A DNA stretch of 64,000 nt. It comes from a virus (lineage: Duplodnaviria; Heunggongvirae; Uroviricota; Caudoviricetes). Location of the stretch: the IMG/VR virus record IMGVR_UViG_3300047317_000139. One strand, 5' to 3'. A program made the position numbers and the translations under genes. Positions within the stretch are counted from its first letter, which is position 1; every line of letters begins with the position of its first letter. The notes beneath the pieces were generated by a model that did not search any database, was not told the DNA's origin, and was given only the letters and a program-made list of their open reading frames with translations. This document shows positions 1 through 64,000 of the stretch, one piece after another.

Positions 1-1
1 G

Positions 2-85
2 GCCTGGGGCAAGGACATCGACGACATCGGCGAGACACGCCGGATGAAAGTAGTCGATGCTCTTGTATCCACGCACGCCGTGTGA
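2..85 (+). CDS. 3' end of an upstream gene (C-terminal fragment, ...WGKDIDDIGETRRMKVVDALVSTHAV*)
   Basis: Open frame entering from the window edge and ending at a TGA near position 83-85. The gene is partial, so no function can be assigned. Confidence 0.25.
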   Translation, partial: AWGKDIDDIGETRRMKVVDALVSTHAV

Positions 86-99
86 ATAGAGTGTGATGC

Positions 100-486
100 A
101 TGGACACCACAGACCCTCTGGTCGCTGACTTCCTCCAGGCGAGGCGTGCTCGGGACCGGGCTCAGGCCGACCTGGACGAGGCCCAGGCCCGTCTGATCAA
201 GCAGATGGAGCAGGACCAGCGGAAGTCGTACCGGTGGACCGCGGACGGCATGTCGCACGCGGTCACCTACGTCACGAAGGGCGCGACCGTCATCGACGAG
301 AAGGGCCTGCGTCGTGCGCTGACCGCGAAGGTGTTCGACAAGTACACGGTCCGGAAGCTGGACCGCCATGCCATGGAGCAGGCCATGGACGAGGGCGCGA
401 TCGACCCGGTCACTGTCTCTCGGTTCGTCACCATCAAGCCCAGCCGCCCCTACCTGGAGCTGCGGGAGAAGGAGGTCCAGGAGTGA
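100..486 (+). CDS. hypothetical early protein (128 aa)
   Basis: ORF-table ORF with ATG start. It is the first of a tightly packed, co-oriented series of overlapping early genes. Confidence 0.5.
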   Translation: MDTTDPLVADFLQARRARDRAQADLDEAQARLIKQMEQDQRKSYRWTADGMSHAVTYVTKGATVIDEKGLRRALTAKVFDKYTVRKLDRHAMEQAMDEGAIDPVTVSRFVTIKPSRPYLELREKEVQE

Positions 487-677
487 ACGTAGAGGTCAAC
501 ACCCCGGAAGGCTGGGAGACGGTCGAGGACGTGATCGGCTTCCGCATCGACGAGCACCAGAACCTGATCATCTGGCGTGGCCCAGCGAAGCCGGAGGAGA
601 ACCCGAAGGGCTGGACTGACGTGGCCTTCTACGCCCCCGGCCACTGGCTCTCCTGCCTGCGTCAGGAGACCACATGA
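483..677 (+). CDS. hypothetical small protein (~64 aa, GTG start overlapping the previous stop)
   Basis: A GTGA start/stop overlap follows an AAGGAGG-like RBS about 9 nt upstream. Its stop overlaps the next ATG (ATGA). It is the C-terminal part of table ORF 234..677. Confidence 0.4.
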   Translation: MNVEVNTPEGWETVEDVIGFRIDEHQNLIIWRGPAKPEENPKGWTDVAFYAPGHWLSCLRQETT

Positions 678-928
678 GCACTCAGCCCAGCATCAACCGC
701 ATCGTGCACTACACGTCGTACGGCTCTGCGGACGGACGGTACAAGTCGAAGTGCCGGGCCGCGATCGTCACCGAGACACACCTTGCTCAGGACCCGCCCA
801 CTGTCGGGCTGGCCGTGCTCAACCCGACCGGGCTGTTCTTCGACCGCTACGTGCGGGAGAGCGACGAGCACACCGGTGGTACGTGGCACTGGCCTTGCAC
901 CACCCCCAGTGAGGAAGAGGAAGCCTGA
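674..928 (+). CDS. hypothetical protein (84 aa)
   Basis: ORF table; ATGA overlap with the upstream gene, and its stop overlaps the next ATG. Confidence 0.5.
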   Translation: MSTQPSINRIVHYTSYGSADGRYKSKCRAAIVTETHLAQDPPTVGLAVLNPTGLFFDRYVRESDEHTGGTWHWPCTTPSEEEEA

Positions 929-1245
929 TGGTCAACCCGAAGATCGTGGATGCGTCGGAGGTCAAGCGCCAGCCGCGCAAGGCCCCGGCCACCCGCATGA
1001 TCGAGGCTCTGCCGCCTGGTCTGCTGACCGCGCGTCAGGTGGCTGAGAGGTTCGAGGTGAACATCGAGACGATCCGTCGTCTGGCGCGCGCGAAGGACGG
1101 TGAGGGGAACGACCGGTTCACTGCTCCGTCCAAGGCTGCGAAGTCGGGCGAGCTGATCATCTGGGTCTACACCGAGGACGACATCAACGAGCTGGCCGAG
1201 TACTTCGGCGAGCGCGTCCCGAAGAAGCGAGGAAGGAAGGGATGA
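928..1245 (+). CDS. HTH DNA-binding protein (excisionase/MerR-like helix-turn-helix)
   Basis: The segment LLTARQVAERFEVNIETIRRLARAKDG looks like a classic helix-turn-helix. The protein is small and basic and sits in the early region. Confidence 0.45.
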   Translation: MVNPKIVDASEVKRQPRKAPATRMIEALPPGLLTARQVAERFEVNIETIRRLARAKDGEGNDRFTAPSKAAKSGELIIWVYTEDDINELAEYFGERVPKKRGRKG

Positions 1246-1490
1246 ACGAACCGGTCAAGCAAGGAACCGGATCCTACGAGCTGTTCGACGGCGACCAGAT
1301 CACGGTGGGGATGACCCACGAGATCAAGGTCGGCTACGACAAGTCGTGGGTGAAGTACGAGGCGATCACCAAGCTTCGTCCTGGAGAGGCAGCAGAAGAC
1401 GCAAGGACTAGGGCCATCGGCCACGTCAACGAGAGCGTCATGAGAGCAGTAGCCCAAGCAGTAGAGACAGTACGGAGGTTCAACGCATGA
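1242..1490 (+). CDS. hypothetical protein (82 aa)
   Basis: ORF table; translationally coupled to its neighbours. Confidence 0.45.
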   Translation: MNEPVKQGTGSYELFDGDQITVGMTHEIKVGYDKSWVKYEAITKLRPGEAAEDARTRAIGHVNESVMRAVAQAVETVRRFNA

Positions 1491-2266
1491 GGTTCGGAAA
1501 GTCGGCAGAGGAAGCCGCGGCAGAGCCTGGCCGCGGTGGTGGTGGAGGCGACTTCATCAAGTACCTGAAGGAGGGCGACAACACCGTCCGCATCCTCCAG
1601 GAGCCCACGGAGTGGAAGTACTACTGGGAGCACTTCTCCCCAGCGGGCTTCTCCTTCCCGTGCCCACGGGACAAGGACGACCCCCTGGACATGTGCCCTG
1701 GGTGCAGCAGCGACAACGAGAAGATGAAGAAGGTCAACCGCAGGATCGCCTTCAACGTGCTGCACTCGTTCAACGGCCAGGAGTACGTGGACGCCATGAA
1801 GATCGGCCCGATGGTGGCCGACAAGCTGGACAACCGCTACAAGAGGTTCGGCACGGTCACCGACCGCGACTACACGATCACGAAGTACAAGTCCTCGGGC
1901 GACCGCTGGGACTTCGACGTGGAGGGCAACACGGTCACGCCGATCGACCTGCGCAAGGAGGACTGGAAGGACATCGAGGCCCTGCTCCAGCAGGCCTGGG
2001 ACGACGCCTGGGGTGACCCGAGCCAGGCTGCCGCGAACCGCCAGGCCACCGAGGCCCCGAAGCGCCCCACCATCGCTGCGACCCCGAAGCCACAGCCGGA
2101 GGAGCCCCCTTTTGAGGAGGAGAAGGCCTACAACGAGGCGGACCTTCGCTCCATGGACCACACAGCCCTCGTGAAGCTCATCAACGATGAGATGAAGATG
2201 ATCCCACCGTCGACTCTGACGACCTCTGACGCTGTCGTGGACTGGCTGATGGAGCTCCAGAGCTGA
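1487..2266 (+). CDS. hypothetical replication-module protein (259 aa) with a Gly-rich N-terminus and a 3-Cys FPCP...MCPGC cluster
   Basis: Lies immediately upstream of, and coupled to, the DnaE-like polymerase gene. The Cys cluster suggests metal binding. Function unknown. Confidence 0.5.
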   Translation: MRFGKSAEEAAAEPGRGGGGGDFIKYLKEGDNTVRILQEPTEWKYYWEHFSPAGFSFPCPRDKDDPLDMCPGCSSDNEKMKKVNRRIAFNVLHSFNGQEYVDAMKIGPMVADKLDNRYKRFGTVTDRDYTITKYKSSGDRWDFDVEGNTVTPIDLRKEDWKDIEALLQQAWDDAWGDPSQAAANRQATEAPKRPTIAATPKPQPEEPPFEEEKAYNEADLRSMDHTALVKLINDEMKMIPPSTLTTSDAVVDWLMELQS

Positions 2267-5022
2267 TGAAGATCATCCCGACTCCCAGGTGGCGGGTGGT
2301 ACCTACGCCCGCCCCTGGGTGGTGGTCCCTGCACACCCACTCCCGGTACTCAGTCAACGACGCGATGGCCTCGGTGCCGGCGATCGTGGAGAAGGTAGCC
2401 GCGATGGGCCAGAGGGCAGTGGGTCTGCAGGACCACGGGAACATGGCCGCGAGCGTGGAGCTCTACCAGGCCTGCATGAAGGCCGGCATCACTCCGTTCC
2501 CCGGCTCAGAGATGTACTTCGTCCCCGACACCGCTGGGTACCGCGCGGTACGGGCGAGCAAGAAGGAGGGCCGGGAGAAGGCCACGATGTTCCACATGGG
2601 CGTCTCGGCGTACACCACCGAGGGCTACGAGAACCTGGTCAACCTGAGCACTCGCTCTCACCTGAACCACCACTACAAGCCACTGGTGGACTACCAGATG
2701 CTGGCCCAGCTGGCCGAGGACGGTCGCACTGCTGGGCTCGCGATAAACACCGGCTGTTACTACGGCTACCTGGCTCAGACACTCCTGCATGAAGGAGAGG
2801 ATGCGGCTCGACAGTTCCTGTACACGTTGAGTGAGTGGTTTCCCGACTCGGTGTACGTGGAGATCCAGAACCACAACATCACACACGACGAGGGGACGAA
2901 CGACGATGAGCTGGCTGATGGGCTTGTGGTACTGGCTGACCGAGTTGGTCTCCCCGTGGTCATCACTCAGGACTCGCACTACCTCGACGAAGGCGACCGT
3001 GCCGACCACGATGGGCTCAAACGCCTCGTCTCCTTCGGCCCGGACCCAGACGACGCTGTTTTCCCAGGGGACGGCTTTCACGTATGTGATGCCCAGTGGA
3101 TCGCCGACCGTCACAGTGAACGTCGCCTTGCGCGAGGAGTGGAAGGACTGGCAGATCTCCTCGGTCGCCACACACTCACGATCCCTGTCCTTGACTCTTA
3201 CTCCTACTCGGTCCCGGAGGTAGTCGACAATCCGCAGAAGGCCATGCAGGCCCGATGCGTGGCTGCTCTGGAGGGGATGTTCGCACCGAAGAAGGTGCCA
3301 CCTCGCTACGCCAACCAGCTGCTCGAAGAGTTCAACGTGATCGAGGCCAGCGGGATGGCCGGGTACATGATGCTGGTCAGTCAGGTCACCGACTGGCTGC
3401 GCACCAACGACGTGATGTTCCAGACCAGGGGCAGTGCTGCCGGCTCGCTGGTGTGCTGGACGCTGGGGATCAGCAACGTCGACCCGATCAAGTGGAACCT
3501 GCGCTTCGAGCGCTTCCTGAGCAAGGACCGGACCAAGCCTCCGGATGTTGACCTGGACGTGGCCCACGACCGGCGCGACGATCTGCTCGCGATGCTGAAC
3601 ACCCGGTTCACCGCACACCAGATCGGGTCGTGGGCCACCTACTCCCTCAACGAGACCGTGGACGTGGATGGAGAGACTCAAAGAGGGTCCCTACGGGTGA
3701 GGTACTACTCGGCCTCGGGGAAGAAGGATGACGGGGCCTCCTCCTGGGCCGAGGTGCCTGAGGCAGATCGCGCGATGCTAGTACGCCTCAGCGATCGCCA
3801 TCTGTACAAGGGCATGGGCACGAACGCCGCTGGCATCGTGCTCACCTCGACCCTGGAGGAGTTTCAGCGTCTGGTGCCGATGGCCTGGATGGCACGCAGC
3901 AACAACAAGGGTGGGTTCGTCACCCAGTACAGCAAGGACCAGATCGAGGCGCTGGGACTGGTGAAGCTCGACGCGCTCGGGAGCAAGACGCTCACCGTGC
4001 TGGACCACTGCATGCGGATGCTGGACCTGCCCATCAACCGGATCGGTGACATCGAGTACCAGGACGTGCCCACCTACAACCTGATCCGCAGCGGGTACAC
4101 CGATGGGCTGTTCCAGCTGGAGGGTCGGAGCACCCAGTGGGGTCTGAAGGACCTGAAGCCGACCTCGATCAAGGACGTGATCGCGGCGATGGCACTGTTC
4201 CGTCCGGCCACCATGAACACCGGTGCCACTCGTGCGTTCATCGAGCGCAAGTGGGGTGGCGCAGTGCCGCTGCGGCATGAGCTGATCATGAAGGCCACCA
4301 AGGACACGCACGGGATCATGCTCTACCAGGAGCAGGTGATCGACCTGCTGCGTGGGCTGGGCATGGACGCGGACAACCTGACCAGGTTCCTGAAGGCCGT
4401 GAAGGCCAGCAACAAGGACATCGGATCCGCTGGCGTGGTGATCGAGTCGTACCAGAAGTGGATCCACGAGCGCTGCGAGCAGGAGGGGATGAGCGCTGAT
4501 GACCAGAAGTTCCTCCACGACGCCATCGCCGGCTTCGCCGAGTACGGCTTCAACCGTGCTCATGCGACTGTCTACGGCATCACGGCGTACCGCGCGGCGT
4601 ATCTGGCTGCTCGTCATCCACTGCAGTACCACACTGCGCTCCTGGGCGTCGCGAGCGAGGGAGACAGCAAGAAGGAGAACCGCTACCTCAAAACCACGAA
4701 GCGACGTGGCGTACGAGTCCTCGCCCCCGAGATCAACACCTCAGGAGCCTCCTACACCGTCGATGAGCAGCGTGGAGCCATCCGTCGCGGACTCCAGTCC
4801 ATTGACGGGGTTGGGGCGATCAGCGCCGCTCGACTGGAGGCTCTCCAGCCCTTCCGGGACCTGGACGATCTGGTCGAGCGAGCCGCCGCCCAGACCGTTT
4901 CTGGACACAAGGAGTACGACGGCACTCCCGAGTCACTCACTGGTGTCCTGGGGAAGCTCTACGCCTCCGGATGCCTGACCGTACTGACCAACGTGAGGAA
5001 GATCCACGATGCACAGATGTGA
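2266..5022 (+). CDS. dnaE: DNA polymerase III alpha subunit-like replicative polymerase (compact, 918 aa, N-terminal PHP domain)
   Basis: The N-terminal WSLHTHSRYSVNDAMASV...GLQDHGNMAA...GSEMYF matches the PHP (histidinol-phosphatase-like) domain motifs of DnaE. Length and downstream conservation fit a trimmed phage DnaE. Confidence 0.8.
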   Translation: MKIIPTPRWRVVPTPAPGWWSLHTHSRYSVNDAMASVPAIVEKVAAMGQRAVGLQDHGNMAASVELYQACMKAGITPFPGSEMYFVPDTAGYRAVRASKKEGREKATMFHMGVSAYTTEGYENLVNLSTRSHLNHHYKPLVDYQMLAQLAEDGRTAGLAINTGCYYGYLAQTLLHEGEDAARQFLYTLSEWFPDSVYVEIQNHNITHDEGTNDDELADGLVVLADRVGLPVVITQDSHYLDEGDRADHDGLKRLVSFGPDPDDAVFPGDGFHVCDAQWIADRHSERRLARGVEGLADLLGRHTLTIPVLDSYSYSVPEVVDNPQKAMQARCVAALEGMFAPKKVPPRYANQLLEEFNVIEASGMAGYMMLVSQVTDWLRTNDVMFQTRGSAAGSLVCWTLGISNVDPIKWNLRFERFLSKDRTKPPDVDLDVAHDRRDDLLAMLNTRFTAHQIGSWATYSLNETVDVDGETQRGSLRVRYYSASGKKDDGASSWAEVPEADRAMLVRLSDRHLYKGMGTNAAGIVLTSTLEEFQRLVPMAWMARSNNKGGFVTQYSKDQIEALGLVKLDALGSKTLTVLDHCMRMLDLPINRIGDIEYQDVPTYNLIRSGYTDGLFQLEGRSTQWGLKDLKPTSIKDVIAAMALFRPATMNTGATRAFIERKWGGAVPLRHELIMKATKDTHGIMLYQEQVIDLLRGLGMDADNLTRFLKAVKASNKDIGSAGVVIESYQKWIHERCEQEGMSADDQKFLHDAIAGFAEYGFNRAHATVYGITAYRAAYLAARHPLQYHTALLGVASEGDSKKENRYLKTTKRRGVRVLAPEINTSGASYTVDEQRGAIRRGLQSIDGVGAISAARLEALQPFRDLDDLVERAAAQTVSGHKEYDGTPESLTGVLGKLYASGCLTVLTNVRKIHDAQM

Positions 5023-5338
5023 AGCACTGGTGAGCCAGCAGAGTGGCGGACACCCGCACTACCGCGTGATGTTCGTGCCCTGTGGCGCGGAGAACGCCGA
5101 TCTCCACCACAAGCTGACCAGAGCACGGGGTGGGGTGCTCCTGGACATCGCTGGTGAGACCTACCACCAGATCTACCTGTGCCGTGAGCACCACAACATG
5201 GCTCACGACGAGGGCAACGCCTTCGGACGTGGCCTGCTGATCAGAGGGTCGGTGACCACGCATCGCGATGGGAAGCCGCTGTACTGCGGGCCCGATGAGT
5301 ACCTGCTGGAGCGCTACGGAGAGGACGCGCGAGTCTGA
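5009..5338 (+). CDS. HNH endonuclease
   Basis: Cys pairs flank a CREHHNMAHDEGN motif (HNH signature). The protein is small and overlaps the end of the polymerase gene. Confidence 0.6.
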   Translation: MHRCEALVSQQSGGHPHYRVMFVPCGAENADLHHKLTRARGGVLLDIAGETYHQIYLCREHHNMAHDEGNAFGRGLLIRGSVTTHRDGKPLYCGPDEYLLERYGEDARV

Positions 5339-5532
5339 TGGAGTGGGAAGAGGGCCTGCGGATGGCTCAGCACATGAAGGAGCAGGACGCCAACATCAAG
5401 GCTGCGATCTTCCAGTGCCAGGCCAACCAGCACGGTGTGGTCGCCCTGAAGTTCACCAACGAGTGTCGGGAGATGGAGATCGAGATCCTGGATGAGCCGT
5501 TCGGCGACGACGTGCGGGTGTACCCGGGATGA
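5338..5532 (+). CDS. hypothetical protein (64 aa)
   Basis: ORF table; ATGA-type coupling with both neighbours. Confidence 0.35.
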   Translation: MEWEEGLRMAQHMKEQDANIKAAIFQCQANQHGVVALKFTNECREMEIEILDEPFGDDVRVYPG

Positions 5533-6284
5533 GGTTCTCCGAGACGGTCAAGCACGTCGACCCAGGCCTGGTGCTGTCCAAGCGGCACGAGGCGTGGATC
5601 ACCGGCAGTGACCACCCGATGTACAGCCAGCGAGCTGTCGACTTCGCTCAGTCACAACTGGGCAAGGTGGACAGGAAACGTGAGGGCACCCTCAGCGCGA
5701 GCTCACTGGGTGAGTGCGAGCGGTACCAGCAGTTCGTGTTCATCGGGATGCCCAAGCTGATGCCAGACGCGAAGAACGCGGCGAAGATGGCCAACGGCTC
5801 GTTCATGCACCTGCGCTGGCAGATGGAGGGCCTGACCGAGGGCTGGCTGGACTTCGCTGAGGTGCCCATCAACAGTGATGCATACCATCTGATGGGTACG
5901 ATGGATGGGGTGTTGTACGACGGTTCCATCCTGGAGCTGAAGAGCATCAACGCCAACGGATTCAGTCGTATCGCTGCCTTCGGACCACTGCATCCGCACC
6001 TCTACCAGATGGCCACGTACATGCTCTGCTCAGCTCGGGAGAAGGGCGTCTTCCTGTACGAGAACAAGGACACCCAGGAGTACACCGAGATCGTGGTGGA
6101 CCCCGACGACCTGCCCATGACCGAGGTGCTGATCAAGGCGGAGAAGATGTGGGAGAGCACGCAGCGACAGGTGCTGAGCGAGCCACTGAGCGACTGCATG
6201 GACAAGAAGGGCTGGAAGTACAACAGCTGCCCGTTCCGGGACCGGTGCCTGTTCGTCTACGACTGGGCGGAGGCGGAGAAGTGA
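5529..6284 (+). CDS. Cas4/RecB-family PD-(D/E)XK exonuclease with a C-terminal Fe-S-type Cys cluster
   Basis: A QMATYMLC (QhxxY-like) motif and a C-terminal SDCMDKKGWKYNSCPFRDRC cysteine cluster resemble Cas4-like phage exonucleases. Confidence 0.6.
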   Translation: MRFSETVKHVDPGLVLSKRHEAWITGSDHPMYSQRAVDFAQSQLGKVDRKREGTLSASSLGECERYQQFVFIGMPKLMPDAKNAAKMANGSFMHLRWQMEGLTEGWLDFAEVPINSDAYHLMGTMDGVLYDGSILELKSINANGFSRIAAFGPLHPHLYQMATYMLCSAREKGVFLYENKDTQEYTEIVVDPDDLPMTEVLIKAEKMWESTQRQVLSEPLSDCMDKKGWKYNSCPFRDRCLFVYDWAEAEK

Positions 6285-6421
6285 TGGATCACATCAGGTT
6301 GTGCTGGGACCACCTCCAGGTGGTGCCCGAGGAGCTGCACCGGGTCTACGCGAAGGAGCTGGTGATCGACATCACCAAGCCTGATGACTGCGAGTTCTGC
6401 CAGATGTTGGTGCTGTCATGA
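6284..6421 (+). CDS. hypothetical small protein (~45 aa)
   Basis: ATG overlaps the upstream TGA, and its stop overlaps the next start. The ORF is short, so this is a weak call. Confidence 0.2.
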   Translation: MDHIRLCWDHLQVVPEELHRVYAKELVIDITKPDDCEFCQMLVLS

Positions 6422-6642
6422 GCGAGAAGAAGATCACCGACGAGGCTCTGGTGGCCTTCGTGAGGTGGTGCCGGCTCAACGACGGACAGCTGGTGACTGA
6501 GCCAGTGACCGCGCGTCGGGTGTTCAACGCCTACAGGCTGATCCCACCCGTTGTTTCACGTGAAACCATCTGCACCGAGTGCGGCAACGACCTGGTGTGT
6601 GAGGGCTACGAGCTGTGCTCAGAGTGCCTGGAGCAGACATGA
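6418..6642 (+). CDS. zinc-ribbon protein (CTECGN...CEGYELCSEC)
   Basis: Four-Cys zinc-ribbon-like cluster at the C-terminus; ORF table. Confidence 0.4.
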   Translation: MSEKKITDEALVAFVRWCRLNDGQLVTEPVTARRVFNAYRLIPPVVSRETICTECGNDLVCEGYELCSECLEQT

Positions 6643-7031
6643 GTGACTGGGAGCCACCCGGGCTGCGGGAGCTGGTCAAGCGGCTGAGCTACAAGCCCAA
6701 CTGGATGATCTACCTGGGCACCGACAACGAGGACGACAGGTGGCTCACCCTGCACATCGTGAGCGAGACCCCGGACTCATACAACACAAAACGGACCGTC
6801 CGGGTGAACCACTCGTTCCTGGTGCCGATGGCCAGCTACAACGAGGTGAACTGGATCGCCTGGCTGTTCGACCGGATCCGGCAGGTGGAGGCGCACGAGG
6901 CCGGCGAGTACTTCATGGTGGACGGGATCAGGGTCTTCGCGCCTCATCACGGCAACGGCGAGGACCCGTACCGGGTCTGGTTCGTGGGTGACTACGCCGA
7001 CACCAGGGTGAAGGCGGGGGAGAGTCGATGA
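6639..7031 (+). CDS. hypothetical protein (~130 aa)
   Basis: ATG at 6639 (MSDWEPPG) overlaps the upstream TGA. The table ORF 6615..7031 probably starts too early. Confidence 0.45.
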   Translation: MSDWEPPGLRELVKRLSYKPNWMIYLGTDNEDDRWLTLHIVSETPDSYNTKRTVRVNHSFLVPMASYNEVNWIAWLFDRIRQVEAHEAGEYFMVDGIRVFAPHHGNGEDPYRVWFVGDYADTRVKAGESR

Positions 7032-7444
7032 AGGTGATCCCGGAGGTCAGAGCTCCGGACCGTAGGTTCAGCCACCGCCTCACCGATGTGGAGACCATCG
7101 AGGGCCTGCCGGACATCGAAGAGCTCCAGGACGAGCTGCTGGGCTACGCCAACGTCATCCTGGGGAGAGCTGACCCGCCCCTGCAGCTGGACGGGTTCTA
7201 TCTCGATCTGATGGAGGTCGCCGCGGTCTACTACGCGCGGGCTAAGGAGATCGACATGCTGATCCACTGGGAGGAGCAGAACAGACGAGTGATCAGGGGC
7301 AGCCCGTACTACCGGTTCCGCACTGGTCAGCTGCGCAGCTTCATGGAGATGGCCAAGATGATGGCGGATCTCGGGAGTAGGAGACTCACCCAGGAACGAC
7401 TGCTCAGTGAGCAGCGGTACGACGCCGGCAACGGTGACTCATGA
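7028..7444 (+). CDS. hypothetical protein (138 aa)
   Basis: ORF table; coupled to its neighbours. Confidence 0.45.
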   Translation: MKVIPEVRAPDRRFSHRLTDVETIEGLPDIEELQDELLGYANVILGRADPPLQLDGFYLDLMEVAAVYYARAKEIDMLIHWEEQNRRVIRGSPYYRFRTGQLRSFMEMAKMMADLGSRRLTQERLLSEQRYDAGNGDS

Positions 7445-7803
7445 TCATCCCGACCTACTGCTGCGGGGAGTGGCGGAACGGACGTTGCTCGTACTGTCCT
7501 GTGCTCAGGGCGCGGGAGCGTGCCATCCACAGTGTTGAAGACCATACTCAGCAGTGGTGGCGGGTAGAGGCGTTCAAGGCAGCAGATCGGGTGATGAGGC
7601 GGATGGAGAGCTTCACCACCGATGACATCTGGATCGACCTGGAGAAGCGGGGAGTGGAAGCCCCACATGAGCCCAGAGCGATGGGCCCGATCATCCGGGT
7701 ACTGACGGGGAGCGGAGAGATCAAGTTCACGGGTAGGTACACCCAGAGCGTGATCCCACGGGGACATGGAAGAACTGTCAAGATCTACACAGTGATGTTC
7801 TGA
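7441..7803 (+). CDS. Cys-rich (CCGEWRNGRCSYCP) hypothetical protein
   Basis: N-terminal cysteine cluster; ORF table. Confidence 0.45.
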   Translation: MIIPTYCCGEWRNGRCSYCPVLRARERAIHSVEDHTQQWWRVEAFKAADRVMRRMESFTTDDIWIDLEKRGVEAPHEPRAMGPIIRVLTGSGEIKFTGRYTQSVIPRGHGRTVKIYTVMF

Positions 7804-7813
7804 GGAGTCAGGC

Positions 7814-8083
7814 ATGAGTGCACAGGTCCTAGAGCGGAACGAGGACTCGCGGGATGAGACGCGAGACGACCTCCACGCGGCGAACAGAGCACGTCTGGTG
7901 GCCAAGGAGCGCTACGAGGCAGCCCTGATGAAGGCGCGGGCAGAGGGCTGGAACAACTCCCAGATCGCACGAGCCCTGGGAGTGAGTGAGGCTGCGGTAC
8001 GCCTGTACTGGAAGCGTCACCCCTACTTGGTCCGCGATCTCTCTACCGTTGTAGAAGTCCATACCAACCGGAAGGCGTCTTGA
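7814..8083 (+). CDS. HTH DNA-binding protein (sigma-70 region-4-like helix: NNSQIARALGVSEAAVRLYW)
   Basis: Helix-turn-helix motif typical of small phage transcription regulators. Confidence 0.45.
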   Translation: MSAQVLERNEDSRDETRDDLHAANRARLVAKERYEAALMKARAEGWNNSQIARALGVSEAAVRLYWKRHPYLVRDLSTVVEVHTNRKAS

Positions 8084-8829
8084 TGAGCACTGTGCATGTC
8101 ATGCACTGCTCCATGCAGTTCTCGGACAACACGGCCCAGAAGAAGGCCGATGCGAAGAAGATCTTCGACCGCGCCAAGACCCGGAAGGTGGGCTGGATCA
8201 CGGGCACCGAGGCGGGGATGGGAGCCAGTGCCGACCTGAGGAAGGCACTCCAGGATGAGGCACGAGCCCACAACTACAAGTTCGTGGTGCACTCAGATGT
8301 CTGGATCGCGGTGAACCGAGAGCTGATCACTCGTGGCTCCTGGGATGACGGCTGGATCGCCACCCTCCCGAGCAGCGCGGGGAGTCAGAAGTTCAGCGAG
8401 CGTGGGCTGGTCTGGGTCCAGTTCGCGAACAAGGAGCTGGGCACGATCAGTGTGGGCTGCAGCCACTACATGACTCATGGCCAGAAGCCCTCTGACGAGT
8501 ACTACAAGGCCAACATCAAGGCGGCCAAGACGATCGGGGACTGGGCCAAGAAGCACGGTGCCGGCTCCAAGATCTGCTTCTACGGTGGGGACCAGAACAT
8601 CCAGGACCGCGATGGCGACACGTTCCGCGGTCAGCCGATGACCTCGCTGGCTGATGAGCTGAAGGACTGGCAGAGCACTGGGCATGGTGCGATCGACGTG
8701 ATCGCCTCCTACGACCACGACGGTCGGGTCAAGGGCAAGTACTGGCGGGTGCTGGATGACAAGGAGTTCTTCCTGAACACCGACCACTGGCTGTGTGAGG
8801 GTGGGTTCGAGGTAGGACCTGTGAAGTGA
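8080..8829 (+). CDS. endonuclease/exonuclease/phosphatase (EEP)-family protein, paralogue 1
   Basis: Carries an N-terminal HxxHCSxxF motif, a GGDQN (GDxN-like) motif and a C-terminal NTDHW (SDH-like) motif. It is clearly homologous to 9376..10332. Confidence 0.5.
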   Translation: MMSTVHVMHCSMQFSDNTAQKKADAKKIFDRAKTRKVGWITGTEAGMGASADLRKALQDEARAHNYKFVVHSDVWIAVNRELITRGSWDDGWIATLPSSAGSQKFSERGLVWVQFANKELGTISVGCSHYMTHGQKPSDEYYKANIKAAKTIGDWAKKHGAGSKICFYGGDQNIQDRDGDTFRGQPMTSLADELKDWQSTGHGAIDVIASYDHDGRVKGKYWRVLDDKEFFLNTDHWLCEGGFEVGPVK

Positions 8830-9113
8830 CCTGGCTGGTGGCCCTGGTGATGGCCATGACGGGCTCAGTCAGCCCACACGAGTTCAGGCAGCTCGACCTG
8901 GGGATGACGCGCTACCGCGTGCATCACATCACCGAGGCGACCGGGGTCAAGGTCGCACCTGGGGAATGGCGCTACCGGACCTCACTGGGCATGGGCACCA
9001 AGGTGGTGCTGGACTTCACCAGAGCGCACAAGGAAGACCCGATGCGACTCACGCAGAAGCGCTGGTGCACCAGGGACTTCACTCCGGTGTGGACCTGCCA
9101 GCACCATCCCTGA
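8826..9113 (+). CDS. hypothetical protein (95 aa)
   Basis: ORF table; its stop abuts the operator repeats. Confidence 0.4.
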   Translation: MTWLVALVMAMTGSVSPHEFRQLDLGMTRYRVHHITEATGVKVAPGEWRYRTSLGMGTKVVLDFTRAHKEDPMRLTQKRWCTRDFTPVWTCQHHP

Positions 9114-9170
9114 GTGATATCACCACGAGTGATATCACCTGTGGTTTGATATCACCATGAGTGATATCAC
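9114..9170. promoter_or_regulatory. four tandem copies of the 10-bp perfect palindrome GTGATATCAC (one as TTGATATCAC) spaced about 15-18 bp apart: a putative operator array
   Basis: Read directly: ...tgaGTGATATCACcacgaGTGATATCACctgtggttTGATATCACcatgaGTGATATCACcaag. The last copy overlaps the ATG of the RHH gene. GATATC is otherwise expected to be very rare at this GC content. Confidence 0.55.
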
Positions 9171-9366
9171 CAAGAAGGCCATCATCGTGCGGCTACCTGA
9201 GGAGTACGTGACCCTGATCGACATCAGGGCCAAGGAGCGAGGGATCTCTCGGAACGAGTGGTTCACGAGGATGGCCAAGTACGGGCTCTTCGAGAGGGAC
9301 AAGGTCCAACAGCCGTCTGAGAAGCCCACGGCGAAGCGCAAGTTCGTGGTCAACCCCAGCGGATAA
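9157..9366 (+). CDS. ribbon-helix-helix (CopG/Arc-like) DNA-binding protein
   Basis: The segment KKAIIVRLPEEYVTLIDIRAKERGISRNEWFTRM has a beta strand followed by two helices, the typical RHH pattern. The operator array lies directly upstream. Confidence 0.6.
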   Translation: MSDITKKAIIVRLPEEYVTLIDIRAKERGISRNEWFTRMAKYGLFERDKVQQPSEKPTAKRKFVVNPSG

Positions 9367-9375
9367 CCTGAGCAC

Positions 9376-10332
9376 ATGGCCAACCTGCCGAGCTTCCACC
9401 ACATCCACTGCAGCTCCAGGTTCGACCGCTCAGCTGCCTCTCTGGATGCTGACATCACCGACTGGCAGACCAAGAGCTCTCTGATCACCCTCACCGAGGT
9501 GGAGGACGACCATCGGGCCTCACAGCTGCGGGCTCAGGGCTGGGGCTACTACGCCTGCAAGCTGGGCCCGTACGCCGCGGATGGTGCGATCGGCTGGGAC
9601 ACCACGAAGTGGAAGCAGCTGCACGGTGCGGTCAGGAAGCTGAGCAAGCACACCTACATGCGCGCGTACTCCAAGCGAGTCACCTACATCTACTCAGTCA
9701 CTGCAGTACTGAAGCGTGTGGACACCGGCCACAAGCTGCTGGTGAGCGTGGCCCACTTCCCAGCCCACATCGAGGGGCAGAACGGCTGGCGCACCGATCT
9801 GGAGAAGTGGAAGGCCCGCAAGGCCACCTACCTGGATGCGCTGGGTGGCTGGTCGAACCACGTGAACGACCAAGTGCGCAAGCAGCACGTGGACGCAGCC
9901 CTGCTGGTAGCTGACTGGAACCTGAACCTGAAGGAGAACTGGGTCAGGAGCACGATCATGGATCACTGGGGACCGAGCTGGCACCTGGCCTGGCAGGCGT
10001 TCCCGACCTCTGGTGGAAGCATGCACGGCGGGCCTGTAGCGCCTCTGGGAGCGCCTGGGGTGAGCAAGGGCGACCGGATCATCGACGGGAGTCTGTACCA
10101 GGGCCTGAAGGTCGACACGCCACCCAACCTGATGGCACGGGTGAGCAGCTCGGACCATCGCCCGTACCAGGAGCGGTTCACGTTCGCGGACAAGGCCGAG
10201 AACCCGATCACTGCCCCAGCCTCAGGTGACATCAAGCACGGTGATGCGTGGTGGGGCTTCGGGGACTACATGACCGATGAGATCTACCCGACCCCAGCTG
10301 CGACTGGAGACGCCGGCGGCGAGGTGCTGTGA
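9376..10332 (+). CDS. endonuclease/exonuclease/phosphatase (EEP)-family protein, paralogue 2
   Basis: FHHIHCSSRF aligns with VHVMHCSMQF of the 8080 gene. It carries ADWNLN (GDxN-like) and a C-terminal SSSDHRPY (SDHxP-like catalytic His motif). Confidence 0.5.
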   Translation: MANLPSFHHIHCSSRFDRSAASLDADITDWQTKSSLITLTEVEDDHRASQLRAQGWGYYACKLGPYAADGAIGWDTTKWKQLHGAVRKLSKHTYMRAYSKRVTYIYSVTAVLKRVDTGHKLLVSVAHFPAHIEGQNGWRTDLEKWKARKATYLDALGGWSNHVNDQVRKQHVDAALLVADWNLNLKENWVRSTIMDHWGPSWHLAWQAFPTSGGSMHGGPVAPLGAPGVSKGDRIIDGSLYQGLKVDTPPNLMARVSSSDHRPYQERFTFADKAENPITAPASGDIKHGDAWWGFGDYMTDEIYPTPAATGDAGGEVL

Positions 10333-10333
10333 G

Positions 10334-10714
10334 ATGGCCAAGGTCATCACCAGCGTCACGATGGGAGATCGGGCGTTCCGACTCCGTCAGGAGCTGGGCT
10401 GGTCTGGGGACCTGCTGGGTCGGCACATGCGGAACGCAGGTCACTCCCACTGGCAGCACGCTCAGGTGTACATGACCGAGGCAGGCACTCGGCACCTGCG
10501 GGTCTACGAGGCCTACTCGCTGGCAGACATCCTGCGTGTGTCTCTAGATGACCTGGCTTTCGGGATGGAGGGCGATGACATCTCTCTGATGCTGGCCAGC
10601 AAGGCGCGCAAGCTGATGGAGGAGCGGGAAGTGCTGCAAGAGCGTCTGGTGAAGGTGGACAAGCTGCTGCTGGGCTACAGACTGCGCGATCTGCGTAACT
10701 GGGAGGTCTCATGA
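10334..10714 (+). CDS. putative DNA-binding regulator (HTH-like; possibly Cro/CI-type)
   Basis: ATG at 10334 immediately follows the upstream stop. The protein is basic with a helical N-terminal segment and lies in the regulatory region. The table ORF 10277 starts inside the previous gene. Confidence 0.4.
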   Translation: MAKVITSVTMGDRAFRLRQELGWSGDLLGRHMRNAGHSHWQHAQVYMTEAGTRHLRVYEAYSLADILRVSLDDLAFGMEGDDISLMLASKARKLMEEREVLQERLVKVDKLLLGYRLRDLRNWEVS

Positions 10715-10809
10715 AGGACTGGCAGTTGGTCATCCTCGCTGCTGGAGGCGGTGTAGTGACTGCGATCGTGTTCTGCTATCTGCTGTTCAACTGGGTGTTC
10801 GGTCCCTGA
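10711..10809 (+). CDS. small single-TM membrane peptide (32 aa, MKDWQLVILAAGGGVVTAIVFCYLLFNWVFGP)
   Basis: ATGA overlap with the upstream stop and one hydrophobic helix. It is too short for the ORF table, so read directly. Confidence 0.35.
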   Translation: MKDWQLVILAAGGGVVTAIVFCYLLFNWVFGP

Positions 10810-10921
10810 AAGAAACCTGAAGATGGTGTCTGCGGACTATGGCCGACACGCCGAATGACGTGGTACCCCTGATGGGTCAACTGCGGGGGAGATGCCCTCG
10901 TACACGCACGGGGGAGAAACC

Positions 10922-11360
10922 CATGAACTTGCCCATCAAGTCTGCTCTGGCATCGGTAGCGAGTATCGCTGCAGTCGGAGCGTTCGCCATTCCGGCCCAT
11001 GCCGACAGCAACTCCGACTTCATCCACAAGACCGTCACTCGCTCCGCCACGCACCGGATCGCCTACGTGAAGATCACCGTGGAGTGCTCGGATGACACCG
11101 ACTCGGCTGCGCTGTCGGTGCGGCTCACCCAGGTCACGCCTGCCGGCACGGTGCAGCAGGCCACTGGAGCTCAGACCAACATCGGTGGCTTCGAGTGCAC
11201 CGGTGACCCGGAGTCGGTGACCGTGGCCGTGCGTCGTCCGACTGGTGGGTACAACTGGCAGGCCGGAACGGCTGTGGCTGACCACGCCGTGTTCGTCACG
11301 CACGACCCGAGCGGCACCTACTTCTCCTCCGCCTCACGGCGTACGGTGACTGTGAAGTAG
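10922..11360 (+). CDS. Sec-secreted protein (146 aa; signal peptide MNLPIKSALASVASIAAVGAFAIPAHA)
   Basis: The RBS gggggagaaaccc precedes the ATG. There is a clear N-terminal signal peptide with an AHA cleavage motif. The mature part is beta-rich with two Cys. The table ORF 10839 starts too early. Confidence 0.5.
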
Positions 11361-11363
11361 CCC

Positions 11364-11410
11364 CCCGGAACGGGAGGGCTCGTTACCCGAGAGACGGGCC
11401 CTCCTCCGGG
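11364..11410 (+). terminator. imperfect GC-rich hairpin downstream of the secreted-protein gene (terminator-like, no U-tract)
   Basis: Inverted repeats CCCGGA/TCCGGG and GGAGGGC/GCCCTCC enclose a short inner stem. It lies right after the stop at 11360. Confidence 0.25.
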
Positions 11411-11431
11411 AGCTCGGGACGGAGGTGAACC

Positions 11432-11524
11432 ATGAGCAACGATGCATTCCACTGGATCGTGGTGATCTCACTCATCGTGATCATCATCCTGCTGGCCCTT
11501 CCTCTGCGCACCAGGGTCAGATAG
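11432..11524 (+). CDS. small single-TM membrane peptide (30 aa, MSNDAFHWIVVISLIVIIILLALPLRTRVR)
   Basis: A GGAGGTG RBS lies 5 nt upstream. It has a hydrophobic core and a basic C-terminus, and is locally lower in GC. Confidence 0.35.
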   Translation: MSNDAFHWIVVISLIVIIILLALPLRTRVR

Positions 11525-11539
11525 GGGTACGGTCCGCAC

Positions 11540-11971
11540 ATGATCAGAAAGCTCGCGGCCGTCGTCGCCGTACTCGCTGCCATGGGGCTGACCACGCTCG
11601 GCTCCTCCACTGCTGCTCACGCGGACCCGTGTGACCACCACGGACACGGACATCCTCCGTTCTGTCCTGGACCTCCGCCTCCTCCGCCCACCCCGACTCC
11701 TGCTCCGACCTGCCACAAGCTGATCGTGGGCTCGGTCCACAACGATGTGCTGTTCGGCACCCGCTGCAACGACGCCATCTACGGGCGCGCGGGCAACGAC
11801 CGTCTGATCGGACGTCGCGGGAACGACCGCCTCAACGGTGGCCTGGGCAACGACGTCCTGCGCGGTGGCCCTGGGCGTGACGTGCTCAACGGTGGCCGGG
11901 GCAAGGATCTGTGCTTCGGGTCCAACAACGACATCTTCCGGAACTGCGAGAAGGTGTTCGTGCTCGGATGA
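11540..11971 (+). CDS. secreted protein with RTX/hemolysin-type Ca-binding nonapeptide repeats (beta-roll) and a His/Cys/Pro-rich segment
   Basis: The signal peptide is MIRKLAAVVAVLAAMGLTTLGSSTAAHA. There are five consecutive GGxGxDxLx-like repeats (GRAGNDRLI, GRRGNDRLN, GGLGNDVLR, GGPGRDVLN, GGRGKDLCF). An upstream DHHGHGHPPFCPGPPPPPP segment is also present. Confidence 0.55.
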   Translation: MIRKLAAVVAVLAAMGLTTLGSSTAAHADPCDHHGHGHPPFCPGPPPPPPTPTPAPTCHKLIVGSVHNDVLFGTRCNDAIYGRAGNDRLIGRRGNDRLNGGLGNDVLRGGPGRDVLNGGRGKDLCFGSNNDIFRNCEKVFVLG

Positions 11972-12048
11972 GCATCCTCTGGATCCTGGTGATCGTTGTC
12001 CTGGTGTTGGTCCTGGCGGGGTTCTTCAACAGCCGTCGCCGGCGCTAG
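11968..12048 (+). CDS. small single-TM membrane peptide (26 aa, MSILWILVIVVLVLVLAGFFNSRRRR)
   Basis: ATGA overlap with the stop of the RTX gene. It has a hydrophobic helix and a poly-Arg tail. Confidence 0.35.
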   Translation: MSILWILVIVVLVLVLAGFFNSRRRR

Positions 12049-12057
12049 GGTTCACCC

Positions 12058-12498
12058 ATGGCAGCCAAGAAGGTCTCGATCCCGCTGGATGAGCTCACCG
12101 ACCGACAGCTGCTGCTGTACGTCGTCCTACCCAAACTCACCACGATGGAGAACAAGATGTCGGATCTCAGCGCATCCGTAGATGACCTGAAGAACGCTGT
12201 CGACGGGGTGGCCCAGCGCCTGCTCCCGGAGATCGCCGCCCTGGAGGACGCACTCGCTGCGGCTCAGGCAGACGACGCAGACGCAGCGCAGGCAGCTGCG
12301 GATGCAGAGGCTGCGGTGGCCAACATCCGCACCGAGGTGGACCGCCTCAACGCGCTCGGGACTGACCCGAGCACGCCGGTGGACACCGAGACGCCTCCGG
12401 CAGAGCCGCCCCCGGTCGAGGTGCCCGCGGACCCGAACGCTCCGCACCCGGACAACTCGCTGCCCGGTGACCAGCCCGAGATCAACCCGTTGAGCTGA
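12058..12498 (+). CDS. hypothetical coiled-coil / Ala-Asp-rich protein (146 aa)
   Basis: ORF table; central Ala/Asp/Glu-rich helical segment and a Pro-rich C-terminus. Confidence 0.45.
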   Translation: MAAKKVSIPLDELTDRQLLLYVVLPKLTTMENKMSDLSASVDDLKNAVDGVAQRLLPEIAALEDALAAAQADDADAAQAAADAEAAVANIRTEVDRLNALGTDPSTPVDTETPPAEPPPVEVPADPNAPHPDNSLPGDQPEINPLS

Positions 12499-12502
12499 TC
12501 GC

Positions 12503-12985
12503 ATGACCCTGATGGGGGTCGACCTGGGCATCCACAAGGTCGCCTGCTTCGTGCCTGGGGGCCGACCTGATGCTCAGATTCTGGAGAGCAGCGTGGGCTC
12601 CCGCGCGCTGCAGCTGTGTGAGCTGAGCTCGTTCGTGCATGACATGGCCGGCCTCCATCAGGTAGATCAGGTGTGGATCGAGGACACCCTGATCGGGAAC
12701 AACCGCAAGTACTCGATCCAGCTGACAGAGGTCAGGGGAGCTGTGATGGCTGCCCTGGCCCTGCATGCTGACGTTCGTCTGGTGAACGTCGCCACCTGGA
12801 AGTCGCAGGTGCTCGGGGATGGTCATGCCTCGAAAGATGCGGTGAGGGACTACATCCATGTCACTCACCCTGACTATGCTGCGCTCTGTGGGAGCAACCA
12901 GGACCTCTACGACGCCTGCAGCATCTCCCTCTACGGACTCCAGATCAGAGAACGGGCCTCCGGGCTCCGCCTGGTCTCTGGATGA
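12503..12985 (+). CDS. ruvC: RuvC-like Holliday junction resolvase
   Basis: The N-terminal MGVDLGIHKVACFV matches the RuvC GIDPG-like first motif. WIEDTLIGNN and a C-terminal DACSISLYG (DAxxxAL-like) add support. The size is right, and phage RuvC-like resolvases are common. Confidence 0.55.
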   Translation: MTLMGVDLGIHKVACFVPGGRPDAQILESSVGSRALQLCELSSFVHDMAGLHQVDQVWIEDTLIGNNRKYSIQLTEVRGAVMAALALHADVRLVNVATWKSQVLGDGHASKDAVRDYIHVTHPDYAALCGSNQDLYDACSISLYGLQIRERASGLRLVSG

Positions 12986-13010
12986 CTGGCTCGATGAGAC
13001 CGGGCAGCGG

Positions 13011-13472
13011 ATGCCCGACGAAGACTCCGAGCGATGGGTCAGCTACAACATCTCCGACCTCTACCCCGAGTGGCAGCTGCAAGCACACTGCGCCGGCGTA
13101 GGGGTCTCGTACTACTTCGGGGATGAGGAAGAGCAGCCCACCATGTCGATCCGACAGGTGCGAGCTGCAACTAAGCTCTGCGACGTCTGCCCAGTCTTCA
13201 CAGAGTGCCTGACGTGGGCGTTGTCCACGCGCGAGGAGTACGGAGTCTGGGCAGGCACCTCAGGCCGAGTGCGTCGCCGGATCTTCAAGATGATGGACAA
13301 TGGCGAGACCACGGTCCAAGACGTGGTGGAGGAGTTCCGTAATGGACGAGGTCACACCTATCGAATCGGCGAAGCGACGCCCACGAGCTCGGTCAGCCGG
13401 CTTGGCCAAGGAGATCGAGGACAAGGCGCGCGAGGCCTACCAGATGCAGATCGCGGGGAAGCTGCCATCTGA
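13011..13472 (+). CDS. whiB: WhiB-like (Wbl) Fe-S transcription regulator
   Basis: Four Cys in WQLQAHCAG...CDVCPVFTECLTWAL followed by GVWAGTS (GVWGG motif) and a basic GRVRRRI patch. The start is uncertain: 13011 is the first in-frame ATG after the ruvC stop, and the table ORF begins at 12858 inside ruvC. Confidence 0.65.
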   Translation: MPDEDSERWVSYNISDLYPEWQLQAHCAGVGVSYYFGDEEEQPTMSIRQVRAATKLCDVCPVFTECLTWALSTREEYGVWAGTSGRVRRRIFKMMDNGETTVQDVVEEFRNGRGHTYRIGEATPTSSVSRLGQGDRGQGARGLPDADRGEAAI

Positions 13473-13806
13473 GATCGCTGAGCACTTCAACACCACGGTC
13501 GACATCATCGACCAGATGCTCAGCACGCGGTTCAAGCAGGACGCCGACCGACTCACTGGTGAGGACCGGAAGTACCTGCTCGCCCAGGAGCTGATCGCAC
13601 TCTCTCAACTGAAGGCCGCAGTCTGGCCCTCGGCGATGATGGGCGATCCCAAGTCCGTGGACTCCGCGGTCCGGATCATCATGGCTGCGCACAAAGTGGC
13701 TGGTCTGGAGCAGGTCGATCCGGTCGTTCAGAAGAACCTGGTCCTGGTGATGGGGGACAAGGAAGAGGACTACATCGCGGCTCTGAGGGCCACCAACAGC
13801 GACTAG
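13342..13806 (+). CDS. HTH-containing protein (possible terminase small subunit-like or regulator)
   Basis: The helix-turn-helix segment is KLPSEIAEHFNTTVDIIDQML. The protein is basic at the N-terminus and acidic at the C-terminus. Its start (13342 or 13444) overlaps the long C-terminal tail of the WhiB ORF. The function call is speculative. Confidence 0.35.
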   Translation: MDEVTPIESAKRRPRARSAGLAKEIEDKAREAYQMQIAGKLPSEIAEHFNTTVDIIDQMLSTRFKQDADRLTGEDRKYLLAQELIALSQLKAAVWPSAMMGDPKSVDSAVRIIMAAHKVAGLEQVDPVVQKNLVLVMGDKEEDYIAALRATNSD

Positions 13807-13828
13807 CCGAGGCCAGGAGACTGAAGAC

Positions 13829-14224
13829 ATGAGCGCTGCCAACGTCCCGATCGAGATCGACCAGGGCGAGGACTGGACGGGCACGGTCGTCTACACCGAT
13901 GACTTCGACCAGCCCTACAACGTGATCGCTCCGTGCCGGCTGGACATCAAGAACACCACTGGCGCGACCCAGCTCTCACTGTCCACTCCGGACGACGTAG
14001 TGCCTGATGGCACGATCCCGGACATCGGGCTGAGCTCGGAGATCGGGCTCCTGCAGCTGCACATCGAGGACAGTGTGACCGCAGCCCTGATCCCAGGGGT
14101 CTACAAGTACGACCTGTTCGTGACCGTGAACGATGGCAACGAGTACGCCGGGAACCAGGTCCAGCGGATCATCTACGGTTCGGTCACGGTGAACCAGCGC
14201 GTCACTCAGCTAGGGAGTCCGTGA
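13829..14224 (+). CDS. hypothetical virion/fibre-associated protein (131 aa)
   Basis: AGGAG RBS; beta-rich; first gene of the collagen/fibre block. Confidence 0.4.
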   Translation: MSAANVPIEIDQGEDWTGTVVYTDDFDQPYNVIAPCRLDIKNTTGATQLSLSTPDDVVPDGTIPDIGLSSEIGLLQLHIEDSVTAALIPGVYKYDLFVTVNDGNEYAGNQVQRIIYGSVTVNQRVTQLGSP

Positions 14225-14559
14225 TGGAGAGCGCCTGGGGTATCGACCACGGTGAGGTGAGCAAGGGATGGGGTGGAGACGTAGCCAGGAAGACGGCCAA
14301 CGCGGCCACCAAGGCGCGCTTGAAGGCCCCCAAGACTCCTCGCTCGAACGCGAGAAACGACTACTACCAGCGTGGGACGCGGAAGTTCCGGAACCTGACT
14401 GAGCGCAGCCACCGCAACGATGAGACTGGCCAGCACAAGATCTCTCCCATGCGTTCTCGGGCCTTCGCACCGCTGGAGCGGCAGTATCCGGCCTACGGTG
14501 GTCGCACCGGGTCGAACTGGGAGTTCAACGGGAACAAGCGCGTGAGGAAGGCCTTCTGA
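14224..14559 (+). CDS. basic protein carrying the N-terminal MESAWGIDHGEVSK motif (family member 1)
   Basis: ATG at 14224 (or GTG at 14221) overlaps the upstream stop. The protein is very basic and probably disordered. The N-terminal peptide is shared with the proteins at 34933, 40038 and 40340. Confidence 0.5.
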   Translation: MESAWGIDHGEVSKGWGGDVARKTANAATKARLKAPKTPRSNARNDYYQRGTRKFRNLTERSHRNDETGQHKISPMRSRAFAPLERQYPAYGGRTGSNWEFNGNKRVRKAF

Positions 14560-15236
14560 TGGCGAACGTCGTACGGCTGGTCAACGGCGGGTCGATCCAG
14601 GTCCGCACTGGAGTCATCCAGGGAATCGGACCTCAGGGCCCGCGTGGTGTGGCCGGTCCTCAGGGGCCTGATGGTCCGGCTGGTCCGATCGGTGACCCTG
14701 GTCCGCAGGGACAGATCCTGCAGCTCCAGGGGATGAGCTCGGTGTCGTCGAACAACCCACTGTCTGCAGGCGCGGACACGGTGCTGGCCTTCGGCTCGGT
14801 GAGCTACGACGACCTGTCCGCTTTCACCTCCACCTCCAACATCACCCTGACCGCTGCTGGGGACTACCTGCTGTCGACCTGGGTGCGCTTCGACGCAGCC
14901 ACGGCCACCAAGCGCGAGGTGTGGTTCCAGACCGGCGGCTCGACCATCGCCCGGAAGTCGGTGATGGCTGACACCGGGATCTTCTACGTGGACCTGGCGA
15001 TGCCGTTCCGAGCTGCTGGTGGGGAAGTGGTCAATGTGCACGCACTCTCCGCCGTGGCCACGGGCATCTCCATGGGCTCGGTCTCGGTGACCCGTGTTGG
15101 GTCTGGGCCACCGGGACCACAGGGGCCTGTTGGACCTCAGGGACCGATCGGCGCGACTGGCGCTGCTGGTCCGACTGGTCCTGCGGGCACGGCGAACGCC
15201 GGGTTCACCTCGTACGCCCTGCTGCTTCCCCACTAG
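14559..15236 (+). CDS. collagen-like repeat protein (Gly-X-Y tracts at both ends, globular middle)
   Basis: GPQGPRGVAGPQGPDGPAGPIGDPGPQGQ at the N-terminus and GPPGPQGPVGPQGPIGATGAAGPTGPAG at the C-terminus. Confidence 0.6.
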   Translation: MANVVRLVNGGSIQVRTGVIQGIGPQGPRGVAGPQGPDGPAGPIGDPGPQGQILQLQGMSSVSSNNPLSAGADTVLAFGSVSYDDLSAFTSTSNITLTAAGDYLLSTWVRFDAATATKREVWFQTGGSTIARKSVMADTGIFYVDLAMPFRAAGGEVVNVHALSAVATGISMGSVSVTRVGSGPPGPQGPVGPQGPIGATGAAGPTGPAGTANAGFTSYALLLPH

Positions 15237-15245
15237 CATCAGCGC

Positions 15246-18200
15246 ATGACGTTCGACCAGGCGCAGTCTCCGCGTCTGGGCCAGCGCACTCCGGTCGAGT
15301 CCACCTACGTCCGGATGTTCTCCGGGACAGAGATCCCGGAGGCTGCCTGGCCCGGTCAGCTCATCTTCCGCTCGGACGAGAAGATCCTGCAGGTCTACGA
15401 CGGTGAGGCTGAGGCCTGGACCGATGTCGCGGGTGGAGTGGCTGGTCAGCTCACCTTCATCGGTGCCACTCAGCCGGTAGCGCAGTCGGTCGGGGACACC
15501 TGGTACGACTCCGACGACAACTACAAGCTCTACGTCTGGGATGGCAGCTCCTGGAACGTGGCGGTGGCGGGAGCTGTGGCCGGCACGGTCACGGAGTACT
15601 CGGTCAGCTCCAGTGAGACGGTGGCTCCCACCACTGGCTGGTCCACGTCCACGCCTACTCGCGCGCCTGGGACGTTCATCTGGGTGCGCACCACCAGCAC
15701 CCGCATCGACGGTACGAGCACCACCACCAACCCGGCCCTGATGACGGGCAACACGGGAGCGACCGGCCCGCAGGGATCAGCTGGGCCGCAGGGCATCCCA
15801 GGTCCTACCGGACCGAACGGCCAGCCGCTCTACACCTGGACCAAGTACGCGGACACGCCGACCACTGGGATGAGCGACAGCCCGACCGGGAAGACCTACC
15901 TCGGCCTGTCCTACAACCAACCCAACCCCACCGAGTCCAACGTCTACTCCGACTACCAGTGGTCGCTGATCGTGGGACCGCAGGGTGTGCCTGGACCAAC
16001 TGGTGCTGACGGTCAGCCGACCTACACCTGGATCAAGTACGGCACCAGCTCCACGGGCGCTGGGATCAACGACGATCCGACTGGCATGACCTACATGGGC
16101 ATCGCCTACAACAAGACCACGCCCACCGAGTCCACCAACCCCGCGCTGTACGAGTGGAGCCTGATCCAGGGTCCGCCTGGGGCGAACGCGGCCACCATCA
16201 CGCTCACCTCCACCACTCAGATCCTCACCTCTCCCTCGGGCGGAGGTGCGACCACGCCGGCGACTGCCACGGTCACTGGCACTGCGGTGAACACCACGAT
16301 CTCGGTCTGGGACTACAGCGTGGACAGCGGGGCCTTCTCTACCTCACTGCCTGCGGGCGTGTCGCGGGCCGGGAACGTGGTCACCATCACCGGTGCCACG
16401 ATGACCGCCAACACGATCGCGGTCCGGATGGGGAACGGCACGATCGCGGACACGCTCACGGTGGCCAAGGTCTACAACGGTGCGACTGGAGCCACGGGCA
16501 ACCCGGGCAGCACAGGTGGCACGGGTTCACCTGGTGCCGACGCCTACACGGTGCTGCTGACCAACGAGGCGGCGGTCTTCCCGGGCACGGTCACCGCAGC
16601 CATCGCTGGCAGCACCACCAGCAGCGTGCTGGCCTACAAGGGCGCGACCCGCGTCGCTGCCACGATCGGCACGATCACTGGTCAGCAGCCTGGGCTGACC
16701 ACGGCGATCACCAACAACGGGACCACCACTGCGGGGATCACGATCACCGTCACCACCTCGTTGACCCTGGCCGGCACTCTGGTCATCCCGATCACGGTGG
16801 ATGGGATCACCTTCAACAAGCAGTTCGCCTGGACGGTCAGCTTCACTGGCGCTACTGGCAACACCGGAAGTACTGGCCCCACTGGTCCGACTGGCGGCAC
16901 TGGCTCGCCCGGAGTCAGCGTCACCGCGATGACCCCGTACTTCGCCACGGTCACCTACGGAGCAGCAGCTCCCACCCAGCCCACCAACCAGGCGACTCCG
17001 CCTGCGCCCTGGGCCACTCTCGAACCGGCCTACACGGTGGGCACCGAGCTGTACCGCACCGACAAGTCCACTTACTCCGACGCGCACTACAGCTACTCGG
17101 TGGTCACCAAGGTCTCTTCGTACGCCGCTGTCGCCACCGACAACCTGCCGCCCACCAGCTCGCCCACACCCGAGGTGATCGCTGGGATCGGTGCGTTCTT
17201 CCTGCGCTGGCCGGCGATCACCAACCACGACCCGGTGGCCTACGAGGTGCACGTCAGCGACACCTCTGGGTTCACCCCAGACACCACTCCTGGCCCTACC
17301 AGCACCACGCGCTACACCACTACCACAGGGTTCTCGGTCACGGTGCGCAACCTGATCCCGGTCGACCAGGCCACTGGACTGCCCACCGCGTTCAACTACG
17401 GCCAGCCGTACTACTTCAAGATCCTGTCCCGAGACTCTGACGGCCCCTGCTCCGCGGGCGCGGGTGCGCAGGTAACTGGCACGATGCAGCCGATCACCGG
17501 CGAGGACATCACGGTGGGCTCGGTGCTGGCGGAGCACATCGTGGGTGGCACGCTGACCGGAGACCTGTTCAGTGGCCAGGTCTTCTTGGGGTCCACGATC
17601 AGTACCGGCGCGCTGAACCCGGATGGCACGATCTCGGGCGCACGGGTAGAGCTCAGCCCGCTGGGGCTGTTCGTCTACGACCAGACCAACACCCAGATCA
17701 CCGGCTTCCCACTGGACCCGTCTCAGGACGCTTTCGTCAAGCAGGCGCACTTCGACATGCTGTCGGCGGACGTGCAGAACAACTTCACCATGCACGGCAC
17801 CAACAACCAGATCGCCACCGAGGCCGAGCTGACGCTGGCCGCTGGGGTCACGGCTCCGACCGCGCAGCCGACCCTGGCTGCGGTCTACGACACGGTGCAG
17901 CTGGACCGGACCAACGCCTACCCGCCGCACAGCCCAGCGACCGACTACAACCTGGGCACCTTCGCGCTCGATCCCTCCCAGATCACCTCGATCGCCTGGA
18001 TCACTGCCTACGGCGGCTACTGGGCGGTGATCCAGCAGAAGTCCGCCGGGTTCCGGATCTGGCGGTTCAACGCCAATGGCACGGTCAAGGCCAACCCGGG
18101 CACCGGTCGACCCTGGCTCGACGACTGGAACGGGCGGACCAACTGCTTCGTCTGCTACGACCCGGTGGGCGGGGACCTGGTGACCCTGTTCCAGCAGGGC

Positions 18201-21200
18201 ACCGGGTACTTCCTGTTCGGCTACACCCCGACCGGGACCAGCATCATCAACTTCATCCCGGCCAGCTGGATCCTGGACTCGGCCACCCGTCCGCCCGGGC
18301 TCGCGTACGACGCTGCTGCCAGCCGCTACATCATGTTCCAGTCCAACGGCGGCGCGAACGGCACGCTGCACGTACGTCGGTTCCACGGTGTGGTCGGGTC
18401 GGGCGGACTGTGGGGCACAGCAGTCTCGGACAGCACTACGCAGAGCGCTGCTGGTGGAGGCCTGTCCCAGCGGCTGCACGGGCTGGTCTACGGCACCCAG
18501 GTCGGTGGGGCGAACCGGTACGTCATCGACGCCGACACCTACCTGCAGAACTACATCTTCGACACCTCGTGGGTGCAGAAGAACACCGATGGTGCCTACG
18601 AGCAGTGGTCCAAGCCGGCTGCTGCTCGCGGGTTCTGCCACAACGGCTCCCAGTTCGTCTCGGTGGACGCGACCGGGAAGATCACCTTCTACACGAACTG
18701 GAACTGGCCCCAGTCCAACTCGACCATCTACGTCGGGGCCTCGGCCATCGCCACCAGGCCCGCTCCGGACTACGAGACTCCGGTTGGCGCACTGGCCAGC
18801 ATCAGCCAGGCGCGACGGGCCAAGCTGATGATCACGATGCCCGAGACCGGGGACACGGGGGCGACCGCCTCTCCGAACCAGTGGGGTTTGTACTACCAGC
18901 GCAGCGCCACCGCTCTCACGGGCGGTTCGGGGATGAAGCAGATCGGGCTGATCGGTGCTGCATCAACTCCGTCCAGCGTCACGATCACTGCTGACCCCAC
19001 CGGAGCCGCGCCGGCGTTCGGCCTGGACGGGAAGCCCGACGCGAACTACTCCAGCTTCCCGGGCGCGAACCCGGCGCAGCTGACCAGCTACGCCTTCGAC
19101 GGCGTAGGCCCGCTCATCCAGCTGAACGGGGATGGCTCAGGACGGCTGGGATCGGCGTACTGGGACACCAACGGGAACTGGACCGGGATCGGCAGCGGTG
19201 GTGCGACCACGCTGGATACCTACACCCTCGCTGCCACAGCGGGCCTGACGCTGACCAATACCGACACCGACATCCCCGGGATGTCCACGTCGGTATCCGT
19301 GGGAGGGCCCTCGGATCGGTTCCTGGTGGTAGCCGCGTTCGACGCGCGTACTGCGGGAGCAGGCGACAACTCGGTGATGTCAGGGAAGCTGGTGGTCGAC
19401 GGCACGGCCCAGGTTGCGGTAGCGACCTTCAACAGCGGTAGCACGGCCAACCTTCGTGCCACGGTGCACCAGAGCTGGGTGATCAGCGGGATGGCCGCGG
19501 GCAACCACACGTTCAAGGCTCAGGCCTCGCAGGTCAACAGTGGCACGATCACCCTCAGCACGGTCCACACCAGGATGGTGATCGTCAAGCTGGTCGGCCC
19601 ACCCGGACCGAAGGGCGACAAGGGCGACACCGGAGCTACCGGATCTCAGGGCGCGACCGGAGCTACTGGTCCGACTGGAGCCACTGGTGGCCAGGGACCG
19701 ATCGGTAACACCGGACCACAGGGTGCTACTGGAGCTCAGGGGCCACAGGGTGCGACTGGAGCTCAGGGCATCCAGGGTCCGACTGGTAACACCGGTGCTC
19801 AGGGCACGGCTGGTGAGAAGTGGTTCTCGGGTGCCGGCGCTCCCTCGGGCGCGACCGGGGCAGTCAACGACTGGGACCTGGACACCACTGCCGGCGACAT
19901 CTACGAGAAGACCGGGGCCTCGACCTGGACCCTGCGCGGGAACATCAAGGGCCCACAGGGCACCACGGGAGCGACCGGTAGCCAGGGCATCCAGGGACCC
20001 ATCGGCAACACCGGTGCCACGGGTCAGGCCGAGGGCTGGTGGGGTGGTGCTGGAGCTCCGTCTGGAGCCACGGGAGCGGTCGGGGACTGGTACCTGAACC
20101 AGACCAACGGGGATGTCTACGAGAAGACGGGAGCGAGCGCCTGGACGCTGCGCACCAACATCACCGGCCCCGCTGGTCCTACCGGTGCTCAGGGCCCGCC
20201 AGGAGGCTCCTCAGCGGGTTCTGTGAACGTGGTGGACGAGACCACGCTGGTGGTCTCCAACGCCACCCAGATGTCTTTCAAGGGCACCGGCGTCACTGCG
20301 ACTGCTGGAGTGGCTGGCGAGGCCGTGGTCACCATCCCCACTCCTGCTGCGCTGCCTCCGAACGGGGCTGCAGGTGGAGACCTGGGTGGGACCTACCCGA
20401 ACCCCACGGTGCCTGCCCTGACGACCAAGGTGAACACCTCGGCGGTGGGCTCGGCCAGCGGTGTCGCCTCCCTGGACGGCAGCTCCAAGGTCCCGATCGC
20501 TCAGATCCCCACCGGACAGACCTCGACTACGGTCCCGCTCGGCAACGACACCAGGTTCACTGACGCCCGGACTCCGACCGCGCACGCGGCCAGCCACGGC
20601 TCTGGGCAGGCAGACGCGGTTCTGCTGAACGCCAACCAGATCAGTGCCGGGATCATGGGCGTGAACCGGCTGGGCAACAACCCGCAGGTCACCACCTACC
20701 TGAGAGCGGCTGGAACCTCGGGCGCTCCTGACTGGGTGTCGACGGCCACGGCGAAGACCGATCTGGGAGCTGGAGCAGCCAGCGGCCTGGCCACTCTGGA
20801 CGCCACTACCCGAGTACCGCCGGCGCAGCTCCCGCTGATGGGTGGCGGGAACCTGCTGGTCAACTCCAACTTCATCGAGACCACAGGGCTAGCGGCCAGC
20901 AACTTCGGCAGTGCTGCGATCACCCAGGAGACCACCACCACCTGGCGCAACGGGCGCGCGATGCGGGTCACCTCGTCCAACGCCAGCAACGCCTTCGGGA
21001 TCGGCAGCTACGCAGTGGTCAGCGAGACGGTCGCAGCTGGGAACCGGTTCGCTCCGAACACCGCCTACACGTTCACGATGTGGGTCTACAACCCGACTGC
21101 GAGTGGCACTGCGCAGGTCGCCATCATCACCACCGGCGCTGGGATCACCACCAACCCGAGTGCTACTACCACGGTCAAAGACACCTGGACTCGGCTGTCG

Positions 21201-22112
21201 GTCTCGTTCATCACCGCTGCCAGTGGCACCTTCACACTGCGGTCCGGCAGTGAGGCCAACCCCGCAGTCGGGCTGTACTACATCGTCGGTGCCTGGCAGG
21301 CCGAGCTCGGTGAGGTCCCGACCTCGTACGCCCCCAGGGCCACTGAGCTGGTCGTGGGATCCGGACTGGCGCTGACCGGGAGCACGCTCTCGATCGGGGT
21401 CGGTGGAGTCACCTCGAACATGATCAACGATGGCGAGATCGTGGCAGCTGACATCAACGCCTCGCTGAAGTCGCCAGCGGCTGGTGTCGAGGGGCTGCGC
21501 TCGCTGGGCACCGGATCCACCCAGGCAGCACCAGGGAACGACTCACGGTTCGTGCCGACCGGCTGCATGATGATGTGGCCGACCGCCACCCCGCCGGCTG
21601 GCTGGATCCTCTGTGATGGTGGATCTACGGCGAGCTACCCCGCGCTGGCAGCTGTGGTCGGCGCGAACGTTCCGGACATGCGAGACAAGTTCGCACAAGG
21701 TGTTGGACCGCTGAACGCGCTCAACGCTACGGGTGGCCAGGCTGGTATGCCTGGTCACACCCACGACATCGGGGACCACTACCACAACGCGACCTCCTCC
21801 CCGGGGTTTCCGAACTCCTCGACCGGTGCCCTGAACGCCAACAACGACGCCGGTGCCGTGCACGTCCACCCCATCGACATCGGCAACACGACCGGCTCTT
21901 CCACGTCTTCTCTGCAGAAGACCAACGGGACGATCGCCAACACGGGCGCGACCGGCCCGTACAACCCGACCAACTCCGGCGGTCACACCCACGCCATCAG
22001 CGGGCGCACGGCGTCCTCGCAGATGCAGAACACCGGAAGCACTGGTAGCGGCAACACATCCAACGAGAACCGGCCCCCGTTCCTGACCGTCAACTTCATC
22101 ATCAAGACGTGA
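15246..22112 (+). CDS. giant tail fibre protein (2288 aa) with collagen-like triple-helix tracts, internal tandem domain duplications and a C-terminal phage tail-collar domain
   Basis: The C-terminus MMWPTATPPAGWILCDGGSTASYPALAAVVGANVPDMRDKF...GHTHD... matches the phage tail-collar fold. A long G-X-Y tract runs from about 19600 to 20240 (GPPGPKGDKGDTGATGSQGATGATG...). There are repeated ~55-60-aa modules. Confidence 0.8.
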   Translation: MTFDQAQSPRLGQRTPVESTYVRMFSGTEIPEAAWPGQLIFRSDEKILQVYDGEAEAWTDVAGGVAGQLTFIGATQPVAQSVGDTWYDSDDNYKLYVWDGSSWNVAVAGAVAGTVTEYSVSSSETVAPTTGWSTSTPTRAPGTFIWVRTTSTRIDGTSTTTNPALMTGNTGATGPQGSAGPQGIPGPTGPNGQPLYTWTKYADTPTTGMSDSPTGKTYLGLSYNQPNPTESNVYSDYQWSLIVGPQGVPGPTGADGQPTYTWIKYGTSSTGAGINDDPTGMTYMGIAYNKTTPTESTNPALYEWSLIQGPPGANAATITLTSTTQILTSPSGGGATTPATATVTGTAVNTTISVWDYSVDSGAFSTSLPAGVSRAGNVVTITGATMTANTIAVRMGNGTIADTLTVAKVYNGATGATGNPGSTGGTGSPGADAYTVLLTNEAAVFPGTVTAAIAGSTTSSVLAYKGATRVAATIGTITGQQPGLTTAITNNGTTTAGITITVTTSLTLAGTLVIPITVDGITFNKQFAWTVSFTGATGNTGSTGPTGPTGGTGSPGVSVTAMTPYFATVTYGAAAPTQPTNQATPPAPWATLEPAYTVGTELYRTDKSTYSDAHYSYSVVTKVSSYAAVATDNLPPTSSPTPEVIAGIGAFFLRWPAITNHDPVAYEVHVSDTSGFTPDTTPGPTSTTRYTTTTGFSVTVRNLIPVDQATGLPTAFNYGQPYYFKILSRDSDGPCSAGAGAQVTGTMQPITGEDITVGSVLAEHIVGGTLTGDLFSGQVFLGSTISTGALNPDGTISGARVELSPLGLFVYDQTNTQITGFPLDPSQDAFVKQAHFDMLSADVQNNFTMHGTNNQIATEAELTLAAGVTAPTAQPTLAAVYDTVQLDRTNAYPPHSPATDYNLGTFALDPSQITSIAWITAYGGYWAVIQQKSAGFRIWRFNANGTVKANPGTGRPWLDDWNGRTNCFVCYDPVGGDLVTLFQQGTGYFLFGYTPTGTSIINFIPASWILDSATRPPGLAYDAAASRYIMFQSNGGANGTLHVRRFHGVVGSGGLWGTAVSDSTTQSAAGGGLSQRLHGLVYGTQVGGANRYVIDADTYLQNYIFDTSWVQKNTDGAYEQWSKPAAARGFCHNGSQFVSVDATGKITFYTNWNWPQSNSTIYVGASAIATRPAPDYETPVGALASISQARRAKLMITMPETGDTGATASPNQWGLYYQRSATALTGGSGMKQIGLIGAASTPSSVTITADPTGAAPAFGLDGKPDANYSSFPGANPAQLTSYAFDGVGPLIQLNGDGSGRLGSAYWDTNGNWTGIGSGGATTLDTYTLAATAGLTLTNTDTDIPGMSTSVSVGGPSDRFLVVAAFDARTAGAGDNSVMSGKLVVDGTAQVAVATFNSGSTANLRATVHQSWVISGMAAGNHTFKAQASQVNSGTITLSTVHTRMVIVKLVGPPGPKGDKGDTGATGSQGATGATGPTGATGGQGPIGNTGPQGATGAQGPQGATGAQGIQGPTGNTGAQGTAGEKWFSGAGAPSGATGAVNDWDLDTTAGDIYEKTGASTWTLRGNIKGPQGTTGATGSQGIQGPIGNTGATGQAEGWWGGAGAPSGATGAVGDWYLNQTNGDVYEKTGASAWTLRTNITGPAGPTGAQGPPGGSSAGSVNVVDETTLVVSNATQMSFKGTGVTATAGVAGEAVVTIPTPAALPPNGAAGGDLGGTYPNPTVPALTTKVNTSAVGSASGVASLDGSSKVPIAQIPTGQTSTTVPLGNDTRFTDARTPTAHAASHGSGQADAVLLNANQISAGIMGVNRLGNNPQVTTYLRAAGTSGAPDWVSTATAKTDLGAGAASGLATLDATTRVPPAQLPLMGGGNLLVNSNFIETTGLAASNFGSAAITQETTTTWRNGRAMRVTSSNASNAFGIGSYAVVSETVAAGNRFAPNTAYTFTMWVYNPTASGTAQVAIITTGAGITTNPSATTTVKDTWTRLSVSFITAASGTFTLRSGSEANPAVGLYYIVGAWQAELGEVPTSYAPRATELVVGSGLALTGSTLSIGVGGVTSNMINDGEIVAADINASLKSPAAGVEGLRSLGTGSTQAAPGNDSRFVPTGCMMMWPTATPPAGWILCDGGSTASYPALAAVVGANVPDMRDKFAQGVGPLNALNATGGQAGMPGHTHDIGDHYHNATSSPGFPNSSTGALNANNDAGAVHVHPIDIGNTTGSSTSSLQKTNGTIANTGATGPYNPTNSGGHTHAISGRTASSQMQNTGSTGSGNTSNENRPPFLTVNFIIKT

Positions 22113-22146
22113 CGAGGATGAGACCATCTGAGTAGAGGAGGCAGAC

Positions 22147-22473
22147 ATGCCAGGAACTACCCCCGCACAAGCCTTCCGGGTGCCGATCAGCACGGACGAC
22201 CCGGATGTGGTTGATGACATCACCCAGCTCGCCAAGCAGATCGAGAAGCGGGTGATGGGGGTCTACGCCACCACTGCCGCGCGCGACTCGGCGACCGCCG
22301 CAGCTGGGGTCCAGGAGGGGATGTTCGCCTTCACCCAGGACGCCAACAAGGTCTGGTACTACGACGGAGCAGCCTGGCAGCCGTTCCCGCCGGCCCAGCC
22401 CGCGATCACCTCGGGGTCCTCGGTACCGGCCAACTCCTCTGGAGCCAACGGCGACGTCTTCTTCAAGGTGTAG
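22147..22473 (+). CDS. hypothetical fibre-associated protein (108 aa)
   Basis: GAGGAGG RBS; follows the fibre gene. Confidence 0.45.
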   Translation: MPGTTPAQAFRVPISTDDPDVVDDITQLAKQIEKRVMGVYATTAARDSATAAAGVQEGMFAFTQDANKVWYYDGAAWQPFPPAQPAITSGSSVPANSSGANGDVFFKV

Positions 22474-22476
22474 CCC

Positions 22477-23586
22477 GTGGCCCTCTACCAGAAGGTCAAC
22501 GATGTCTGGACTCTGTGCCAGCGGCCCTACGTGCTGCGGAACGGGGTCTGGACTGCGGTGACCGAGGCGTACGTCAAGCAGGCCGGAGCCTGGGTCCGGG
22601 CCTACGAGTTCGACGTCACTCCGCCCTCGCCACCGCTGATCTCGCTGGCGATCACCGAGGACTTCAACACGATCAAGGGTGTGAAGACGCTGGTCTCGCG
22701 CTGGATCAAGGTGGGAGTCAGGCTGCCAGGAGCGGCCAACGACCCGGACGCGCGCCTCACGCGCGTGCTCACCGACTACGCGGGGAAGCCACCAACCACC
22801 CAGTTCGGTGGCACCTACACCTCGGCTGCGGACTCCACCTACCCGAACGAGCCCTGGAGTGAGTGGCGCTACAACGACTACGGCGGACACAACGACACCT
22901 CGGTGGAGATCTTCAAGCAGTGGCCACGCAACGCCTCGGCGGGCAGCATCATCCAAGGCGACCAGACCTACCACTTCACCGGCTGGGCCCTGGACGACGC
23001 GGGGAACTGGAGCGCGGGCACCGCGGCCTCGATCCACGTTCCGAAGAACTCTGTGGACGTGCCGAACGTGGTCACCAAGGAGGTGCGGATCCAGCCGAAC
23101 AGCTCTGGGTCATGGGTGTCGGCAGGCTGGCAGAGCGGGAACCTGGTCCAGCAGAAGTCCCCGCGCTCGGTGGGGCTGTGGCTGTATGGCAACCAGATCA
23201 CCGACTCGATCGGCAAGTCGGGCACGGTCACCATCAAGAGCGCCCAGATCTACATCAGGCGCGAGAACGACAACGGCTCGGCCAACGCCAACGTCTACCT
23301 GTTCTGGACTGCGATCGGCACCGTGAGTGGGCTGCCTGCGCCCGGTGGCTCGCTAGGGAAGACCGAGATCACCAAGCTCGGGCAGCTGGCCAAGGGACAG
23401 GGGAACTGGTTCAACCTGCCGGCTGCGTTCAGCAACAACCTGAACTCCAACATCAAGGGGATGGGCTTGGACTGGAAGGACCCGATCAAGGCCGACGCCT
23501 TCCCGGCCGACTACTCCTCGATGTCCGCGTTGAGTACGAACCTCCACAGCGGGGAACTACACCTGGTGTGGGAGGAAGCCCTGTAG
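22477..23586 (+). CDS. minor tail protein (N-terminus MALYQKVNDVWT..., like actinophage minor tail proteins)
   Basis: The conserved-looking N-terminal segment is typical of actinobacteriophage minor tail proteins. The protein is beta-rich and Trp/Gly-rich. Confidence 0.5.
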   Translation: MALYQKVNDVWTLCQRPYVLRNGVWTAVTEAYVKQAGAWVRAYEFDVTPPSPPLISLAITEDFNTIKGVKTLVSRWIKVGVRLPGAANDPDARLTRVLTDYAGKPPTTQFGGTYTSAADSTYPNEPWSEWRYNDYGGHNDTSVEIFKQWPRNASAGSIIQGDQTYHFTGWALDDAGNWSAGTAASIHVPKNSVDVPNVVTKEVRIQPNSSGSWVSAGWQSGNLVQQKSPRSVGLWLYGNQITDSIGKSGTVTIKSAQIYIRRENDNGSANANVYLFWTAIGTVSGLPAPGGSLGKTEITKLGQLAKGQGNWFNLPAAFSNNLNSNIKGMGLDWKDPIKADAFPADYSSMSALSTNLHSGELHLVWEEAL

Positions 23587-23615
23587 TGACTGGCCCAACG
23601 AGTGAGGATGAAGAC

Positions 23616-23903
23616 ATGGCAACCAAGAAGCAGGATGAGTCCGCCGAGGTGACTGGCGAAGAGACCGAGCCGGAGCCCTTCGTCGACCCCGAGGGCGAAG
23701 ACGAGTTCTACGGCATCCCGGGGCAGATCCAGTACCCGGACCCGCATGTCGATGCCGAGCGCGCAGCTGCGTTCGCTGGCGGCAAGGTGGATCACCTTGA
23801 CCCGCGTGCCGAGGACGACCCCGCCTACGAGAGCGGCTGGGAGAACCCCGCCGACCGTCCGAACGAGGAGCAGGTAGAGGACGACGAGGAGAAGACCGAG
23901 TGA
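23616..23903 (+). CDS. highly acidic small protein (95 aa, Asp/Glu/Pro-rich)
   Basis: In-frame ATG at 23616 with a GAGGA RBS, inside the tail of table ORF 22863..23903. The protein is extremely acidic (EETEPEPFVDPEGEDEFY...). Confidence 0.45.
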   Translation: MATKKQDESAEVTGEETEPEPFVDPEGEDEFYGIPGQIQYPDPHVDAERAAAFAGGKVDHLDPRAEDDPAYESGWENPADRPNEEQVEDDEEKTE

Positions 23904-24082
23904 GCGAGACCCCGAGTGAGTCGCTGGCGGAGTTCGATCAGGTCGAGGAAGACCTGGAAGAGGAGCCCGAGGAGGGTCTCGACGTCGACTTCGATGGTGA
24001 CGAAGAGGTCGAGCCCGATGACTCAGCCGATCCCGGTGAGGGCGGCAACACGGGCACCGAAGGTGGGGAGGACGACGAATGA
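23900..24082 (+). CDS. highly acidic small protein (60 aa, >45% Asp/Glu)
   Basis: The sequence is MSETPSESLAEFDQVEEDLEEEPEEGLDVDFDGDEEVEPDDSADPGEGGNTGTEGGEDDE. The GTG start overlaps the upstream stop. Confidence 0.45.
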   Translation: MSETPSESLAEFDQVEEDLEEEPEEGLDVDFDGDEEVEPDDSADPGEGGNTGTEGGEDDE

Positions 24083-24519
24083 GACCAGTCAAGGGCCCCA
24101 TCGGAACTCCGTACGGCCGGCGCGGGTCGTACTGGGGCTGCAGACGTGACTCCCGTGGCTACGGCATCCACACCGGCGTGGACTTCCCAGCTCCAGCCGG
24201 AACTCCGGTCTACGCCGCTCGCGGCGGGACTGTGGTCTACGCCAACCACGGCTCTGCCTTCGGCTACCACCAGCTGGAGATCAAGCGCGGTGACGGTACT
24301 CGGGACTTCTACGCGCACATGCGTACCCGGAGCGTCCCGAACGGGGCCAAGATCCGGGCTGGGCGCAAGATCGGTGAGGTCGGTGCGGAAGGCAACGTGA
24401 CCGGACCTCACCTCCACTTCGAGCGGCATTCGGTCGCTACCGGAGGCTGGTCCTGCGCGATCGTGCGCAACCCACAGCCCTCGATCGACTTCCAGCCGCC
24501 GAAGCCGAAGAAGAAGTAG
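24079..24519 (+). CDS. M23 family metallopeptidase (lysostaphin-like catalytic domain only; putative endolysin or virion lysin)
   Basis: Carries the HTGVDFPAPAGTPVYAARGGTVVYA motif, FYAHM, and GPHLHFE (M23 HxH motif). At 146 aa it has no obvious cell-wall-binding domain. Confidence 0.75.
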   Translation: MRPVKGPIGTPYGRRGSYWGCRRDSRGYGIHTGVDFPAPAGTPVYAARGGTVVYANHGSAFGYHQLEIKRGDGTRDFYAHMRTRSVPNGAKIRAGRKIGEVGAEGNVTGPHLHFERHSVATGGWSCAIVRNPQPSIDFQPPKPKKK

Positions 24520-24528
24520 GAGGCCGTC

Positions 24529-24765
24529 ATGGCCAACTGGCAGGAGTACTGGAAGGGCATCCTCGGGTTCTTGGTGCCAGGAGCAGTGGTCATCGGAAGC
24601 TCGGTGCTCAGCGACTCCGATGGAGGCACCTCGATCACGGGTAGTGAGTGGGTGACTGCCATCGTGGCGATGATCGTGACTGGAGCTGCGGTGACTCTGA
24701 AGGGGAACGCAGCTGCTCCTACCGCCACTCCACCCGTTGAGCCACCTGTTGTGCCTCAGGTGTAG
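24529..24765 (+). CDS. holin-like small membrane protein (2 TM helices)
   Basis: Two hydrophobic helices (ILGFLVPGAVVIGSSVL and WVTAIVAMIVTGAAVTL) and a charged C-terminus, adjacent to the M23 peptidase. Confidence 0.45.
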   Translation: MANWQEYWKGILGFLVPGAVVIGSSVLSDSDGGTSITGSEWVTAIVAMIVTGAAVTLKGNAAAPTATPPVEPPVVPQV

Positions 24766-24782
24766 TGGATAGGATGGGATCC

Positions 24783-25100
24783 ATGCCGAGAACAGTGACA
24801 GTCACAGGATCCTTCCAGTACAAGAACGGTCGTCCGGTCCATGGCCTGGTCCGGTTCATGCCGAGCAGGCTCTGGGTGATCCAGCAAGAGATCGCCTGGG
24901 CCTGCTTGGCACCGGAAGTCCAGCTCGCGCGGGACGGGAGCTTCGCGGTAGAGCTCACTCCGACTGATACCGATGTGATCTGGTGGCGATACCGTGTGGA
25001 GTCGCCGGCGGGTGCCTGGGAGCTCTCAGTGCCCTGGGTCAAGACCGGGTACACGCTGAAGGAGCTGGTCAGTGAGCATCATCCTGGGACGCGGACCTAG
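24783..25100 (+). CDS. hypothetical beta-rich protein (~105 aa) overlapping the terminase start
   Basis: Likely ATG at 24783 (MPRTVTVTG); the table ORF starts at a GTG at 24765. Function unknown; it is not obviously a TerS. Confidence 0.35.
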   Translation: MPRTVTVTGSFQYKNGRPVHGLVRFMPSRLWVIQQEIAWACLAPEVQLARDGSFAVELTPTDTDVIWWRYRVESPAGAWELSVPWVKTGYTLKELVSEHHPGTRT

Positions 25101-26574
25101 GACCGACGACGAGCTCTACGAGGTAGTCAAGGCCCTCTGGGGCTACACCATCCCCAGGCACAAGGTCTGCTCCGACCACGATGCACCGTTCGACGCCTTC
25201 GCCACTGCCTACTTCAACCGAGAGCCGCAGATCCTGATCCACGGCTCTCGTGGTCTGTCCGGGAAGTCCAGGCTGCTCTCGGTGCTGGGACTCACGGTGG
25301 CAGCCATCCAGGGCTCAGACGTGAACATCGTCGGTGGCTCCCTGAACCAGTCGATCAACATCCACAACACCATCCGTGACGCCTGGGAGCACAGCAACGC
25401 TCCCTCCTACCTGGTTCGGGAGGAGTCGGCGACCAAGATCAAGCTCACCAACCGGGCCACGATCATGCCGCTCACGGCCTCCCAGAAGACGGTCCGAGGC
25501 CCGCACCCACCCACTCTGCTGCTCGATGAGATCGACGAGATGGACCAGGCCATCTTCGACGCGGCCAAGGGCCAGCCGATGCCCCAGAAGAACTGGCAGG
25601 GCGACATCATCCGGCCCCGGACCGCGATGTCCTCGACCTGGCAGTACCCGGACAAGACCTTCGCGCACGAGTACGCGCGGTTCCAGGAGGAGGGTCTGCC
25701 GATCTTCACCTGGTGCTACAAGGACACCTCCAACCCGATCGACGGCTGGCTGGACCAGGAAACCATCGACCAGAAGCGCCGTGAGATCCCTGCCGAGATG
25801 TGGCGGGTGGAGTACGACCTCGGTGAGCCCAGCATCGGTTCCCGTGCGATCGACTCGGAGTCGGTGGAGAAGATGTTCTCGCTGCCCGCAGAGGCGATCC
25901 GAGAGTCGGTGAGCAAGGAGCGCCAGGTCCACCGGTTCGAGGATCCCAAGAGCGACGCCGAGTACGTGATCAGCGCGGACTGGGCCAAGGAGCAGGACTG
26001 GACGGTGATCACTGTCTCTGACGTGACCAGGTTCCCGTGCCGGGTCGTGCACTGGTCACGGATGCGCCGGCTGCCCTACCCGGTGATGATCGGGGAGTTC
26101 AACCGGCTGATGAAGGAGTACAACGCCGAGGGCATCCACGACGCGACGGGGCTGGGTGGGGTGGTGGCGGACTACATCGACAGGCGGGCGCGAGGTTTCC
26201 TGATGACCGGAGCCCAGCGGGACAACATGTTGAGCGAGTACGTGAGCTCGATCGAGAACCACCGCTGGCTGGCTCCTCGGGTACCGGTCTTCTACAAGGC
26301 CCACCTGTACGCCTCGGTGGACATGCTCTACGCACGCGGGAAGGAGTTCCACCTCCCCGACGAGATCTGCTCGATGGCACTGGGCTACCGGCTGGTCTCC
26401 AAGCGCGCGATCCCCGCGCACCCGATCATGATCCCGGGTGACGACGGGCCCACCTTCATCGAAGAGGAGATGCGCCAGAACAAGGACGCCCAGCGGAAGC
26501 CCGGGAACTGGGTGGTGGGCAGTGTCCAGAACAAGAGCCAGGAGGTTGCTGAGGACCTGGACCTGATGGTGTGA
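25072..26574 (+). CDS. terL: terminase large subunit
   Basis: P-loop-like LIHGSRGLSGKSRL and the ATPase-coupling LLLDEIDEM are present. The C-terminal nuclease region has acidic motifs (VISADWAKEQDWTVITVSDV). The size is right and the gene lies upstream of the portal. Confidence 0.8.
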   Translation: MSIILGRGPRTDDELYEVVKALWGYTIPRHKVCSDHDAPFDAFATAYFNREPQILIHGSRGLSGKSRLLSVLGLTVAAIQGSDVNIVGGSLNQSINIHNTIRDAWEHSNAPSYLVREESATKIKLTNRATIMPLTASQKTVRGPHPPTLLLDEIDEMDQAIFDAAKGQPMPQKNWQGDIIRPRTAMSSTWQYPDKTFAHEYARFQEEGLPIFTWCYKDTSNPIDGWLDQETIDQKRREIPAEMWRVEYDLGEPSIGSRAIDSESVEKMFSLPAEAIRESVSKERQVHRFEDPKSDAEYVISADWAKEQDWTVITVSDVTRFPCRVVHWSRMRRLPYPVMIGEFNRLMKEYNAEGIHDATGLGGVVADYIDRRARGFLMTGAQRDNMLSEYVSSIENHRWLAPRVPVFYKAHLYASVDMLYARGKEFHLPDEICSMALGYRLVSKRAIPAHPIMIPGDDGPTFIEEEMRQNKDAQRKPGNWVVGSVQNKSQEVAEDLDLMV

Positions 26575-26595
26575 CACCGATGGGAGACTGAAGAC

Positions 26596-28455
26596 ATGGC
26601 TGACGTGAGGCTCCCCCAGGGAGACATCTCCACCTGGGACGAGGACAACGCTGGCGACGAGATCCCCCAGCGCGTCGGCCCGATGGAAGAGCTCGGTGTC
26701 TCCGGGCTGAAGCGGGTCTCGGGCTACATCGACGAGGAGTTCCTGCCGGCGCTGCGTGGCCGCAAGGCGGTCCGGGTCTACCGGGAGATGGCGTCCAACG
26801 ACTCCATGGTCGGGGCGCTGCTGTTCAGCATCGACAAGTTGATCCGCGAGGTCGAATGGAAGGTCCTCCCTCCCGAGGGTGGCAAGGAGGGCGAGCAGGC
26901 CCAGGAGTTCCTCGAACAGTGCATGGAGGACATGTCTCACAGCTGGGACGACCTGATCGGCGAGATCCTCTCGATGATGACCTACGGCTGGTCCTGGCAC
27001 GAGATCGTCTACAAGAAGCGGATCGGGCCCTGGGAGAAGGATCCACGGAAGCGCTCGAAGTACACGGACGGCAAGATCGGCTGGCGGAAGATGCCGATCC
27101 GCGCGCAGGAGACGCTGATGCGCTGGTCCTTCGACGAGACCGGCGGGATCAGGGCAATGGTCCAGATGGCCCCGCCCCGGTACGCGACCACAGTGATCCC
27201 GATCGAGAAGAGCATCCTGTTCCGGACCTCCATCGCCAAGGGCAACCCCGAGGGTCTGTCCCTGCTCCGTAGCTCCTACCGCTCCTGGTACTTCAAGAAG
27301 CGCCTGGAGGAGTTCGAGGCGATCGGCGTTGAGCGAGACTTGGCGGGCATGCCTGTAGGAAGGGTCCCCGCGGACTACCTGACGGCGGCCAAGGGGACGC
27401 CTCAGGCGAAGACCGTGGATGCCTTCAAGAAGATGGTCCGCGGGGTCAGGCGTGACGAGAACGAGGGTCTGGTCCTGCCCACCCAGTACGACCCGGACAC
27501 CAAGCAGCCGCTCTTCGACTTCGAGCTGATGAGCTCGGGTGGCACCCGTCAGTTCGACACCAACGGGATCATCAACCGCTACGAGCAGCGGATCCTGATG
27601 AGCGTGCTGGCTGACTTCATCCTGGTCGGGCACGAGGACACCGGCTCCTACAGCCTGCACACCGACAAGACCGGCATCTTCCGGGCCGCTCTGAACGCCA
27701 TCACCAAGTCCATCGCAGATACTCTGAACCGGTACGCCGTGCCTCGGCTGTTCGCGGTGAACGGCTGGAAGCTCGACGAGCTGCCCCGGTTCGAGCCCAC
27801 CAACGTGGACCCGCCGGCCCTGGACCAGCTGGCTGCCTTCATCTCCTCGACCGCTGGAGCCGGCATGCAGTGGTTCCCGGACCCGGAGCTGGAGAAGTAC
27901 ATCCGCGAGATCGCTCGCCTGCCCGAGATGACCGACGAGGACGTGGACTACAAGCGGATCATGCTGGAGCAGCAGCAGGCCATGGAGTACGGCTCGGGGC
28001 AGATGGAGCTGCTCGGTCTGCAGCAGAAGGCTCAGATGACGGCACAGGGGATGACCCCGGAGCAGGCTCAGCTCCACTCCGAGACTCCGCACCCGGCGAC
28101 TGCGGACGCTCAGGCCCAGCAGGCGCAGATGCAGGCCGAGGCCACCAACCAGCCCCCGCCCGAGGACCCGAACGCAGGACCGCAGCATCAGCGCGAGAAG
28201 GAGAAGATGCTGCTGGCGGAGAAGACCGCTCAGAGTGCACACTCGCGCGAGAAGGAGAAGATGCGGCTGCAGGACGTGATGGCGAACCGGGACCACAAGC
28301 GGACCAAGGAGCAGATCCGGATCAAGGACCGCTCAGCCGCCACGAACACCAAGCTGAAGCTCCAGCAGCAGAAGGCCCAGAAGCCGGTCAACGCGCTGGC
28401 CGCGAAGAAGACTGCGAAGACGGCGAAGAAGCCGCCGCCGAAGAAGGGACGCTGA
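26596..28455 (+). CDS. portal protein
   Basis: Sits directly after terminase. At 619 aa it has a conserved-looking core and a C-terminal low-complexity Gln/Lys-rich tail typical of portals. Confidence 0.65.
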   Translation: MADVRLPQGDISTWDEDNAGDEIPQRVGPMEELGVSGLKRVSGYIDEEFLPALRGRKAVRVYREMASNDSMVGALLFSIDKLIREVEWKVLPPEGGKEGEQAQEFLEQCMEDMSHSWDDLIGEILSMMTYGWSWHEIVYKKRIGPWEKDPRKRSKYTDGKIGWRKMPIRAQETLMRWSFDETGGIRAMVQMAPPRYATTVIPIEKSILFRTSIAKGNPEGLSLLRSSYRSWYFKKRLEEFEAIGVERDLAGMPVGRVPADYLTAAKGTPQAKTVDAFKKMVRGVRRDENEGLVLPTQYDPDTKQPLFDFELMSSGGTRQFDTNGIINRYEQRILMSVLADFILVGHEDTGSYSLHTDKTGIFRAALNAITKSIADTLNRYAVPRLFAVNGWKLDELPRFEPTNVDPPALDQLAAFISSTAGAGMQWFPDPELEKYIREIARLPEMTDEDVDYKRIMLEQQQAMEYGSGQMELLGLQQKAQMTAQGMTPEQAQLHSETPHPATADAQAQQAQMQAEATNQPPPEDPNAGPQHQREKEKMLLAEKTAQSAHSREKEKMRLQDVMANRDHKRTKEQIRIKDRSAATNTKLKLQQQKAQKPVNALAAKKTAKTAKKPPPKKGR

Positions 28456-28456
28456 G

Positions 28457-31400
28457 ATGCCGTACAAGAGTGCTGCACAGCGCCGGTTCATGCACGCTCG
28501 CCACCCGGACATCGCCTCCCGCTGGGACGCTGAGATCAGGACCGCGAAGAAGAAGGGGAAGTACCGCAAGCCGCCCGAGCGGGTCGAGAAGATGTCGGCC
28601 AAGGACTCCGGCTGGCTGAAGCCCGTCATCGCCGGCACGGTCGCTGGTGGACTGGCCAACCAGTTCCCGCGCGTGCAGGACATCGAGCGAGCCCATCGTC
28701 GGAAGAAGAAGGGGCTCGTGAAGAAGATGCTGCTCCCGCTCTCCGACGACCCTGACTTCAACCAGGAGGCTGCTCAGCGGGCGTTCGACCTGGTGATGAA
28801 GATGGACGATGACACCGCCGAGATGTTCACCCACATCATGGTGGCCGAGCTGTTCACCGACGACATCGAGAAGAATCTCGGTGCTCTGCAGCACCACCTG
28901 GACGACGTGATCGCCAAGCGCGTCGAGCTGATCAAGCAGTCCCACCTCCGGATGGTCAGCAAGGGCATGGACCCCGAGCAGTCGGTGGCCTACGCCCAGG
29001 CGCTGGCGCTGATCTCCAAGGCCGTGGAGTGGGAGGAGAAGCTCCACCCCCGTGGTACGGCTGGTCGGTTCCGGACCAAGATCACCCACAACCAGGCCAA
29101 GGAGCTGCACCCGAAGACGGCACAGGCTCTGTTGGGTGTGGACACTCCCAGCCATCACCAGGCCTCGAACCACAAGCTCACCTCACCGGAGCGCACCCAG
29201 TTCCAGGATGAGTACCGGCAGCTGGCCGACTTCCTGTCCTCGGTGAACCAGTCCACCGGTGGGAGCGGCAACCACGAGGTGACCCTGCACTTCCAGGACC
29301 GCACTGGTCGCCAGTTCATGGAGCGGATGACGGGCACCCGCCCGGACGCTCAGCTCCTGGCTGACCCCAGCCTGACTCTGATCGGAGCCGAGGCTCGTCC
29401 GACCACGCTCACCGCTGGTGGTGCTGCCTTCGGTCTGGCTGGTGCGATGGGCACCAACATGTCTCCGTCCCAGGTCGGGGTGGTGAACGCTGCCAGCCGC
29501 AGTGGTGGCGCGTTCGCCGACCAGTGGACCCAGGCTGGGGATGCTGCACACTCCAACGCCAAGCTCTACGGCCGTACGGCTGCGGCTGGTCAGTTCCTGA
29601 GTGCAGTCGGTCCTCCGGGATCCAAGGCTCAGCTCGCCGGCAAGTTCGCCGAGATCGTCGGGAACGCGGGCCCGCAGGCGGAGAACGTGCTCGGTCCCAC
29701 AGCCCGGAAGACCGCCTACCGGTACCGGGGCACCGAGAAGACCCCGGACACCGAGCTCGTGCGCTCGTACGGGACGGGCATCGAGCAGGGCAAGCAGGCC
29801 GGTGTGGAGACCGGTGGCGCTCCGCTGTCGATGACCCAGATGGTGGCTCGTCGGAAGGCTCTGTCGGACCGTGCTCCTACCTGGGATGAGCGGGAGCTGG
29901 GCCGTCGCGCGGTGCTGTCGAACCTCCGGGAGACGCTGCCCAGCCAGGGGCTGTACGCCCTGCAGCTGGCCTCTGGGAACACTCCGCCCTCCGAGGGCGT
30001 GATCATCAACGCCGATGGGCAGCTGGCCACTCAGGCAGTGGGCTACGCCGATGACCACTACCTGCCGTTCAACCTGAAGAACCTGAAGGCGCTGAAGGGC
30101 GGGGAGTACATCCGGACTCGCTCGGTGGGCGGGCTGACCGCTGAGGACGTCTACACCGGTCTGATCTCCGGAGCACGCCAGGTCACGGTGACCTCGCGCT
30201 CGGGCACGTTCACCATGGAGTTCCAGGGTGACCTCCGTGGTGGTCGCCGGTACTCCGACAAGGCGCGTCGGATGACCCGGCGCTACGAGCAGATCCTGGA
30301 CGCGGTGCAGTCCGGGCAGGTGGAGCGGGCTCAGATCCCGCCCGAGATCAAGGCCACCATCGCGCGGCAGGTCCGGGAGCAGAACCCCGGCGAGGGCAAC
30401 GTGACGATCCGAAACATCATCAAGGAGCGGGAGAAGGAGTACCGAAACGACCCGGAGCTGAGCGATGTCGACGAGCAGGCCGCTCGACACCTGGCGATGG
30501 CCCGGTTCAACGACGACAACTCACCGGAGTCCAAGGCCTTCATCCGGCAGCGCCTGAACGACCTGCAGCGGAAGAAGCAGGTCAACTGGCAGCTGAACGG
30601 GGATGGGTACAAGGCTGCACTGGACGCGCTGGCCGAGCAGTTCCCGTACTACATCAAGACCGACTCGCACGTCCTGGACGACGAGGACAAGACCAGCCTG
30701 GAGCCGGACCGTGGCTACGTGGAGCCGGGGCGGAACCGGCCCACTGCGGCTCGGGGTGTGGGGCTGTACGGCACCACGATCAACCCCGGACTGAAGCGAG
30801 AGGGTCTCGCGGCTTCCACGGCCTCGCGCGCGGACTACCAGCGCGGTCGGTTCGAGCCTCGATCCAAGCCCGAGAGCGAGACCACTGAGGCGGGCGAGAA
30901 GAAGGAGGAGTCCAAGGACTCGCCCAAGAAGTTCGCTGCCCAGGTGGCCCAGGACATCAAGCACCGGACAGCGGCCGACTCGCTGTACGACGGGATGCAG
31001 TCTCCCCAGGTCGGGGAGAAGGTGAAGGCTGCCTTCCCCTGGCTGAACGACCGGGACCAGTACAACAAGATGATGGAGTCGCCCGAGGGTCCGGCTGCTG
31101 TGGACGCGCTGGTGTCCGCGATCACTCCGAACCTGTCGGCGTTCCCGCAGGAGGTGCAGAACGCGGCACGGGCCTGGAAGATCTCTGGCGTTCCGGTCGG
31201 TGACCAGAAGTTCGTGGCTGGCCGTTGGCCGACGACACCGATCCCCTTCCCAGGCCCAGGGTTCCAGAAGGGTGCACCGTTGGAGGCCCAGCAGGCTGCT
31301 TTCCGACAGGTCAACTCTGAGTACGGGCGGAGCTTGAAGTTCGGTGGCAATATCGGCTCGCTGAACGATGCCCAGCTGAAGCAGGAGCATGACTCTCTGG

Positions 31401-31963
31401 TGGGTGTGCTGCGCGCGATCCGGGCCAACCCGGACATGGTGCAAGCGGCCAACGAGCAGGGTGCTGAGGTCCGCCGGCAGATCGCTGCGGAGTTCTACGA
31501 CAGCGCTGCTCCGGACACCGTGGCCACTCTGATGAAGCGGCCCGAGCAGATCGAGCACCAGATGCTGAACCTCCAGAAGATGCGGACGCTGAAGGCGAAC
31601 GGGTCTTGGCCGGAGGGCACCGAGTACCAGCACACCGCTCGGGTGCCTGGTGTGTTGAACGAGGCTCAGCCGGCTGCTCCGATCTTCCGCACCGAGAACA
31701 GCGCAGACATCGTCGACGCCGAGGTAGTCGAGGAGCCGGTCAGCAATGAGCCCGAGCGCGCGAAGATGATGAAGCAGATGACTGACCAGCTGGCTCGTAC
31801 GGCTGGACATCGACTGCGGCAGAAGCCGGAGGCGGAGTGGTCTGAGTCTGACTACGACCTGGACACCGCGCTGAAGGACTACGCCGAGAACCCGCCGGCC
31901 AACTCAGCTGAGCTGGATGCCGTCCATGAGCACCTGTACGACCTGCACCGCCGGTCCATCTGA
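28457..31963 (+). CDS. large head-module protein (1168 aa) with a basic N-terminus MPYKSAAQRRFMHA...; possible internal/ejection or morphogenesis protein
   Basis: It follows the portal gene after a 1-nt gap. No recognisable catalytic motif. Unusually large for this position. Confidence 0.5.
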   Translation: MPYKSAAQRRFMHARHPDIASRWDAEIRTAKKKGKYRKPPERVEKMSAKDSGWLKPVIAGTVAGGLANQFPRVQDIERAHRRKKKGLVKKMLLPLSDDPDFNQEAAQRAFDLVMKMDDDTAEMFTHIMVAELFTDDIEKNLGALQHHLDDVIAKRVELIKQSHLRMVSKGMDPEQSVAYAQALALISKAVEWEEKLHPRGTAGRFRTKITHNQAKELHPKTAQALLGVDTPSHHQASNHKLTSPERTQFQDEYRQLADFLSSVNQSTGGSGNHEVTLHFQDRTGRQFMERMTGTRPDAQLLADPSLTLIGAEARPTTLTAGGAAFGLAGAMGTNMSPSQVGVVNAASRSGGAFADQWTQAGDAAHSNAKLYGRTAAAGQFLSAVGPPGSKAQLAGKFAEIVGNAGPQAENVLGPTARKTAYRYRGTEKTPDTELVRSYGTGIEQGKQAGVETGGAPLSMTQMVARRKALSDRAPTWDERELGRRAVLSNLRETLPSQGLYALQLASGNTPPSEGVIINADGQLATQAVGYADDHYLPFNLKNLKALKGGEYIRTRSVGGLTAEDVYTGLISGARQVTVTSRSGTFTMEFQGDLRGGRRYSDKARRMTRRYEQILDAVQSGQVERAQIPPEIKATIARQVREQNPGEGNVTIRNIIKEREKEYRNDPELSDVDEQAARHLAMARFNDDNSPESKAFIRQRLNDLQRKKQVNWQLNGDGYKAALDALAEQFPYYIKTDSHVLDDEDKTSLEPDRGYVEPGRNRPTAARGVGLYGTTINPGLKREGLAASTASRADYQRGRFEPRSKPESETTEAGEKKEESKDSPKKFAAQVAQDIKHRTAADSLYDGMQSPQVGEKVKAAFPWLNDRDQYNKMMESPEGPAAVDALVSAITPNLSAFPQEVQNAARAWKISGVPVGDQKFVAGRWPTTPIPFPGPGFQKGAPLEAQQAAFRQVNSEYGRSLKFGGNIGSLNDAQLKQEHDSLVGVLRAIRANPDMVQAANEQGAEVRRQIAAEFYDSAAPDTVATLMKRPEQIEHQMLNLQKMRTLKANGSWPEGTEYQHTARVPGVLNEAQPAAPIFRTENSADIVDAEVVEEPVSNEPERAKMMKQMTDQLARTAGHRLRQKPEAEWSESDYDLDTALKDYAENPPANSAELDAVHEHLYDLHRRSI

Positions 31964-33918
31964 TGACAGCAACCCCGTACGTCGAGCTCAGGTTCAACCC
32001 GACTGATCTGCGGCCCCGGGACCTCCCCAAGACGGCGGAGTTCCTGGGGAAGCCATCGGACGCGATAGAGGCTGCGCTGTGGGCTGCTCGGATGCGGATG
32101 ATCGAGGAGCTGAGGGACGAGGTCCGGGGGATGGTAGAGCCCACCCAGGCCTCGCTGCTGCGTGCTGCTGACCTGGCCTGGCAGGCAGTGTTCTGGCGGT
32201 ACCGGAAGATCTCAGCCCCGATCATGGCCGATGCCTACATCCGCGCGTACCGGGCTGCTGGAGCCGGTGATGTGCCGATGAGCGTGATCTACGACCTGGC
32301 TGACAAGCATGCGGAGAAGATCGGGGACTACTTCCACAACACCTCTCGTGACGCGCTGGCCGAGGGCTTCAACACCCTGGTCAACCGCAGGGTGCCAGCC
32401 AAGGCTGCGGCGGATCGAATCCTGGATGCCTACGGACTGACCCCGCGCCAGATGCGTGGGTTCACCTCGAACAAGCAGCTCATGATGTCGGTGGAGTCGG
32501 TCTCTCCGCTGGACGTGAAGGCTCGCGCGCGGGCCTACATCGACCGCTCCTTCACCCAGCGAGTCCGGAAGCTGGCGAACCAGGAGGAGCACAACATCGA
32601 CGAGCAGGCGAAGCAGTTCGCCTGGATGTGGATGCAGGACAAGGGGAAGATCTCCCCCAACGCTCAGAAGATGTGGGTCACCGCTCACGACGAGCGGGTC
32701 TGCCCGGTGTGCGGGCCTCTGCACGGTCAGAAAGTGGGGGTCAACGAACAGTTCCGGTCCCACGTCGGACAGTTCTGGACACCTGGCCTGCACCCGAACT
32801 GCCGGTGCGTGGTGCGGCTGATCGAGAACCGGTTCTCCAAGGTGCTGGTCCGCAAGGACGACTGGGACCCCAGGGAGCACCCGCGCGGGGGCGACCCGGA
32901 GAATCGTGGTCGGTTCTCTCGGGTGGCCGAGCGGCCTCAGGGAGACGTGATCAACATCGCGGAGCCTGATGTGATCGCGCCGGCTTCTCCGGTAGCTGAC
33001 ATCTTGGACAGCGTCCTGGCGGACATCCAGCTCCAGGCTGGAGCGTTGCGCCCGATCGCAGACATCGTGGCTCCTGCAGACATCACTGCACCGGTGGTTG
33101 ACATCACTCTGCCGGTGGCGGACATCGACGTGGCTCCAGTAGCAGACATCGCAGACGCTCCGGTAGCAGACATCCTGGGGCTGCTGCGAACGACACCCGT
33201 GGCTCCGCAGGTCTCCGACATCACGGTGGTCCAGAAGCCCAAGAAGAGGTTTGTTCAGTACCAGCATGTTCGCGACTTGTCGCAGCCCTACTACGCAGTC
33301 GTGGAGGGTGCTGTTGGTTCCCACCAGTTCGACCAGACGACCTTCTCTGCTGACCGGGAGCAGGTGATTAACGATGCTGCGGACACCCGAGAGAACGTGA
33401 TCAACGACATCATGCGAACACACGTCGTCGGCGGGGAGGTGAAGTACTCCGAGATGGTGGGCTCTTACGGTGTGCCTCTGCAGGCTCGGATACCTGCTGA
33501 GGAGTTCCGGAACATTCTGGAGGCTGCGGCACAGCACTACACGTCGGAACCGCCATACGACGCGATGATCGACGTGGACTACTACGACCCAGACGGCCAG
33601 GAGGGGGACGCTCCGATTGAGACCACTGGGCGGACGGTGCTGGACATCATTCACGCGGTGGGTGTCGACGCCGATCATCTAGAGGTCAGCGTGGTGATGT
33701 TGGACCAGGTGCACTCCGAGGACGTTGGTCGAGGAACTGCCCAGCGTGGTGAGCGTGTGGGACATCTATACGACCAGTACGACGTCACCGGAGATTACGT
33801 GGTGAACGACTGGCAGCCGGAGTACGAGGAAGGCACGGGGACCCCGAACGGGGTAGACATCTACTACATCCAGCCTCACGATCCAGCCACCGGCTGGATG
33901 GAGGAGCCCGCCGACTAG
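31963..33918 (+). CDS. MuF-like (SPP1 gp7-like) minor head / head morphogenesis protein with a repeat linker and a C-terminal domain of unknown function
   Basis: Carries the diagnostic motif HDERVCPVCGPLHGQ...LHPNCRCVV of the Phage_Mu_F family. This is followed by about ten (A/V)DI repeats (PVADIL, PIADIV, PVVDIT, PVADID...) and a ~250-aa C-terminal domain. Confidence 0.7.
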   Translation: MTATPYVELRFNPTDLRPRDLPKTAEFLGKPSDAIEAALWAARMRMIEELRDEVRGMVEPTQASLLRAADLAWQAVFWRYRKISAPIMADAYIRAYRAAGAGDVPMSVIYDLADKHAEKIGDYFHNTSRDALAEGFNTLVNRRVPAKAAADRILDAYGLTPRQMRGFTSNKQLMMSVESVSPLDVKARARAYIDRSFTQRVRKLANQEEHNIDEQAKQFAWMWMQDKGKISPNAQKMWVTAHDERVCPVCGPLHGQKVGVNEQFRSHVGQFWTPGLHPNCRCVVRLIENRFSKVLVRKDDWDPREHPRGGDPENRGRFSRVAERPQGDVINIAEPDVIAPASPVADILDSVLADIQLQAGALRPIADIVAPADITAPVVDITLPVADIDVAPVADIADAPVADILGLLRTTPVAPQVSDITVVQKPKKRFVQYQHVRDLSQPYYAVVEGAVGSHQFDQTTFSADREQVINDAADTRENVINDIMRTHVVGGEVKYSEMVGSYGVPLQARIPAEEFRNILEAAAQHYTSEPPYDAMIDVDYYDPDGQEGDAPIETTGRTVLDIIHAVGVDADHLEVSVVMLDQVHSEDVGRGTAQRGERVGHLYDQYDVTGDYVVNDWQPEYEEGTGTPNGVDIYYIQPHDPATGWMEEPAD

Positions 33919-33940
33919 CGCGAGTGAGGACGATGGAGAC

Positions 33941-34936
33941 ATGAGCGACATCCACGAGCTGCTGGCCACGGACGAGACGTTCCGCGAGGTCGCTGATCTG
34001 CTGTTCGGTGGCGGAGGAGATGAGCTCATCTCCAAGATCAGCCCGACTCAGTCTGATCTGGCCACTCACGACAAGCGCAAGCGCATGACCACTGCGGGTC
34101 TGAGCGCTATCGGAGCCACGGCTGGTGCAGCTGGTCTGGGTCTGGCCGGCAAGGAGACCTACCACGGGATCAAGAACGCCCCGAAGGGCCTGTCGGCGAC
34201 CGGAAAGCTCGTGCACGCGGCGAAGACCAAGAAGCTCGCCACTGCGCTGGTCCCGCTGGAGGTGGCAGGCCTGGGTGGTGAGCTGATGGCCACCAAGATC
34301 CTGCACGGAGACACCAAGAAGAAGATCCCGGTCTCCAAGGCCTCCGACCTGCTGCTGAACAACGCCAGCGAGATCCCCACCTCCAAGGGCAAGCTGACCC
34401 GGGCTGTGATCTCCAGCCCCAAGGTCCGGAAGAAGGGGGTGGAGTACACCAAGAAGGGCGCGGGTGTGCTGAAGCGAGTCCCGGACAAGCTGGTCACCCA
34501 CCACAAGGTCGAGAAGGCCGACACCGAGATCGACGTGGTCTGGGAGGGCGACTTCGCCAAGGCCGACGCTGACAAGCAGCAGGTCTTCGGCTGGGCCAGC
34601 GTGGTAGAGGTGGACGGCCAGCCGGTGGTGGACCTGCAGGGCGACTACATCTCCACCGACGAGATGGAGAAGGCTGGCTACCAGTACGTGATGAAGTCCC
34701 GGAAGGGTGGCGACATGCACCTGAGGGACAACTGGGCTCCGATCCAGAAGTCGGAGATGATCGAGAGCTTCATCGTCACCCCCGAGAAGCGGGACGCGAT
34801 GGGCCTGCCGGACTCGGTGCCGACCGGCTGGTGGGTCGGGTTCCAGGTCCAGGACCAGCAGGTCTGGAGCGACATCAAGGACGGGAAGCGGACCGGGTTC
34901 TCCATCCACGGTCACGGGAAGCGGAGCCCGGCATGA
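33941..34936 (+). CDS. XkdF-like (peptidase S78-2-like) putative prohead protease with a Lys-rich N-terminal extension
   Basis: The C-terminal QQVFGWASVVEVDGQPVVDLQGDYISTDEMEKAGYQYV...GDMHLRD...GWWVGFQVQDQQVWSDIKDGKRTGFSIHGHG resembles the XkdF family pattern. Confidence 0.5.
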   Translation: MSDIHELLATDETFREVADLLFGGGGDELISKISPTQSDLATHDKRKRMTTAGLSAIGATAGAAGLGLAGKETYHGIKNAPKGLSATGKLVHAAKTKKLATALVPLEVAGLGGELMATKILHGDTKKKIPVSKASDLLLNNASEIPTSKGKLTRAVISSPKVRKKGVEYTKKGAGVLKRVPDKLVTHHKVEKADTEIDVVWEGDFAKADADKQQVFGWASVVEVDGQPVVDLQGDYISTDEMEKAGYQYVMKSRKGGDMHLRDNWAPIQKSEMIESFIVTPEKRDAMGLPDSVPTGWWVGFQVQDQQVWSDIKDGKRTGFSIHGHGKRSPA

Positions 34937-36291
34937 GCCTCTCAGCCTTCGGGATCGACCACGGTGGCATCTCCAAGGCCGAGGACCCGAACCGGAAGAA
35001 GCAGGTCGCTGTAGCTGCCGGCGGCACTGCTGCGGCGGGCGGAGTCGGACTGGCTGCGACCAAGATCCCTGAGCACTCCCACTACGACAAGAAGACCCGG
35101 AAGTACCTGCACTCGCTCCCCGCGGGCGAGCACGAAGTGCCGACCTCGATGCTGTCGACGCGACCCAGGAAGCTCGGTGCTCGGAAGCAGCAGGCTCCGT
35201 ACGTGGCAGCGATGGCGCAGGAGCGTCCGCTGGAGTCCTTCCACGCCTCTCCGGTCCCGGTCACCCGATACAAGGGCAAGGGCCACCCCACCATCCAGCG
35301 GGACAACGCGCACACGGTGATGGCCAACGCGATGAAGGGCCGCACCACCAAGATCAAGATCGAGGATGCTCCTGGCTACCGCCCGAACCGGAGGACTGGC
35401 GAAGAGCTGGTCAGACGCGGGCAGATGCGGTATCAGCAGCGCCGGCTGAAGCTGCACACCAACCTCTCGGAGAAGGCGATCGAGGGGATCCGAGGGAAGT
35501 ACACCGACAAGTCCCGAGCGGCCAACACGACCAAGCGCCCGCACGGGGTGGTAGAGGACACCCTGAAGTACAACCCGAAGAAGTACTCGGTGGCCCGAGC
35601 GGTGGGACGAGCCGGGAACCTCGCGGCAGTGGTGAAGAGGGATGATCGCCGGGGGCGAGACACAGCCGCCGGCGTCACCGGGGCGGCTGGGGTAGGAGCG
35701 CTGGCATCTACGCCGGTGCGGCGCTCAGCGGCCAAGGTGGATGTCTCCGGCGGCTCGATGAGCGCGTCTGACGCCAAGAAGGTCGTCTCTCCTGGATACC
35801 GCCCTGGGAACAAGCGCGCGATCCGGACGATGGCCGCGAACCTGGGTCACCTGGAGAACAAGCCCACCACGGTGGTCAGGTACAAGGGCGGACACGTGGT
35901 CCCCTTCGACGGGAACCACCGAGCCTCTGCTCGGGTCGCACGCGGGGACGCACGAGTCCCGGTGAACGTGGTCGAGGGCGGCGAGCGCCCTGCGGTCTCC
36001 GTGGCTCGGAACGCCTACCACGTCGCTCAGCAGAAGGTGCACCAGTCGCGGCTGGACCGGGACGTGTTCAAGCCCAACTCCAAGATCGGCCGGCACGCTG
36101 GTGAGACCAAGGCCTACTCTGCGATCGCCAACGCATCTCCGCTCCGGTCCGGGAAGCGAGTCGCGATCGGGTCCACCAAGCTAGGTTCGGGCCCGACCAA
36201 GGCAGTGTTGAGGACCAAGCAGGGTCTGGCGCTGGGTGCCAGTGCCGCGCTACTGGGTACCTCTGCTCACCTGCACAGGAAGAAGAGCTGA
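34933..36291 (+). CDS. very basic (Lys/Arg-rich) protein, 452 aa, with the N-terminal MSLSAFGIDHGGISK motif (family member 2); putative internal virion/DNA-associated protein
   Basis: ATGA overlap with the upstream gene. Strongly basic composition. The shared N-terminal motif is present. The table ORF 34831..36291 starts upstream inside the previous gene. Confidence 0.5.
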   Translation: MSLSAFGIDHGGISKAEDPNRKKQVAVAAGGTAAAGGVGLAATKIPEHSHYDKKTRKYLHSLPAGEHEVPTSMLSTRPRKLGARKQQAPYVAAMAQERPLESFHASPVPVTRYKGKGHPTIQRDNAHTVMANAMKGRTTKIKIEDAPGYRPNRRTGEELVRRGQMRYQQRRLKLHTNLSEKAIEGIRGKYTDKSRAANTTKRPHGVVEDTLKYNPKKYSVARAVGRAGNLAAVVKRDDRRGRDTAAGVTGAAGVGALASTPVRRSAAKVDVSGGSMSASDAKKVVSPGYRPGNKRAIRTMAANLGHLENKPTTVVRYKGGHVVPFDGNHRASARVARGDARVPVNVVEGGERPAVSVARNAYHVAQQKVHQSRLDRDVFKPNSKIGRHAGETKAYSAIANASPLRSGKRVAIGSTKLGSGPTKAVLRTKQGLALGASAALLGTSAHLHRKKS

Positions 36292-37166
36292 TGAAGCCAC
36301 TCATGAGCGACGCGGAGATGCGTCGTCGGCAGAAGCTGCAGGGCAAGATCGGCCGGACCACCTCCACGCTGGGCCTGTCCGGAGTGGCGCTGACCGGTGC
36401 TGCGATCGCGACCAAGAAGAAGCCAGGCGCGCTGAAGGCAGTCACCAAGGTCCCAGGACTCAGCCGAGTCAGCCATGGTGGTCTGAAGAACGCCGCCTTC
36501 CACACCTCGATCGCGGCTGGCGGCATCGGCGGTGTAGGAGGGTTCAACCAGGCAGCGATCTACTCGGCAGAGTCCAGGAAGCGCAAGGCAGCGACTGTGG
36601 TGAAGAAGGAGTTCGGCATGGAGATGGGCTACTACGGGGAGGAAGGCCGTCCCCTCACTCACCAGCAGATCGAGGCCGAGATCGAGAAGGCCTGGACGCC
36701 ATCGGCCTCCAACTTCGACTCCGAGCGCAGCCGGCACCGACGTACTGGTGCCTACCAGGCCGGGGCCATGGCAGCTGCCGGTGCTGGTGGTGCGTACGCC
36801 GCCCGGCACGGGGTGAAGGCCGTACAGCAGGGCAAGAAGATCCAGTCGATCCCGGACTCGGCTCAGATCAAGACGGTCGAGGAGACGGTCAGGCCGAAGG
36901 CAGGCAAGGAGTTCACCCGGAACGTGAAGCGGGCCGGGAAGACGTTCCGGGCTCTCGACGCGGACGTGGTCGGGCGGACCCTGAAGCATGGGGGCAAGGC
37001 CGGGCTCGGGCTGGCGGCGGTCGGTGGCGCGGCTGCCACTCACTCCGCGATCAACCGAAAGAAGAGCGGTTCCTGGCAGTCGTACGCCAAGCGCGATGCC
37101 ACATCAGCGTTCGGAGTCGATCACAGCGACAACCCGAATGGACAGCACCGTGAGACTGAGAACTAG
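36291..37166 (+). CDS. Gly/Ala/Lys-rich head-module protein with a C-terminal ...SAFGVDHSDNP motif-like segment
   Basis: ORF table. Gly-rich and low in complexity. Near its C-terminus there is a copy of the SAFG(V)DH peptide. Confidence 0.45.
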   Translation: MKPLMSDAEMRRRQKLQGKIGRTTSTLGLSGVALTGAAIATKKKPGALKAVTKVPGLSRVSHGGLKNAAFHTSIAAGGIGGVGGFNQAAIYSAESRKRKAATVVKKEFGMEMGYYGEEGRPLTHQQIEAEIEKAWTPSASNFDSERSRHRRTGAYQAGAMAAAGAGGAYAARHGVKAVQQGKKIQSIPDSAQIKTVEETVRPKAGKEFTRNVKRAGKTFRALDADVVGRTLKHGGKAGLGLAAVGGAAATHSAINRKKSGSWQSYAKRDATSAFGVDHSDNPNGQHRETEN

Positions 37167-37177
37167 AGGTAGATGAG

Positions 37178-37996
37178 ATGCCACGACCGAAGAACAACCT
37201 GACTGACATGGAGATCGACGAGATCTCCACCGTCGACAAGGCCGCGAACCAGCACTCACGGTTCGTCATCGCGAAGCGGGCTCCCGAGGAGGAAGAGATG
37301 CCCAAGCTCTACAACCAGGAGGGCCAGCCCCTCGACGAGGACCAGCTGGAGTTCGGCGACATCGTGTACGACGACACAGGCGCTGCCTACGAGTACGTCG
37401 AGAACGAGGTCGAGGACGAAGCTGTCGAGAAGGAAGAGGACCAGCCAGTGCCCGAGCTCGCAGGAGTGGGCAAGTCGGCGTTCTTCGAGAAGCAGGCCAA
37501 GGCCGGCAGCTTCAGCGCATCGGTGATGGAGGAGCTCAGCAAGGCGTTCTCCGACAAGGACCGTGACGCGGTCATCGCCAAGGCGCTCGGTCGGGTCGAG
37601 GAGCTGGAGAAGGCTCAGGCCGAGTCCACGAAGATCGCCAAGGCCGAGCGCGACCTGCGCCTGACCCGTGAGTACATCTCCAAGGCGGCGGAGTACAACC
37701 TCCCGATCCCCGCCCAGGAGCTCGGCCCGGTGCTCTACCGGATGGCCGAGACCATGAGCTTCGAGGACTGCTCGGTGATCGCCAAGGCTCTGGAGACGGC
37801 GGGCGAGATCATCTTCGAGGAGAAGGGCTACACGGGCGGCGGCGACAACTCCGACGTGTACTCCCAGGTCGAGGCTCACGCCTACGAGGCCTTCGGCAAG
37901 GCCGAGAACTTCGACGCTGTCTCAGCCATCAACACGGTGTTCGACCAGAATCCGGACGCCTACGACGAGTACCTGCGCTCGCAGCAGGCCCGGTAG
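37178..37996 (+). CDS. scaffolding protein (acidic, helical/coiled-coil)
   Basis: Acidic and Glu/Ala-rich, immediately upstream of the decoration-like and capsid genes. Confidence 0.5.
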   Translation: MPRPKNNLTDMEIDEISTVDKAANQHSRFVIAKRAPEEEEMPKLYNQEGQPLDEDQLEFGDIVYDDTGAAYEYVENEVEDEAVEKEEDQPVPELAGVGKSAFFEKQAKAGSFSASVMEELSKAFSDKDRDAVIAKALGRVEELEKAQAESTKIAKAERDLRLTREYISKAAEYNLPIPAQELGPVLYRMAETMSFEDCSVIAKALETAGEIIFEEKGYTGGGDNSDVYSQVEAHAYEAFGKAENFDAVSAINTVFDQNPDAYDEYLRSQQAR

Positions 37997-38011
37997 GAGG
38001 GGAAGTAGCTC

Positions 38012-38413
38012 ATGGCCTACGAAGAGAGCCTACGGTCGATCACGCTGAACGCGGACTCGTCCCTGGGCATCTACACGGGAGTCCCGGGTCAGCCCGGTTC
38101 CCCTGATCCGCACGGAGGGCGTCAGTACCACTTCGTGAAGGTGACCGGGGTCCACCAGGTTGGTCTCGGTGACGGCACCGGCCCCTGCATCGGAGTGATG
38201 CAGAACAAGCCGCAGGGGACCGGGCAGGCGGCTACCGTCGCCATCGCCGGTGTCTCCAAGGTGGTTGCCGACGCACCGATCACTGCCGGGGCCAAGGTCC
38301 AGGTGAGTGCGGATGGCCAGGCCACCAGTGCTGGTGCCACCGCGGTCGTCGGAATCGCACTGTCCACTGCCGCCAACGCTGGAGAACTCGTCAACGTTCT
38401 CCTGACGATCTGA
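38012..38413 (+). CDS. putative head decoration / capsid accessory protein (133 aa, Gly/Ala/Val-rich beta protein)
   Basis: Position between scaffold and major capsid. The composition resembles small phage decoration proteins. Confidence 0.35.
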   Translation: MAYEESLRSITLNADSSLGIYTGVPGQPGSPDPHGGRQYHFVKVTGVHQVGLGDGTGPCIGVMQNKPQGTGQAATVAIAGVSKVVADAPITAGAKVQVSADGQATSAGATAVVGIALSTAANAGELVNVLLTI

Positions 38414-38426
38414 GAGGAGAGAAGCC

Positions 38427-39425
38427 ATGCCGAACCCCACTCAGAGCGATCTCCACGTCAACGTGCCGCTGACCAACGTCAGCGTTGCGTACATGCAGGA
38501 CAAGGCGCAGTTCATCGCGGACAAGGTCTTCCCGCGTGTGCCAGTGCAGAAGCAGAGCGATCTGTACTGGAAGTACTCCAAGTCCGACTGGCGCAGGACC
38601 GACGCGCAGAAGCGCGCCCCCGGCACCGAGACGGCTGGAGTCGGCTGGAAGGTCGACACGGGGCAGTACTTCTGCGAGGTCTGGGGTGTCCACAAGGACA
38701 TCGACGACCAGGTCCGCGCGAACGCCGACTCGAACTGGAGGCTCGACTCTGACGCCACCACGTTCGTCACCAACCAGCTCCTGCTCCGGCGGGACCTGGA
38801 CTGGAACGCCAAGTTCTTCACCACCGGCCAGTGGGGTACCGACCTCGCCGGCGTGACCGGGACGGTCGGCGCAGGGCAGTTCCTGCAGTGGAGCGACCCG
38901 GCCTCGGACCCGATCGTGCAGTTCTCCGATCTGCAGACGAACTTCGTGGAGCAGTCAGGCCGCAAGGCCAACACGCTGGTCCTCGGTGCTCGGACGATCA
39001 CTCAGCTGAAGAACCACCCGGACATCATCGACCGCATCAAGTACACCCAGCGTGGTGTGGTGACCACCGACCTCCTCGCGTCGCTCTTCGACGTCGAGCG
39101 GATCCTGGTCAGCTACGCGACGGTGACCGGTGTGGCCGAGCTGAACGACGCCAAGGCGCAGGACGCTGCCGCGACGTACAGCTTCATGTCCAACTCCAAG
39201 TCGGCGCTGCTGGTCTACACCCCCAGCTCGCCGTCCCTGATGACCCCGGCCGGCGGCTACACCTTCACCTGGAACGGGTACCTGGCTGGCAACAGCTACG
39301 GGATCCGGATGAAGAACTTCCGGATGGAGCCGATCGCTGCGGACCGCATCGAGGGCGAGATGACCTACGACATGCGGGTGGTCGCCAAGGACATGGGCAT
39401 CTTCCTGTCCAACGCGGTGGCGTAG
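38427..39425 (+). CDS. major capsid protein
   Basis: 332 aa, preceded by the scaffold gene and followed by a strong hairpin, as expected for a highly expressed capsid gene. Confidence 0.6.
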   Translation: MPNPTQSDLHVNVPLTNVSVAYMQDKAQFIADKVFPRVPVQKQSDLYWKYSKSDWRRTDAQKRAPGTETAGVGWKVDTGQYFCEVWGVHKDIDDQVRANADSNWRLDSDATTFVTNQLLLRRDLDWNAKFFTTGQWGTDLAGVTGTVGAGQFLQWSDPASDPIVQFSDLQTNFVEQSGRKANTLVLGARTITQLKNHPDIIDRIKYTQRGVVTTDLLASLFDVERILVSYATVTGVAELNDAKAQDAAATYSFMSNSKSALLVYTPSSPSLMTPAGGYTFTWNGYLAGNSYGIRMKNFRMEPIAADRIEGEMTYDMRVVAKDMGIFLSNAVA

Positions 39426-39438
39426 TCAGATCTACTCT

Positions 39439-39474
39439 GAGACGGGCTGTGGGTTTCGGCCCGCGGCCCGTCTC
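39439..39474 (+). terminator. stem-loop (9-bp stem GAGACGGGC/GCCCGTCTC) immediately downstream of the capsid gene
   Basis: Perfect 9-bp inverted repeat with an ~18-nt loop, followed by TCTGGTT. This is the classic position for a partial terminator or stability element after the major capsid gene. Confidence 0.35.
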
Positions 39475-39483
39475 TGGTTAGGA

Positions 39484-40038
39484 GTGCAGATGGCCATCCA
39501 GCTGCTGAAGAACGACGGGATCTCCTTCGTCGCGGCCAAGAACTTCACGTACGCCGGCGAGGAGTACGTGATGGGGCAGGAGTTCCCCCAGGAGAAGGCC
39601 AAGAACATCGAGACGCTCGTCCGCGCTCGGTTCGTGATCCCGGTCCTCGAAGAGGGCGCGCTGCGTCCTCGGCACTGGCACACCCATGTCCGCACCCGCG
39701 AGGAGGCGGAGGAGTACCTGAACCGGGACCGGGTGCAGCTGGTCTGGCCTGCGGAGCCGGACACCCAGGTAGACCTGGAGGTGCTCACCAACCCCGAGCT
39801 CACTCCTGAGCCGGAGGGAGATGGCGAGGATGCCCTGGCTCCTGCTGAAGATTCTGTGGAAGAGCCTCCTGCTGACCCTGAGCCGCCGGAGAGCCTCGAA
39901 GAGACCTACGACCCGGCTGAGCACAACGTAGACGCGGTCCTGGAGTACCTGGACGAGCATCCTGAGCAGCGGGACGCGGTCCTGGCGATGGAACGCGCAG
40001 GACGCGGTCGCAAGGGGCTCCTGGGAGACGATGAGTGA
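39484..40038 (+). CDS. hypothetical head-module protein (184 aa, acidic Pro/Glu-rich C-terminus)
   Basis: ORF table; GGAG RBS. Confidence 0.45.
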   Translation: MQMAIQLLKNDGISFVAAKNFTYAGEEYVMGQEFPQEKAKNIETLVRARFVIPVLEEGALRPRHWHTHVRTREEAEEYLNRDRVQLVWPAEPDTQVDLEVLTNPELTPEPEGDGEDALAPAEDSVEEPPADPEPPESLEETYDPAEHNVDAVLEYLDEHPEQRDAVLAMERAGRGRKGLLGDDE

Positions 40039-40340
40039 TGGAGAGCGCATTCGGCGTTGACCACGGCTCCGAGGAGATCTCGAAGCTGGGACTGAAGCCG
40101 CCTGGCATGGGCACGCTGAAGCCGATGGTCCAAGGGATGCAGAGCGCGTTCAAGATGGGCGCTCAGGGCGTGCACGGCCCAGCAGCTTCGGTTGGTGCTG
40201 GGCGCGCGATGGGCGCTGGTGCGATGACCCGCAAGGTCGGCCAGTTCGGGATGAAGAACAAGAAGCCGCTGGCCATCGGCGCAGGAGCAGCTGGCGCTGG
40301 TGCTGCTGGAGGCATGCTCACGAGCCGTAGGCGGTTCTGA
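40038..40340 (+). CDS. small basic Gly/Ala-rich protein with the N-terminal MESAFGVDHGSEEISK motif (family member 3)
   Basis: ATG at 40038 (or GTG at 40035) overlaps the upstream stop. The shared N-terminal peptide is present. Confidence 0.5.
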   Translation: MESAFGVDHGSEEISKLGLKPPGMGTLKPMVQGMQSAFKMGAQGVHGPAASVGAGRAMGAGAMTRKVGQFGMKNKKPLAIGAGAAGAGAAGGMLTSRRRF

Positions 40341-40660
40341 TGCAGAGCGCGTGGGGGATCGAGCACGGGGACGCGGTCTCCAAGATGCGCCTGCCCCGTC
40401 GACTGGTGGGTCCGAAGCCACCCCCTCCGGGGGCCCAGCGAGCTCCGTCTCGGGCCACTCAGATCAAGGGCAAGCTGAACCGCCTGGGAGAGAAGGACAT
40501 CTCCGTCAAGGAGCTGGGCGCGAGCGCGGGACGTGGCGTGGGCAACGTCGGTAGGTTCATGCAGAACCGTCCCGGTCTCACCGGTACTGCACTGGTGGGA
40601 GGAGGCGGCGCGGCGGGCTACAAGCTCGTGAACGACAGGTCCAGGAAGAAGACGCGCTGA
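40340..40660 (+). CDS. small basic Gly-rich protein with the N-terminal MQSAWGIEHGDAVSK motif (family member 4)
   Basis: Tandem paralogue of the preceding gene. ATG overlaps the upstream TGA. Confidence 0.5.
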   Translation: MQSAWGIEHGDAVSKMRLPRRLVGPKPPPPGAQRAPSRATQIKGKLNRLGEKDISVKELGASAGRGVGNVGRFMQNRPGLTGTALVGGGGAAGYKLVNDRSRKKTR

Positions 40661-41181
40661 TGACCGGTACCTACACCTATGACGTGCCAGGAGCCTCTGA
40701 GGTAGACACCCAGCGATTCCTGATCCAGGACACTGGCCCCGGTGCTCACCAGTCCGGTGACTGGATGATCTCCAACGAGGAGATCCAGTGGGCCTACGAC
40801 ACCTGGTACCCGCTCTACCACTCCGAGTACTACGTGGCCTCGATCCTGGCCGACACCATCGCTGCCAGGTTCGCCAACGAGGCGTCCTACTCCGCTGATG
40901 GCGTGAGCGTGAACCTGGGCCCGGTCGGAGACCAGTACCGAGCCCTCGCGGAGAAGCTGCGGGAGCAGTACAAGGCCGCGAACGTGGGCACTCTGGTGGA
41001 TGCCGGCGGGATCAGCCCCAACGAGCCCCTGGAGCCTGACACCAAGCCGTTCGCCTTCGGCAAGGGCATGCACGACAACCTGGAGGCCGGCGCTCAGGAC
41101 TACGGCGGGGTCTACCCGCCTGATGTCCCGATCACCGGGAACATGAACGTGCCGGACTACGAGAAGATCGTCGAGCCGTGA
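40660..41181 (+). CDS. putative head-tail connector/adaptor protein
   Basis: Position and size within the connector block. Confidence 0.35.
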   Translation: MTGTYTYDVPGASEVDTQRFLIQDTGPGAHQSGDWMISNEEIQWAYDTWYPLYHSEYYVASILADTIAARFANEASYSADGVSVNLGPVGDQYRALAEKLREQYKAANVGTLVDAGGISPNEPLEPDTKPFAFGKGMHDNLEAGAQDYGGVYPPDVPITGNMNVPDYEKIVEP

Positions 41182-41594
41182 CGACCAATCCGATCTCCGA
41201 TCACGCGATCGCCTACGTGCGCGGGCAGGCCACAGCGGTGATGACCACCACCTGCCAGATCTTCAGTCGTGAGGTCCCAGAGGCCTACGACGAGGAGACC
41301 CTGGTCTACACCGCGGCGGGTCTGGCGCAGATGGTCTACGAGGGCGTCTGTCGGATCTGGGAGGTGGCCAACTCGTCCTCGGTGATAGTCGGCGACACCG
41401 ACGTGTACCAGCAGACCACCAACCTCTCGATCCCCTGGGACACCACTGCGGTGATCAAGCGCTACGACGAGGTGATCATCGTCGACGAGCCCAACGACCC
41501 ACAGATGGCCGGCAGGCGTTACGAGATCCAGACGGTGGCCAAGGCTGGTGCGATGCGCGCGACCCGGCGCTTCGAGGTCACCGGGATCATGTGA
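41178..41594 (+). CDS. putative head closure / connector protein
   Basis: Position; coupled to its neighbours. Confidence 0.35.
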   Translation: MTTNPISDHAIAYVRGQATAVMTTTCQIFSREVPEAYDEETLVYTAAGLAQMVYEGVCRIWEVANSSSVIVGDTDVYQQTTNLSIPWDTTAVIKRYDEVIIVDEPNDPQMAGRRYEIQTVAKAGAMRATRRFEVTGIM

Positions 41595-42052
41595 TGGGGG
41601 CAGTCGGACAGGCTGACATCTCCAAGCTGGCGGACGCACTCCGGCAGACCGCAGACGACTCCCAGATCACCACTCAGCAGGTACTGGTCCAGAGCGCCAA
41701 CCAGATCCTGGCGGAGATGGAGGCGCTGGTTCCGGTCGACACCGGCAGGCTGCGCACTTCATTGCAGATCCGGGTGGACACAGACCGGGTCATCATCGGA
41801 CCCAACGAGAACATCGCTCCGTACGGCGGCTACGTCGAGTTCGGCACCAAGCCCCACACGATCGTCCCGAAGAAGCCGGGTGGCGTCCTGGTGTTCAAGA
41901 TGAACGGCCAGACCGTCTACACCAAGAAGGTCCGGCACCCGGGCACCAAGGCTCAGCCGTACGTCCGCCCTGCGTTTGAGGCATGGGTGGACTCCCTTGG
42001 GACGATGGCAGCAGAGGCCAACATCAAGGTGCTGAAGGACGGTGCGAGGTAG
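41591..42052 (+). CDS. HK97 gp10-family tail-component protein
   Basis: The segment LVPVDTGRLRTSLQIRVD...GGYVEFGT resembles the HK97 gp10 family signature. Confidence 0.5.
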   Translation: MMGAVGQADISKLADALRQTADDSQITTQQVLVQSANQILAEMEALVPVDTGRLRTSLQIRVDTDRVIIGPNENIAPYGGYVEFGTKPHTIVPKKPGGVLVFKMNGQTVYTKKVRHPGTKAQPYVRPAFEAWVDSLGTMAAEANIKVLKDGAR

Positions 42053-42516
42053 TGCCAAGCTCCATCTCACGAGGACCGATCACCACTCGGCTGCTGGGCG
42101 AACTGGCGACCGAGGGGTTCCCTGTGGGCGACAACGCCTCACCGACTGCCCCGTTCGGGTGGCAGGGAGAGCCGAACGAGCCCGGGACCACCTTCACCCC
42201 GTGGCTCTCCCTGTCCCCTGGCGCAGCCACCCTCCAGAGCCCCGGAGGGGCGATGGGGGACAGCCAGTCCGAGTGGCGTCTGTCCTACTCGGTGGTCTAC
42301 GCCGGCATCTCCAGGAAGCAGACGGAGGCGCTGGCTGACCGGATGAGGATGAACCTGACGAACATCGCCAGGGAGAACGTGGACTCCGACACAGGTCCAT
42401 GGAGGATCCAGAAGATCACGTGCACCACGATCGGCAACACCAACCGGATCGGGTCTGCCTATCCGGACTACTTCACACAAGCAGACTCGTTCGAGGTCTG
42501 GGTCACGAAGGGATAG
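42052..42516 (+). CDS. putative tail terminator / tail completion protein
   Basis: The GTG start overlaps the upstream TAG, in the open frame of table ORF 41983..42516. Position before the major tail protein. Confidence 0.35.
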   Translation: MPSSISRGPITTRLLGELATEGFPVGDNASPTAPFGWQGEPNEPGTTFTPWLSLSPGAATLQSPGGAMGDSQSEWRLSYSVVYAGISRKQTEALADRMRMNLTNIARENVDSDTGPWRIQKITCTTIGNTNRIGSAYPDYFTQADSFEVWVTKG

Positions 42517-42519
42517 CAC

Positions 42520-42720
42520 ATGCCACGAGCTCAGCAGATCAAGATCACCAAGGACGGCGAAGAGGGCTTCGTCCTCCGCGAGTCGGTCAAGGCGTGGGAG
42601 CGCAACGGCTGGACGGTTGCGGATGATGAGAGTAGTGAGACAGAAGCTGCCAAGGTCACCGAGAAGCCAGCGGAGACCCAGGCTGCAGCGAAGAAGACGA
42701 CCACGAGGAAGGCTGACTGA
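42520..42720 (+). CDS. hypothetical small protein (66 aa)
   Basis: ORF table. Confidence 0.4.
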   Translation: MPRAQQIKITKDGEEGFVLRESVKAWERNGWTVADDESSETEAAKVTEKPAETQAAAKKTTTRKAD

Positions 42721-43199
42721 TGGCCCGGATCATCCCGAATGAGAACACCTGGATCGGGTTCTCCACTGCCACGATCAGTGACATCGAGGCCCCGACCGCT
42801 GCACAGGTTGCAGCTGCGATCGACCTGACCGGCTACTGCATCAGCCTCAACGCCTCCGCGCGCGGCAACACGGTGCCGACCCCTGCGTTCGACAGTCTCT
42901 TCGAGACCAGCACTGCTGGTACCTCGGCAGCGACCTTCGACGCGGACTTCTACCGAGACGACGAGGAAGACACGGCCTGGGAGACTCTCCCGCGCGGTAC
43001 CCGTGGCTTCTTCATCATCGCCCGGTTCGGTGGCAAGGGCCCAGCCAACCTCCCTGAGGCGACCGACGAGGTCGAGGTCTGGCCGGTGATGGTGACGTCG
43101 CGGACGATGGCGAACATGAGCTCCAACACGGTGCTCACCTTCACCGCGTCCTGCTCGGTGAACATCGAGCCCGCCGAGGCCGCGATCGTCGCAGCGTAG
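42720..43199 (+). CDS. major tail protein
   Basis: 159 aa. It lies immediately upstream of the chaperone pair and the tape measure and is followed by a strong hairpin. Confidence 0.5.
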   Translation: MARIIPNENTWIGFSTATISDIEAPTAAQVAAAIDLTGYCISLNASARGNTVPTPAFDSLFETSTAGTSAATFDADFYRDDEEDTAWETLPRGTRGFFIIARFGGKGPANLPEATDEVEVWPVMVTSRTMANMSSNTVLTFTASCSVNIEPAEAAIVAA

Positions 43200-43204
43200 G
43201 TCCT

Positions 43205-43243
43205 GGCGGAGGGATAGCATCAGATCGACTACATCCCTCCGCC
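43205..43243 (+). terminator. strong stem-loop (11-bp perfect stem GGCGGAGGGAT/ATCCCTCCGCC, 17-nt loop) after the major tail protein gene
   Basis: Perfect inverted repeat read directly from the sequence. This is the classic attenuator position between the major tail protein and the chaperones. Confidence 0.4.
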
Positions 43244-43256
43244 CAGGAAGCGACCG

Positions 43257-43694
43257 ATGCCTACACCTCCAGCAGCCAAGACCGTCGAAGCCCGTCAGAA
43301 GCAGTCGACCGCGTCCAAGCGCGCCACCCTCGACCAGCTGGTCAACAAGCCTCGTTCGGTCACCGAGTTCTCGCTGTACCTCAGCGATGGCAACGGTGGC
43401 ACGAACGAGGTGACCCTGAAGTACCAGGCGATCGGGATGCGGGCCTACGACCGCCTGGTCGCGAAGCATCCGCCGAAGCCGGAGCAGCGTGCAGAGGGCT
43501 CCAGCTTCGACATCGACTCGTTCGCGCCGGCGCTGATCGCGGCCTGCTCGGTAGAGCCTGAGCTGTCCCCGGCCGAGGCCAAGCAGATCTGGGAGTCCGA
43601 CGACTGGTCTCGCGGCGACGTGATGGTGCTGTTCCGGAACGCTGTGGAGCTCAACAACCGGGGGCTCGACATCCCTTTCAGCGTGAGCGGCTGA
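43257..43694 (+). CDS. tail assembly chaperone (G-like)
   Basis: Position between major tail protein and tape measure. A slippery heptamer lies near the 3' end, with an overlapping downstream -1 frame. Confidence 0.5.
   Translation: MPTPPAAKTVEARQKQSTASKRATLDQLVNKPRSVTEFSLYLSDGNGGTNEVTLKYQAIGMRAYDRLVAKHPPKPEQRAEGSSFDIDSFAPALIAACSVEPELSPAEAKQIWESDDWSRGDVMVLFRNAVELNNRGLDIPFSVSG
43673..43679 (+). other. candidate -1 programmed ribosomal frameshift site C_CCT_TTC (XXXYYYZ) near the end of the chaperone ORF
   Basis: The heptamer CCCTTTC is in the 0 frame as C CCT TTC. The -1 frame is open from here into ORF 43721..44047. Confidence 0.4.
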
Positions 43695-43720
43695 GGAAGG
43701 ATCGCAACTTCTACCTAGAG

Positions 43721-44047
43721 ATGTCCTACTGCTTCGAGCACGGGATCCCGCACTCGAAGTGGCTGAAGTGGGATGCCGAGGACCGAGCGAAGACCATCGC
43801 CTACGCGATGGAGTCCTCGGCACGTTGTCAGATGTGCGGGACCGCACCGTGGGAGTGGGAGGAGAACAAGTTCGCGTTCACAGCCGTCGATGAGTTCTGT
43901 CAGGGCTGCTATCAGAAGTCCGTGTTCGGGGACACACAGGGCTCGTCACTCCCGGGGACCAATGTCAAACTGATCCCGACCACTCCACAGCTGACCGCCC
44001 AGATGGCTGTGAAGGCCAAGAAGCGACACTCGCTGAAGATGGAGTAG
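43721..44047 (+). CDS. tail assembly chaperone, downstream (-1 frame) part (GT-like)
   Basis: It is in the -1 frame relative to 43257..43694. The frame is open back to the slippery site. Position immediately before the tape measure. Confidence 0.45.
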   Translation: MSYCFEHGIPHSKWLKWDAEDRAKTIAYAMESSARCQMCGTAPWEWEENKFAFTAVDEFCQGCYQKSVFGDTQGSSLPGTNVKLIPTTPQLTAQMAVKAKKRHSLKME

Positions 44048-44050
44048 GAC

Positions 44051-47000
44051 GTGACGGCTCAGCCGGTTGAAGCCAACGTCGTACTGACGAGCGACAACTC
44101 TCAGTACGACCGGGCGATGACCACATCGGCTGGGAACACCGACAACCTGTCGATGTCGGTCGACAACCTCGGCCGCAAGATCAACAACCTCGCCAAGACC
44201 GCCGGCAAGACGCTGATCGGGATCAGCGCTGCCGACGTGGCCACGATCACGGGTGCCACTGCGGCCTGGTCCAGCTACGAGAAGCAGGTGTCTCGGCTGC
44301 AGGCGCAGTCGGCGATCCTGACTCGTACCAACGCCCAGCAGACCCTGGTGATGAAGGACTACACCGCGGCGGTCAAGGGGCTGCGGACCGAGTACGGGAC
44401 TACCACCAGCGAGGCCTCGAAGCTGGTGGAGACCCTGTCCAAGGTCACCAGCATGCGGCAGACCCGGGACCTGCAGGACCTGAGCAAGGTCTTCGTGGAC
44501 ATGTCCCACGCCACCGGTGAGAGCTCCGATGGCCTGGCCTCCTCGCTGACCAACCTGCAGCGAGTGATGGGCACCCCGATCAACTCCAAGAACACTCGGC
44601 AGTACGCCGACCAGTTCACCTACCTGGCTGCCCAGACCAACACTTCGGCCCAGGGCCTGATCGACTTCACCTCCCAGCTGGCTCCGGCCGGGCGGCAGAT
44701 CGGGATCACCTCGAATCAGATGGCCGGGTTCGCCACCGCCTTCGCCAAGGCTGGCCAGGACAGCGGACCTGCAGCCACCGTCTTCACCAAGATCACCACC
44801 GACATCGCGCACTCGATGCAGACCGGGTCTCCGGAGATCGCGCACTACGCCAACATGCTGGGGGTCACCCAGAAGGCGTTCAAGGCGATGTCGGGTGGTG
44901 AGCAGGTCGTCGCGATCCTGCAGAACCTGCAGGACCGGGGCAAGGGCGCTGCCACCGAGCTGAGTCGGCTGGGTCTGGACGGACCTCGTTCGATCCGAGC
45001 GATCCAGGCAGTGCTGCAGCAGGGTGGTCTCGCGGAGTCGATGCAGCTGGCGACGAGTGGCGGGTCCAAGGGCGCTGCTGCTGAGGGTGCTGCTGCCTCC
45101 ACCAAGGGTCTGTCCGACGAGGTCAACAGGCTGACCCAGAACTTCCAGCAGCTGGCCGAGACCATGGGTGGCTACTTCGGGCCGGTCATGGAGAAGTTCC
45201 TCCAAGGCATGAACAAGGCCCTGGAGGTGGTCAACAAGATCGCTGAGGGCCCGATGGGCAAGTTCGTGGCCCTGGTCATGACCGTGGTAGCTCCGCTGGC
45301 CAGTGGAGCCGGGATGCTGCTGCTCTTCGCCGGTGCGCTGATGAAGGTGGCTACGGCCTTCGCGGCGTTCCGTTCCAGCGCGGCGTACGGCATCCGCGAG
45401 GGCTTCGCGGGTGGTGGACCACTGGGCTCAGGAGCTGCGGGTCTGCGCGGGCAGCAGCTGGAGCAGGCTGGCACCTGGTTCCAGCGGGCCCAGTATCGCG
45501 GTGGTCAGACTGCTGGCAGCCTGGCTTCCAGTGCGTTGGGTGCTGCTCGTGGGGGATGGCAGACCGCGCGAGGCTGGGCTGACCCGAACTACACCCCGGG
45601 ACCGCCGCGGAGCGCGCTGTCCTACATGGCTGGCGGACTGGGTCGTGGGATCGACATGTTCCTGACCCCGACCTTCGACCAGATGCGGTACGCCGACCCG
45701 ACCAAGCGCGAGCGCAGCCGGTTCTGGCAGCGGACCCAGATGGGACAGAGCGCGGCTGTCTCCGACGCCGCGGCCACCGCTGACGCGGCCAGGGAGCGAG
45801 CGCGCACTGCTGGCGCGGTCTACCAGTCGATGCTGGGCTCGCAGGGCGCGAGCGCTGATCAGACCGAGCAGGCTCGGCGGGACATGCACCGGGCCAACCA
45901 GGAGGCGCTGTCGACCACGCGAGCCTCGGTCGCTGCTCAGAAGGACCAGATCGCGACGGTTCAGCGGCTGAACCAGGAGACCGGCAACACCACCACCGGG
46001 TTCCGCCGGCTCGCCCAGTCCGCTGGCGGGTTCGCGGCTGGTGCCGGCGGCGGAGTCCTGGGAGCTGGCCGGGCGGGGCTCAGCGCCCTGGCGCGTTCCC
46101 CGATCGCTGGGAACATCGCGTTCGGGCTGGGTGGGGCGGCACTAGGGGCTGCTGGCGTCCAGTCGCAGGCGCTGATGTTCGGTGCGATGGGCGGGATGAT
46201 GGGCGGGGCTCCGGGTGCTGTCGCCGGTGGCGTGATCGGGGCGGCTCTGGACGCTCGGCAGCGGACCCAGAACTTCAACCAGATCGTGGCTGCTCGGCAG
46301 CAGGCACTGAGGGAGGGTCTCCCGTCCGGGATCCTCTCCGCGAACCAGGCTGCGACGTCGGAGTTCCAGCCGTACCAGCAGTACCAGCAGGAGAGCATCT
46401 GGGGTCGGCTCACTCATCCGGGGTCGATCGTCGGGAACGTCGGACGAGGGTTGGGCTCCGCCTGGCAGTTCGCCAGTGGCGGCGGCGACGCCTACAAGAC
46501 CAGGCAGGACCAGGCCGACGCGGCCAAGACGCAGTCCACAGCCCTGATCGGCGCGTTGACCGACGTCTCGCGGCGGCAGGGCGTGTCGCTGAAGGGCATC
46601 GACCCCACCACCCAGTCCGGCATGGCCAAGCTGGACGAGGTCACCAACAAGCTCGCTCCGACCATGGAGAAGCTGGGGATCACCACCGACGACATCGTCA
46701 AGGCCTACCAGGGTCGAGGCACCTCGGGTGGAGCGCAGACCTGGAAGACCATGATGGGGAACCTGGTCAGCCCGGACCAGGCACTGGGGTACATCAGCGC
46801 AGCAGGGGGCACGGCTGCTGGCGCGGCGATGGCAGACTCCGCGTCGGCTCGTCGGTCGATCCGGCTCCAGGAGGACGTCGGGGCCTTCTACAACGCCACC
46901 AGCGACATCTTCAGCAAGCTGCACAAGCAGGGGCTGACCGACCAGCAGATCATGGCCTCGACCGAGAAGGCGCAGGCCCGGATCGGAGACGAGAACAGCC

Positions 47001-49744
47001 GCTCCTACGAGCTGCAGATGGCGGTCTCCCAGAAGGCCCAGCAGAACATCCAGATGCAGATGCCGCTGATGACCCGGGCCCAGCAGTTCCAGGCCACCAT
47101 CGGTCAGATGAACGCGCTGAGTGGGATCACTCCGCGCACCCAGGAGCAGGCTGCCCAGCTGGAGCAGCAGAAGACGGCCACCGCCCAGGGGTTCGTCGAC
47201 CAGGCGTCCTACTTCAAGCAGCTGCTGCTGATGCAGGACCAGTACGAGATCCAGCGAACCCGGGCCCAGCAGGACTACAGCCTGCAGCGCTCCTACCAGG
47301 AGCACGACTACCAGCTCCAGCGCTCCCGGCAGGAGTACCAGTTTCACCTCTCCCAGAACCGAGCCACAGCGGACTACTACCGGAGCGTGCGTCGGGCGCA
47401 GTACGACTTCAACCTGCAGCGCAGCCGGAGCGAGGCCGACTACCAGCACTCGGTGTCGGTCCAGGCCAAGCAGATGGCGCAGAGCGTCTACGACATCTAC
47501 TCCAGGGTGCAGGTACAGCGGACCAGTTCGGCCTCACAGATCCTGAGCAACGCTGCTGACCAGCTCCAGCGGATGCGCCAGCAGGAGTCGGACCTGCAGC
47601 GACTCCGGGCCATGGGTGCCTCGGACTCCATGATCCAGCAGATGAAGTTCACCGACCCCCAGAACCAGCAGCAGCTGGCTCGGTTCCTGACCGAGGCCAC
47701 TCCGCGGGTGATCAGGCAGTTCAACCAGGTGGCCGGGTCTCTGCGAGAGGGTGCGGCCAAGGCACTGGCGACTGACCCGTCCTCGCTGGACTGGCAGGAG
47801 CAGCAGCGCTCGCATCGGCTCCAGATGCAGCGGTCTCGGCAGGACTTCCAGCGCCAGCTGGAGCTCGGTCACGAGGACTTCGCGCGCTCGCTGAGCCGGC
47901 AGCGCAAGGACTTCAACCTGATGATGGACCAGCAGGCCACCGACTTCAGCACCCAGATGGGACGCCAGGCGGACGCCTACCAGCTGTCCATGCAGCGCTC
48001 AGCTCAGGACCTGGCCAACGTCGGCAAGGAGATCGACGGGAACTTCGAGAGCACCTTGGTCCAGGCCACGAAGCGGCTGTCTGGACACGCGCAGGCGCAG
48101 GCCGCGGCAGTGCTGAAGTCCTTCACGACCCTGAAGTCCTCCACCAGCGCCCAGGCAGTGGCCACCATGAAGGACCTGGCCTCGATCTTCGGGTTCAAGT
48201 ACCAGGCTCCGGCTGGCATCAACACCACTCCGGTCTCGACTCCCCGGGGTACCCAGGACATGTCGTTGCACGGCACGGGTGGCCACGTCGTGGGTGGCAA
48301 CGCCGAAGGTGGGATCGTCCCCGGCTGGTCCCCAGGCCGTGACGACAAGATGGTCCCGCTCTCCGGTGGCGAGGCGATCATGCGTCCGGAGTGGGCTCGC
48401 GCGATGGGTGGAGCGGCGATCGACGCGATGAACCACGCTGCCAAGCACGGCGGACTCGCGGCCGGCGGGATCTACCGGCCGATCAAGGAGCCGGTGTCGC
48501 GTGGTCTGCACGACCAGTTCACCGGGTACAGCGCAGTCGACTTCGCAGCTCCGGTGGGCATGCCGGTCTACGCAGTGGCTGGTGGCCGGATCTCTCGGTC
48601 CTACGACATCCCTGGTCCGCTGCCCAGTGACAGCTACCACGACCCCAAGTACGGCCCGTACGGCTCCTACGGGCGGGTGATGTACCTGAAGACCGACATG
48701 GGTCCTGAGGTGCTGTACGCGCACCTGTCCAAGCGCGGTTTCGGCCAGGGAGCCATGGTGAGCGCCGGCCAGCCGATCGGGCTCTCGGGCTCAGCTGGTA
48801 ACTCCTCCGGCCCGCACCTGCACTTCGGTGACAACGACGGGAACCCGTACGAGTTCATCACCGGTGCTGGTCGCGGGGCTGGCACCATCAACGGCTTCGT
48901 GGGCGGTCAGGTAGCGAGCACTCGGGCCCAGCTGAGGAAGGTCTTCAAGAGGCTCTATCCTGACGCTGAGAGGGCGGCGTGGGACATGCAGGGCGTGCAC
49001 CCGCTGAACCCTGGCGACATCTCCTCGGTGATCAACCAGATGGGCCGCGACGTCGTGCGGAGGATCCGCCAGGACTCCACCGACACTGCAGGTGTCGGGG
49101 CGACCAACCTGGGCCGCGCTCCATCCGGGAACCTGTCCAACGAGGCGATCGTGCACACCGCGGCGAACCGGATGGGTTGGGGCAAGGAGTGGAGCGCGCT
49201 GCGTCAGATCGTGATGCACGAGTCCGGGTTCAACAACACCGCCCAGAACCCGAACAGCACGGCGTACGGGATGTTCCAGTTCCTGGACTCGACCTGGGGC
49301 AACTACGGAGGTCACAAGACCTCTGACCCGTGGCTGCAGGCCAAGTACGGGATGAACTACATCAGGGACCGGTACAACGACCCGAACGGGGCCTGGAACT
49401 TCTGGCAGTCCCACAACTGGTACGGCGACGGCTCGGTGTTCACCAGCCCGAACATGATCGGGGTCGGGGAGAAGGGCCCCGAGGCGGTGATCCCTCTCAA
49501 CGACCGAGGCGGGGAGTTCCTGACCAAGGCGATGATGGGTGTGGACGCGCGTCGGATCGGGATGAGCAGCACTCCGGTGGGTGGCGGGCTGCATGTCTTC
49601 AACACCCGGATCGACAAGTCCACCAACTTCACCGGCCCGATCACGGTCCAGGCCAACGACCCCAACGAGCTGCTGAACAAGCTGCAGGCTCGCCAGCGGG
49701 TGATGGCCCTGAGCCGGCCATCCCTGACAGGATCAGCTGCATGA
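44051..49744 (+). CDS. tape measure protein (1897 aa) with C-terminal M23 peptidase and lytic transglycosylase-like domains
   Basis: Huge Gln/Ala-rich helical protein. It carries an M23 motif (VDFAAPVGMPVYAVAGGRI...GPHLHFGD) and an SLT-like motif (HESGFNNTAQNPNSTAYGMFQFLDSTWGNYGG). Confidence 0.85.
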   Translation: MTAQPVEANVVLTSDNSQYDRAMTTSAGNTDNLSMSVDNLGRKINNLAKTAGKTLIGISAADVATITGATAAWSSYEKQVSRLQAQSAILTRTNAQQTLVMKDYTAAVKGLRTEYGTTTSEASKLVETLSKVTSMRQTRDLQDLSKVFVDMSHATGESSDGLASSLTNLQRVMGTPINSKNTRQYADQFTYLAAQTNTSAQGLIDFTSQLAPAGRQIGITSNQMAGFATAFAKAGQDSGPAATVFTKITTDIAHSMQTGSPEIAHYANMLGVTQKAFKAMSGGEQVVAILQNLQDRGKGAATELSRLGLDGPRSIRAIQAVLQQGGLAESMQLATSGGSKGAAAEGAAASTKGLSDEVNRLTQNFQQLAETMGGYFGPVMEKFLQGMNKALEVVNKIAEGPMGKFVALVMTVVAPLASGAGMLLLFAGALMKVATAFAAFRSSAAYGIREGFAGGGPLGSGAAGLRGQQLEQAGTWFQRAQYRGGQTAGSLASSALGAARGGWQTARGWADPNYTPGPPRSALSYMAGGLGRGIDMFLTPTFDQMRYADPTKRERSRFWQRTQMGQSAAVSDAAATADAARERARTAGAVYQSMLGSQGASADQTEQARRDMHRANQEALSTTRASVAAQKDQIATVQRLNQETGNTTTGFRRLAQSAGGFAAGAGGGVLGAGRAGLSALARSPIAGNIAFGLGGAALGAAGVQSQALMFGAMGGMMGGAPGAVAGGVIGAALDARQRTQNFNQIVAARQQALREGLPSGILSANQAATSEFQPYQQYQQESIWGRLTHPGSIVGNVGRGLGSAWQFASGGGDAYKTRQDQADAAKTQSTALIGALTDVSRRQGVSLKGIDPTTQSGMAKLDEVTNKLAPTMEKLGITTDDIVKAYQGRGTSGGAQTWKTMMGNLVSPDQALGYISAAGGTAAGAAMADSASARRSIRLQEDVGAFYNATSDIFSKLHKQGLTDQQIMASTEKAQARIGDENSRSYELQMAVSQKAQQNIQMQMPLMTRAQQFQATIGQMNALSGITPRTQEQAAQLEQQKTATAQGFVDQASYFKQLLLMQDQYEIQRTRAQQDYSLQRSYQEHDYQLQRSRQEYQFHLSQNRATADYYRSVRRAQYDFNLQRSRSEADYQHSVSVQAKQMAQSVYDIYSRVQVQRTSSASQILSNAADQLQRMRQQESDLQRLRAMGASDSMIQQMKFTDPQNQQQLARFLTEATPRVIRQFNQVAGSLREGAAKALATDPSSLDWQEQQRSHRLQMQRSRQDFQRQLELGHEDFARSLSRQRKDFNLMMDQQATDFSTQMGRQADAYQLSMQRSAQDLANVGKEIDGNFESTLVQATKRLSGHAQAQAAAVLKSFTTLKSSTSAQAVATMKDLASIFGFKYQAPAGINTTPVSTPRGTQDMSLHGTGGHVVGGNAEGGIVPGWSPGRDDKMVPLSGGEAIMRPEWARAMGGAAIDAMNHAAKHGGLAAGGIYRPIKEPVSRGLHDQFTGYSAVDFAAPVGMPVYAVAGGRISRSYDIPGPLPSDSYHDPKYGPYGSYGRVMYLKTDMGPEVLYAHLSKRGFGQGAMVSAGQPIGLSGSAGNSSGPHLHFGDNDGNPYEFITGAGRGAGTINGFVGGQVASTRAQLRKVFKRLYPDAERAAWDMQGVHPLNPGDISSVINQMGRDVVRRIRQDSTDTAGVGATNLGRAPSGNLSNEAIVHTAANRMGWGKEWSALRQIVMHESGFNNTAQNPNSTAYGMFQFLDSTWGNYGGHKTSDPWLQAKYGMNYIRDRYNDPNGAWNFWQSHNWYGDGSVFTSPNMIGVGEKGPEAVIPLNDRGGEFLTKAMMGVDARRIGMSSTPVGGGLHVFNTRIDKSTNFTGPITVQANDPNELLNKLQARQRVMALSRPSLTGSAA

Positions 49745-50193
49745 CATCGACGACAGGTCTGGACTACCTGGCTGTCGAGGTCAGCTACGGAACCCGTTGG
49801 GTGAACATCAACAACGGGGAGACCTACAAGATCGCTGCTGACACCACTCGGGACTCCACGGCGAAGACCTGGCGGAAGGTGGTCGCGGAGTCGCCGATCC
49901 TGGGTGGCAACTACCTGATCCACGCGGTCCCGGAGATGGTCCAGGAGCAGATCGGGGTGTGGGTGTACGGGACCACCCAGACAGAGGTGAACGACAACCT
50001 GTTCGGGCTGACCGACCTGTTCGAGCAGTACGACTTCCGGATCAGGTGGACCTTCGACGAGTACCGGGAGTACTGGCGCTGCCAGCTGGCCGACGCCACG
50101 ATGAGCCGGGGCCAAGTCTGGACTCATTCAACTATGGCCAGAGTGGAGTTCGCGGTGCCTCGGTACCCCGACATCACCACGGAGCAGATCTGA
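49741..50193 (+). CDS. minor tail protein (distal tail protein-like position)
   Basis: ATG overlaps the tape measure stop. First gene after the tape measure. Confidence 0.45.
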   Translation: MTSTTGLDYLAVEVSYGTRWVNINNGETYKIAADTTRDSTAKTWRKVVAESPILGGNYLIHAVPEMVQEQIGVWVYGTTQTEVNDNLFGLTDLFEQYDFRIRWTFDEYREYWRCQLADATMSRGQVWTHSTMARVEFAVPRYPDITTEQI

Positions 50194-50633
50194 TGTCCGG
50201 CCGGCTCACGGTGTGGGGAGCCAGCCAGCTCCTCACCACCTACTTCACGATGGCCACCACCCCGCCACCCTCGTTCTGGCTGGCCCTGGTCCGGACTACT
50301 CCACCGGATCCGTACATGTCCGGGAGCGAGCTGGACGAGCCGGACAGCGATGACTACTCCCGGATCGAGATCCCCAACGACCTGGCGAACTGGGCCAACG
50401 ACTCCCAGCCCCAGGAGATCTACAACGTGCTGTCGGCGCAGTACGTCACTGCCACCGCGGACTGGGGACAGATCGGGTACTGGGCGCTCTGCAACGCTCC
50501 GGTGGACGGCTACAACTTCATCGTGGGCTATCTGGACAACCCGCTGCTGGTCTCGACCGGAGACCAGGTGGAGATCTCGGAGGGTGATCTGAGCGTGTCC
50601 CTGGGGCCGTTCTTCCTCGCTGAGGAGGCCTGA
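50193..50633 (+). CDS. minor tail protein
   Basis: ATG overlaps the upstream TGA (TGATG). It is the C-terminal part of table ORF 49959..50633. Confidence 0.45.
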   Translation: MSGRLTVWGASQLLTTYFTMATTPPPSFWLALVRTTPPDPYMSGSELDEPDSDDYSRIEIPNDLANWANDSQPQEIYNVLSAQYVTATADWGQIGYWALCNAPVDGYNFIVGYLDNPLLVSTGDQVEISEGDLSVSLGPFFLAEEA

Positions 50634-51610
50634 TGGCCACTCTCCCCATGGTGCCTGGGAAGACCGAGGCTCAGCTCACCGCACGGGCGCGAGGTCAGCG
50701 GATCCCGCCGGCGCTGCTGAACGTGCCGGGTGGGCTGTACCCACTGATGAGCGCGGCGTACGAGGTCGACGAGTACCGGATCATGTCTGGTTGGCCAGTC
50801 CCGGTTCCGGAGTGCGACATCCGGATCGACTGCCTGGTCTCGGCTGAGGGCGATCTCCTGAGCAACCGGGATGCACCCACTGCCCTGGTCACCACTGCGG
50901 ACATGCGCTGGGTGGCTGACGACTCCTTCTACGACCAGACAGCGTTTCTGTGGGCTCCGATCCAGGGCAGCTCCTCGCCCTGGCAGACCTCGGTCTCCGC
51001 TGCCCCCACTCTGGTCACCGACTACGAGTACACGGTCGGGGACGAGCGGTTCACCTCGATGACCGCCCTGAACTTTGACTCCAACACCGGCGACTACATG
51101 TGGAACAACCTCGACCTGTACATGGGTGGGGTGACCGGTTACACCGTGCTGATGGTGCTGAGTCCGAACTCGATCTACGGCAACGACGACACGGTCGACA
51201 ACAACGCGCTCTGGGGTCCGGACTCGGTCAGCGGGGCCTGGACGATGTTCACGGTCAAGGACCAGGCGATCTGGATGCGGACCGAGGAGCAGCCGGACCA
51301 GATGGGAGTGGCGATCGGGAACGGACTGGCCAGCACCGCGCTGACCTACGTGGCACTGGTGGTAGGTAGGCCCCAGACGACCCTGTACGCCGCCTCAGGG
51401 CCCTCCAAGGTGCTGCACAAGGCTCTGGCCGCCGGAGCGGCTCCTGAGCCCCTGAGCACCCGTTTCTGGCTGGGGAACGGCCCCTTCCTCGACTCGGCCA
51501 CCATGGACATGGCGTTGCTGGACCTGGGCATCTACGGCAGGCCGCTGAGCCAGGCCGAGGTGGTCTCCGAGATCACCTCTCTGAGCACCGTCTACGGAGG
51601 CGACAGTTGA
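50633..51610 (+). CDS. minor tail / tail-tip protein (325 aa)
   Basis: ORF table; coupled to its neighbours. Confidence 0.45.
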   Translation: MATLPMVPGKTEAQLTARARGQRIPPALLNVPGGLYPLMSAAYEVDEYRIMSGWPVPVPECDIRIDCLVSAEGDLLSNRDAPTALVTTADMRWVADDSFYDQTAFLWAPIQGSSSPWQTSVSAAPTLVTDYEYTVGDERFTSMTALNFDSNTGDYMWNNLDLYMGGVTGYTVLMVLSPNSIYGNDDTVDNNALWGPDSVSGAWTMFTVKDQAIWMRTEEQPDQMGVAIGNGLASTALTYVALVVGRPQTTLYAASGPSKVLHKALAAGAAPEPLSTRFWLGNGPFLDSATMDMALLDLGIYGRPLSQAEVVSEITSLSTVYGGDS

Positions 51611-53859
51611 AGTCCCTGACCGCGTACCCCTCCGAGCAGCAGCCGATGGGCTTCTTCCGGATCTTCGCCACGCCTCCCGGTGGGTACCAGCGCGAGATCA
51701 CCCTGTTCCGGGACGCCCCGACCAAGATCGGCACGGTCTCCACCCAGGACCCGTTCACCGAGGTGACTGCCCAGCTGTCCTTCCCACAGATCACGGTCTT
51801 CGACACCCCGGGCGAGGGCGACCTGGACTGGCTGGTCCCGAACAGCGACATCGACATCGTCTGGCAGAACGTGGGTGGCTACGACTTCCAGTGGCGCTGG
51901 GAGGGCTACATCGCGGCGTACAGCTTCTCGCTGACCGGTACCGAGTCCTCGTTCAACATGGACCTGAAGGGAGCCTTCTACGGTCTGGACGACTACCTGG
52001 CCATTCCGTCCTTCCCGAAGCAGCCGATCCCCTACGAGATCCTGATGGCTCAGGCCTTCGACCAGGACGAGCACCCCGCGCACCTGGGGAAGTTCCGGAT
52101 CCTGTTCCCCGAGGACTGGGACCTGACTGTTCCTCCGTTTAACGACCCGAACTACCTGGTGGCGCTGAAGCCCTGGGGAGTGGCCACCGGACAGCGCTGG
52201 ACCGGGTTCACCTCCAGGTCCACCGGGAGCTGGGAGCCGCTGCTGACCGGTCACGTCCAGTCCCTGCTCACCGTGATGTTCGCGGAGGGTGGGTCGCAGT
52301 GGAGCATCCGGAACCGGGGGCAGCGCCGGCCCGAGCTGTTCCTGCGTCGGATCCCGGACAGCCAGGACGACTCGATCATCGAGATCACCCTGGGTGCGCC
52401 GGGGGTCCAGCTGGACGGGAGCCGTGACTACACCCAACGAGCCGGCGTGATCTACGGAACCGGTACCGACGAGGCTGGGATCGCGTTCTCCAACATCCAG
52501 GTCACTCCAGACGGGAAGACCACCTACTTCGAGCCGTTCGCCTACAACTCGCGGATGTACCCGAGGAAGAACAACCCGAGCTACGACCCGAGGGTGAAGC
52601 CCAAGGAGACCCTGCTCCGGTTCCAGGATGGAGTGGATGAGCTCAGTGCCCTGAAGATCGCGCAGGGCCAGTATCAACGGTTCGCCGAGCCTGGGATCAC
52701 CGGCTCGATCACGCTGACCTCGGACCCGCGCACCTCAGCTGGTGCGCTGATGCCCCGGCTGATGATCCGGGGTGGTCAGACGATCCGGCTGAACGGGCTG
52801 CTGGGAGTCAAGGAGGGGGTGCTGGCTCACGTCACCCAGGTGAACGCGGACTTCGACACTCTGAGTGTGCAGCTGACCTACGACACCAAGTACCGCGACC
52901 AGCTGACTGTGGAGGAGGTGAAGGCCAGGACCCGGGACGCACTGACCCCGATGCGCGCGCTGCAGGTGGGGAAGTACTCCAACACGATCCAGGATCTGGT
53001 GCTGCCGTGGTCCTACAAGGCGGGGTCCGGGATCATCCCCACCGGGGCCAAGGAGTTCTTCGTCGAGAAGCTGCCCAGCACAGCCACCTTCCCGTACGAG
53101 GACTGGACCACGAAGTGGCCGCCGTCGAACCCCAAGTCGAAGCCGTACTACATCGAGCTCACCAAGACCGACCGGGCCAACTCCCTGAACAACTGGAGCT
53201 CCATGAAGCGGGATGGGATCGCCCTGGCTGCGATCCCGATCCGGATGTCCCAGGCGGGCAACATCCGGTCCACCCAGATCGCGGCGTACGACAAGAACGG
53301 CCACGTGCTCCCGGTGAAGTTCCACGTCAGCGTGTACTCCAACTCGGGCGTGGACGCGAAGGCGATGCCCCGGTTCCCGGTCATCCGGACCGACCCGTTG
53401 TTCCCGGACTATCTGCCGGCGCGCAGGGTGGACGGCTCGGTGATCCCGACTACCTACCAGGCGAACCTGACCCCGGCGATGACCCATCCCTTCTACAAGG
53501 GCGGGTGGGAGAGCATCCAGCCGAACGGCACTCACTTCCCCTGGGGTCCCGATGTCCAGCTGACCGCGCAAGGAGCCGATCTGCTGGTCGGGTGGGGGAA
53601 CTACTACGAGCCCGCCGGCTACTCCCCGGGCCGGTTCTCCAAGGGCGCATCCCGGACCGGACTGTTGGATGACGATGCATCCTGGAGCTGGGACCTGAGC
53701 TCGCTGCTGAACCTGGACAAGCCCAAGGACCCCAAGCTCGGGAACCAGAACGAGGAGTACTCGGGGATGCTCTTCGTCATGATCTACTGCGACGATCAGG
53801 ACGATCAGTCTGTGTACTTCATGGGCCGCTTCATAAGGCAGGAGCCTGGTCAGTCATGA
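51607..53859 (+). CDS. tail-tip / receptor-binding-region protein (750 aa)
   Basis: Large beta-rich protein at the distal end of the tail module. The TTG start overlaps the upstream stop. Confidence 0.5.
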   Translation: MKSLTAYPSEQQPMGFFRIFATPPGGYQREITLFRDAPTKIGTVSTQDPFTEVTAQLSFPQITVFDTPGEGDLDWLVPNSDIDIVWQNVGGYDFQWRWEGYIAAYSFSLTGTESSFNMDLKGAFYGLDDYLAIPSFPKQPIPYEILMAQAFDQDEHPAHLGKFRILFPEDWDLTVPPFNDPNYLVALKPWGVATGQRWTGFTSRSTGSWEPLLTGHVQSLLTVMFAEGGSQWSIRNRGQRRPELFLRRIPDSQDDSIIEITLGAPGVQLDGSRDYTQRAGVIYGTGTDEAGIAFSNIQVTPDGKTTYFEPFAYNSRMYPRKNNPSYDPRVKPKETLLRFQDGVDELSALKIAQGQYQRFAEPGITGSITLTSDPRTSAGALMPRLMIRGGQTIRLNGLLGVKEGVLAHVTQVNADFDTLSVQLTYDTKYRDQLTVEEVKARTRDALTPMRALQVGKYSNTIQDLVLPWSYKAGSGIIPTGAKEFFVEKLPSTATFPYEDWTTKWPPSNPKSKPYYIELTKTDRANSLNNWSSMKRDGIALAAIPIRMSQAGNIRSTQIAAYDKNGHVLPVKFHVSVYSNSGVDAKAMPRFPVIRTDPLFPDYLPARRVDGSVIPTTYQANLTPAMTHPFYKGGWESIQPNGTHFPWGPDVQLTAQGADLLVGWGNYYEPAGYSPGRFSKGASRTGLLDDDASWSWDLSSLLNLDKPKDPKLGNQNEEYSGMLFVMIYCDDQDDQSVYFMGRFIRQEPGQS

Positions 53860-54221
53860 GCGACGGCAGCATCACCGATGAGCAGGCCCACCTGTGGCTG
53901 CAGGACATCGCGAACAAGGGCTACGTGAGCCTGCACTACGACAGCCCGGCGCTGGGTGGTGAGGACCGTGCGGAGATCGCTGGTGGTGGGTACCAGCGGG
54001 TCAAGATGAGCTTCTCCCAGCCCAACAACCGGGCGATCTGGTCCCTGGTCGACGCCAGGTACACCGGGCTGCAGCAGACCAAGCTGGTCTACTTCGGGAT
54101 CTGGGACTCCCTGACCCAGGGGATGCTGCGCTCCTACGGTGAGCTCCCGGTGCCGGCGGTGGTGCTGAACGGGAAGGGCTACGTCCTGCACGCTGGCCTG
54201 ATCGCCATCTCCTTCGGCTGA
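53856..54221 (+). CDS. last gene of the + strand structural arm (121 aa)
   Basis: ORF table. It is followed by an AT-richer convergent intergenic zone. Confidence 0.45.
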   Translation: MSDGSITDEQAHLWLQDIANKGYVSLHYDSPALGGEDRAEIAGGGYQRVKMSFSQPNNRAIWSLVDARYTGLQQTKLVYFGIWDSLTQGMLRSYGELPVPAVVLNGKGYVLHAGLIAISFG

Positions 54222-54240
54222 GGTTTATGAACTTTAGGTC

Positions 54241-54263
54241 GGTTTACGAGAATCCTGTAAACC
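54241..54263. repeat. inverted repeat GGTTTAC-N9-GTAAACC in the AT-rich convergent intergenic region
   Basis: Read directly from the sequence. It lies just after the stop of the last + strand gene. Confidence 0.3.
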
Positions 54264-54273
54264 CCTAGAACGC

Positions 54274-54295
54274 AAAAAAGGGCCGTTGAGGGCCC
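54274..54295 (-). terminator. rho-independent terminator for the minus-strand arm (GGGCC-loop-GGCCC hairpin followed by T6 on the minus strand)
   Basis: On the + strand this reads aaaaaaGGGCCgttgagGGCCC. On the minus strand it is a hairpin followed by TTTTTT, just downstream of the minus-strand HNH gene end (54419). Confidence 0.45.
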
Positions 54296-54418
54296 TGCCT
54301 CCACCCGTAGGCAGAGACAGGGCCCGCTAGGCCATGGAGACTCGCTGACGCATTAGCTATCTCCGTTCCCCTCAACCGCCCGCAGGGATGCGCCGTGCAG
54401 CGGTGTGGTTGGGGTGGA

Positions 54419-54943
54419 TCAGGCGACCATCTTGTCGCGTACAGGACAGGGCGGCATGCGCTTCGACTCGTCGCGCAGCATGGGCCAGTTCCAGTGCTTC
54501 ATGTCAGTCCTGTTGTACAAGGGGTGGCCCTCGTACTTCGGGTTCTGAGTAACCCAGAGCGGTGTGATCCACACTCTGGGTGCACCGATGAATGCTCTGC
54601 GCCACGCTCGTTCTGGCTGAGCCTCTGATCCGAGGGCCAGGGGCCTAGAAGCTTCAAACCGCTGCGCGCGGTGGAGCCTGTGATTCCACTGGCCCGCTGC
54701 CTCTCTGAGGTCGATGGTCTGGATCCCCTTGTGCAGGTTGCAGGCCATGCAGAGAGGCTGGAGGTTCTCGATGACGGTGAGGCCACCGAACTTCTCCGGG
54801 AGTACGTGGTCGAAGGACAGTGTGTCCGGGCGAACCCTGCTGTCCGGGTACCTGTGCATCGGTCTCCCGCAGCACAGGCAGTTCCAGCCGTGTAGCTCTA
54901 TCACCGCCATCTTCATCTCGGCGGGTATCGGTGTGATGCTCAT
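54419..54943 (-). CDS. HNH endonuclease
   Basis: The segment CLCCGRPMH...FDHVLPEKFGGLTVIENLQPLCMACNLHKG is a canonical HNH motif with flanking Cys pairs. Confidence 0.65.
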   Translation of the reverse strand: MSITPIPAEMKMAVIELHGWNCLCCGRPMHRYPDSRVRPDTLSFDHVLPEKFGGLTVIENLQPLCMACNLHKGIQTIDLREAAGQWNHRLHRAQRFEASRPLALGSEAQPERAWRRAFIGAPRVWITPLWVTQNPKYEGHPLYNRTDMKHWNWPMLRDESKRMPPCPVRDKMVA

Positions 54944-54964
54944 GTGCTTCCCTTCGGTTATGGG

Positions 54965-55005
54965 TATGTGAGAGACCCCCGCCTCCCCTAGATCACAGGG
55001 GGGAG
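54965..55005 (-). terminator. 15-bp perfect GC-rich stem-loop (GACCCCCGCCTCCCC / GGGGAGGCGGGGGTC) between the minus-strand Zn-ribbon gene and the HNH gene
   Basis: Read directly. Very stable hairpin with an ~11-nt loop. It is either a terminator without a U-tract or a regulatory structure. Confidence 0.4.
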
Positions 55006-55066
55006 GCGGGGGTCGGTTGTCCCGGACCCCAGGCCCTACCCGAGGGCAGGACCGGGGCCCGGGGGT

Positions 55067-55441
55067 CTAGATACCTAGCTGCTTGTCCTCAGCCAGGCGT
55101 CGCTCTTCGTCCTCCGCGCGGTGTGTCTCGCAGAGGGTCTTCAGCCATTGGCGTGTGGCCTTGCACTCACCCGGTTCTCCACACACCTCGCAGAGATGGA
55201 AGGACGCCTCCTCTGCCAGCGAGATCAGCTGGTGGAAGGAGTCGTAGGCTCCCGTCTCACCAGAGGTCTGGGCGTAGTACCGCAGCCCACCGAACTTCTC
55301 CTTGACCTGCTGGAGCTCGAACTCCGGGTCGATCTTGTTGAGATTCTCCTCCAGAGTCCGGATCAGCTCGTGCCAACCCTCACCGACGTTGTTGATCGAG
55401 GTCATCATCGGGACTCTCTGGTCCCCGAAAGCACTAGTCAT
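55067..55441 (-). CDS. hypothetical protein (124 aa) with a C-terminal Cys cluster (LCEVCGEPGECKATRQWLKTLCETH)
   Basis: Internal ATG (MTSAFGDQ...) overlaps the upstream stop (ATGA). The long Arg-rich N-terminus of the table ORF 55067..55696 looks like a GC-shadow extension. Confidence 0.45.
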   Translation of the reverse strand: MTSAFGDQRVPMMTSINNVGEGWHELIRTLEENLNKIDPEFELQQVKEKFGGLRYYAQTSGETGAYDSFHQLISLAEEASFHLCEVCGEPGECKATRQWLKTLCETHRAEDEERRLAEDKQLGI

Positions 55442-55764
55442 GTCTTCTCTCCGGAGTAGAGGGCGAATGTGTCTGCAAGAACCCAGCCCACGAGCGGCCC
55501 ACCCCAGTAGTGGGCGTCGTCGTAGGGCAGGAGACGGGTGTGGCCATCCGTGTTCACGGTCAAGCACACGCCGTCGTTGACGTAGACGCCGCAGTGTCCC
55601 CAGGGCTCGCTGGCGTAGAAGCACACAGACCCGAAGGCCGGCACCTCGTCCTGGACCAGCGGCAGCGCCTTCGCGGCCTGCTTCGCGGTGCCCCACTTCG
55701 GTGGGCAGCGGAGCAGCCGGCGTACGAAGAACAGGCTGCGACCGGCGTACTCGTCTTCGTTCAC
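55438..55764 (-). CDS. NlpC/P60-like (papain-fold) domain protein, short form
   Basis: PAFGSVCFYAS...GHCGVYVNDGVCLTVN resembles the His-containing beta-hairpin of NlpC/P60 hydrolases. A GTG start at 55764 follows a GGAGGA RBS. The table ORF extends to 55905 through an Arg-rich stretch. The call is weak. Confidence 0.3.
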   Translation of the reverse strand: MNEDEYAGRSLFFVRRLLRCPPKWGTAKQAAKALPLVQDEVPAFGSVCFYASEPWGHCGVYVNDGVCLTVNTDGHTRLLPYDDAHYWGGPLVGWVLADTFALYSGEKT

Positions 55765-55914
55765 ACGTCCTCCGCTGCTTGCGCGTAGTACTGGCGAAGG
55801 GCGGTTCGGACTCCAGACAGCCTGTCCGAGATAACCGTGTCGAGACAGTCGGCGCATGACCGCGCGCCGTTGACGTTCACGATAGAAGGCTTTCCACAGT
55901 CGCACTTGGGCACC

Positions 55915-56208
55915 TCATCCGTCTCCACCGGATTGCTCCTTCCGGTAGTGCGCGAACTTCATCCCGATCACGAAGCCCATCGCGTAGCACTGGATCAGGT
56001 CTTCCAGATCAGATCGGTTCTTCCCGAACACCTGGCTGATCGCCTGGGTCGCGTGCGGGATCATCAGGTCGAGCGGGATCCCGGTGACGGTGTCGAAGGT
56101 CGGGTTGTCCGCGACCTCTTCCTCCAGTCCCTCCAGGACCGTCTGTAGCGCGTTGTCTAGTTCTGTTTCTGGTTTCAGGCCCCATACGGGCATGCGTGTC
56201 CCTTTCAT
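55915..56208 (-). CDS. hypothetical protein (97 aa)
   Basis: ORF table. Confidence 0.4.
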   Translation of the reverse strand: MKGTRMPVWGLKPETELDNALQTVLEGLEEEVADNPTFDTVTGIPLDLMIPHATQAISQVFGKNRSDLEDLIQCYAMGFVIGMKFAHYRKEQSGGDG

Positions 56209-56261
56209 GGCAGACCCCGGTAGGAAGAGGCTCGGGGCGCTCTCCCTACCGGGGTGGTTGG

Positions 56262-56990
56262 TTACACCTGAGAGACCTTCCAGGTGCCGTCGTTGCCGAG
56301 CCGCTCGATGAGCATCTCTTCTCGTACCGAACCGGGCTCCGCACCAACTACTGCGGAATGGATCAACCCGCGTTCGTTCAGCGCAGTGAGCGTGGCCATG
56401 TCGGTGTGGAACAACCGACGCTCTGGCTCGTCCACCAACAGCTGACCCATCACCGCGGTGAGTGGGTTCGACTTGGCGTCCTCTGCGATCTTCTCCTCGA
56501 TGGTCTTGTTCGCCATCGCGTTCTGGAGGTACTCGAACATCACGCCGGCAGCCTGCCCCTCGGTCTCGGAGGAGATGTGCATCTGCTGCTCGGTCCAGAC
56601 CACCTTGTCGCCGGTGATCCGGTACCCATTCGAGTTGAGGATGTACGCCCCACCTCGCTCATGCGAAGTGGTGGTGATGCACTCATCGACCCAGTGCTCC
56701 ACCGCGTTGCGAGGTTCAGCCTCGAAGACGTACTGCATCTCGTGCGGTCTCCACTGCTGACCAGTCAGCGGAGACTTGCCCTCGTTGCTGTGGAAGGACT
56801 CGAACGTGATCGCCATCGTGTCGGCACCGAAGCCCATGGCTCCGATGTCTCCAGCAGCCATCGCCTTGTCCCGGTCCACTTCGCACTGCAACGTGACGAC
56901 TAGATCTTCGCCACGCCAGAAGTGCAGGTAGATCGCGATGTCGGTGTTGTCCGGCTTGGTGGCTACCCACTCCTCCTTGGTCTTCTTCAT
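56262..56990 (-). CDS. hypothetical protein (242 aa)
   Basis: ATG at 56990 (MKKTKEEW) follows a GAGG RBS and lies 4 nt after the upstream stop. The table ORF 56262..57203 over-extends into the upstream gene. Confidence 0.45.
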   Translation of the reverse strand: MKKTKEEWVATKPDNTDIAIYLHFWRGEDLVVTLQCEVDRDKAMAAGDIGAMGFGADTMAITFESFHSNEGKSPLTGQQWRPHEMQYVFEAEPRNAVEHWVDECITTTSHERGGAYILNSNGYRITGDKVVWTEQQMHISSETEGQAAGVMFEYLQNAMANKTIEEKIAEDAKSNPLTAVMGQLLVDEPERRLFHTDMATLTALNERGLIHSAVVGAEPGSVREEMLIERLGNDGTWKVSQV

Positions 56991-56994
56991 GACC

Positions 56995-57675
56995 TCAGTG
57001 ATCTGCTGCGTCTTCTCCTGTAGATCCAACAGGAGCCTCCTCAGTCGCGATCGCGATGCCATCCAGCACATCGCGCTCACGCCAGCTAGTTCCGAGCTTG
57101 TTACCAGCCAGGAACGACGCACAGACACACGCCGTCCCGCCCATGATCCAGATGTCCCAGACCTTCTGCGGCTCCACGTTCGAGTGAGCGAACCCGGTGA
57201 CATGAGCGAGGTGGTTGACCCCGCCCATCAGGTACTCAGCGAAGTACTGGCACACCTCTTCGTCGTCGGCGAACCCAGCGCTCAGGTCCTTCGACGCCTG
57301 CAAGAAGGTGTCGTCGTCCCACAGAGCGTCGGCCTGGTTGAAGTGCAGCATCATCCGCACCAGGTGGTGGTCCCGGTGACCGATCATCACTCCGTCCGAG
57401 AAGGCCCGGAACAACGTCGCGATCATCGGAGTGACCATCTCCGTCGCTGTCAGCTTCAGCAACGTGTCCGCGTCATGGGTCAGCGTGGCTCCCGCGAAGT
57501 GTCGGTAGCCACGCCTGGTGACGATCCTGATCCGGTTCTCGAAGTAGGTCTTCATGGCCATGAAGCCAGGTGCCATGTTGACGTCGCCGGGACCCAGGAT
57601 GGTGACAGGTCCGGCGTCCTCGTGGTGCCGTGCCATCTCGAAGCTGGACCTCACCTCTTCGATCAGATCCGTCAT
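56995..57675 (-). CDS. hypothetical protein (226 aa, His-rich motifs LTHDAD / IGHRDHH)
   Basis: ORF table. It may bind metal ions but has no confident family assignment. Confidence 0.45.
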   Translation of the reverse strand: MTDLIEEVRSSFEMARHHEDAGPVTILGPGDVNMAPGFMAMKTYFENRIRIVTRRGYRHFAGATLTHDADTLLKLTATEMVTPMIATLFRAFSDGVMIGHRDHHLVRMMLHFNQADALWDDDTFLQASKDLSAGFADDEEVCQYFAEYLMGGVNHLAHVTGFAHSNVEPQKVWDIWIMGGTACVCASFLAGNKLGTSWRERDVLDGIAIATEEAPVGSTGEDAADH

Positions 57676-57968
57676 GGCGCTCCTCTCTCGACCAGGAAGT
57701 GGATGAACTCACTGGCCAGCTGCGGAGTCATCTCCACTGAGAGCGGTGCCGGCTTCTGCAGGTTGGACTGGTAGGTCCGACCAGCCACGAAGCAGAGCAT
57801 GGCGACGTTCACGTCGTCATCCGAAGCCGGTGGAAGCTCGTTGGTGGTGTAGATCCGCGTGATGATGTCTCTCAGTTCTGCCTCGGTCTCGTCGGCGATG
57901 TTCGTGCCGAGAGCACTGATCGCCTCCTCCGTGAAGGCGTCTTCTACATCCATCTGTGTTCCTCTCAT
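57672..57968 (-). CDS. hypothetical acidic protein (~93-98 aa)
   Basis: ORF table. Confidence 0.4.
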   Translation of the reverse strand: MRGTQMDVEDAFTEEAISALGTNIADETEAELRDIITRIYTTNELPPASDDDVNVAMLCFVAGRTYQSNLQKPAPLSVEMTPQLASEFIHFLVERGAP

Positions 57969-58042
57969 GCCGGGGGCCCCGGAGGGGCAGGCGAAGGGAA
58001 GCCAACTCCTACCCCTCCGAGGCGGTCTAGCTGGGGACTAGA

Positions 58043-59536
58043 TCAGTCCCGGACCAGGATGTCGCCCGAGTCGCCGACGTCCACGAAGTGGGCCTGCAGC
58101 TCCTGAGCGATCACGTCACGCAGCGCGGTCTCCAGGACCGGCTTCACGGGACGCGCCTCGGTGTCCGTGTGCAGCTGCCAGGCCGCACGCAGCGCGTTGG
58201 CGCACCTCACGAAGTCCTCGGTCGCCAGCGGCTGGCCGAGCTCCTTGGTACGGATCACGCTCTGCTTGGACACACCCTTCAGCGCCTGCACGATCCACGA
58301 GGGCGCGAACCCCTCGTAGGCCGTGTGCAGGGCCTCGTAGTCCAGCTCCTCCCGCTGAGCCGCCGGGATGAGCACGTTGATCAGACGCTCCACGCCCTCC
58401 TTGTCGAGGTCGCTGACGAGGATCATCCGGTTGATGCGCCCCGCACGAGTCATCGCCTTGGGGAGCTCACCGACGTGGTTGGACGTCATCAGCAGCAGGA
58501 CCTCACGGCCCTTGGTCCGCATCCCGTCGAACTGCTCCAGGAGCTGGTCCATCTTCTGCGGGTTGCTGCTGATCAGCTTCTCCACGTCCTCGATCACGAT
58601 GACCGCCGGCGTGCCGAGGAGCTCTGCGAAGCGCATCACGTGCTTCAGGTCCTCGTCCCACCGGGCCTGGATGAACGACCAGTCGTTCTCCAGGCAGATC
58701 TGCGCGGTGATCGCGGCGGCGAGCGTCTTGCCCGTGCCGTTCTCTCCGTGCAGGAGCACCTTGTTGCCCAGGTCGTTGCCGTTCTGCCGAAGGAGCTCGG
58801 CGGTCTCGACCACTCCCCAGATCTCGTCGGTGAGTGCCTCGAAGACGTCCTGAGAGTAGACGACCTCGGTGCGCTCCACCGTGTACGGGTTGAAGAACTC
58901 CGGCTCCTTGTAGGCACCGTTGACGATCCGGCCGACACCGATCAGGGCCTTGTTCCGGTAGATGCTGTGCTCCCGGATGTAGGCCTCGACCAGCATGAGC
59001 AGGCCGCGGATCTCCACCTCGTACTTCTTCTTGGCCATGACGTACACCTGGAACGCCATCCCGTAGTCGTCGTCAGCGCGCTCCTGCAGGTAGAACTGCG
59101 CGCCGAGCGGCGGGAACTCCAGGAGGCCGAACGGCACCTGGACCTCCTCGGTCGGGCTGACCTTGACCGTGCGGAGCTCGGGGAGCTGGTTGCCGAAGAA
59201 GCTCCGGATCTCCTTGCCCAACGCGGTCATGCCGTAGACGTCCTTCAGGACCTTGTTGAAGGCGAAGGCACCGTCCATGGGACGGCAGTCGAACGGCTTG
59301 GTGTACTCGTGCATGGCCTCCTCGGCCTCGGCCTGAGCGAGCAGCATGTTGGCCGCCCTCTTCAGTCCGAGCTTCGAGGGGACCTGCGGCAGGGCGATCC
59401 GGATTCCGCCGTCCTCGCGGTACTCGAATGCGCTCTCCACGGTGATCCGGCCTCCGGCGACGTCCTTCAGGAAGTCGTTGGCCTTCTTCACGTCCTTGCG
59501 TGCTGTCTTGTCACTCCACATGCTCTCTTCGGACAT
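58043..59536 (-). CDS. AAA+ ATPase (classic clade) with a ~270-aa N-terminal domain of unknown function
   Basis: Walker A is LLHGENGTGKT and Walker B is VIVIEDVEK. Sensor-1 is MTSNH and the Arg finger is TRAGRINR. The start is probably the ATG at 59536 (MSEESMWSD). The table ORF begins at a GTG at 59635. Confidence 0.7.
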   Translation of the reverse strand: MSEESMWSDKTARKDVKKANDFLKDVAGGRITVESAFEYREDGGIRIALPQVPSKLGLKRAANMLLAQAEAEEAMHEYTKPFDCRPMDGAFAFNKVLKDVYGMTALGKEIRSFFGNQLPELRTVKVSPTEEVQVPFGLLEFPPLGAQFYLQERADDDYGMAFQVYVMAKKKYEVEIRGLLMLVEAYIREHSIYRNKALIGVGRIVNGAYKEPEFFNPYTVERTEVVYSQDVFEALTDEIWGVVETAELLRQNGNDLGNKVLLHGENGTGKTLAAAITAQICLENDWSFIQARWDEDLKHVMRFAELLGTPAVIVIEDVEKLISSNPQKMDQLLEQFDGMRTKGREVLLLMTSNHVGELPKAMTRAGRINRMILVSDLDKEGVERLINVLIPAAQREELDYEALHTAYEGFAPSWIVQALKGVSKQSVIRTKELGQPLATEDFVRCANALRAAWQLHTDTEARPVKPVLETALRDVIAQELQAHFVDVGDSGDILVRD

Positions 59537-59583
59537 ACGGTGTACTGCTCCTTTGGGTTGTGGTTGTCCGTTGATGTGCAGAC

Positions 59584-59853
59584 TCACTCGATGTGACCGA
59601 GCTCGTCTCTTGATGCGTTGAGTTCGACACGGCACTGCTCATACCGAGCGTCGTGATGGTGGGTGTGCTGATGGCGAGCTGCCTCGTCGAAGACGACCTT
59701 GGTGATCTTGTGGTCCTCTTCGAGACCCTCAACAGCACCGGTTCGCACGTACGTGCCGGTCCTGTTGGTGATGCGGGTCAGGAGGGCAGAAGTCAGTGGC
59801 TTGTCTGCTTCGTAGAGCAGGTCCACGGACACTCTGGCCCGATAGATGGTCAT
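59584..59853 (-). CDS. hypothetical protein (~89 aa, His-rich QHTHHHD)
   Basis: Internal ATG of table ORF 59584..59943, preceded by an RBS-like AAGGGA. Confidence 0.35.
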   Translation of the reverse strand: MTIYRARVSVDLLYEADKPLTSALLTRITNRTGTYVRTGAVEGLEEDHKITKVVFDEAARHQHTHHHDARYEQCRVELNASRDELGHIE

Positions 59854-59885
59854 ACGTATCCCTTCATGGTTGATCTGTGCGGGGA

Positions 59886-60287
59886 TCACTTTTCGGCTGG
59901 CTCCTCGGTGCCTCCCTTCTTCGTGTAGCGCTTCTCGATCCACTGGTCGAGGTCCTGTTCAGGAACTCCGAACCAGTTGGACTGATCTCCGGCGCGGGTG
60001 AGTAGCACATGGGTAGTGCGCTCACCCTCGTGGAAGAACTCGACGAGGCTGACCTGGAGGACGTCATCCATGTGCAGCGCACGCAGATAGACCACTGCGC
60101 TCAGCTGACCTGTACTGAGCAGGGCCTTGCGCGCGGTGAGGAGCGCGGGGTCGCCCTTGGCGAACACCTCACGCACCTCACCACGCGGGCCGAGGAGCAT
60201 CGCTCGCTCGTCCCTGACAGACCACTGGCCCCACGCGATGTCTCGCACCGCGCGGGCCAGCTTCCGATCCGTGGGGGCATCCGTCAT
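59886..60287 (-). CDS. hypothetical protein (133 aa)
   Basis: ORF table. Confidence 0.45.
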   Translation of the reverse strand: MTDAPTDRKLARAVRDIAWGQWSVRDERAMLLGPRGEVREVFAKGDPALLTARKALLSTGQLSAVVYLRALHMDDVLQVSLVEFFHEGERTTHVLLTRAGDQSNWFGVPEQDLDQWIEKRYTKKGGTEEPAEK

Positions 60288-60544
60288 GCGGGCTGCGCCT
60301 CCGGTGGCTCGATCGGACCGAACTGGTAGTCCATCTGTCGCTTCATCTCCTCACTGGGGTTGCCGAATGTGACGGTTCGCACCACCACGCCGGCCTCGTC
60401 ACGAATGGCGAGTGCGACGTTGGCGTTGCGGAGTCCCGGGAACGCTGTGGTCAGCGCCTGCATCAGGTAGATCTCGGTCCGGTTCAGGTTGTTCTCCTGC
60501 GACTCGAACACAAGGTCCACCGAGATCACTCTCTGTTTGGTCAT
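60284..60544 (-). CDS. hypothetical protein (86 aa)
   Basis: Strong AAGGAGGA RBS immediately upstream on the minus strand. Confidence 0.45.
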   Translation of the reverse strand: MTKQRVISVDLVFESQENNLNRTEIYLMQALTTAFPGLRNANVALAIRDEAGVVVRTVTFGNPSEEMKRQMDYQFGPIEPPEAQPA

Positions 60545-60565
60545 CAGTCCTCCTTGGACATGAGA

Positions 60566-60596
60566 AAGGGGCGGGGGTCCTACTCCCCCGCCCCTT
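60566..60596 (-). terminator. terminator-like hairpin (12-bp stem AAGGGGCGGGGG/CCCCCGCCCCTT, 7-nt loop) followed on the minus strand by TTCTC
   Basis: Read directly. It sits between the membrane-protein gene (60606..61544) and the next gene's RBS. Confidence 0.45.
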
Positions 60597-60605
60597 CGCC
60601 CACTG

Positions 60606-61544
60606 TCAGGCCTCGACCACGATGGTCTCGGTCTGGTGCTCCACCAGGAGCTTGCTGACCTTCGCGTCAGCAGTGCGCATGCCGGTGCTCACCGCCAGCG
60701 CGTCGAACCTGTCCCACTCGTCGACGTTGATCATCGAGGTCTTGTAGCTCTCGAAGATCTCCTTGACGGTCCCGGTGTTGCCGTCCATCCGCTCGCGGAC
60801 CAGAGCGAGCTGACCGGTGATGTTCGACATCTGCGGAACGGTGGCCTTGGCAGCCTTCTGCTCCCGCTCCTCCTCCAGGTCGGTCACGAGACCCAGCAGC
60901 GCGCTCATCTGCGCCTGGTTCAGAGTCAGGCTCTCCTGGCTCATCAGGTCCTCGACGACCTTCTTGTCGGCCTTCTTGGTCTTGCGACCCTTCCGGACCT
61001 TCACGATGCGGGTGGTGCGGGTGCTGGACAGCGCCAGGTAGAGCACCAGTCCTGCACCGATCGTGGCGAACGTGGTCGGGCCGAAGAGCGACCAGACCGA
61101 CAGGCCGAACAGAGATCCGACGACCGCTCGGGTCGGCGTGCTCATCCAGTAGAAGACGGGAGCCGTGTAGCTCCACGCCCAGGCAGCGACCGTGGTGGCT
61201 CGCACCCAGGTCGAGTTCGCGACCGCGGCGACCATGCCGGCACCGGCGACGGCCTTCGCCTTGGTCCACTTCGCTGCGGTCTTGGCCCAGGCCATCCCGC
61301 GCAGGTACGCCTTGCGGCTCTTCTTGGACATCCAGCGGAGAGCCTTCTTCATCCAGCGCATGGCCTTCTTGTAGGCCTTCTTGGCGCGACGCTGGGCCTT
61401 CTTCAGGAAGGAGACGTCCTCGACGAGGATGACTTCCTTCGTGCCCTTCAGGGTCTTCTTGGGCTTCTTGGAGCCCTTCTTGGAGGTGACGATGACGTCG
61501 ACCTCCGGCGGAGCGACAGGGCGCTCCTGTGTCGTAACAGACAT
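60606..61544 (-). CDS. membrane protein with an N-terminal Lys/Arg-rich amphipathic repeat region, central TM helices and a C-terminal coiled-coil
   Basis: Contains KKAQRRAKKAYKKAMRWMKKALRWMSKKSRKAYLRGMAWAKTAAKW, followed by hydrophobic helices. The start is probably the ATG at 61544 (MSVTTQERP). Confidence 0.5.
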   Translation of the reverse strand: MSVTTQERPVAPPEVDVIVTSKKGSKKPKKTLKGTKEVILVEDVSFLKKAQRRAKKAYKKAMRWMKKALRWMSKKSRKAYLRGMAWAKTAAKWTKAKAVAGAGMVAAVANSTWVRATTVAAWAWSYTAPVFYWMSTPTRAVVGSLFGLSVWSLFGPTTFATIGAGLVLYLALSSTRTTRIVKVRKGRKTKKADKKVVEDLMSQESLTLNQAQMSALLGLVTDLEEEREQKAAKATVPQMSNITGQLALVRERMDGNTGTVKEIFESYKTSMINVDEWDRFDALAVSTGMRTADAKVSKLLVEHQTETIVVEA

Positions 61545-61578
61545 GAGTCTTTCCTTCGTGTGAGTAGTGCGGACATGC

Positions 61579-61612
61579 AAAAAGCCCCCACGGCTATCTG
61601 AGCCGTGAGGGC
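61579..61612 (-). terminator. rho-independent terminator on the minus strand (12-bp stem with 1 mismatch, followed by T5)
   Basis: The + strand reads aaaaaGCCCCCACGGCTatctgAGCCGTGAGGGC. On the minus strand this is a hairpin then TTTTT, downstream of gene 61688..62389. Confidence 0.45.
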
Positions 61613-61620
61613 TGGTACCC

Positions 61621-61648
61621 GGGACAGGCGTCCCTTGGGTACGTACCC
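61621..61648. promoter_or_regulatory. pair of palindromes GGGAC-AGGC-GTCCC and GGGTACGTACCC (perfect 12-mer) in the intergenic region
   Basis: Read directly. Possible protein-binding sites; role unknown. Confidence 0.25.
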
Positions 61649-61687
61649 ATTGTATCACATACACGACACAACGGGAAGTGCTGGGGA

Positions 61688-62389
61688 TCAGTTACTGATC
61701 CCGGGGAGCTGCCACTCGTCGTCGCCGAGATCGGCCTTCGAGTCGCAGCCCTTGCAGTGCAGTCGAGCCACGTGAGACGAGGTCTCGACCGGGTCCATGA
61801 CCGGCACGAAGAACTCGTGCCCGTCGATCATCAACGTGCCCACCCGACTGCGGTACTCGATCTTCCTGACAACGACGATCTCGATGTCCGTGGAGTTGCA
61901 GTTCGGGCAGTGAGACGACCGAGGCACCGTCTCAGGTGAGTGCTGGGACAGCATCTCGGTGTACTTCTCGTGGTTGTCCATGAGCCAGTCCGGCAGCTCT
62001 TCGGGGAAGCCGTTCTTGCGCCAGCTCCGAGCTTGCTTGTACCGGTAGGCCTTGATCGGCATGAGCTTCAGCCGGCTGAACCAGCCGATGGAGAGCTCCT
62101 TGTCGATGGCGGAGAAGTACTCGCACAAGACGAACGAGTTCATCTCCCGCTCGGGCCAGTCCGGGAACTCGTCCTCGTGCTGGCTGGCGTCGATCGCCCG
62201 CGCGAACACCAGGTCGTTCTCCAGCGGGGTGTTGGCCTGCGCGATGATCGCGCAGTCCCCCACCGTGAACGAAAGCTGCTCATCGAGCGGCATGATCTCG
62301 TTCTCCACCTTCTCGGCGTCGCCCACGAAGGAGTTCTGACCGAAGAGCATCACCATCAGGGGATGCGCCTCGTTCTCGTGGTCACTCAT
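61688..62389 (-). CDS. zinc-ribbon-containing protein (CPNCNS...CKGCDS) of unknown function (233 aa)
   Basis: Two CxxC pairs about 40 aa apart at the C-terminus. The N-terminal domain is unassigned. Confidence 0.5.
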   Translation of the reverse strand: MSDHENEAHPLMVMLFGQNSFVGDAEKVENEIMPLDEQLSFTVGDCAIIAQANTPLENDLVFARAIDASQHEDEFPDWPEREMNSFVLCEYFSAIDKELSIGWFSRLKLMPIKAYRYKQARSWRKNGFPEELPDWLMDNHEKYTEMLSQHSPETVPRSSHCPNCNSTDIEIVVVRKIEYRSRVGTLMIDGHEFFVPVMDPVETSSHVARLHCKGCDSKADLGDDEWQLPGISN

Positions 62390-62525
62390 CGGAGAGCTCC
62401 TCGTCGGTGTGGATGATCATGGAGAGGGACTGACCGACCTTCTTGGCCGCCTCGTCGAAGACGTGTCTGAAAGCGGACCAGTCGTCGACGTACTCGCCAT
62501 CTTCGAGCTGCACCTTGATGATCAT
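62382..62525 (-). CDS. small protein (47 aa, MIIKVQLEDGEYVDDWSAFRHVFDEAAKKVGQSLSMIIHTDEELSDE)
   Basis: A GAGGAGGA RBS lies upstream. Its stop overlaps the start of the Zn-ribbon gene. It is not in the ORF table because it is under 60 aa. Coordinates are approximate. Confidence 0.35.
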   Translation of the reverse strand: MIIKVQLEDGEYVDDWSAFRHVFDEAAKKVGQSLSMIIHTDEELSDE

Positions 62526-62534
62526 CAGTCCTCC

Positions 62535-62678
62535 TCAGCCCGCGCGATGCGAGCTGTCTTCCATGTCGGGGTCGTAGTCGCCCATCTCGTTCTTGGCCTT
62601 GCGGGTGAAGTAGGCCTCCATGAACACGCAGGTGATCACGGAGGAGCCCACTGCGGTGAGTACTGTCTGCAGCCACAT
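62535..62678 (-). CDS. small single-TM membrane peptide (47 aa, MWLQTVLTAVGSSVITCVFMEAYFTRKAKNEMGDYDPDMEDSSHRAG)
   Basis: AAGGAGG RBS. The ATG is adjacent to the lipoprotein stop. The frame was checked against the table ORFs. Coordinates are approximate. Confidence 0.35.
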   Translation of the reverse strand: MWLQTVLTAVGSSVITCVFMEAYFTRKAKNEMGDYDPDMEDSSHRAG

Positions 62679-63604
62679 CACTGGCCTCCTTGTGGGACGG
62701 TGCCGCCGACGATGTACTGCGGCTGGTACGGGTTCCCGCCCTGAGCGATCAGCTGGGCCTCGTTGTAGGCCCGGACCGCCTGTGCGGGAGTCATGCCCTT
62801 CAGCTCGTAGCCCTCGATGCCGGCACGCTGCTTCGCGGCCTCTGCCTTGGCCACCGCGGTCTCCGCGACTGCCTTGGCCTTGTCCGCCTTCGCCTGGGCC
62901 CGTGCTGCATCGGCCTGAGCGACCAGGGTCTGCTCAGAGGCCACCGCGGCAGCGAGGTCCGGGTTCTGCGGCTGTGGGGTACCGACCAGGACGGAGATGC
63001 CGTCAAAGTACTGACCCTTGGCGGTCTGCACCATCAGCGAGCTGTCGGACTGCAGAGCAGCGTTCATCTGCTGCTCGATCTCGGTCTTGGTCTTCGGGTC
63101 GTTCCAGACGTTCTGCCAGTTGTACTGCTGGACGATCCGGTCCAGGGTCTGGTCGGACGGGTCGGCGACCAGCTTCCGGAGCAGGGTCTCCCACTGGTCG
63201 TTGTAGCTGCCGTTGCTCTTGAAGGACACCCCGTACCGACGCGCGTAGGAGGTGTAGAACTTCTCCAGCGTGGGGCAGTCGGTCTTCAGGGTGAAGCGGA
63301 TGGTGACGGGGATGTTCATCACCACCTTGTCCTTGGTGACCGAGGTGAAGTCCTTGCTGTCAGAGCCCTGCTGGCCGGTGGCGTCCCACTCCCGCTCGGA
63401 GGTGGGGAACAGGGGGTAGGAGTCGTTGGTCTGCCAGAAGTGCTTCCGCGATGCGGAGTCGACACATCCGACGACCTGCTTGGAGTCTGTCGGTCCGCTC
63501 TTCACGTGGACCGCGACCATGTCTGAGGGCACGTTGTAGCCGCACCCGCTCAATACGAGGCCGCCCCCGACCAGCGCGAGGGCGACCTTCTTCGTTCTGT
63601 TCAT
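62678..63604 (-). CDS. lipoprotein (signal peptide + lipobox LSGC) with a C-terminal Ala/Glu/Lys-rich coiled-coil; SPFH/band-7-like or superinfection-exclusion-like
   Basis: MNRTKKVALALVGGGLVLSGCGYN is a lipoprotein signal peptide. The C-terminal AQADAARAQAKADKAKAVAETAVAKAEAAKQRA is a coiled-coil. The family assignment is tentative. Confidence 0.55.
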   Translation of the reverse strand: MNRTKKVALALVGGGLVLSGCGYNVPSDMVAVHVKSGPTDSKQVVGCVDSASRKHFWQTNDSYPLFPTSEREWDATGQQGSDSKDFTSVTKDKVVMNIPVTIRFTLKTDCPTLEKFYTSYARRYGVSFKSNGSYNDQWETLLRKLVADPSDQTLDRIVQQYNWQNVWNDPKTKTEIEQQMNAALQSDSSLMVQTAKGQYFDGISVLVGTPQPQNPDLAAAVASEQTLVAQADAARAQAKADKAKAVAETAVAKAEAAKQRAGIEGYELKGMTPAQAVRAYNEAQLIAQGGNPYQPQYIVGGTVPQGGQ

Positions 63605-63786
63605 GTGGTTCCGGGTTCCTTCCCGATGGTGATGATCGTCTGGCCCTCGTGGTGACGGGTCATGACATTGGTGTACGGAGCTCCGACGACGAGGGTGAGC
63701 TCGTCGCGGAACGTGGAGATCTCAACCACAGCGATCTCGTCGGTGAAGTGCATCACCGTGTCGATCTTCGGGATCGGGATGCTCAT
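63601..63786 (-). CDS. hypothetical protein (61 aa)
   Basis: ORF table; ATGA overlaps. Confidence 0.4.
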   Translation of the reverse strand: MSIPIPKIDTVMHFTDEIAVVEISTFRDELTLVVGAPYTNVMTRHHEGQTIITIGKEPGTT

Positions 63787-64000
63787 GGCGCTGCGTTGTA
63801 GAGCGACGTGGTGCCGACGAATGCTCCGGACCAGTCCCAGTTGTCGAGCCAGTAGGCGTTGAAGTCACGCTCATCCAGCTCGACCTGGTCGTTCACCTCT
63901 GCTTCGAGGCGAGCGATCATGACGTCGTAGGAGTGTGCGTAGCTGACCGGCTTCGGCAGCGACATCAGAGGGTTGAAGCTCTTGTTGTTGAGCGTCTTGG
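63783..64000 (-). CDS. hypothetical protein, probably 5'-truncated by the window edge
   Basis: The open frame continues to the end of the window. The table start at 63965 may not be the real start. Confidence 0.35.
   Translation of the reverse strand, partial: KTLNNKSFNPLMSLPKPVSYAHSYDVMIARLEAEVNDQVELDERDFNAYWLDNWDWSGAFVGTTSLYNAAP

What the first reader, a model, noticed from the sequence alone, without database searches (positions are those of the whole stretch)
14221..14559. A member of the SAWGIDHG family sits outside the head module, next to the collagen-like fibre genes
Three family members are in the head module (34.9-40.7 kb). This one (112 aa, very basic) is encoded between a small structural gene and the collagen-like proteins, about 20 kb away. 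Either the motif is not strictly a capsid-targeting signal (it could instead be a common interaction or processing tag), or this gene was displaced by rearrangement of the fibre/lysis block.
Basis: inference. Interest (0 to 1): 0.5.

Follow-up and report, generated by a model that had tools for sequence, protein, structure and literature searches.

The report
Mobile tagged basic-protein gene cassette
The small gene beside the fibre genes is real and is one of many movable genes in a group of uncultured soil phages; each encodes a very basic protein with the same 14-residue leader, which most likely loads the protein into the phage head, so where the gene sits says little about where the protein goes.

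Summary
ORF 14224-14559 (111 aa from the ATG, pI 11) starts with MESAWGIDHGEVSK. The same leader opens three head-module genes (34933, 40038, 40340). I found a fifth, C-terminal copy in the basic protein 36291-37166.

The gene is under strong purifying selection (dN/dS 0.054) and its product is predicted to be disordered.

The leader M-x-S-A-F/W-G-V/I-D/E-H-G-x(0-3)-[IVF]-[SEA]-K heads at least 200 different, almost always very basic proteins in more than 110 IMG/VR stretches. There are at least 4-10 per genome in most contigs sampled at several places. It is absent from 185,579 prokaryotic genomes, from PHROGs, and from the two cultured relatives examined.

Orthologues of this gene occupy four different slots:
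- next to the fibre genes
- after the major capsid protein
- after the portal
- fused after the protease

The fibre-side slot is an optional hotspot. It is filled in 16 of 28 loci sampled without reference to the tag, with varying cargo, and it is empty in the closest relative.

Best reading (inferred, not shown): the leader is a docking peptide plus a cleavable hydrophobic-small-Lys linker, working like the T4 capsid targeting sequence. T4 internal-protein genes are likewise kept at two separate loci.

The parts
14224..14559 (+). M1: tagged cargo gene, 111 aa, pI 10.97, predicted disordered. This is the finding.
   Evidence: ORF and sequence. Ten homologues at 58-100% identity. dN/dS 0.054 against L006. 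AF2 pLDDT 54, pTM 0.14.
14224..14265 (+). Leader MESAWGIDHGEVSK: docking part SAWGIDHG plus linker VSK.
   Evidence: Logo from 202 unique tagged ORFs. Codon analysis shows selection at the peptide level.
14544..14561 (+). 3' junction: GAGGAAGG (Shine-Dalgarno-like, inside the last codons) followed by the TGATG stop/start overlap with the collagen gene.
   Evidence: The same AGGAAG...stop/ATG ending is kept by M1 orthologues in every slot.
13829..14224 (+). w13829: conserved acidic 131-aa protein (phrog_1084, function unknown). Both of its flanks are the cassette hotspot.
14559..15236 (+). Collagen-like 225-aa protein downstream of M1.
   Evidence: PHROG tail-fibre / collagen-like hits.
15246..22112 (+). 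2288-aa collagen-like fibre with a C-terminal Phage Tail Collar domain.
   Evidence: Pfam Collagen and Collar, 1.1e-09.
33941..34936 (+). Prohead protease: XkdF-type Peptidase_S78_2 domain at aa 205-328, plus an N-terminal ~200 aa not covered by matches in cultured phages.
   Evidence: Pfam 7.9e-18. tblastn matches cover only the C-terminal part, from aa 176 onward.
34933..36291 (+). M2: tagged 452-aa basic protein. Its start overlaps the protease stop.
36291..37166 (+). Basic 291-aa protein with no N-terminal tag but a C-terminal motif: ...SYAK-RDAT-SAFGVDHS... (motif at nt 37104-37124).
   Evidence: The C-terminal SAFG[VI][DN]H motif is seen in 12 of 17 homologues, each time preceded by [YV]-[ASE]-K.
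37178..37996 (+). Acidic 272-aa candidate scaffolding protein (pI 4.35).
   Evidence: Position between protease and cement/MCP; composition. Inference.
38427..39425 (+). Major capsid protein (lambda gpE-like).
   Evidence: tblastn against annotated capsid genes, best 46% identity.
40038..40340 (+). M3: tagged 100-aa basic Gly/Ala-rich protein.
40340..40660 (+). M4: tagged 106-aa basic protein.

Best explanation
ORF 14224-14559 is a real late gene of an uncultured actinobacterial siphophage. It encodes a small, strongly basic, disordered cargo protein fused to a 14-residue leader.

The leader has two parts. SA[FW]G[VI][DE]HG is a docking peptide that binds a procapsid component; candidates are the scaffold, the inner face of the capsid protein, the portal, or the clade-specific N-domain of the protease. 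A short spacer then ends in hydrophobic-small-Lys ([IVF][SEA]K). There the XkdF-type prohead protease would cut, releasing the cargo inside the head to sit on the DNA and probably leave with it at infection.

Tagged genes behave as plug-in cassettes. They start on the stop codon of the gene before, and M1 carries a ribosome-binding site for the gene after. They are gained, lost, swapped and fused at gene boundaries throughout the late structural gene string. The flanks of w13829, beside the fibre genes, are one optional hotspot. The position of this copy therefore reflects cassette turnover, not a fibre-related function.

Shown: the gene, the family, its mobility and the two-part conservation. 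Inferred: docking, cleavage, packaging and ejection.
For: **Real gene.**
- GC3 is 0.81 in frame.
- Ten homologues exist.
- dN/dS is 0.054 with pS 0.70 against an orthologue sitting in a different slot.

**One leader on unrelated cargo.**
- 202 unique tagged ORFs fall into 55 single-linkage cargo clusters. The largest (141 sequences) is probably joined through low-complexity Gly/Ala-rich segments.
- 244 of 252 complete ORFs have pI above 9.5. Median cargo net charge is +14.
- Contigs sampled at several places carry at least 2-10 tagged genes, most of them 4 or more.

**Selection is on the peptide.** The conserved Ser uses both AGY (135) and TCN (62) codons, and Gly uses all four codons. The four window copies differ at wobble positions.

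**Two-part design.**
- The [IVF][SEA]K element was not in the search pattern, yet it follows the His at +4 to +7 in 185 of 202 ORFs.
- In the w36291 family the motif sits at the C-terminus and is preceded by [YV][ASE]K. One cut after Lys would separate docking peptide from cargo in both orientations.
- Fused versions keep the linker in front of the M1 domain (RVSK|GWG, RVNK|GWG, GLAK|GWG, MTVSK|GWG) while losing SAFGVDHG.

**Head context.**
- An XkdF-type prohead protease is encoded directly upstream of M2.
- Most tagged genes lie between portal, protease, capsid and neck genes.
- No tagged gene in that census was placed next to a replication-module gene.

**Mobility.**
- M1 orthologues occupy four slots.
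- Homology starts at the ATG and ends at the stop.
- M1 identity does not track flank identity: 85% against portal 64% and 1168-aa protein 42% in L006; 79% against flanks 52% and 47% in L003.
- The slot is empty in the closest relative.

**Precedent.**
- T4 Ip1-3 share only an N-terminal leader and sit at two loci in a hotspot (PMC12373910).
- The T4 CTS has separate targeting and processing residues (PMC9026906).
- T4 internal proteins are diverse defence proteins united only by the CTS (PMC3012670).
Against: - There is no experimental evidence of any kind. These phages are uncultured, and no virion proteome or N-terminal sequence exists.
- The leader has no sequence similarity to any characterised targeting peptide.
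- The specificity of XkdF-type proteases is unknown to me, so the cut after Lys is a guess from conservation alone.
- About 8% of tagged genes lie beside fibre genes and a few lie after the tape measure gene. A broader virion-assembly role is not excluded.
- 72 of 197 cargos have uncharged stretches of 18 or more residues that could be membrane-active.
- The receptor for the docking peptide is not identified.
Confidence: 0.55

Rival explanations
1. The leader is a general assembly or interaction tag rather than a capsid-interior signal. It would bind a chaperone or some virion part such as neck, tail lumen or fibre, and this copy acts on the adjacent collagen-like fibres.
For: - Tagged genes recur beside the fibre genes: 9 in the w13829|collagen slot and 5-7 in the w13300|w13829 slot, out of 194.
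- 16 of 28 loci sampled independently of the tag carry one there.
- L003 has tagged genes on both sides of the collagen gene.
- Others lie among neck genes and after the tape measure gene.
Against: - Cargo in the fibre slot is not conserved although the fibre genes are.
- The closest relative, and 12 of 28 relatives overall, have no gene there yet keep the fibre genes.
- The same M1 cargo sits after the capsid, portal or protease genes in other phages.
- The cargos are uniformly polycationic and mostly disordered or Gly/Ala-rich. That suits DNA contact better than fibre assembly.
Confidence: 0.15
2. The leader is a pro-sequence or sorting signal unrelated to virions. It might keep toxic basic or membrane-active proteins inactive until cleaved, or direct them to the membrane, for example in lysis or superinfection exclusion.
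For: - 72 of 197 cargos have long uncharged Gly/Ala-rich stretches.
- The fibre-side slot is about 8 kb upstream of the putative lysis genes.
- Some cargos carry HExxH motifs that might need a pro-peptide.
Against: - M1 itself has no hydrophobic segment.
- The leader is acidic and polar and resembles no Sec, Tat or lipoprotein signal (sequence, own knowledge).
- The motif also works at a C-terminus.
- Most tagged genes are interleaved with protease, scaffold, capsid and neck genes, not with lysis genes.
Confidence: 0.1
3. One reading: a one-off rearrangement of the fibre/lysis block carried a head-module gene to this place, with no general meaning.
For: - Five orthologous loci (L002, L005, L006, L120, L121), plus probably L122, place the M1 cargo among head genes.
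- The closest relative of this region lacks the gene here.
Against: - The block RuvC-WhiB-w13300-w13829-collagen-fibre-lysis is collinear in every relative examined.
- Only a 335-bp gene-sized unit differs.
- The same M1-in-fibre-slot arrangement occurs in at least three diverged lineages (79% and 61% identity).
- The slot holds other tagged cargos in many genomes.
Confidence: 0.1
4. The conserved 5' end is a DNA- or RNA-level element, such as a recombination site or a translational coupling signal, rather than a functional peptide.
For: - All four window copies start on the stop codon of the preceding gene.
- Cassette boundaries coincide with the start codon.
Against: - Serine is encoded by two unconnected codon families, glycine by all four codons, and Val/Ile by seven codons.
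- Nucleotide identity of the leaders is only moderate and the wobble positions vary.
- The motif is also conserved at a C-terminus.
- The leader DNA may still help recombination, but that cannot explain the conservation.
Confidence: 0.03

Closest known systems
Phage T4 capsid targeting sequence (CTS) of internal proteins IPI/IPII/IPIII (and Alt), cleaved by prohead protease gp21
   Same: - A short N-terminal leader is the only thing shared by otherwise unrelated, basic, non-core proteins.
- Targeting and processing determinants are separate.
- There are several cargos per genome.
- The genes lie at separate, hypervariable loci.

Sources: PMC9026906, PMC3012670, PMC12373910.
   Different: - There is no sequence similarity. 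The T4 leader is about 10 residues and is cut after Glu in L/I-x-E (own knowledge); here the putative cut is after Lys.
- The protease family differs: XkdF/S78_2 rather than T4 gp21.
- This is a siphovirus with a lambda-E-like capsid protein and an actinobacterial host.
- The motif is also used at a C-terminus with a mirrored linker.
- Packaging is not demonstrated.
Phage P1 DarB N-terminal capsid targeting signal (Dar anti-restriction system)
   Same: An N-terminal signal suffices to load a protein into the capsid for delivery to the host (PMC9024508).
   Different: P1 has one large enzyme cargo and a stepwise Dar assembly. It has no family of many small cargos with a shared leader, and there is no sequence relation.
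Encapsulin cargo-loading peptides
   Same: These are short terminal docking peptides that bind the interior of an HK97-fold shell. They can sit at either terminus and are portable between cargos (own knowledge).
   Different: - Encapsulins are not viruses and package no DNA.
- Their peptides are not removed by a maturation protease.
- The sequences are unrelated.
- Not tested here.
Ejection/inner-body proteins of giant phages (SPN3US, phiKZ-like) processed by the prohead protease
   Same: Many head-internal proteins carry pro-peptides that are removed by the prohead protease and are then ejected (PMC7411985, PMC10052503, abstracts).
   Different: These are jumbo myoviruses with a T4-gp21-like protease whose cleavage motif ends in Glu (own knowledge). 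No single shared leader has been described for them. The cargos are large.

Membership tests
SAFG[VI][DE]HG-[IV]SK leader family of this phage clade (defined here) | Motif S-A-[FW]-G-[VI]-[DE]-H-G starting at residue 3-4 of the protein | tested here: met
   MESAWGIDHG. The motif offset is 4 in 179 of 202 family members.
SAFG[VI][DE]HG-[IV]SK leader family of this phage clade (defined here) | [IVF]-[SEA]-K ending 4-7 residues after the His | tested here: met
   The sequence is ...DHG-E-VSK, with K at +5. This is the modal spacing, seen in 98 of 202.
SAFG[VI][DE]HG-[IV]SK leader family of this phage clade (defined here) | Strongly basic cargo encoded in the late structural gene string | tested here: met
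   pI 10.97. The gene is co-directional with, and overlaps, its late-gene neighbours.
T4-type CTS / internal proteins | Short N-terminal leader shared by otherwise unrelated proteins | tested here: met
   55 single-linkage cargo clusters share only the leader.
T4-type CTS / internal proteins | Sequence relation to the T4 CTS and an L/I-x-E cleavage site | tested here: not met
   The leader is SAFGVDHG..[IV]SK, with no L/I-x-E. The T4 consensus is from PMC9026906 and own knowledge.
T4-type CTS / internal proteins | Cleavage by a T4 gp21-type prohead protease | tested here: not met
   The only recognisable head protease is XkdF-type Peptidase_S78_2. Cleavage itself cannot be tested here.
T4-type CTS / internal proteins | Physical presence inside the capsid and ejection with the DNA | not testable with these tools
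   Needs virion proteomics or reporter fusions.
T4-type CTS / internal proteins | Genes dispersed at hypervariable loci | tested here: met
   Slot census, sampling independent of the tag, and four slots for one cargo. For T4: PMC12373910.
Tail-fibre assembly / fibre-associated accessory protein | Conserved linkage and co-occurrence with the fibre genes | tested here: not met
   Twelve of 28 relatives keep w13829-collagen-fibre with nothing in the slot, including the closest relative. M1 orthologues lie among head genes elsewhere.
Tail-fibre assembly / fibre-associated accessory protein | Homology to known fibre chaperones or fibre proteins | tested here: not met
   No Pfam hit, one weak PHROG hit of unknown function, and no PDB hit.

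The most novel reading that the evidence does not exclude
A clade of uncultured actinobacterial siphophages has its own protein-loading system. It consists of a portable docking peptide (SAFGVDHG) with a protease-cleavable Lys linker, usable at either protein terminus. It fills the capsid with a rapidly changing set of polycationic proteins and some enzymes, such as the HExxH cargos, for co-injection with the DNA. The system arose independently of the T4 CTS and is served by an XkdF-type protease. M1 is one interchangeable cargo.
Probability: 0.45. Interest if true: 0.7.

Novelty: new variant of a known kind. Interest (0 to 1): 0.55.

Why it matters
If the leader really loads proteins into heads, it would extend the leader-directed internal-protein strategy known from T4 and P1. 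The strategy would then apply to siphoviruses of Gram-positive, high-GC hosts. The leader would be new, could act at either protein terminus, and would be served by a different protease.

It would also flag several hundred unannotated small phage proteins as candidate injected effectors, such as anti-defence factors, DNA-condensing proteins and zincin-like enzymes. The 14-residue tag could be tried for packaging foreign proteins into actinophage capsids.

For annotation, the lesson is that these genes are cassettes. Their position in the genome does not predict where their products go.

Tried and rejected
**Searches that found nothing**
- megablast of the region and tblastn of M1 and M2 against 50,697 cultured phage records: no match.
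- PHROGs with five leader-plus-30-aa peptides: no family.
- Pfam, PHROGs and PDB for M1: nothing beyond one weak PHROG of unknown function.
- AlphaFold2 on the 10-sequence alignment: pLDDT 54 and pTM 0.14, so no fold search was justified.
- Profile of the four leaders against the 5.8-billion-protein set: only 5 weak hits because of the word prefilter, so uninformative.
- Tag pattern in prokaryotic genomes: chance hits only, so no prophages and no host assignment that way. The host phylum comes from the WhiB gene instead.
- Promoter and terminator scan of 11-26 kb: no more than in shuffled sequence.
- Cultured phages sharing the head type (RDJL Phi 1, RHph_TM3_3_9, Kovu): no shared N-terminal motif. 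RDJL Phi 1 and RHph_TM3_3_9 also have no comparably basic (pI ~11) small proteins among their head genes.

**Ideas considered and dropped**
- DNA repeat or recombination signal: codon analysis argues against it.
- RiPP-type leader: the cargos are 60-800 aa and there are no modification enzymes nearby.
- Staphylococcal Prp/L27-type leader: different motif and a Firmicute-specific system (own knowledge).
- Sec or Tat signal: no hydrophobic core and no RR motif.
- Fibre chaperone: see the membership test.

Full report
**1. What is at the coordinates**

The + strand carries an ORF from 14221 (GTG) or 14224 (ATG) to 14559. The ATG overlaps the stop of the upstream gene (TGATG). The ORF's own stop overlaps the ATG of the downstream collagen-like gene.

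From the ATG the product is 111 aa with pI 10.97. GC3 is 0.81 in this frame and 0.54 in the other two. It begins MESAWGIDHGEVSK.

Three further ORFs open the same way:
- 34933-36291: MSLSAFGIDHGGISK, 452 aa
- 40038-40340: MESAFGVDHGSEEISK, 100 aa
- 40340-40660: MQSAWGIEHGDAVSK, 106 aa

All four start on the stop codon of the preceding gene. They are the four most basic of 58 gene products in the window (pI 10.97-11.73; median of the others 5.8).

**2. The genome around it**

The window is a 64% GC siphophage. The host is an actinobacterium, judged from a WhiB gene at 12858.

Gene order on the + strand:
- RuvC (12503), WhiB, w13300, w13829, M1
- collagen-like protein (14559), then a 2288-aa collagen-like fibre with a Tail Collar domain (15246)
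- putative lysis genes
- large terminase (25072), Mu-type portal (26596), an unassigned 1168-aa protein (28457), a MuF-like protein (31963)
- XkdF-type prohead protease (33941), M2, a basic 291-aa protein (36291), an acidic scaffold candidate (37178)
- cement (38012), lambda-E-like capsid protein (38427), an acidic 184-aa protein (39484), M3, M4
- neck and tail genes

The nearest cultured phages share only 40-46% capsid identity. No terminator or promoter signal above chance separates M1 from the head genes.

**3. The gene is real**

Ten homologues at 58-100% identity exist in metagenomes, with 40 invariant positions. Against the orthologue in L006, which sits in a different genomic slot, dN/dS is 0.054 with pS 0.70.

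AlphaFold2 on the alignment gives pLDDT 54 and pTM 0.14, so the protein is largely disordered. A profile search of 1.84 billion cluster representatives finds only 10 relatives. No Pfam or PDB relative exists.

**4. The leader is a large family**

In the fetched loci I found 260 tagged ORFs, of which 202 are unique.
- Median length is 113 aa.
- 244 of 252 complete ORFs have pI above 9.5.
- After the leader is removed they fall into 55 single-linkage clusters.

The logo is M-x-S-A-F(W)-G-V/I-D/E-H-G, then 0-3 residues, then [IVF]-[SEA]-K. After that, similarity ends. The [IVF][SEA]K element was not part of the search pattern.

Contigs sampled at several places carry at least 2-10 tagged genes, most of them 4 or more.

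As a control, the same pattern found only 20 isolated hits in 596 Gb of prokaryotic genomes. None showed the downstream linker, and nearly all lay well inside longer open frames rather than at a plausible gene start.

Conservation is at the peptide level. Ser is encoded by AGY 135 times and TCN 62 times, and Gly by all four codons.

The leader is absent from PHROGs. M1 and M2 have no match in 50,697 phage records. Two cultured phages with the same head type, RDJL Phi 1 and RHph_TM3_3_9, have neither a shared N-terminal motif nor comparably basic small proteins among their head genes.

**5. A fifth, C-terminal copy and a mirrored linker**

The basic 291-aa protein encoded at 36291-37166 has no N-terminal tag. 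It ends ...SWQSYAKRDATSAFGVDHSDNPNGQHRETEN.

Twelve of 17 homologues in other loci show SAFG[VI][DN]H at or near the C-terminus, each time preceded within 0-4 residues by [YV]-[ASE]-K.

So the arrangement is docking motif - spacer - hydrophobic-small-Lys - cargo at N-termini, and cargo - hydrophobic-small-Lys - spacer - docking motif at C-termini. A cut after the Lys would free the cargo in both cases.

Fused proteins point the same way. The M1 domain inside longer proteins is always preceded by such a triplet:
- RVSK|GWG, RVNK|GWG and GLAK|GWG
- MTVSK|GWG at the start of an untagged fusion in L122

P0017 keeps 'SYEEISK' after the M1 domain, which matches the linker part of an M3-type leader.

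**6. Where the gene sits in relatives**

M1 orthologues occupy four slots:
- Between w13829 and the collagen gene: this window, L003 (79%), and L004 (61%). L124 has the same arrangement and is probably the same phage as L004.
- Just after the capsid gene: L002 (68%), L005 (59%).
- Between portal and the 1168-aa gene: L006 (85%), L121 (55%, with a decayed leader).
- As an untagged N-terminal domain of a longer protein after the protease: L120, L122.

Nucleotide homology between slots begins at the ATG and ends at the stop. The last codons (GAGGAAGG...TGATG) supply a ribosome-binding site for whatever gene follows.

M1 identity does not follow flank identity. In L006, M1 is 85% identical against portal 64% and the 1168-aa protein 42%. 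In L003, M1 is 79% against flanks of 52% and 47%. This indicates exchange of the cassette between genomes.

**7. The fibre-side slot is an optional hotspot**

A census of 194 tagged genes places them as follows:

| Slot | Tagged genes |
|---|---|
| 184-aa protein / first neck gene | 56 |
| w41178 / w41591 (neck) | 21 |
| portal / 1168-aa protein | 18 |
| w40660 / w41178 | 15 |
| capsid protein / 184-aa protein | 12 |
| w13829 / collagen gene | 9 |
| terminase / portal | 8 |
| w13300 / w13829 | 5-7 |
| after the protease | 5 |

No tagged gene in this census was placed next to a replication-module gene.

To remove ascertainment bias I fetched 28 loci through w13829 itself.
- Sixteen carry 1-3 tagged genes on one or both sides of w13829, with different cargos.
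- Twelve carry none.
- None of these 28 carries the M1 cargo.

In the closest relative, L147 (w13829 94%, collagen protein 89%), the stop of w13829 is followed after 5 nt by the ATG of the collagen gene. M1 in this window is therefore a clean gene-sized insertion. The surrounding block is collinear in all relatives.

**8. Interpretation**

The data fit a portable docking peptide with a cleavable linker. It would load polycationic proteins into the procapsid, where an XkdF-type protease is available. The cargo genes would behave as cassettes.

This is how the T4 CTS works:
- a 10-residue leader with separate targeting and processing positions (PMC9026906)
- diverse cargos united only by the leader (PMC3012670)
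- genes at two separate hotspot loci (PMC12373910)

P1 DarB is a second precedent (PMC9024508).

Membership in the T4 family is not claimed, because the sequence, the presumed cleavage residue and the protease family all differ. Docking, cleavage, packaging and ejection are all inferred.

The main rival is a broader assembly tag that includes a fibre role. It is weakened by three observations: the cargo in the fibre slot is not conserved, the slot is empty in many relatives, and the same cargo appears among head genes elsewhere. A membrane or pro-toxin role and a DNA-level signal are less likely.

**9.

The refutation test gave a mixed result: five orthologous loci (L002, L005, L006, L120, L121), plus probably L122, place the gene among head genes, while at least three lineages keep it by the fibres.

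The 'rearrangement' reading is right about mobility but wrong about scale. 'Not strictly capsid-targeting' remains open, but gene position is not evidence for it.

**10. Novelty and score**

This is a new variant of a known kind. It is a CTS-like leader system with a new motif, usable at either terminus, in uncultured actinobacterial siphophages. I found no description of the motif in the literature library.

Interest is 0.55. A specialist would find it notable and directly testable, but the mechanism is unproven, and the particular point raised (gene position) has an ordinary explanation.

Noticed in passing
window 36291-37166 (motif at 37104-37124): An untagged basic 291-aa protein carries the docking motif at its C-terminus (SYAK-RDAT-SAFGVDHS). 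Twelve of 17 homologues show the same arrangement. In L111 this protein is fused to the M2 orthologue as an 827-aa product ending SAFGIVHD.
   Followed up: yes
L048 4721-5677(-), L042 6775-7554(-), L025 4903-5667, L071 1862-2626, L009 461-1108, L118 4614-5213(-), L059 1055-1849: Seven tagged cargos contain HExxH. In six of them REE[AG]R[AV]D follows about 25-30 residues later, which resembles a zincin-type metallopeptidase signature. No Pfam family matches. They may be packaged enzymes.
   Followed up: partly
L049 3502-4098: One tagged cargo carries Pfam DUF6321 (E 7.8e-25). It is the only tagged protein tested that has a curated domain.
   Followed up: no
window 33941-34936: The XkdF-type protease domain occupies only residues 205-328. 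The N-terminal ~200 residues have no match in cultured relatives, whose proteases are 132-245 aa. This domain is a candidate receptor for the leader, untested.
   Followed up: partly
window 28457-31963: A 1168-aa ORF between the portal and the MuF-like gene has no Pfam or PHROG hit. It is conserved at 33-42% identity in relatives (L006, L120).
   Followed up: no
window 14544-14561 and the equivalent ends in L002-L006: The last codons of M1 (..V-R-K-A-F) spell GAGGAAGG 6 nt before the overlapping stop/start. This is a built-in ribosome-binding site for the next gene, and it is kept in every slot the cassette occupies.
   Followed up: yes
window 12503-13806: The RuvC, WhiB-like and w13300 ORFs overlap by 128 and 173 nt as listed. 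The true starts of the WhiB-like gene (12858) and w13300 are probably internal.
   Followed up: no
window 15246-22112: There is a very long (2288 aa) fibre protein with several collagen-repeat blocks and a C-terminal Tail Collar domain. It is encoded upstream of the terminase rather than with the tail genes. Its length varies from 343 to more than 2300 aa among relatives.
   Followed up: partly
window 39484-40038: An acidic 184-aa protein (pI 4.35, 24% Asp+Glu) is conserved after the capsid gene even in distant cultured relatives (RDJL gp75, RHph EVB39_048). The commonest slot for tagged basic genes is directly after it (56 of 194).
   Followed up: partly
P0016, P0017, P0019 (metagenomic proteins); L088 2845-3657; L071 1862-2626: Neighbouring cassettes are sometimes fused into one ORF. 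Internal leaders then decay (KSAFGVLHK in L071) or lose the docking part while keeping the Lys linker. This suggests polyproteins that are cut into modules.
   Followed up: partly

Follow-up and report, generated by a model that had tools for sequence, protein, structure and literature searches.

The analysed window is a 64,000-nucleotide stretch of viral DNA (IMG/VR record IMGVR_UViG_3300047317_000139) from an uncultured, siphovirus-like soil phage with a lambda-E-type capsid protein, a Mu-type portal, an XkdF-type protease and a 1897-aa tape measure protein; the sole clues to the host are WhiB and a GC content of 64 %. All features described below lie on the plus strand. Two adjacent genes encode very basic proteins, designated here A452 (34933..36291; 452 aa, pI 10.98, net charge +52) and B291 (36291..37166; 291 aa, pI 10.39, net charge +25). 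A net charge of +6 or more was found in only 14 of the 73 genes on a crude gene map of the window. The reading frames, the strongly basic character of both products and the identity of the flanking genes all agreed with the first-pass annotation.

Upstream, the product of a 331-aa gene (33941..34936) matched Peptidase_S78_2/XkdF (Pfam PF14550, E 8e-18) with its C-terminal part, residues 205-328, as well as PHROG head maturation protease families. Downstream of B291 there are genes for an acidic, scaffold-like protein of 272 aa (37178..37996; net charge -31, pI 4.35), a cement protein and the major capsid protein. The gene order portal, 1168-aa protein, MuF, protease, A452, B291, scaffold, cement and capsid protein, in which MuF lies two genes upstream of A452, is kept on many contigs, and the position of the scaffold gene is likewise conserved among relatives. 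A phage scaffolding protein is expected to be acidic, helical and encoded directly upstream of the capsid gene; A452 and B291, both basic, do not answer to this description, and the acidic gene at 37178-37996 fills the scaffold role. Its product is a possible electrostatic partner of basic cargo.

The stop codon of the protease gene overlaps the A452 start (ATGA) and the A452 stop overlaps the B291 start by one base (TGATG); A452 is translationally coupled to B291 and also to the protease gene. An alternative B291 start, M5 (36303), was chosen in one public annotation. Independent gene prediction arrived at identical A452 and B291 products for at least 12 public contigs, and comparison with a 91 %-identical relative gave dN/dS values of 0.17 for A452, 0.30 for B291 and 0.07 for the capsid protein. 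A452 and B291 are real genes under purifying selection.

Domain structure of A452 and B291

A452 begins with a short peptide tag, SAFGIDHGGISK (residues 4-15; 34942..34977), in which S4, F6, G7, H10 and K15 are invariant among 26 homologues. It is followed by an uncharged Gly/Ala-rich segment (residues 25-43; 35005..35061), disordered in the AF2 model, a degenerate ParB/Srx-like module (residues ~45-154; 35065..35394; pLDDT 70-90), a second uncharged Gly/Ala-rich segment (residues 244-260; 35662..35712) with a predicted helix at 244-258, and a second ParB/Srx-like module (residues ~261-375; 35713..36057). The protein ends with a third Gly/Ala-rich segment and a basic tail (GLALGASAALLGTSA-HLHRKKS; 36223..36288), where a helix is predicted at residues 423-451.

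The core α/β fold of the ParB/Srx superfamily was found in A452. The active-site-like Arg motif that follows strand 2 (GxxR, DGxHR or GGHHR) is present in module 2 as D326-G-N-H-R330 (35908-35922), invariant in 26 sequences, and absent from module 1, in which RDNAH (35299-35313) occupies the expected GxHR position and both the Gly and the Arg are missing. An HMM profile search with A452 against 1.84 billion proteins led to GGHHR-containing proteins (E 3e-8 to 2e-4), which in turn match SbnI, Noc and ParB in PDB, with GGHHR aligned to the SbnI 'DGVHR'. In hhalign comparisons module 1 matched these relatives (98.3 %, E 1.5e-14) and one half of A452 matched the other (94.8 %, E 5e-8); the latter profile-profile comparison was needed since the internal repeat is weak in pairwise alignment (z 2.9). 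As judged by these profiles, A452 contains a tandemly duplicated ParB/sulfiredoxin-fold module, degenerate in its first copy, and represents a previously unannotated family with tandem ParB/Srx domains encoded in a siphovirus head operon.

The GGHHR relatives matched Pfam ParB_N (PF02195) weakly, at 21.1 bits for P0111 and 17.7 bits for P0113 against a gathering threshold of 26.3 bits, and A452 with its 25 close homologues gave no match to this family even at E values up to 10. Nothing significant was obtained for A452 or B291 in Pfam, PHROGs or NCBIfam, and neither protein matched the HU, IHF or histone families. A 'bacteriocin' match of the A452 profile in PDB (E 2.2) was discarded as insignificant, and weak matches of B291 to DUF6072 and EbpS, far below threshold, were ignored. 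Like members of the superfamily (ParB CTPases, Noc, KorB, Srx, SbnI/SerK kinases and Osa-type nucleases), A452 is predicted to have the α/β fold and has, in the corresponding place, a conserved motif of the G-x-H-R type (DGNHR); it differs from them in one copy without the motif Gly and Arg, in escaping recognition by ParB_N and in having no HTH, dimerisation domain or GERRxR box.

B291 starts with a predicted helical hairpin (36357..36545) that has Gly/Ala-rich segments at residues 23-41 and 72-85 (GGIGGVGGF) and conserved G78, G81 and N86. A conserved acidic core, EFGMEMGYYGEEG...EKAWTPSASNFDSERSRHRR (residues 107-151; 36609..36743), contains G116, G119, K133, W135, E145, R148 and R151, invariant among 36 homologues, and the protein ends with a copy of the tag and the conserved tail SDNPNGQHRETEN (37104..37163; SAFGVDH at 37104-37124). 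The AF2 model is of low confidence overall (pLDDT 58), with helices at residues 7-52 and 62-101 reaching pLDDT ~70-80. With low confidence, it suggests four long helices, each with a Gly/Ala-rich segment; B291 as modelled looks like a helical protein of the Gly-zipper type and may be membrane-active. Insertion into membranes is speculative since the Gly/Ala-rich segments are only marginally hydrophobic (mean Kyte-Doolittle 1.0-1.45).

The uncharged segments, three in A452 and four in B291, are 14-19 aa long, flanked by basic residues and contain GxxxG or small-xxx-small patterns. Low-entropy sequence, estimated with a SEG-like measure, is confined to them and makes up 13 % of A452 and 25 % of B291, in which K+R amount to 18.6 % and 16.5 %, respectively (with D+E at 7.1 % in A452 and G+A at 28.5 % in B291). 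The first-pass description of low-complexity proteins, histone-like throughout, was not borne out by these values and is right in part only; among 26 homologues, A452 has ~110 invariant positions and two foldable domains.

The same properties bear on the possibility that A452 and B291 are pure counter-ions, condensing DNA in the capsid in a histone-like manner with no fold-dependent activity and no role after ejection. Such a function would explain the very high pI and net charge and the fact that all tagged ORFs are net-positive (see below), and the T4 internal proteins do touch DNA phosphates via lysines (PMC3012670). However, two conserved globular modules, the invariant DGNHR and the many invariant positions of A452 indicate constraint far beyond charge; the minor share of low-complexity sequence, a feature at most weak in B291, and the A452 dN/dS value point the same way, which makes mere condensation rather unlikely. 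As a predicted structured two-domain protein with an invariant active-site-like DGNHR, A452 is likelier to be an effector that handles nucleotides or DNA than a simple counter-ion.

The peptide tag and its occurrence

The motif common to the N-terminus of A452 and the C-terminus of B291, which had been noticed at first reading and is real, has a consensus of ~12 residues, SAFG[IV][DE]HGx[IV]SK. The pattern [ST]A[FW]G[IV][DE]H was found in 5 copies in the window, in comparison to 0.005 expected in six-frame translations of codon shuffles. The remaining three copies are N-terminal and belong to small basic proteins of 101 aa (40035..40340; MMESAFGVDHG..., net +9), 106 aa (40340..40660; MQSAWGIEHG..., net +15) and 112 aa (14221..14559; MMESAWGIDHGEVSK..., net +14). 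A Gly/Ala-rich segment followed by RRRF is present at the C-terminus of the 101-aa protein, and a Gly-rich segment followed by a basic tail at that of the 106-aa protein. Of these, ORF 14221-14559 is placed apart from the head module, immediately before the genes for a collagen-like protein and a 2288-aa fibre, a location that counts against reading the tag as a mark of head cargo.

The tag is conserved as a peptide. Every codon position varies synonymously among the copies (Ser, Ala, Gly, Val/Ile and Asp/Glu codons), and for this reason a nucleotide element such as an RNA signal or a recombination hotspot was rejected. The ~70 N-terminal residues of the protease comprise a degenerate tag-like sequence, LLFGGGGDELISK, followed by KRKR and an uncharged Gly/Ala-rich segment (residues 49-70); this tag-like N-terminus is kept at two other loci, L003 and L006, the second of which has 7 tag copies.

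A scan of IMG/VR revealed at least 194 N-terminal tag copies at 115 loci. All 135 unique complete tagged ORFs are net-positive (median +12); the tagged ORFs code for 58-404 aa and their bodies are unrelated. Homologous head or neck genes of this phage lineage accompany the tag at 109 of the 115 loci. Most copies begin 2-3 residues after the N-terminus or stand within a few residues of the C-terminus. The scan of GTDB bacterial genomes (596 Gb) gave 11 single matches in unrelated taxa, close to the ~9 expected by chance as estimated from ~37 bits of pattern information, so the tag is uninformative on the host and its use to identify prophages or hosts was abandoned.

In fused relatives the tag is found at the junctions of modules. 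P0019 consists of an additional N-terminal module, A452 and the N-terminal part of B291, P0038 of B291 and an extra module, and longer relatives of B291 continue with a further module after the C-terminal tag; fused and split versions of the genes interchange freely. The extra regions in P0113 (624 aa), P0019 and P0085 have no Pfam match. Some tagged ORFs contain HExxH-like motifs, and P0113 has a 'GVYFA' stretch; by eye these hinted at peptidase or ADP-ribosyltransferase modules, for which Pfam gave no support.

T4- and phiKZ-type prohead proteases cleave at small-x-Glu sites, and the G-[IV]-[DE] of the tag resembles them. The tag could accordingly be a site of the XkdF-type protease, and A452 and B291 polyprotein-like assembly factors whose modules serve as auxiliary scaffold or core and, being later degraded or expelled, are absent from mature virions. 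The junctional tags, the interchange of fused and split genes and the location between the protease and scaffold genes are consistent with such a role. Against it, cleavage at most tags, being terminal, would free only tiny peptides, and a disposable scaffold would not be expected to have conserved, enzyme-like domains. Since in the window the scaffold, the capsid protein and the portal are all without the tag, it was also dismissed as a general maturation-protease site. An assembly-only function is rather unlikely.

A putative role in the capsid and comparison with known systems

The first-pass annotation proposed internal head proteins, associated with DNA or injected with it. The general idea fits the position in the head operon, the charge next to an acidic scaffold, the shared tag and the ParB/Srx fold, although the picture of low-complexity DNA condensers proved too simple. 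Loading into the capsid is suggested by the occurrence of one tag on more than 100 otherwise unrelated basic phage proteins. By analogy with the systems discussed below we favour, with moderate confidence, the view that A452 and B291 are members of a family of basic proteins, specific to this lineage, that are addressed by the tag, packaged in the capsid and probably ejected.

In the mechanism envisaged the tag, possibly with the adjacent basic cluster and Gly/Ala-rich helix, would dock the proteins into the assembling procapsid, where they could bind the acidic scaffold, the inside of the capsid or the extended portal. The XkdF-type protease, itself with a degenerate copy of the N-terminal module, may trim off the tag or cut modules apart where they meet at a tag. 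Once the scaffold has left, the basic proteins would stay alongside the packaged genome and be released together with it when a cell is infected. The second copy in A452, with its DGNHR, is probably competent for nucleotide or DNA binding, the first being degenerate, and on entry into the host A452 might bind or nick DNA or hydrolyse NTP, activities that have been suggested for domains of the P1 DdrB type. B291 and the small tagged proteins, presumed helical and Gly-zipper-like, may self-associate or permeabilise the membrane during delivery.

A close parallel in organization is that of phage T4, whose internal proteins share only a capsid-targeting sequence, a peptide that directs packaging into the scaffolding core, and are injected with DNA (PMC3012670). 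IPI, IPII, IPIII and Alt are otherwise unrelated, mostly small basic proteins with one short terminal peptide, encoded with the head genes and adjoining the prohead protease. The same arrangement, a short terminal peptide on otherwise unrelated proteins associated with head genes, was found here. The T4 targeting sequence has no similarity to the present tag, which also occurs C-terminally and internally at module junctions, and the phage studied here differs from T4 in its siphovirus-like combination of lambda-E-type capsid, Mu-type portal and XkdF-type protease.

A ParB domain packaged in the phage head is known from P1 DdrB, and 'DdrB-like ParB' domains were described in polyvalent proteins (Iyer et al. 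2017, PMC5512222). The likeness consists in a ParB/Srx-superfamily domain beside virion genes and MuF, proposed or shown in those systems to be head-packaged and delivered, and in a modular, shuffled architecture with additional modules in relatives. Polyvalent proteins combine at least two distinct effector domains near portal, MuF or structural genes; here the context is present and A452 has one domain type twice. It differs from them in its tandem ParB/Srx modules, in the Gly/Ala-rich segments and tags between these, for which polyvalent proteins have no described counterpart, and in having no recognised metallopeptidase, methylase or helicase domain; in tblastn it had no detectable similarity to cultured phages, including P1.

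Encapsulin cargo-loading peptides are short N- or C-terminal sequences on diverse cargo that bind the interior of an HK97-fold shell. They provide a conceptual analogy for a tag working at either end, although their sequence is different and the shell is a nanocompartment instead of a virus. For B291 the comparison is with internal or delivered proteins that have membrane-active helices, such as T7 gp14-16, P22 gp7/20/16 and the T6SS DNase effector Tde1, in which a glycine zipper drives membrane translocation, its GxxxG-rich segments making the membrane permeable (PMC10240207); in B291 the helices are predicted and may be membrane-active. No homology to the podovirus ejection and pilot proteins or to Tde1 was detected, and in the long-tailed phage studied here the 1897-aa tape measure protein would ordinarily serve as the conduit.

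ParB/Srx domains are frequently met with in the DNA metabolism and partition of phages, and with its assigned fold A452 could instead handle DNA outside the virion, in packaging, protection of genome ends or replication, its place in the head operon reflecting only late timing. This is highly unlikely: A452 has no HTH or centromere-binding domain, no ParA partner is encoded nearby, its tag is shared with numerous small basic proteins of the head and neck modules that have no ParB domain, and its gene is translationally coupled to those of the protease and B291. That the proteins act in the membrane of the infected cell, as lysis-related, holin-like or superinfection-exclusion factors with the basic-flanked, GxxxG-patterned segments as transmembrane helices, is hardly credible despite the long helices predicted for B291, given the marginal hydrophobicity of these segments, the location of the genes in the head operon and not in a lysis cassette, and the mostly soluble-type α/β domain of A452.

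Returning to the capsid-cargo interpretation, we tentatively extend it, with somewhat less assurance, to an uncultured clade of high-GC soil siphoviruses with a general capsid-cargo addressing peptide that evolved independently of T4. Its 12 residues, used at either terminus and at module junctions, may load a changing basic repertoire for co-delivery with DNA, with at least five to seven tagged genes in each genome; among its members would be the tandem ParB/Srx protein and the helical proteins of Gly-zipper type, perhaps also peptidase-like or ART-like modules. Of all phage products, packaged internal and ejected proteins encounter the host first, and known anti-restriction and anti-defence factors are among them; they are well characterised only in a few models (T4, P1, T7, P22, N4 and phiKZ-like phages). 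A sequence-defined tag allows candidate cargo proteins, whose genes fuse, split and shuffle at tag boundaries, to be picked straight from metagenomes. If it is a packaging signal, the head contents would become computationally tractable for the clade, and the tag would constitute a second, independent means of bringing foreign proteins into capsids, portable to the engineering of actinophage-type capsids, and the cargo set would be an unexplored source of effectors that act early against the host or its defences.

Among 50,697 phage records, neither blastn with the region nor tblastn with A452, B291 or the tag peptide gave a match, and the two genes are carried by no cultured phage in this set. 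For the capsid and portal proteins, counterparts with 40-48 % identity occur in phages of Arthrobacter, Microbacterium, Rhizobium and Pseudomonas. The two of these relatives that were inspected, Kovu and ValentiniPuff, have another gene order and nothing comparable to A452 and B291 in that position.

Two basic proteins in a siphovirus-like head module

The GC content was 64% along the whole window, and its structural module is siphovirus-like and encoded on the + strand. A putative large terminase gene (25072-26574, named from position and size only, with no Pfam match) is followed by genes for a Mu-type portal (26596-28455, PF06074), a 1168-aa protein (28457-31963), a MuF-like protein (31963-33918, PF04233) and a 331-aa protein with a C-terminal XkdF/S78_2 protease domain (33941-34936). 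The genes for the 452-aa and 291-aa basic proteins, A452 (34933-36291) and B291 (36291-37166), lie 3' of the protease gene. An acidic 272-aa scaffold-like protein, a cement protein (PF09956), a lambda-E-type major capsid protein, neck proteins and a tail tube protein are encoded further downstream, as is a 1897-aa tape measure protein with M23 and SLT transglycosylase domains (44051-49744). The 1168-aa product had no match in Pfam, PHROG or NCBIfam; its relatives keep it at 1220-1232 aa, its N-terminus reads MPYKSAAQRRFMHA, and it is probably a further large head-associated protein. In translation the middle third of the MuF-like protein contains, past the MuF domain, an acidic stretch that carries PVADI/APVADI-type repeats (...PVADILDSVLADIQ...APVVDITLPVADIDVAPVADIADAPVADIL...). 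Just upstream of the putative terminase gene, a 60-aa Asp/Glu-rich ORF of net charge −28 (23900-24082) overlaps the gene of a 146-aa M23 peptidase (24079-24519, E 1e-24).

The first-pass annotation had placed two strongly basic, low-complexity proteins between the protease gene and the scaffold. The basic character was borne out: A452 has a net charge of +52, pI 10.98 and 18.6% K+R, and B291 has +25, pI 10.39, 16.5% K+R and 28.5% G+A, while a net charge of +6 or more was found for only 14 of the 73 window genes on a crude gene map. Low complexity is confined to uncharged, Gly/Ala-rich stretches 14-19 residues long, of which A452 has three and B291 four (13% and 25% of the sequence, respectively, by a SEG-like measure). 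Both are real, constrained proteins, since each start codon overlaps the stop of the gene before it (ATGA and TGATG), gene calls on 12 or more public contigs give products of identical length, and comparison with a 91%-identical relative puts dN/dS at 0.17 (A452) and 0.30 (B291), the values for capsid protein and scaffold being 0.07 and 0.37.

A WhiB-family transcription factor gene (12858-13472, E 2e-17) and the GC content suggest an actinobacterial host. The region had no nucleotide match among 50,697 deposited phage genomes; its capsid and portal proteins share 40-48% identity with their counterparts in Arthrobacter, Microbacterium, Rhizobium and Pseudomonas siphoviruses. In the two relatives inspected, Arthrobacter phage Kovu and Microbacterium phage ValentiniPuff, the gene order upstream of the scaffold differs.

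Domain composition of A452 and B291

A word-indexed search returned 31 homologues of A452 at 58-93% identity, all metagenomic and several on contigs of about 81 kb. The family is rare, since just 20 clusters were hit at E up to 1e-3 when 1.84 billion cluster representatives were searched exhaustively with an HMM. About 110 columns of the alignment are invariant. The AlphaFold2 model contains two confident α/β domains (residues ~45-205 and ~260-380) with low-confidence linkers between them, and two structure searches agreed on the ParB/sulfiredoxin (Srx) fold: the first ~48 Foldseek matches were all ParB, KorB, Noc, Srx, SbnI or Atu1540, although their E-values were weak (0.03-1).

In module 2, the second of these domains, D-G-N-H-R is invariant at residues 326-330. 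GGHHR occurs in remote relatives found by profile search (P0111, P0113, P0117 and P0118), which scored below threshold against Pfam ParB_N (E 3e-4 and 4e-3). A profile of these relatives matched SbnI, Noc, ParB and Spo0J in the PDB and aligned with the A452 family at an hhalign probability of 98.3%. A profile-profile comparison also aligned the two halves of A452 (94.8%, E 5e-8), and single-module proteins of about 240 aa exist (P0107, P0108 and P0110). A452 is thus very likely to adopt the ParB/Srx fold. Module 1 has RDNAH at the position of DGNHR in module 2, so catalytic or nucleotide-binding competence has probably been lost from the first domain.

The 69 homologues of B291 found (164-502 aa) have five conserved parts in common: the N-terminus MSDAExRRRxKLQGxIGRTTSTLGL; a GGIGGVGGFN segment; an acidic core, GMEMGYYGEEG...EKAWTPSASNFDSExSRxKR; a further Gly/Ala-rich segment followed by RKK; and a C-terminal WQxYAKRDxTSAFGVDH tag, usually followed by SDNPNGQHRETEN. 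The AlphaFold2 model, of low confidence (pLDDT 58), consists of four long helices with one Gly/Ala-rich segment in each, helices 1 and 2 forming a predicted hairpin (pLDDT 70-80).

A terminal peptide tag and its modular use

A peptide of about 12 residues, SAFG[IV][DE]HGx[IV]SK, is common to A452, B291 and small basic ORFs. The sharing of a motif at the N-terminus of A452 and near the end of B291 had been noticed at first reading, and a search for [ST]A[FW]G[IV][DE]H confirmed it, with five copies in the window against 0.005 expected. The tag lies 2-3 residues past the start Met in A452 and in ORFs 40035-40340, 40340-40660 and 14221-14559, and 13 residues short of the B291 C-terminus. In a close relative, 21 kb hold seven copies. 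Every tag codon varies synonymously between copies, which points to selection on the peptide and not on DNA or RNA.

The tag census, a scan of IMG/VR with the back-translated pattern M-x-SAFG[IV][DE]HG, gave at least 194 matches in at least 115 loci. Among the matches listed there were up to five copies per locus and 135 unique complete tagged ORFs of 58-404 aa (median 114). All 135 are net-positive (minimum +6, median +12), 62% contain an uncharged segment of at least 14 aa, and the consensus continues past the fixed pattern as G-[ED]-[IV]-S-K. Homologues of the window's head or neck genes were present in 109 of the 115 loci among these matches, capsid protein identity being 50-100%. Across 596 Gb of genomes from bacteria and archaea the pattern was matched by only 11 single occurrences in unrelated taxa, which is chance level, as about 9 are expected by estimate from its ~37 bits of information; in the bacterial genome scan no prophage carried a copy of the tag family. 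This makes the tag specific to the phage clade of the window. The motif string was not found in the searchable literature.

At the tag, relatives are fused or split. P0019 (739 aa) reads extra basic module, tag, A and the N-terminal part of B; P0030 reads tag, module 2 of A only, and B; P0038, P0050 and P0061 read B, tag and a further module of ~130 aa; P0085 and P0097 carry another Srx-like module ("GGTHRHIA") ahead of B; and P0113 has an N-terminal tag, a ParB module, ~300 further residues and a second tag. In the related locus L003 the gene in the position of A lacks the N-terminal tag and ends in ...MSAFGIEH, and many proteins terminate 1-3 residues past the tag His. The repeating unit can be written [tag]-basic-[Gly/Ala-rich segment]-[body]-[Gly/Ala-rich segment]-RKK. 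The N-terminal 70 residues of the protease are built alike, from a degenerate tag (LLFGGGGDELISK), KRKR and a 22-residue Gly/Ala-rich segment, and this N-terminus is kept in relatives.

L006, a 91%-identical relative, has extra tagged ORFs missing from the window, so tagged genes seem to be gained and lost quickly. Two encode 72 aa (9786-10004 and 14546-14764), one lying between the protease gene and A and the other just after the capsid gene; a third ORF (16464-16745) has its tag immediately 5' of the GTG that is called as start of an 89-aa gene (16476-16745).

At the natural C-terminus of several tagged or fused proteins, F, AF or SAF(L/N) comes after a basic cluster, as in ...SRRRF, ...RVRKAF and ...RKNSAFL (window 40326-40340 and 14545-14559; P0038, P0050, P0055 and P0061). 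These ends resemble the first half of the tag.

The tagged proteins as candidate capsid cargo

In phage T4, the internal proteins and their capsid-targeting sequence are defined by a short peptide at the terminus of diverse basic proteins, whose genes lie among head genes and adjoin those of an acidic scaffold and a prohead protease (PMC3012670). The window similarly combines basic proteins with a common terminal peptide, a head-gene setting and an adjoining prohead protease and acidic scaffold. For a head-packaged protein with a ParB/Srx domain, P1 DdrB is a precedent, as are the "polyvalent" proteins, which are encoded beside MuF and portal genes (PMC5512222). These precedents favour a capsid-cargo reading, and we lean slightly towards A452 and B291 being virion cargo; with less confidence, the tag may be a packaging signal. 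Mild caution comes from the fifth tagged ORF (14221-14559, 112 aa, net +14), which is outside the head module beside fibre genes.

We infer a virion location, ejection and an activity for the tagged proteins, which would be loaded into the capsid via the tag and delivered together with the DNA. A452 would be an effector handling DNA or a nucleotide, and B291 and the small tagged proteins would be helical Gly-zipper-like partners. In the T6SS a glycine zipper lets a delivered DNase effector translocate across the membrane (PMC10240207), and a similar role of the Gly/Ala-rich segments is possible; it is the most speculative element, since these segments are only marginally hydrophobic.

As in T4, the tag could serve for docking, as a site for the protease, or for both purposes. 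Recognition or docking as the primary role is favoured by its location at the very ends of the proteins and by the lack of a tag in scaffold, portal and capsid protein; processing may also occur, being compatible with the tag at module junctions of fused proteins.

Systems of this kind are already known, both internal head proteins that carry a targeting peptide and packaged proteins with a ParB domain. New with respect to the searched libraries and literature are the tag, the A452 and B291 families and the tandem ParB/Srx architecture, as well as the occurrence of the tag at junctions and at either terminus and the setting in a siphovirus, probably an actinophage.

HExxH-type motifs (e.g. ...GHEASHANVKRS...EEARAD) occur in some tagged ORFs (T051, T071, T026 and T081 of loci L025, L040, L010 and L052), and P0113 has a 'GPGVYFA' stretch past its ParB module. 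They hint at peptidase or ADP-ribosyltransferase cargo; Pfam gave no support for either in these proteins. Directly downstream of the tagged ORF 14221-14559 is a collagen-repeat protein gene (14559-15236, Pfam Collagen), and nearby a 2288-aa fibre-like protein with collagen-like Gly-X-Y runs is encoded (15246-22112); a collagen-like gene was also present in 10 IMG/VR tag loci among the matches listed. The portal has a Gln/Lys-rich C-terminal extension of ~170 aa (residues ~450-619, window 27943-28455) ending in ...AKKTAKTAKKPPPKKGR. It is covered by no cultured-phage portal, the best tblastn matches ending at residue ~451; it is also present in L003 and L006 and could be a docking site for tagged proteins.

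Follow-up and report, generated by a model that had tools for sequence, protein, structure and literature searches.

The 64-kb window, by which we mean the whole stretch of phage DNA analysed here, encodes a short peptide tag that is real, selected as a peptide, phage-specific and the sole part common to the proteins that carry it. With a consensus of about 14 residues (M-x-SAFGVDHG-x-VSK), this tag is probably, at a probability of roughly 0.55, a portable propeptide that resembles the capsid-targeting sequence (CTS) of phage T4, is cut at (V/I/L)-x-K by the prohead protease and marks hypervariable cargo proteins destined for the head interior. An analogy to T4 capsid targeting had been raised in a preliminary description of this DNA, and the comparative sequence tests that could contradict it all favoured it, including conservation confined to the tag, the head-module setting, the terminal tripeptide, the avoidance of that tripeptide in the protein bodies and its excess in the scaffold, and the gp21 fold of the protease. 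Actual cleavage, the enzyme responsible, encapsidation and the binding partner of the tag core are what we infer from these patterns.

A six-frame scan of the window with SA[WF]G[IV][DE]H found five copies (at 14230, 34942, 37104, 40044 and 40346), all on the plus strand and in frame with open reading frames (Table 1), as against none when the window was shuffled 50 times; a profile built from 289 tag instances outside the window recovered the same five copies and none else above noise. Four of the tags begin one or two residues past the ATG (ORFs 14224, 34933, 40038 and 40340), and the start codons of these four genes all overlap the stop of the preceding gene (TGATG or ATGA). The fifth copy lies 20 residues before the C-terminus of ORF 36291..37166. 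At the DNA level, third codon positions vary among the five window copies, Gly third positions carry 0.02-0.13 bit across 144 copies outside the window, and the Ser of the tag is encoded in the latter set by AGY as well as TCN codons; with third positions thus free to vary, selection acts on the tag peptide. A conserved signal was also sought in the DNA upstream of the tagged genes, and none was found except a weak, purine-rich ribosome-binding site. The preliminary description therefore stands where it reported the shared near-start peptide on four ORFs with one C-terminal copy, selection on the peptide and not on a DNA element, and the overlap of each start with the upstream stop. Its 'family of basic Gly-rich proteins' is right in composition and in the dissimilarity of the bodies; it does not hold as a family by homology, the tag alone being common to the members.

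Table 1. Tagged genes and neighbouring genes in the 64-kb window (arrows mark candidate cut sites)
Feature	Coordinates	Strand	Elements and setting
g14224, 111 aa, body pI 11.5	14224..14559	+	Tag MESAWGIDHGEVSK at nt 14224-14265; upstream of collagen-like and tail-collar fibre genes
Prohead protease	33941..34936	+	XkdF/Peptidase_S78_2 domain, aa 205-328
Protease N-terminal extension, ~200 aa, basic, Gly/Ala-rich	nt 33941-34036 (conserved start)		Conserved start ...LLFGGGGDELISK
Protease segment ISPTQSDL	nt 34037-34060		Directly after LLFGGGGDELISK; resembles MCP N-terminus
Protease second site, VSK↓AS	aa 131-133		
p452, 452 aa, pI 11.0	34933..36291	+	Tag MSLSAFGIDHGGISK at nt 34933-34977; two putative ParB/sulfiredoxin-like domains (DNAH, DGNHR segments); VVK↓RDD site in disordered linker
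p291, 291 aa, pI 10.4	36291..37166	+	C-terminal tag ...SWQSYAK↓RDAT-SAFGVDH-SDNPNGQHRETEN; YAK nt 37083-37091; core nt 37104-37124
Scaffolding protein, acidic	37178..37996	+	10 (V/I/L)-x-K sites vs 3.0 expected: TVDK↓AA, VIAK↓RA, VEK↓EE, VGK↓SAFF, LSK↓AF, VIAK↓AL, LEK↓AQ, IAK↓AE, ISK↓AA, VIAK↓AL
Major capsid protein (MCP)	38427..39425	+	N-terminus MPNPTQSDLHVNVPL, near-invariant across the lineage
g40038, 100 aa, body pI 12.0, 23% Gly, body without acidic residues	40038..40340	+	Tag MESAFGVDHGSEEISK at nt 40038-40085; first gene of a tandem pair that occupies the variable p184-p173 slot
g40340, 106 aa, body pI 12.0	40340..40660	+	Tag MQSAWGIEHGDAVSK at nt 40340-40384; body ends in a Gly-rich hydrophobic segment, then a basic tail

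Outside the window, searches with the tag returned first 35 matches and then 321 protein clusters at 50% identity, all of which align from residue 1 and have unrelated bodies. The tag is present in at least 113 IMG/VR stretches, at 2-9 copies per head module, and the loci that carry it have the portal, MuF, protease, scaffold and MCP in common with the window. In a set of loci picked solely for MCP similarity, 1-7 tags were present in nearly all those with an MCP identity of at least 75%. One locus (L001) has nine copies within 20 kb, between the MuF/protease genes at one end and the tail-tube genes at the other, and the slot between p184 and p173 holds 0-4 tagged genes depending on the locus. 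The start codon overlaps the upstream stop in 101 of the 144 tagged genes examined outside the window. The tag-bearing viruses constitute an uncultured group of soil-type phages. In a megablast of INPHARED with the head region, the only match was a 94-nt stretch of the MCP in Arthrobacter phages Kharcho and Ottawa, and a scan of the whole Kharcho genome found no tag; tblastn of cultured phages with g40340 and a consensus 20-mer returned nothing relevant, and tblastn of the scaffold against phages gave no match. A literature search on the motif strings found no description of the tag, which, together with its absence from Pfam, PHROGs and cultured phages, agrees with the earlier view that the motif is no described signal.

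Processing is suggested by the tripeptide that ends the tag. All 147 non-redundant tags close with (V/I/L/F/M)-x-K, and 131 of them are 14 aa long. In the bodies of the tagged proteins, [VIL].K occurs 76 times as against 161-166 expected (a ratio of 0.46), a count as low as this being reached in 0 of 300 global or local shuffles. In the same bodies [VIL].R is enriched 1.4-fold and the reversed K.[VIL] stands at 1.15, so that only the Lys form in the forward orientation is avoided. The window's four bodies follow suit, with three occurrences against 9.0 expected (p about 0.016). A narrower candidate motif, [VI]SK, was rejected: it shows no depletion in the bodies (11 vs 13.6 expected), and the signal appears only with the broader (V/I/L)-x-K. 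The opposite trend is found in the scaffolds, which hold 296 sites against 70 expected across 36 orthologs (4.2-fold; z 5.1 for the window scaffold), at conserved alignment positions and with the logo I/V - A/S - K↓A/S. Ratios in the portal, MuF, p1168 and MCP lie at 0.87-1.12, and there is little depletion in p291 (0.90) or the g40340 ortholog set (0.92), for both of which the tag region was included. Scaffolds of related cultured phages in which no tag was detected are also enriched (RHph_Y52, 20 vs 7.3; Kovu, 10 vs 4.2), a finding that backs the cleavage site and not a role of the core. Part of the scaffold excess could be structural, reflecting amphipathic helices with repeated VIAKAL. Nothing on XkdF cleavage sites came up in a literature search.

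Tags are not confined to N-termini: some stand at C-termini and others lie between polyprotein modules, with (V/I/L)-x-K as the boundary in every case. The preliminary description, which listed one C-terminal copy, missed that the tag serves in C-terminal and internal positions alike and that the likely cut site is a separate (V/I/L)-x-K element on the flank of the core. One polyprotein (P0211) consists of four ...K↓SAFG.EH..(V/I)xK modules, and another (P0213) of two fused modules, of which the second matches g40340 of the window and the other was assigned to the g40038 position by its slot, not by sequence comparison. In locus L106, p452 and p291 are fused into one 825-aa protein that is tagged at each terminus. 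The last residue of ...SAFGVEH is also the last residue of three proteins, eight others run on for just 1-3 residues, and each of these C-terminal tags is preceded by VSK, VKK, VRK, VGK or YAK. Distant p291 orthologs stop at ...SW.SY(R) and have no tagged tail. At equivalent positions, locus L105 has GKVSK↓SAFGVDHEVSK↓ASILG and L022 has GKVSK↓ASVLT, a difference that defines an 11-aa cassette bounded by VSK and, with the VSK↓AS of the protease, shows that the tripeptide also occurs where the core is lacking.

These same positions would suit a retained docking peptide of the type of the encapsulin cargo-loading peptides or of the targeting region at the N-terminus of P1 DarB, whose core would bind the shell interior or the scaffold and would never be cut, (V/I/L)-x-K being part of the binding motif. 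We consider this unlikely. Occurrence at either terminus and internally is in keeping with terminal docking peptides, proteins that end exactly at the core His fit a free C-terminal ligand, and the proteolysis is itself deduced from sequence patterns. However, a docking peptide hardly explains the Lys- and orientation-specific avoidance with its compensating (V/I/L)-x-R, the roughly tenfold repetition of the same tripeptide in the scaffold and its occurrence apart from the core, or the tail-less p291 orthologs, which end where cleavage would leave p291. Encapsulin cargo-loading peptides are short, sit at either end of the cargo and direct diverse proteins into an HK97-fold shell. Unlike the tag, they are kept on the cargo, have a GSL-type consensus and operate with no maturation protease; the cleavage-site signature that flanks the tag argues for its removal and against the encapsulin type.

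A candidate enzyme is encoded next to the tagged genes. The product of 33941..34936, previously described as XkdF-like, matches PF14550 at E = 7.9e-18, above the Pfam gathering score; its domain has the T4 gp21 (assemblin/gp21 clan) fold and its gene sits in the head module. Pfam labels XkdF a 'putative' protease. Within this protein, ISK directly precedes the segment that mimics the MCP N-terminus, and the extension is the same kind of basic, Gly/Ala-rich sequence as the tagged bodies. In an AF2 model of the protease, the tag-like N-terminus was of low confidence and was not docked on the protease domain.

The tagged bodies in the window are Gly/Ala-rich, with pI 11.0-12.0 and net charges of +12 to +52, and pairwise BLASTP among them found no similarity better than E = 0.5. 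Among 182 unique tagged proteins, the median length is 110 aa and the median pI 11.5, with 16% Gly, 14% Ala and no Cys. Pfam assigned no family to g14224, g40038, g40340 or p452, the last giving no ParB/sulfiredoxin match, and the sole PHROGs match for the tagged proteins was phrog_30383 to g14224 (E = 0.005). The AF2 model of p452 (pLDDT 68, residues 1-43 disordered) had ParB, Srx, KorB and Noc consistently as its top Foldseek matches, all weak (E = 0.03-1, TM about 0.5 on the target); the tag and DGNHR are both invariant in 28 p452 orthologs. A tagged subfamily of about 250 aa in outside loci has HExxH, and the window was searched for a tagged protein of this kind, with none found. Phage effectors that travel in the head, P1 DdrB among them, have been reported to have ParB/Srx and zincin-like metallopeptidase domains (PMC5512222). 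Many bodies have Gly/Ala-rich hydrophobic stretches between Lys/Arg residues, giving them a transmembrane-helix-like look.

Two features of gene placement count against the head-cargo reading: in L001 some tagged genes are interspersed with connector and tail genes, and g14224 adjoins fibre genes, 20 kb from the head genes. Such outlying genes, together with the transmembrane-like stretches, would be in keeping with a processing or activation signal that has nothing to do with capsid targeting, for example on toxic or membrane-active Gly-zipper pro-proteins that stay inert until cut and act in the cytoplasm or membrane, not in the head, in lysis or superinfection exclusion; a cleavage signature by itself, moreover, is no proof of encapsidation. 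We give this reading only a slim chance. Prohead proteases of the gp21/assemblin fold work inside procapsids, the tagged set has ParB/Srx-like and HExxH proteins of the sort typical of packaged effectors, the tagged genes sit amid head genes, to which they are coupled in translation, and the protease bears a basic Gly/Ala-rich extension like the bodies themselves.

Under the propeptide reading that we prefer, the tag would comprise a recognition core, (S/N)-x-(F/W)-G-(V/I)-(D/E)-H, bounded by (V/I/L)-x-K, the latter being the predicted cut site of the gp21-fold XkdF-type protease (P3 aliphatic, P2 small, P1 Lys, P1' Ala/Ser/Gly). Examples of predicted junctions are MESAFGVDHGEVSK↓GL, KKVSK↓SAFGVDHE and AVIAK↓ALGR, and cutting may take place at one side of the core or at both. 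The tagged set, that is, very basic and largely disordered proteins plus a few putative enzymes (ParB/Srx-like here, HExxH elsewhere), would be cargo recruited into the assembling procapsid. At maturation, the protease would chop the scaffold at about ten sites and clip the tag off each cargo protein, and the basic proteins, now tag-free, would share the head with the DNA and would probably serve to balance its charge, as effectors injected along with it, or both. A bolder version, which we hold tentatively and at somewhat less than even odds, is that an actinophage-like clade with genomes of about 80 kb uses a universal and position-independent 'zip-code plus cut-site' cassette, (V/I/L)xK↓SAFGVDHG-x-(V/I)SK↓, to load a fast-changing capsid arsenal, that the same Lys-specific gp21-fold protease clips its members, and that the cassette represents a second, independently evolved CTS system. 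Such an arsenal would number dozens of members, small enzymes as well as mutually unrelated basic proteins resembling protamines, some encoded by separate genes and others within polyproteins.

Comparison with characterized systems shows how far the T4 analogy extends. The cleavage site of T4 gp21 is L/I-x-E. In the T4 internal proteins IPI, IPII and IPIII, a short N-terminal peptide is the sole conserved part of hypervariable head-internal proteins (PMC3012670). Features held in common are the tag-only conservation, a predicted aliphatic-x-charged site, many sites in the scaffold and the basic character of the internal proteins. The tags themselves, however, have no sequence resemblance (as judged by inspection against the T4 sequence), and P1 is Lys here and Glu in T4; with both tag and cleavage specificity unlike those of T4, the relation is one of analogy and not of tag homology. 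Also unlike T4, the tag occurs at C-termini and between polyprotein modules, and as many as nine or more tagged genes per genome are scattered from head to tail genes. The phage, too, is of another kind, with a siphovirus-type genome of about 80 kb, probably an Actinobacteria host, to which a WhiB gene points, and a Mu-type portal and MuF.

In SPN3US and phiKZ-like phages, numerous head and ejection proteins have N-terminal propeptides, which the gp21-like gp245 cuts off at a consensus of three residues; multiple sites lie within the propeptides, and the protease self-cleaves (PMC10052503). Those propeptides are mostly 111-254 residues long, with two short ones (20 and 24), and no common motif was reported (PMC10052503). 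The present system would share N-terminal propeptides and a three-residue site with them, and differs in the reuse of one tag of about 14 residues on unrelated proteins. In P1 DdrB/DarB and MuF fusions, ParB/Srx and HExxH domains are found in heads, encoded by late genes near MuF, and are proteolytically processed (PMC5512222). Dar-type effectors combine many domains in one large fusion and owe their address to MuF or another domain, in contrast to the present cargo, which is spread over many small genes with one 14-residue tag.

In Staphylococcus phage 80alpha, the capsid and scaffold proteins reportedly bear an N-terminal extension that imitates the one on ribosomal protein L27, and the host protease Prp removes it. 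The two systems would be alike in having one N-terminal motif on several head proteins and one protease, and a motif read by a host protease, chaperone or clamp, or by a secretion route, would likewise be short, linear and spread over many unrelated proteins, whose bodies here are basic like ribosomal proteins. We nevertheless regard a host partner as very improbable. Unlike the 80alpha extension, the tag was not found on host proteins: when the genomes of 185,579 bacterial and archaeal species were scanned with the pattern, there were 20 hits, all single, not N-terminal and without (V/I)SK, which is the chance level and leaves no host protein for the tag to mimic. An origin as a host motif or from prophages was rejected on the same scan. 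A phage protease gene, moreover, adjoins the tagged genes, the tag has no hydrophobic signal-peptide character, and C-terminal and internal copies misfit an N-terminal secretion leader.

Just as small a chance is assigned to the idea that the excised peptide of 7-14 residues is itself the active product, present in many copies per head as a protease cofactor like adenovirus pVIc or as a maturation timer, the attached proteins being secondary. The peptide is far more conserved than the bodies, internal copies flanked by sites on both sides would be excised intact, and the scaffold holds a related element even in untagged lineages. The idea is, however, unparsimonious, leaves the uniformly basic, site-purged bodies unexplained, and gains no peptide-protease docking from the AF2 model of the protease. 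A nucleic-acid or gene-cassette feature (a recombination joint, or a translational-coupling or ribosome-regulating leader) of which peptide conservation is a by-product is barely credible and largely refuted by the codon analysis: the tagged genes do act as cassettes in variable slots, their start codons usually overlap the upstream stop and a common 42-nt 5' end could promote recombination, but third codon positions are essentially random, Ser flips between AGY and TCN, the upstream DNA has no conserved signal beyond the weak ribosome-binding site, and C-terminal and internal copies are conserved likewise.

Peptides defined as address labels for the capsid interior are known from few phages other than T4, and the present tag, being short, highly conserved, attached to hundreds of unrelated proteins and coupled to a predicted protease specificity, is directly testable. 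If the propeptide reading is true, the tag offers a way into the small basic 'dark' ORFs so abundant in the structural modules of soil phages, predicts proteins delivered with the DNA into the host as candidate anti-defence or DNA-condensing factors, and could be put to use in filling phage capsids with cargo. On the bolder version, it would be a tool already at hand for putting foreign proteins into the capsids of actinophages, and hyperplastic head-internal 'cargo loci' would be widespread as a phage strategy instead of peculiar to the T-even phages. The site-avoidance statistic, which contrasts site-poor substrate bodies with a site-rich scaffold, can be applied generally to deduce the specificity of prohead proteases from metagenomes alone.

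Finally, the tag occurs in the variants SAFG, SVWG, SYWG and NAFG, and a search for their co-variation with the scaffold K↓SAF segment gave no clear pattern. The tag may have arisen by copying of the scaffold cleavage segment VGK↓SAF, and the scaffold element ...VGK↓SAF(F/G) occurs even in lineages without tags.

Five copies of the tag, a peptide of about 14 residues of the form M-x-SAFGVDHG-x-VSK, are present in the window. The core pattern SA[WF]G[IV][DE]H matches at 14230, 34942, 40044, 40346 and 37104, always on the + strand and in frame with a long ORF, and had no match in 50 shuffled windows; a profile built from 289 outside instances retrieves the same five copies with scores of 36.7 to 12.4, the next-best score being 3.4. 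Four copies lie 1-2 residues after an ATG, and the start codons of all four genes (g14224, g40038, g40340 and p452) overlap the upstream stop as TGATG or ATGA, while the fifth lies 20 residues short of the C-terminus of p291 (36291..37166). These results bear out the preliminary description, which had also read synonymous differences among the copies as selection on the peptide. The DNA copies of the window do vary at third codon positions, and among 144 outside copies the Gly third positions carry 0.02-0.13 bit and both AGY and TCN serve as Ser codons; therefore, selection acts at the peptide level. A nucleic-acid element is disfavoured. After the tag, the four proteins are basic (pI 11.0-12.0) and otherwise dissimilar, as first described. 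They had also been called a family; the shared N-terminal peptide stands, but with no pairwise similarity better than E = 0.5 the proteins are not a homologous family, and the tag is their only common part. Two weak resemblances, neither statistically significant, occur nearby: an internal echo, GMQSAFKMG, at residues 32-41 of g40038 (40131-40160), and the start of a connector-region ORF (41591..42052), MMGAVGQADISK↓L (41591-41630; arrows here and below mark predicted cleavage points), which has a tag-like end without the core.

The tag is widely distributed among metagenomic phage loci. A word-indexed search with the N-terminal alignment yielded 35 small basic proteins (36-88 aa), all starting M-x-SAFG(V/I)DHG-x-(V/I)SK and unrelated in the remainder. 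When 1.84 billion cluster representatives were searched exhaustively with a profile, 321 clusters matched at E ≤ 0.001, and in each of the 150 listed clusters the match begins within residues 1-4. A degenerate DNA pattern matched in at least 113 stretches of IMG/VR, among which tandem arrays of 2-5 copies are common, and an 81-kb ENA contig bears nine copies in 20 kb, reaching from the MuF/protease genes as far as the tail-tube genes. The head genes of the window are common to tag-bearing loci; among 80 loci picked on similarity of the major capsid protein (MCP) alone, nearly all with MCP identity of at least 75% carry 1-7 strict tags, and the slot between the genes for p184 and p173 holds 0-4 tagged genes (36-233 aa). 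Remoter relatives have variant cores (SVWGVDHG, SYWGVEHG, SPWGVDHG, NAFGVDHT, TPFGVEHT), in every case with (V/I)(S/A)K after the core. Some sister lineages share this protease, scaffold and MCP but lack the tag, and small basic genes are scarce in them. Four loci (L192, L204, L185 and L194), whose MCP (59-67% identity), scaffold and protease are homologous and which show the same scarcity and no recognisable tag, are natural "tag-minus" comparators; in L192, the protease lies inside an 812-aa protein and the scaffold has 571 aa. The same tag pattern gave 20 isolated matches, none genuine, in 185,579 bacterial and archaeal genomes, which therefore hold no tagged prophage and no tagged host protein; this absence suggests that the clade is strictly lytic. 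A host-directed motif is a further disfavoured explanation.

The window is of phage origin, and its WhiB gene together with a G+C content of 64% suggests an actinobacterial host. A protein 100% identical to its protease, whose earlier assignment to the XkdF type holds, is encoded on a 77.7-kb JGI contig, with relatives on 80-82 kb contigs; no close cultured phage was found, the best MCP identity being 46%, to Arthrobacter phage Kovu. The giant fibre and collagen-repeat genes (14559-22112), immediately preceded by g14224, lie ~20 kb upstream of the tail genes, an unusual placement for this fibre. In MuF, degenerate P-V-A-D-I / A-P-A-D-I repeats at residues ~340-400 (…ADILDSVLADI…ADIVAPADITAPVVDITLPVADIDVAPVADIADAPVADIL…) separate the MuF domain from an uncharacterised domain of ~250 aa at the C-terminus.

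Order of selected genes in the window
Feature	Position	Remarks
WhiB-family transcription factor	12858-13472	
g14224	between WhiB and collagen-like genes	tagged
Collagen-like protein	14559	225 aa, collagen repeats
Fibre	15246..22112	2288 aa, collagen repeats and tail-collar domain
Portal	26596	Mu-type
p1168	between portal and MuF	1168 aa, function unassigned
MuF	31963-33918	
Protease	33941	XkdF-type; PF14550, E = 7.9e-18
p452	34933-36291	tagged
p291	36291	C-terminal tag copy
Scaffold	37178-37996	acidic
Cement protein	38012	
MCP	38427	
p184, then g40038 and g40340, then connector genes	after MCP	g40038 and g40340 tagged
Tape measure	44051	

(V/I/L)-x-K is invariably found next to the core, whether before or after it. 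Among 147 non-redundant tagged proteins (mutual identity <50%), every tag ends in (V/I/L/F/M)-x-K, and 131 tags are 14 residues long. The bodies that follow avoid this sequence, with 76 occurrences of [VIL].K against 161-166 expected (0.46); 300 shuffles, made globally or inside windows of 12 residues, never gave so low a value. The avoidance is specific to Lys and to orientation, since [VIL].R exceeds expectation 1.4-fold and values close to expectation are seen for K.[VIL] (1.15), [VI]K (0.94) and [VI]..K (0.86). The four bodies of the window follow the same trend ([VIL].K, 3 vs 9.0 expected, p ~0.016; [VIL].R, 20 vs 11.1 expected). Portal, p1168, MuF and MCP have [VIL].K at 0.87-1.12 of expectation; the early genes, the fibre genes, and the terminase plus portal of the window are also close to expectation, and its connector/tail genes are mildly enriched (32 vs 23.1, z 2.2).

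The scaffold shows the opposite bias, with 10 [VIL].K sites in 272 aa in the window vs 3.0 expected (z 5.1) and 296 vs 70 expected (4.2-fold) in 36 orthologs. Its repeated (V/I)-(A/S)-K-(A/S) sites, among them (A/S)VIAKAL twice, conform to the logo I/V/L - A/S/G - K↓A/S, and conserved examples are FVIAK↓RAP, VGK↓SAFF, ELSK↓AFS, AVIAK↓ALG, IAK↓(A/S)ER, YISK↓AAE and SVIAK↓ALE. The crowding of sites in the scaffold, their loss from disordered substrates and their occurrence at each boundary between modules form, as judged from comparative sequence evidence, the pattern expected of a protease specificity. This specificity is probably older than the tag, because scaffolds of cultured relatives are biased likewise (Rhizobium phage RHph_Y52, 20 vs 7.3; Arthrobacter phage Kovu, 10 vs 4.2). 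The scaffold VGK↓SAFF resembles the tag start, and since VGK↓SAF(F/G) is kept even in tag-less related lineages (VGKSAFGFDP in L210), the tag may be derived from, or mimic, a scaffold site.

Tag copies at other positions are flanked in the same manner. The first 1.0 Mb of loci contains 288 matches, of which 243 are N-terminal and 45 lie elsewhere; de-duplication and removal of longer leaders leave ~23 C-terminal and ~10 truly internal copies. The C-terminal copies are preceded by VSK, VKK, VRK, VGK or YAK(RDxx) and often stop at the core His or at most three residues beyond (terminal SAFGVEH, three times; SAFGVDHE; SAFGIEHQ; SAFGIDHGY). Distant p291 orthologs terminate at ...SW.SY(R), the end that the window protein would have if cut after YAK. 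Multi-tag proteins are modules joined end to end. For example, the 399-aa P0211 comprises four units ...K↓SAFG(I/V)EH..(V/I)xK, each leading into a basic stretch rich in Gly/Ala; two or three units are present in each of P0156, P0159, P0166, P0200 and P0259; P0213 joins two modules via a degenerate internal tag, its second half matching g40340; and an 825-aa protein of L106 is a p452-p291 fusion with a tag at each end. GKVSK↓SAFGVDHEVSK↓ASILG in L105 corresponds to GKVSK↓ASVLT in the orthologous L022, and so contains an 11-residue cassette bounded by VSK.

The protease itself has an N-terminal extension of ~200 aa that is basic, Gly/Ala-rich and cargo-like. Its opening segment, ...F(R)EVADLLFGGGxDELI(S/T)K, is conserved and loosely echoes the tag, ending in ISK. 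MNPTQSD(L/V) follows directly in orthologs (MNPTQSDL in most), LQDPSEVHVNQPL in distant ones, and ISPTQSDL after ...DELISK in the window (residues 30-41; 34028-34063), while the MCP N-terminus is MPNPTQSDLHVNVPL in almost every relative (residues 1-15 of the window MCP, 38427-38471). A cut after ISK would thus give the protease fragment an N-terminus like that of the MCP. The segment independently supports (I/V)-S-K as a genuine cleavage point; it also hints at how the protease joins the shell, with ISPTQSDL perhaps an MCP N-arm mimic for incorporation. A second predicted site, KKKIPVSK↓ASD, lies in a linker.

The best-supported model, to which we assign a probability of about 0.55, is a system resembling the T4 capsid targeting sequence (CTS), as was proposed at the outset; the invariant tag ends, depleted bodies and enriched scaffold fit that proposal. 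The tag would be a portable propeptide whose core directs its protein either to the head under assembly or to the protease; scaffold, protease and the interior of the MCP are candidate partners for the core. The phage protease, of the gp21 fold, would then remove the tag at flanking (V/I/L)-x-K sites, before the core (K↓SAFG), after it ((V/I)SK↓) or on both sides, and hypervariable basic internal proteins and small enzymes would stay in the mature head. The T4 scaffold core and CTS share a common consensus for gp21, the prohead protease, just as scaffold and tag share one site type here. The data disfavour, to unequal degrees, the two explanations already named and three others: a docking peptide that is retained, a signal for activation only, and a bioactive peptide released by excision; the docking and activation readings are disfavoured least. 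The concept of a tag or propeptide is established for T4 (PMC3012670) and phiKZ-like phages (PMC10052503). The tag sequence, the Lys-type site, the use at either terminus, internally and in polyproteins, and the spread across an uncultured clade of phages of ~80 kb appear undescribed; the motif strings were not found in the literature searched, in keeping with the initial impression.

The putative cargo is mostly short, disordered and extremely basic. The 182 unique complete tagged proteins have a median length of 110 aa and a median pI of 11.5 (Gly 16%, Ala 14%, Lys 9.5%, Arg 9%, Cys 0), and many tagged proteins end with a Gly-zipper-like hydrophobic stretch and then Lys/Arg. p452 has two domains in an AF2 model (pLDDT 68; tag region disordered) that matches ParB, sulfiredoxin, KorB and Noc consistently but weakly (E = 0.03-1); the domains include I-Q-R-D-N-A-H and F-D-G-N-H-R, DGNHR being invariant in orthologs, and AVVK↓RDD in the disordered linker between them is a possible internal processing site. 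Other loci (L043, L054, L037, L020, L066, L004) encode a tagged subfamily of ~250 aa (range ~210-320 aa), with no member in the window and no Pfam match, in which HExxH precedes (K/N)(K/R)…(Y/W)RL; these may be zincin-like metallopeptidases. ParB/Srx and zincin-like peptidase domains are reported in head-packaged, processed effectors such as P1 DdrB (PMC5512222). In a further tagged subfamily (P0002, P0005, P0013, P0017, P0018, P0022 and P0026; loci L072, L053 and L001), SK-GLPSAL(R/K) follows the tag and the C-terminus, -(V/K/A/F/E)-L-P, is a second conserved terminal element.
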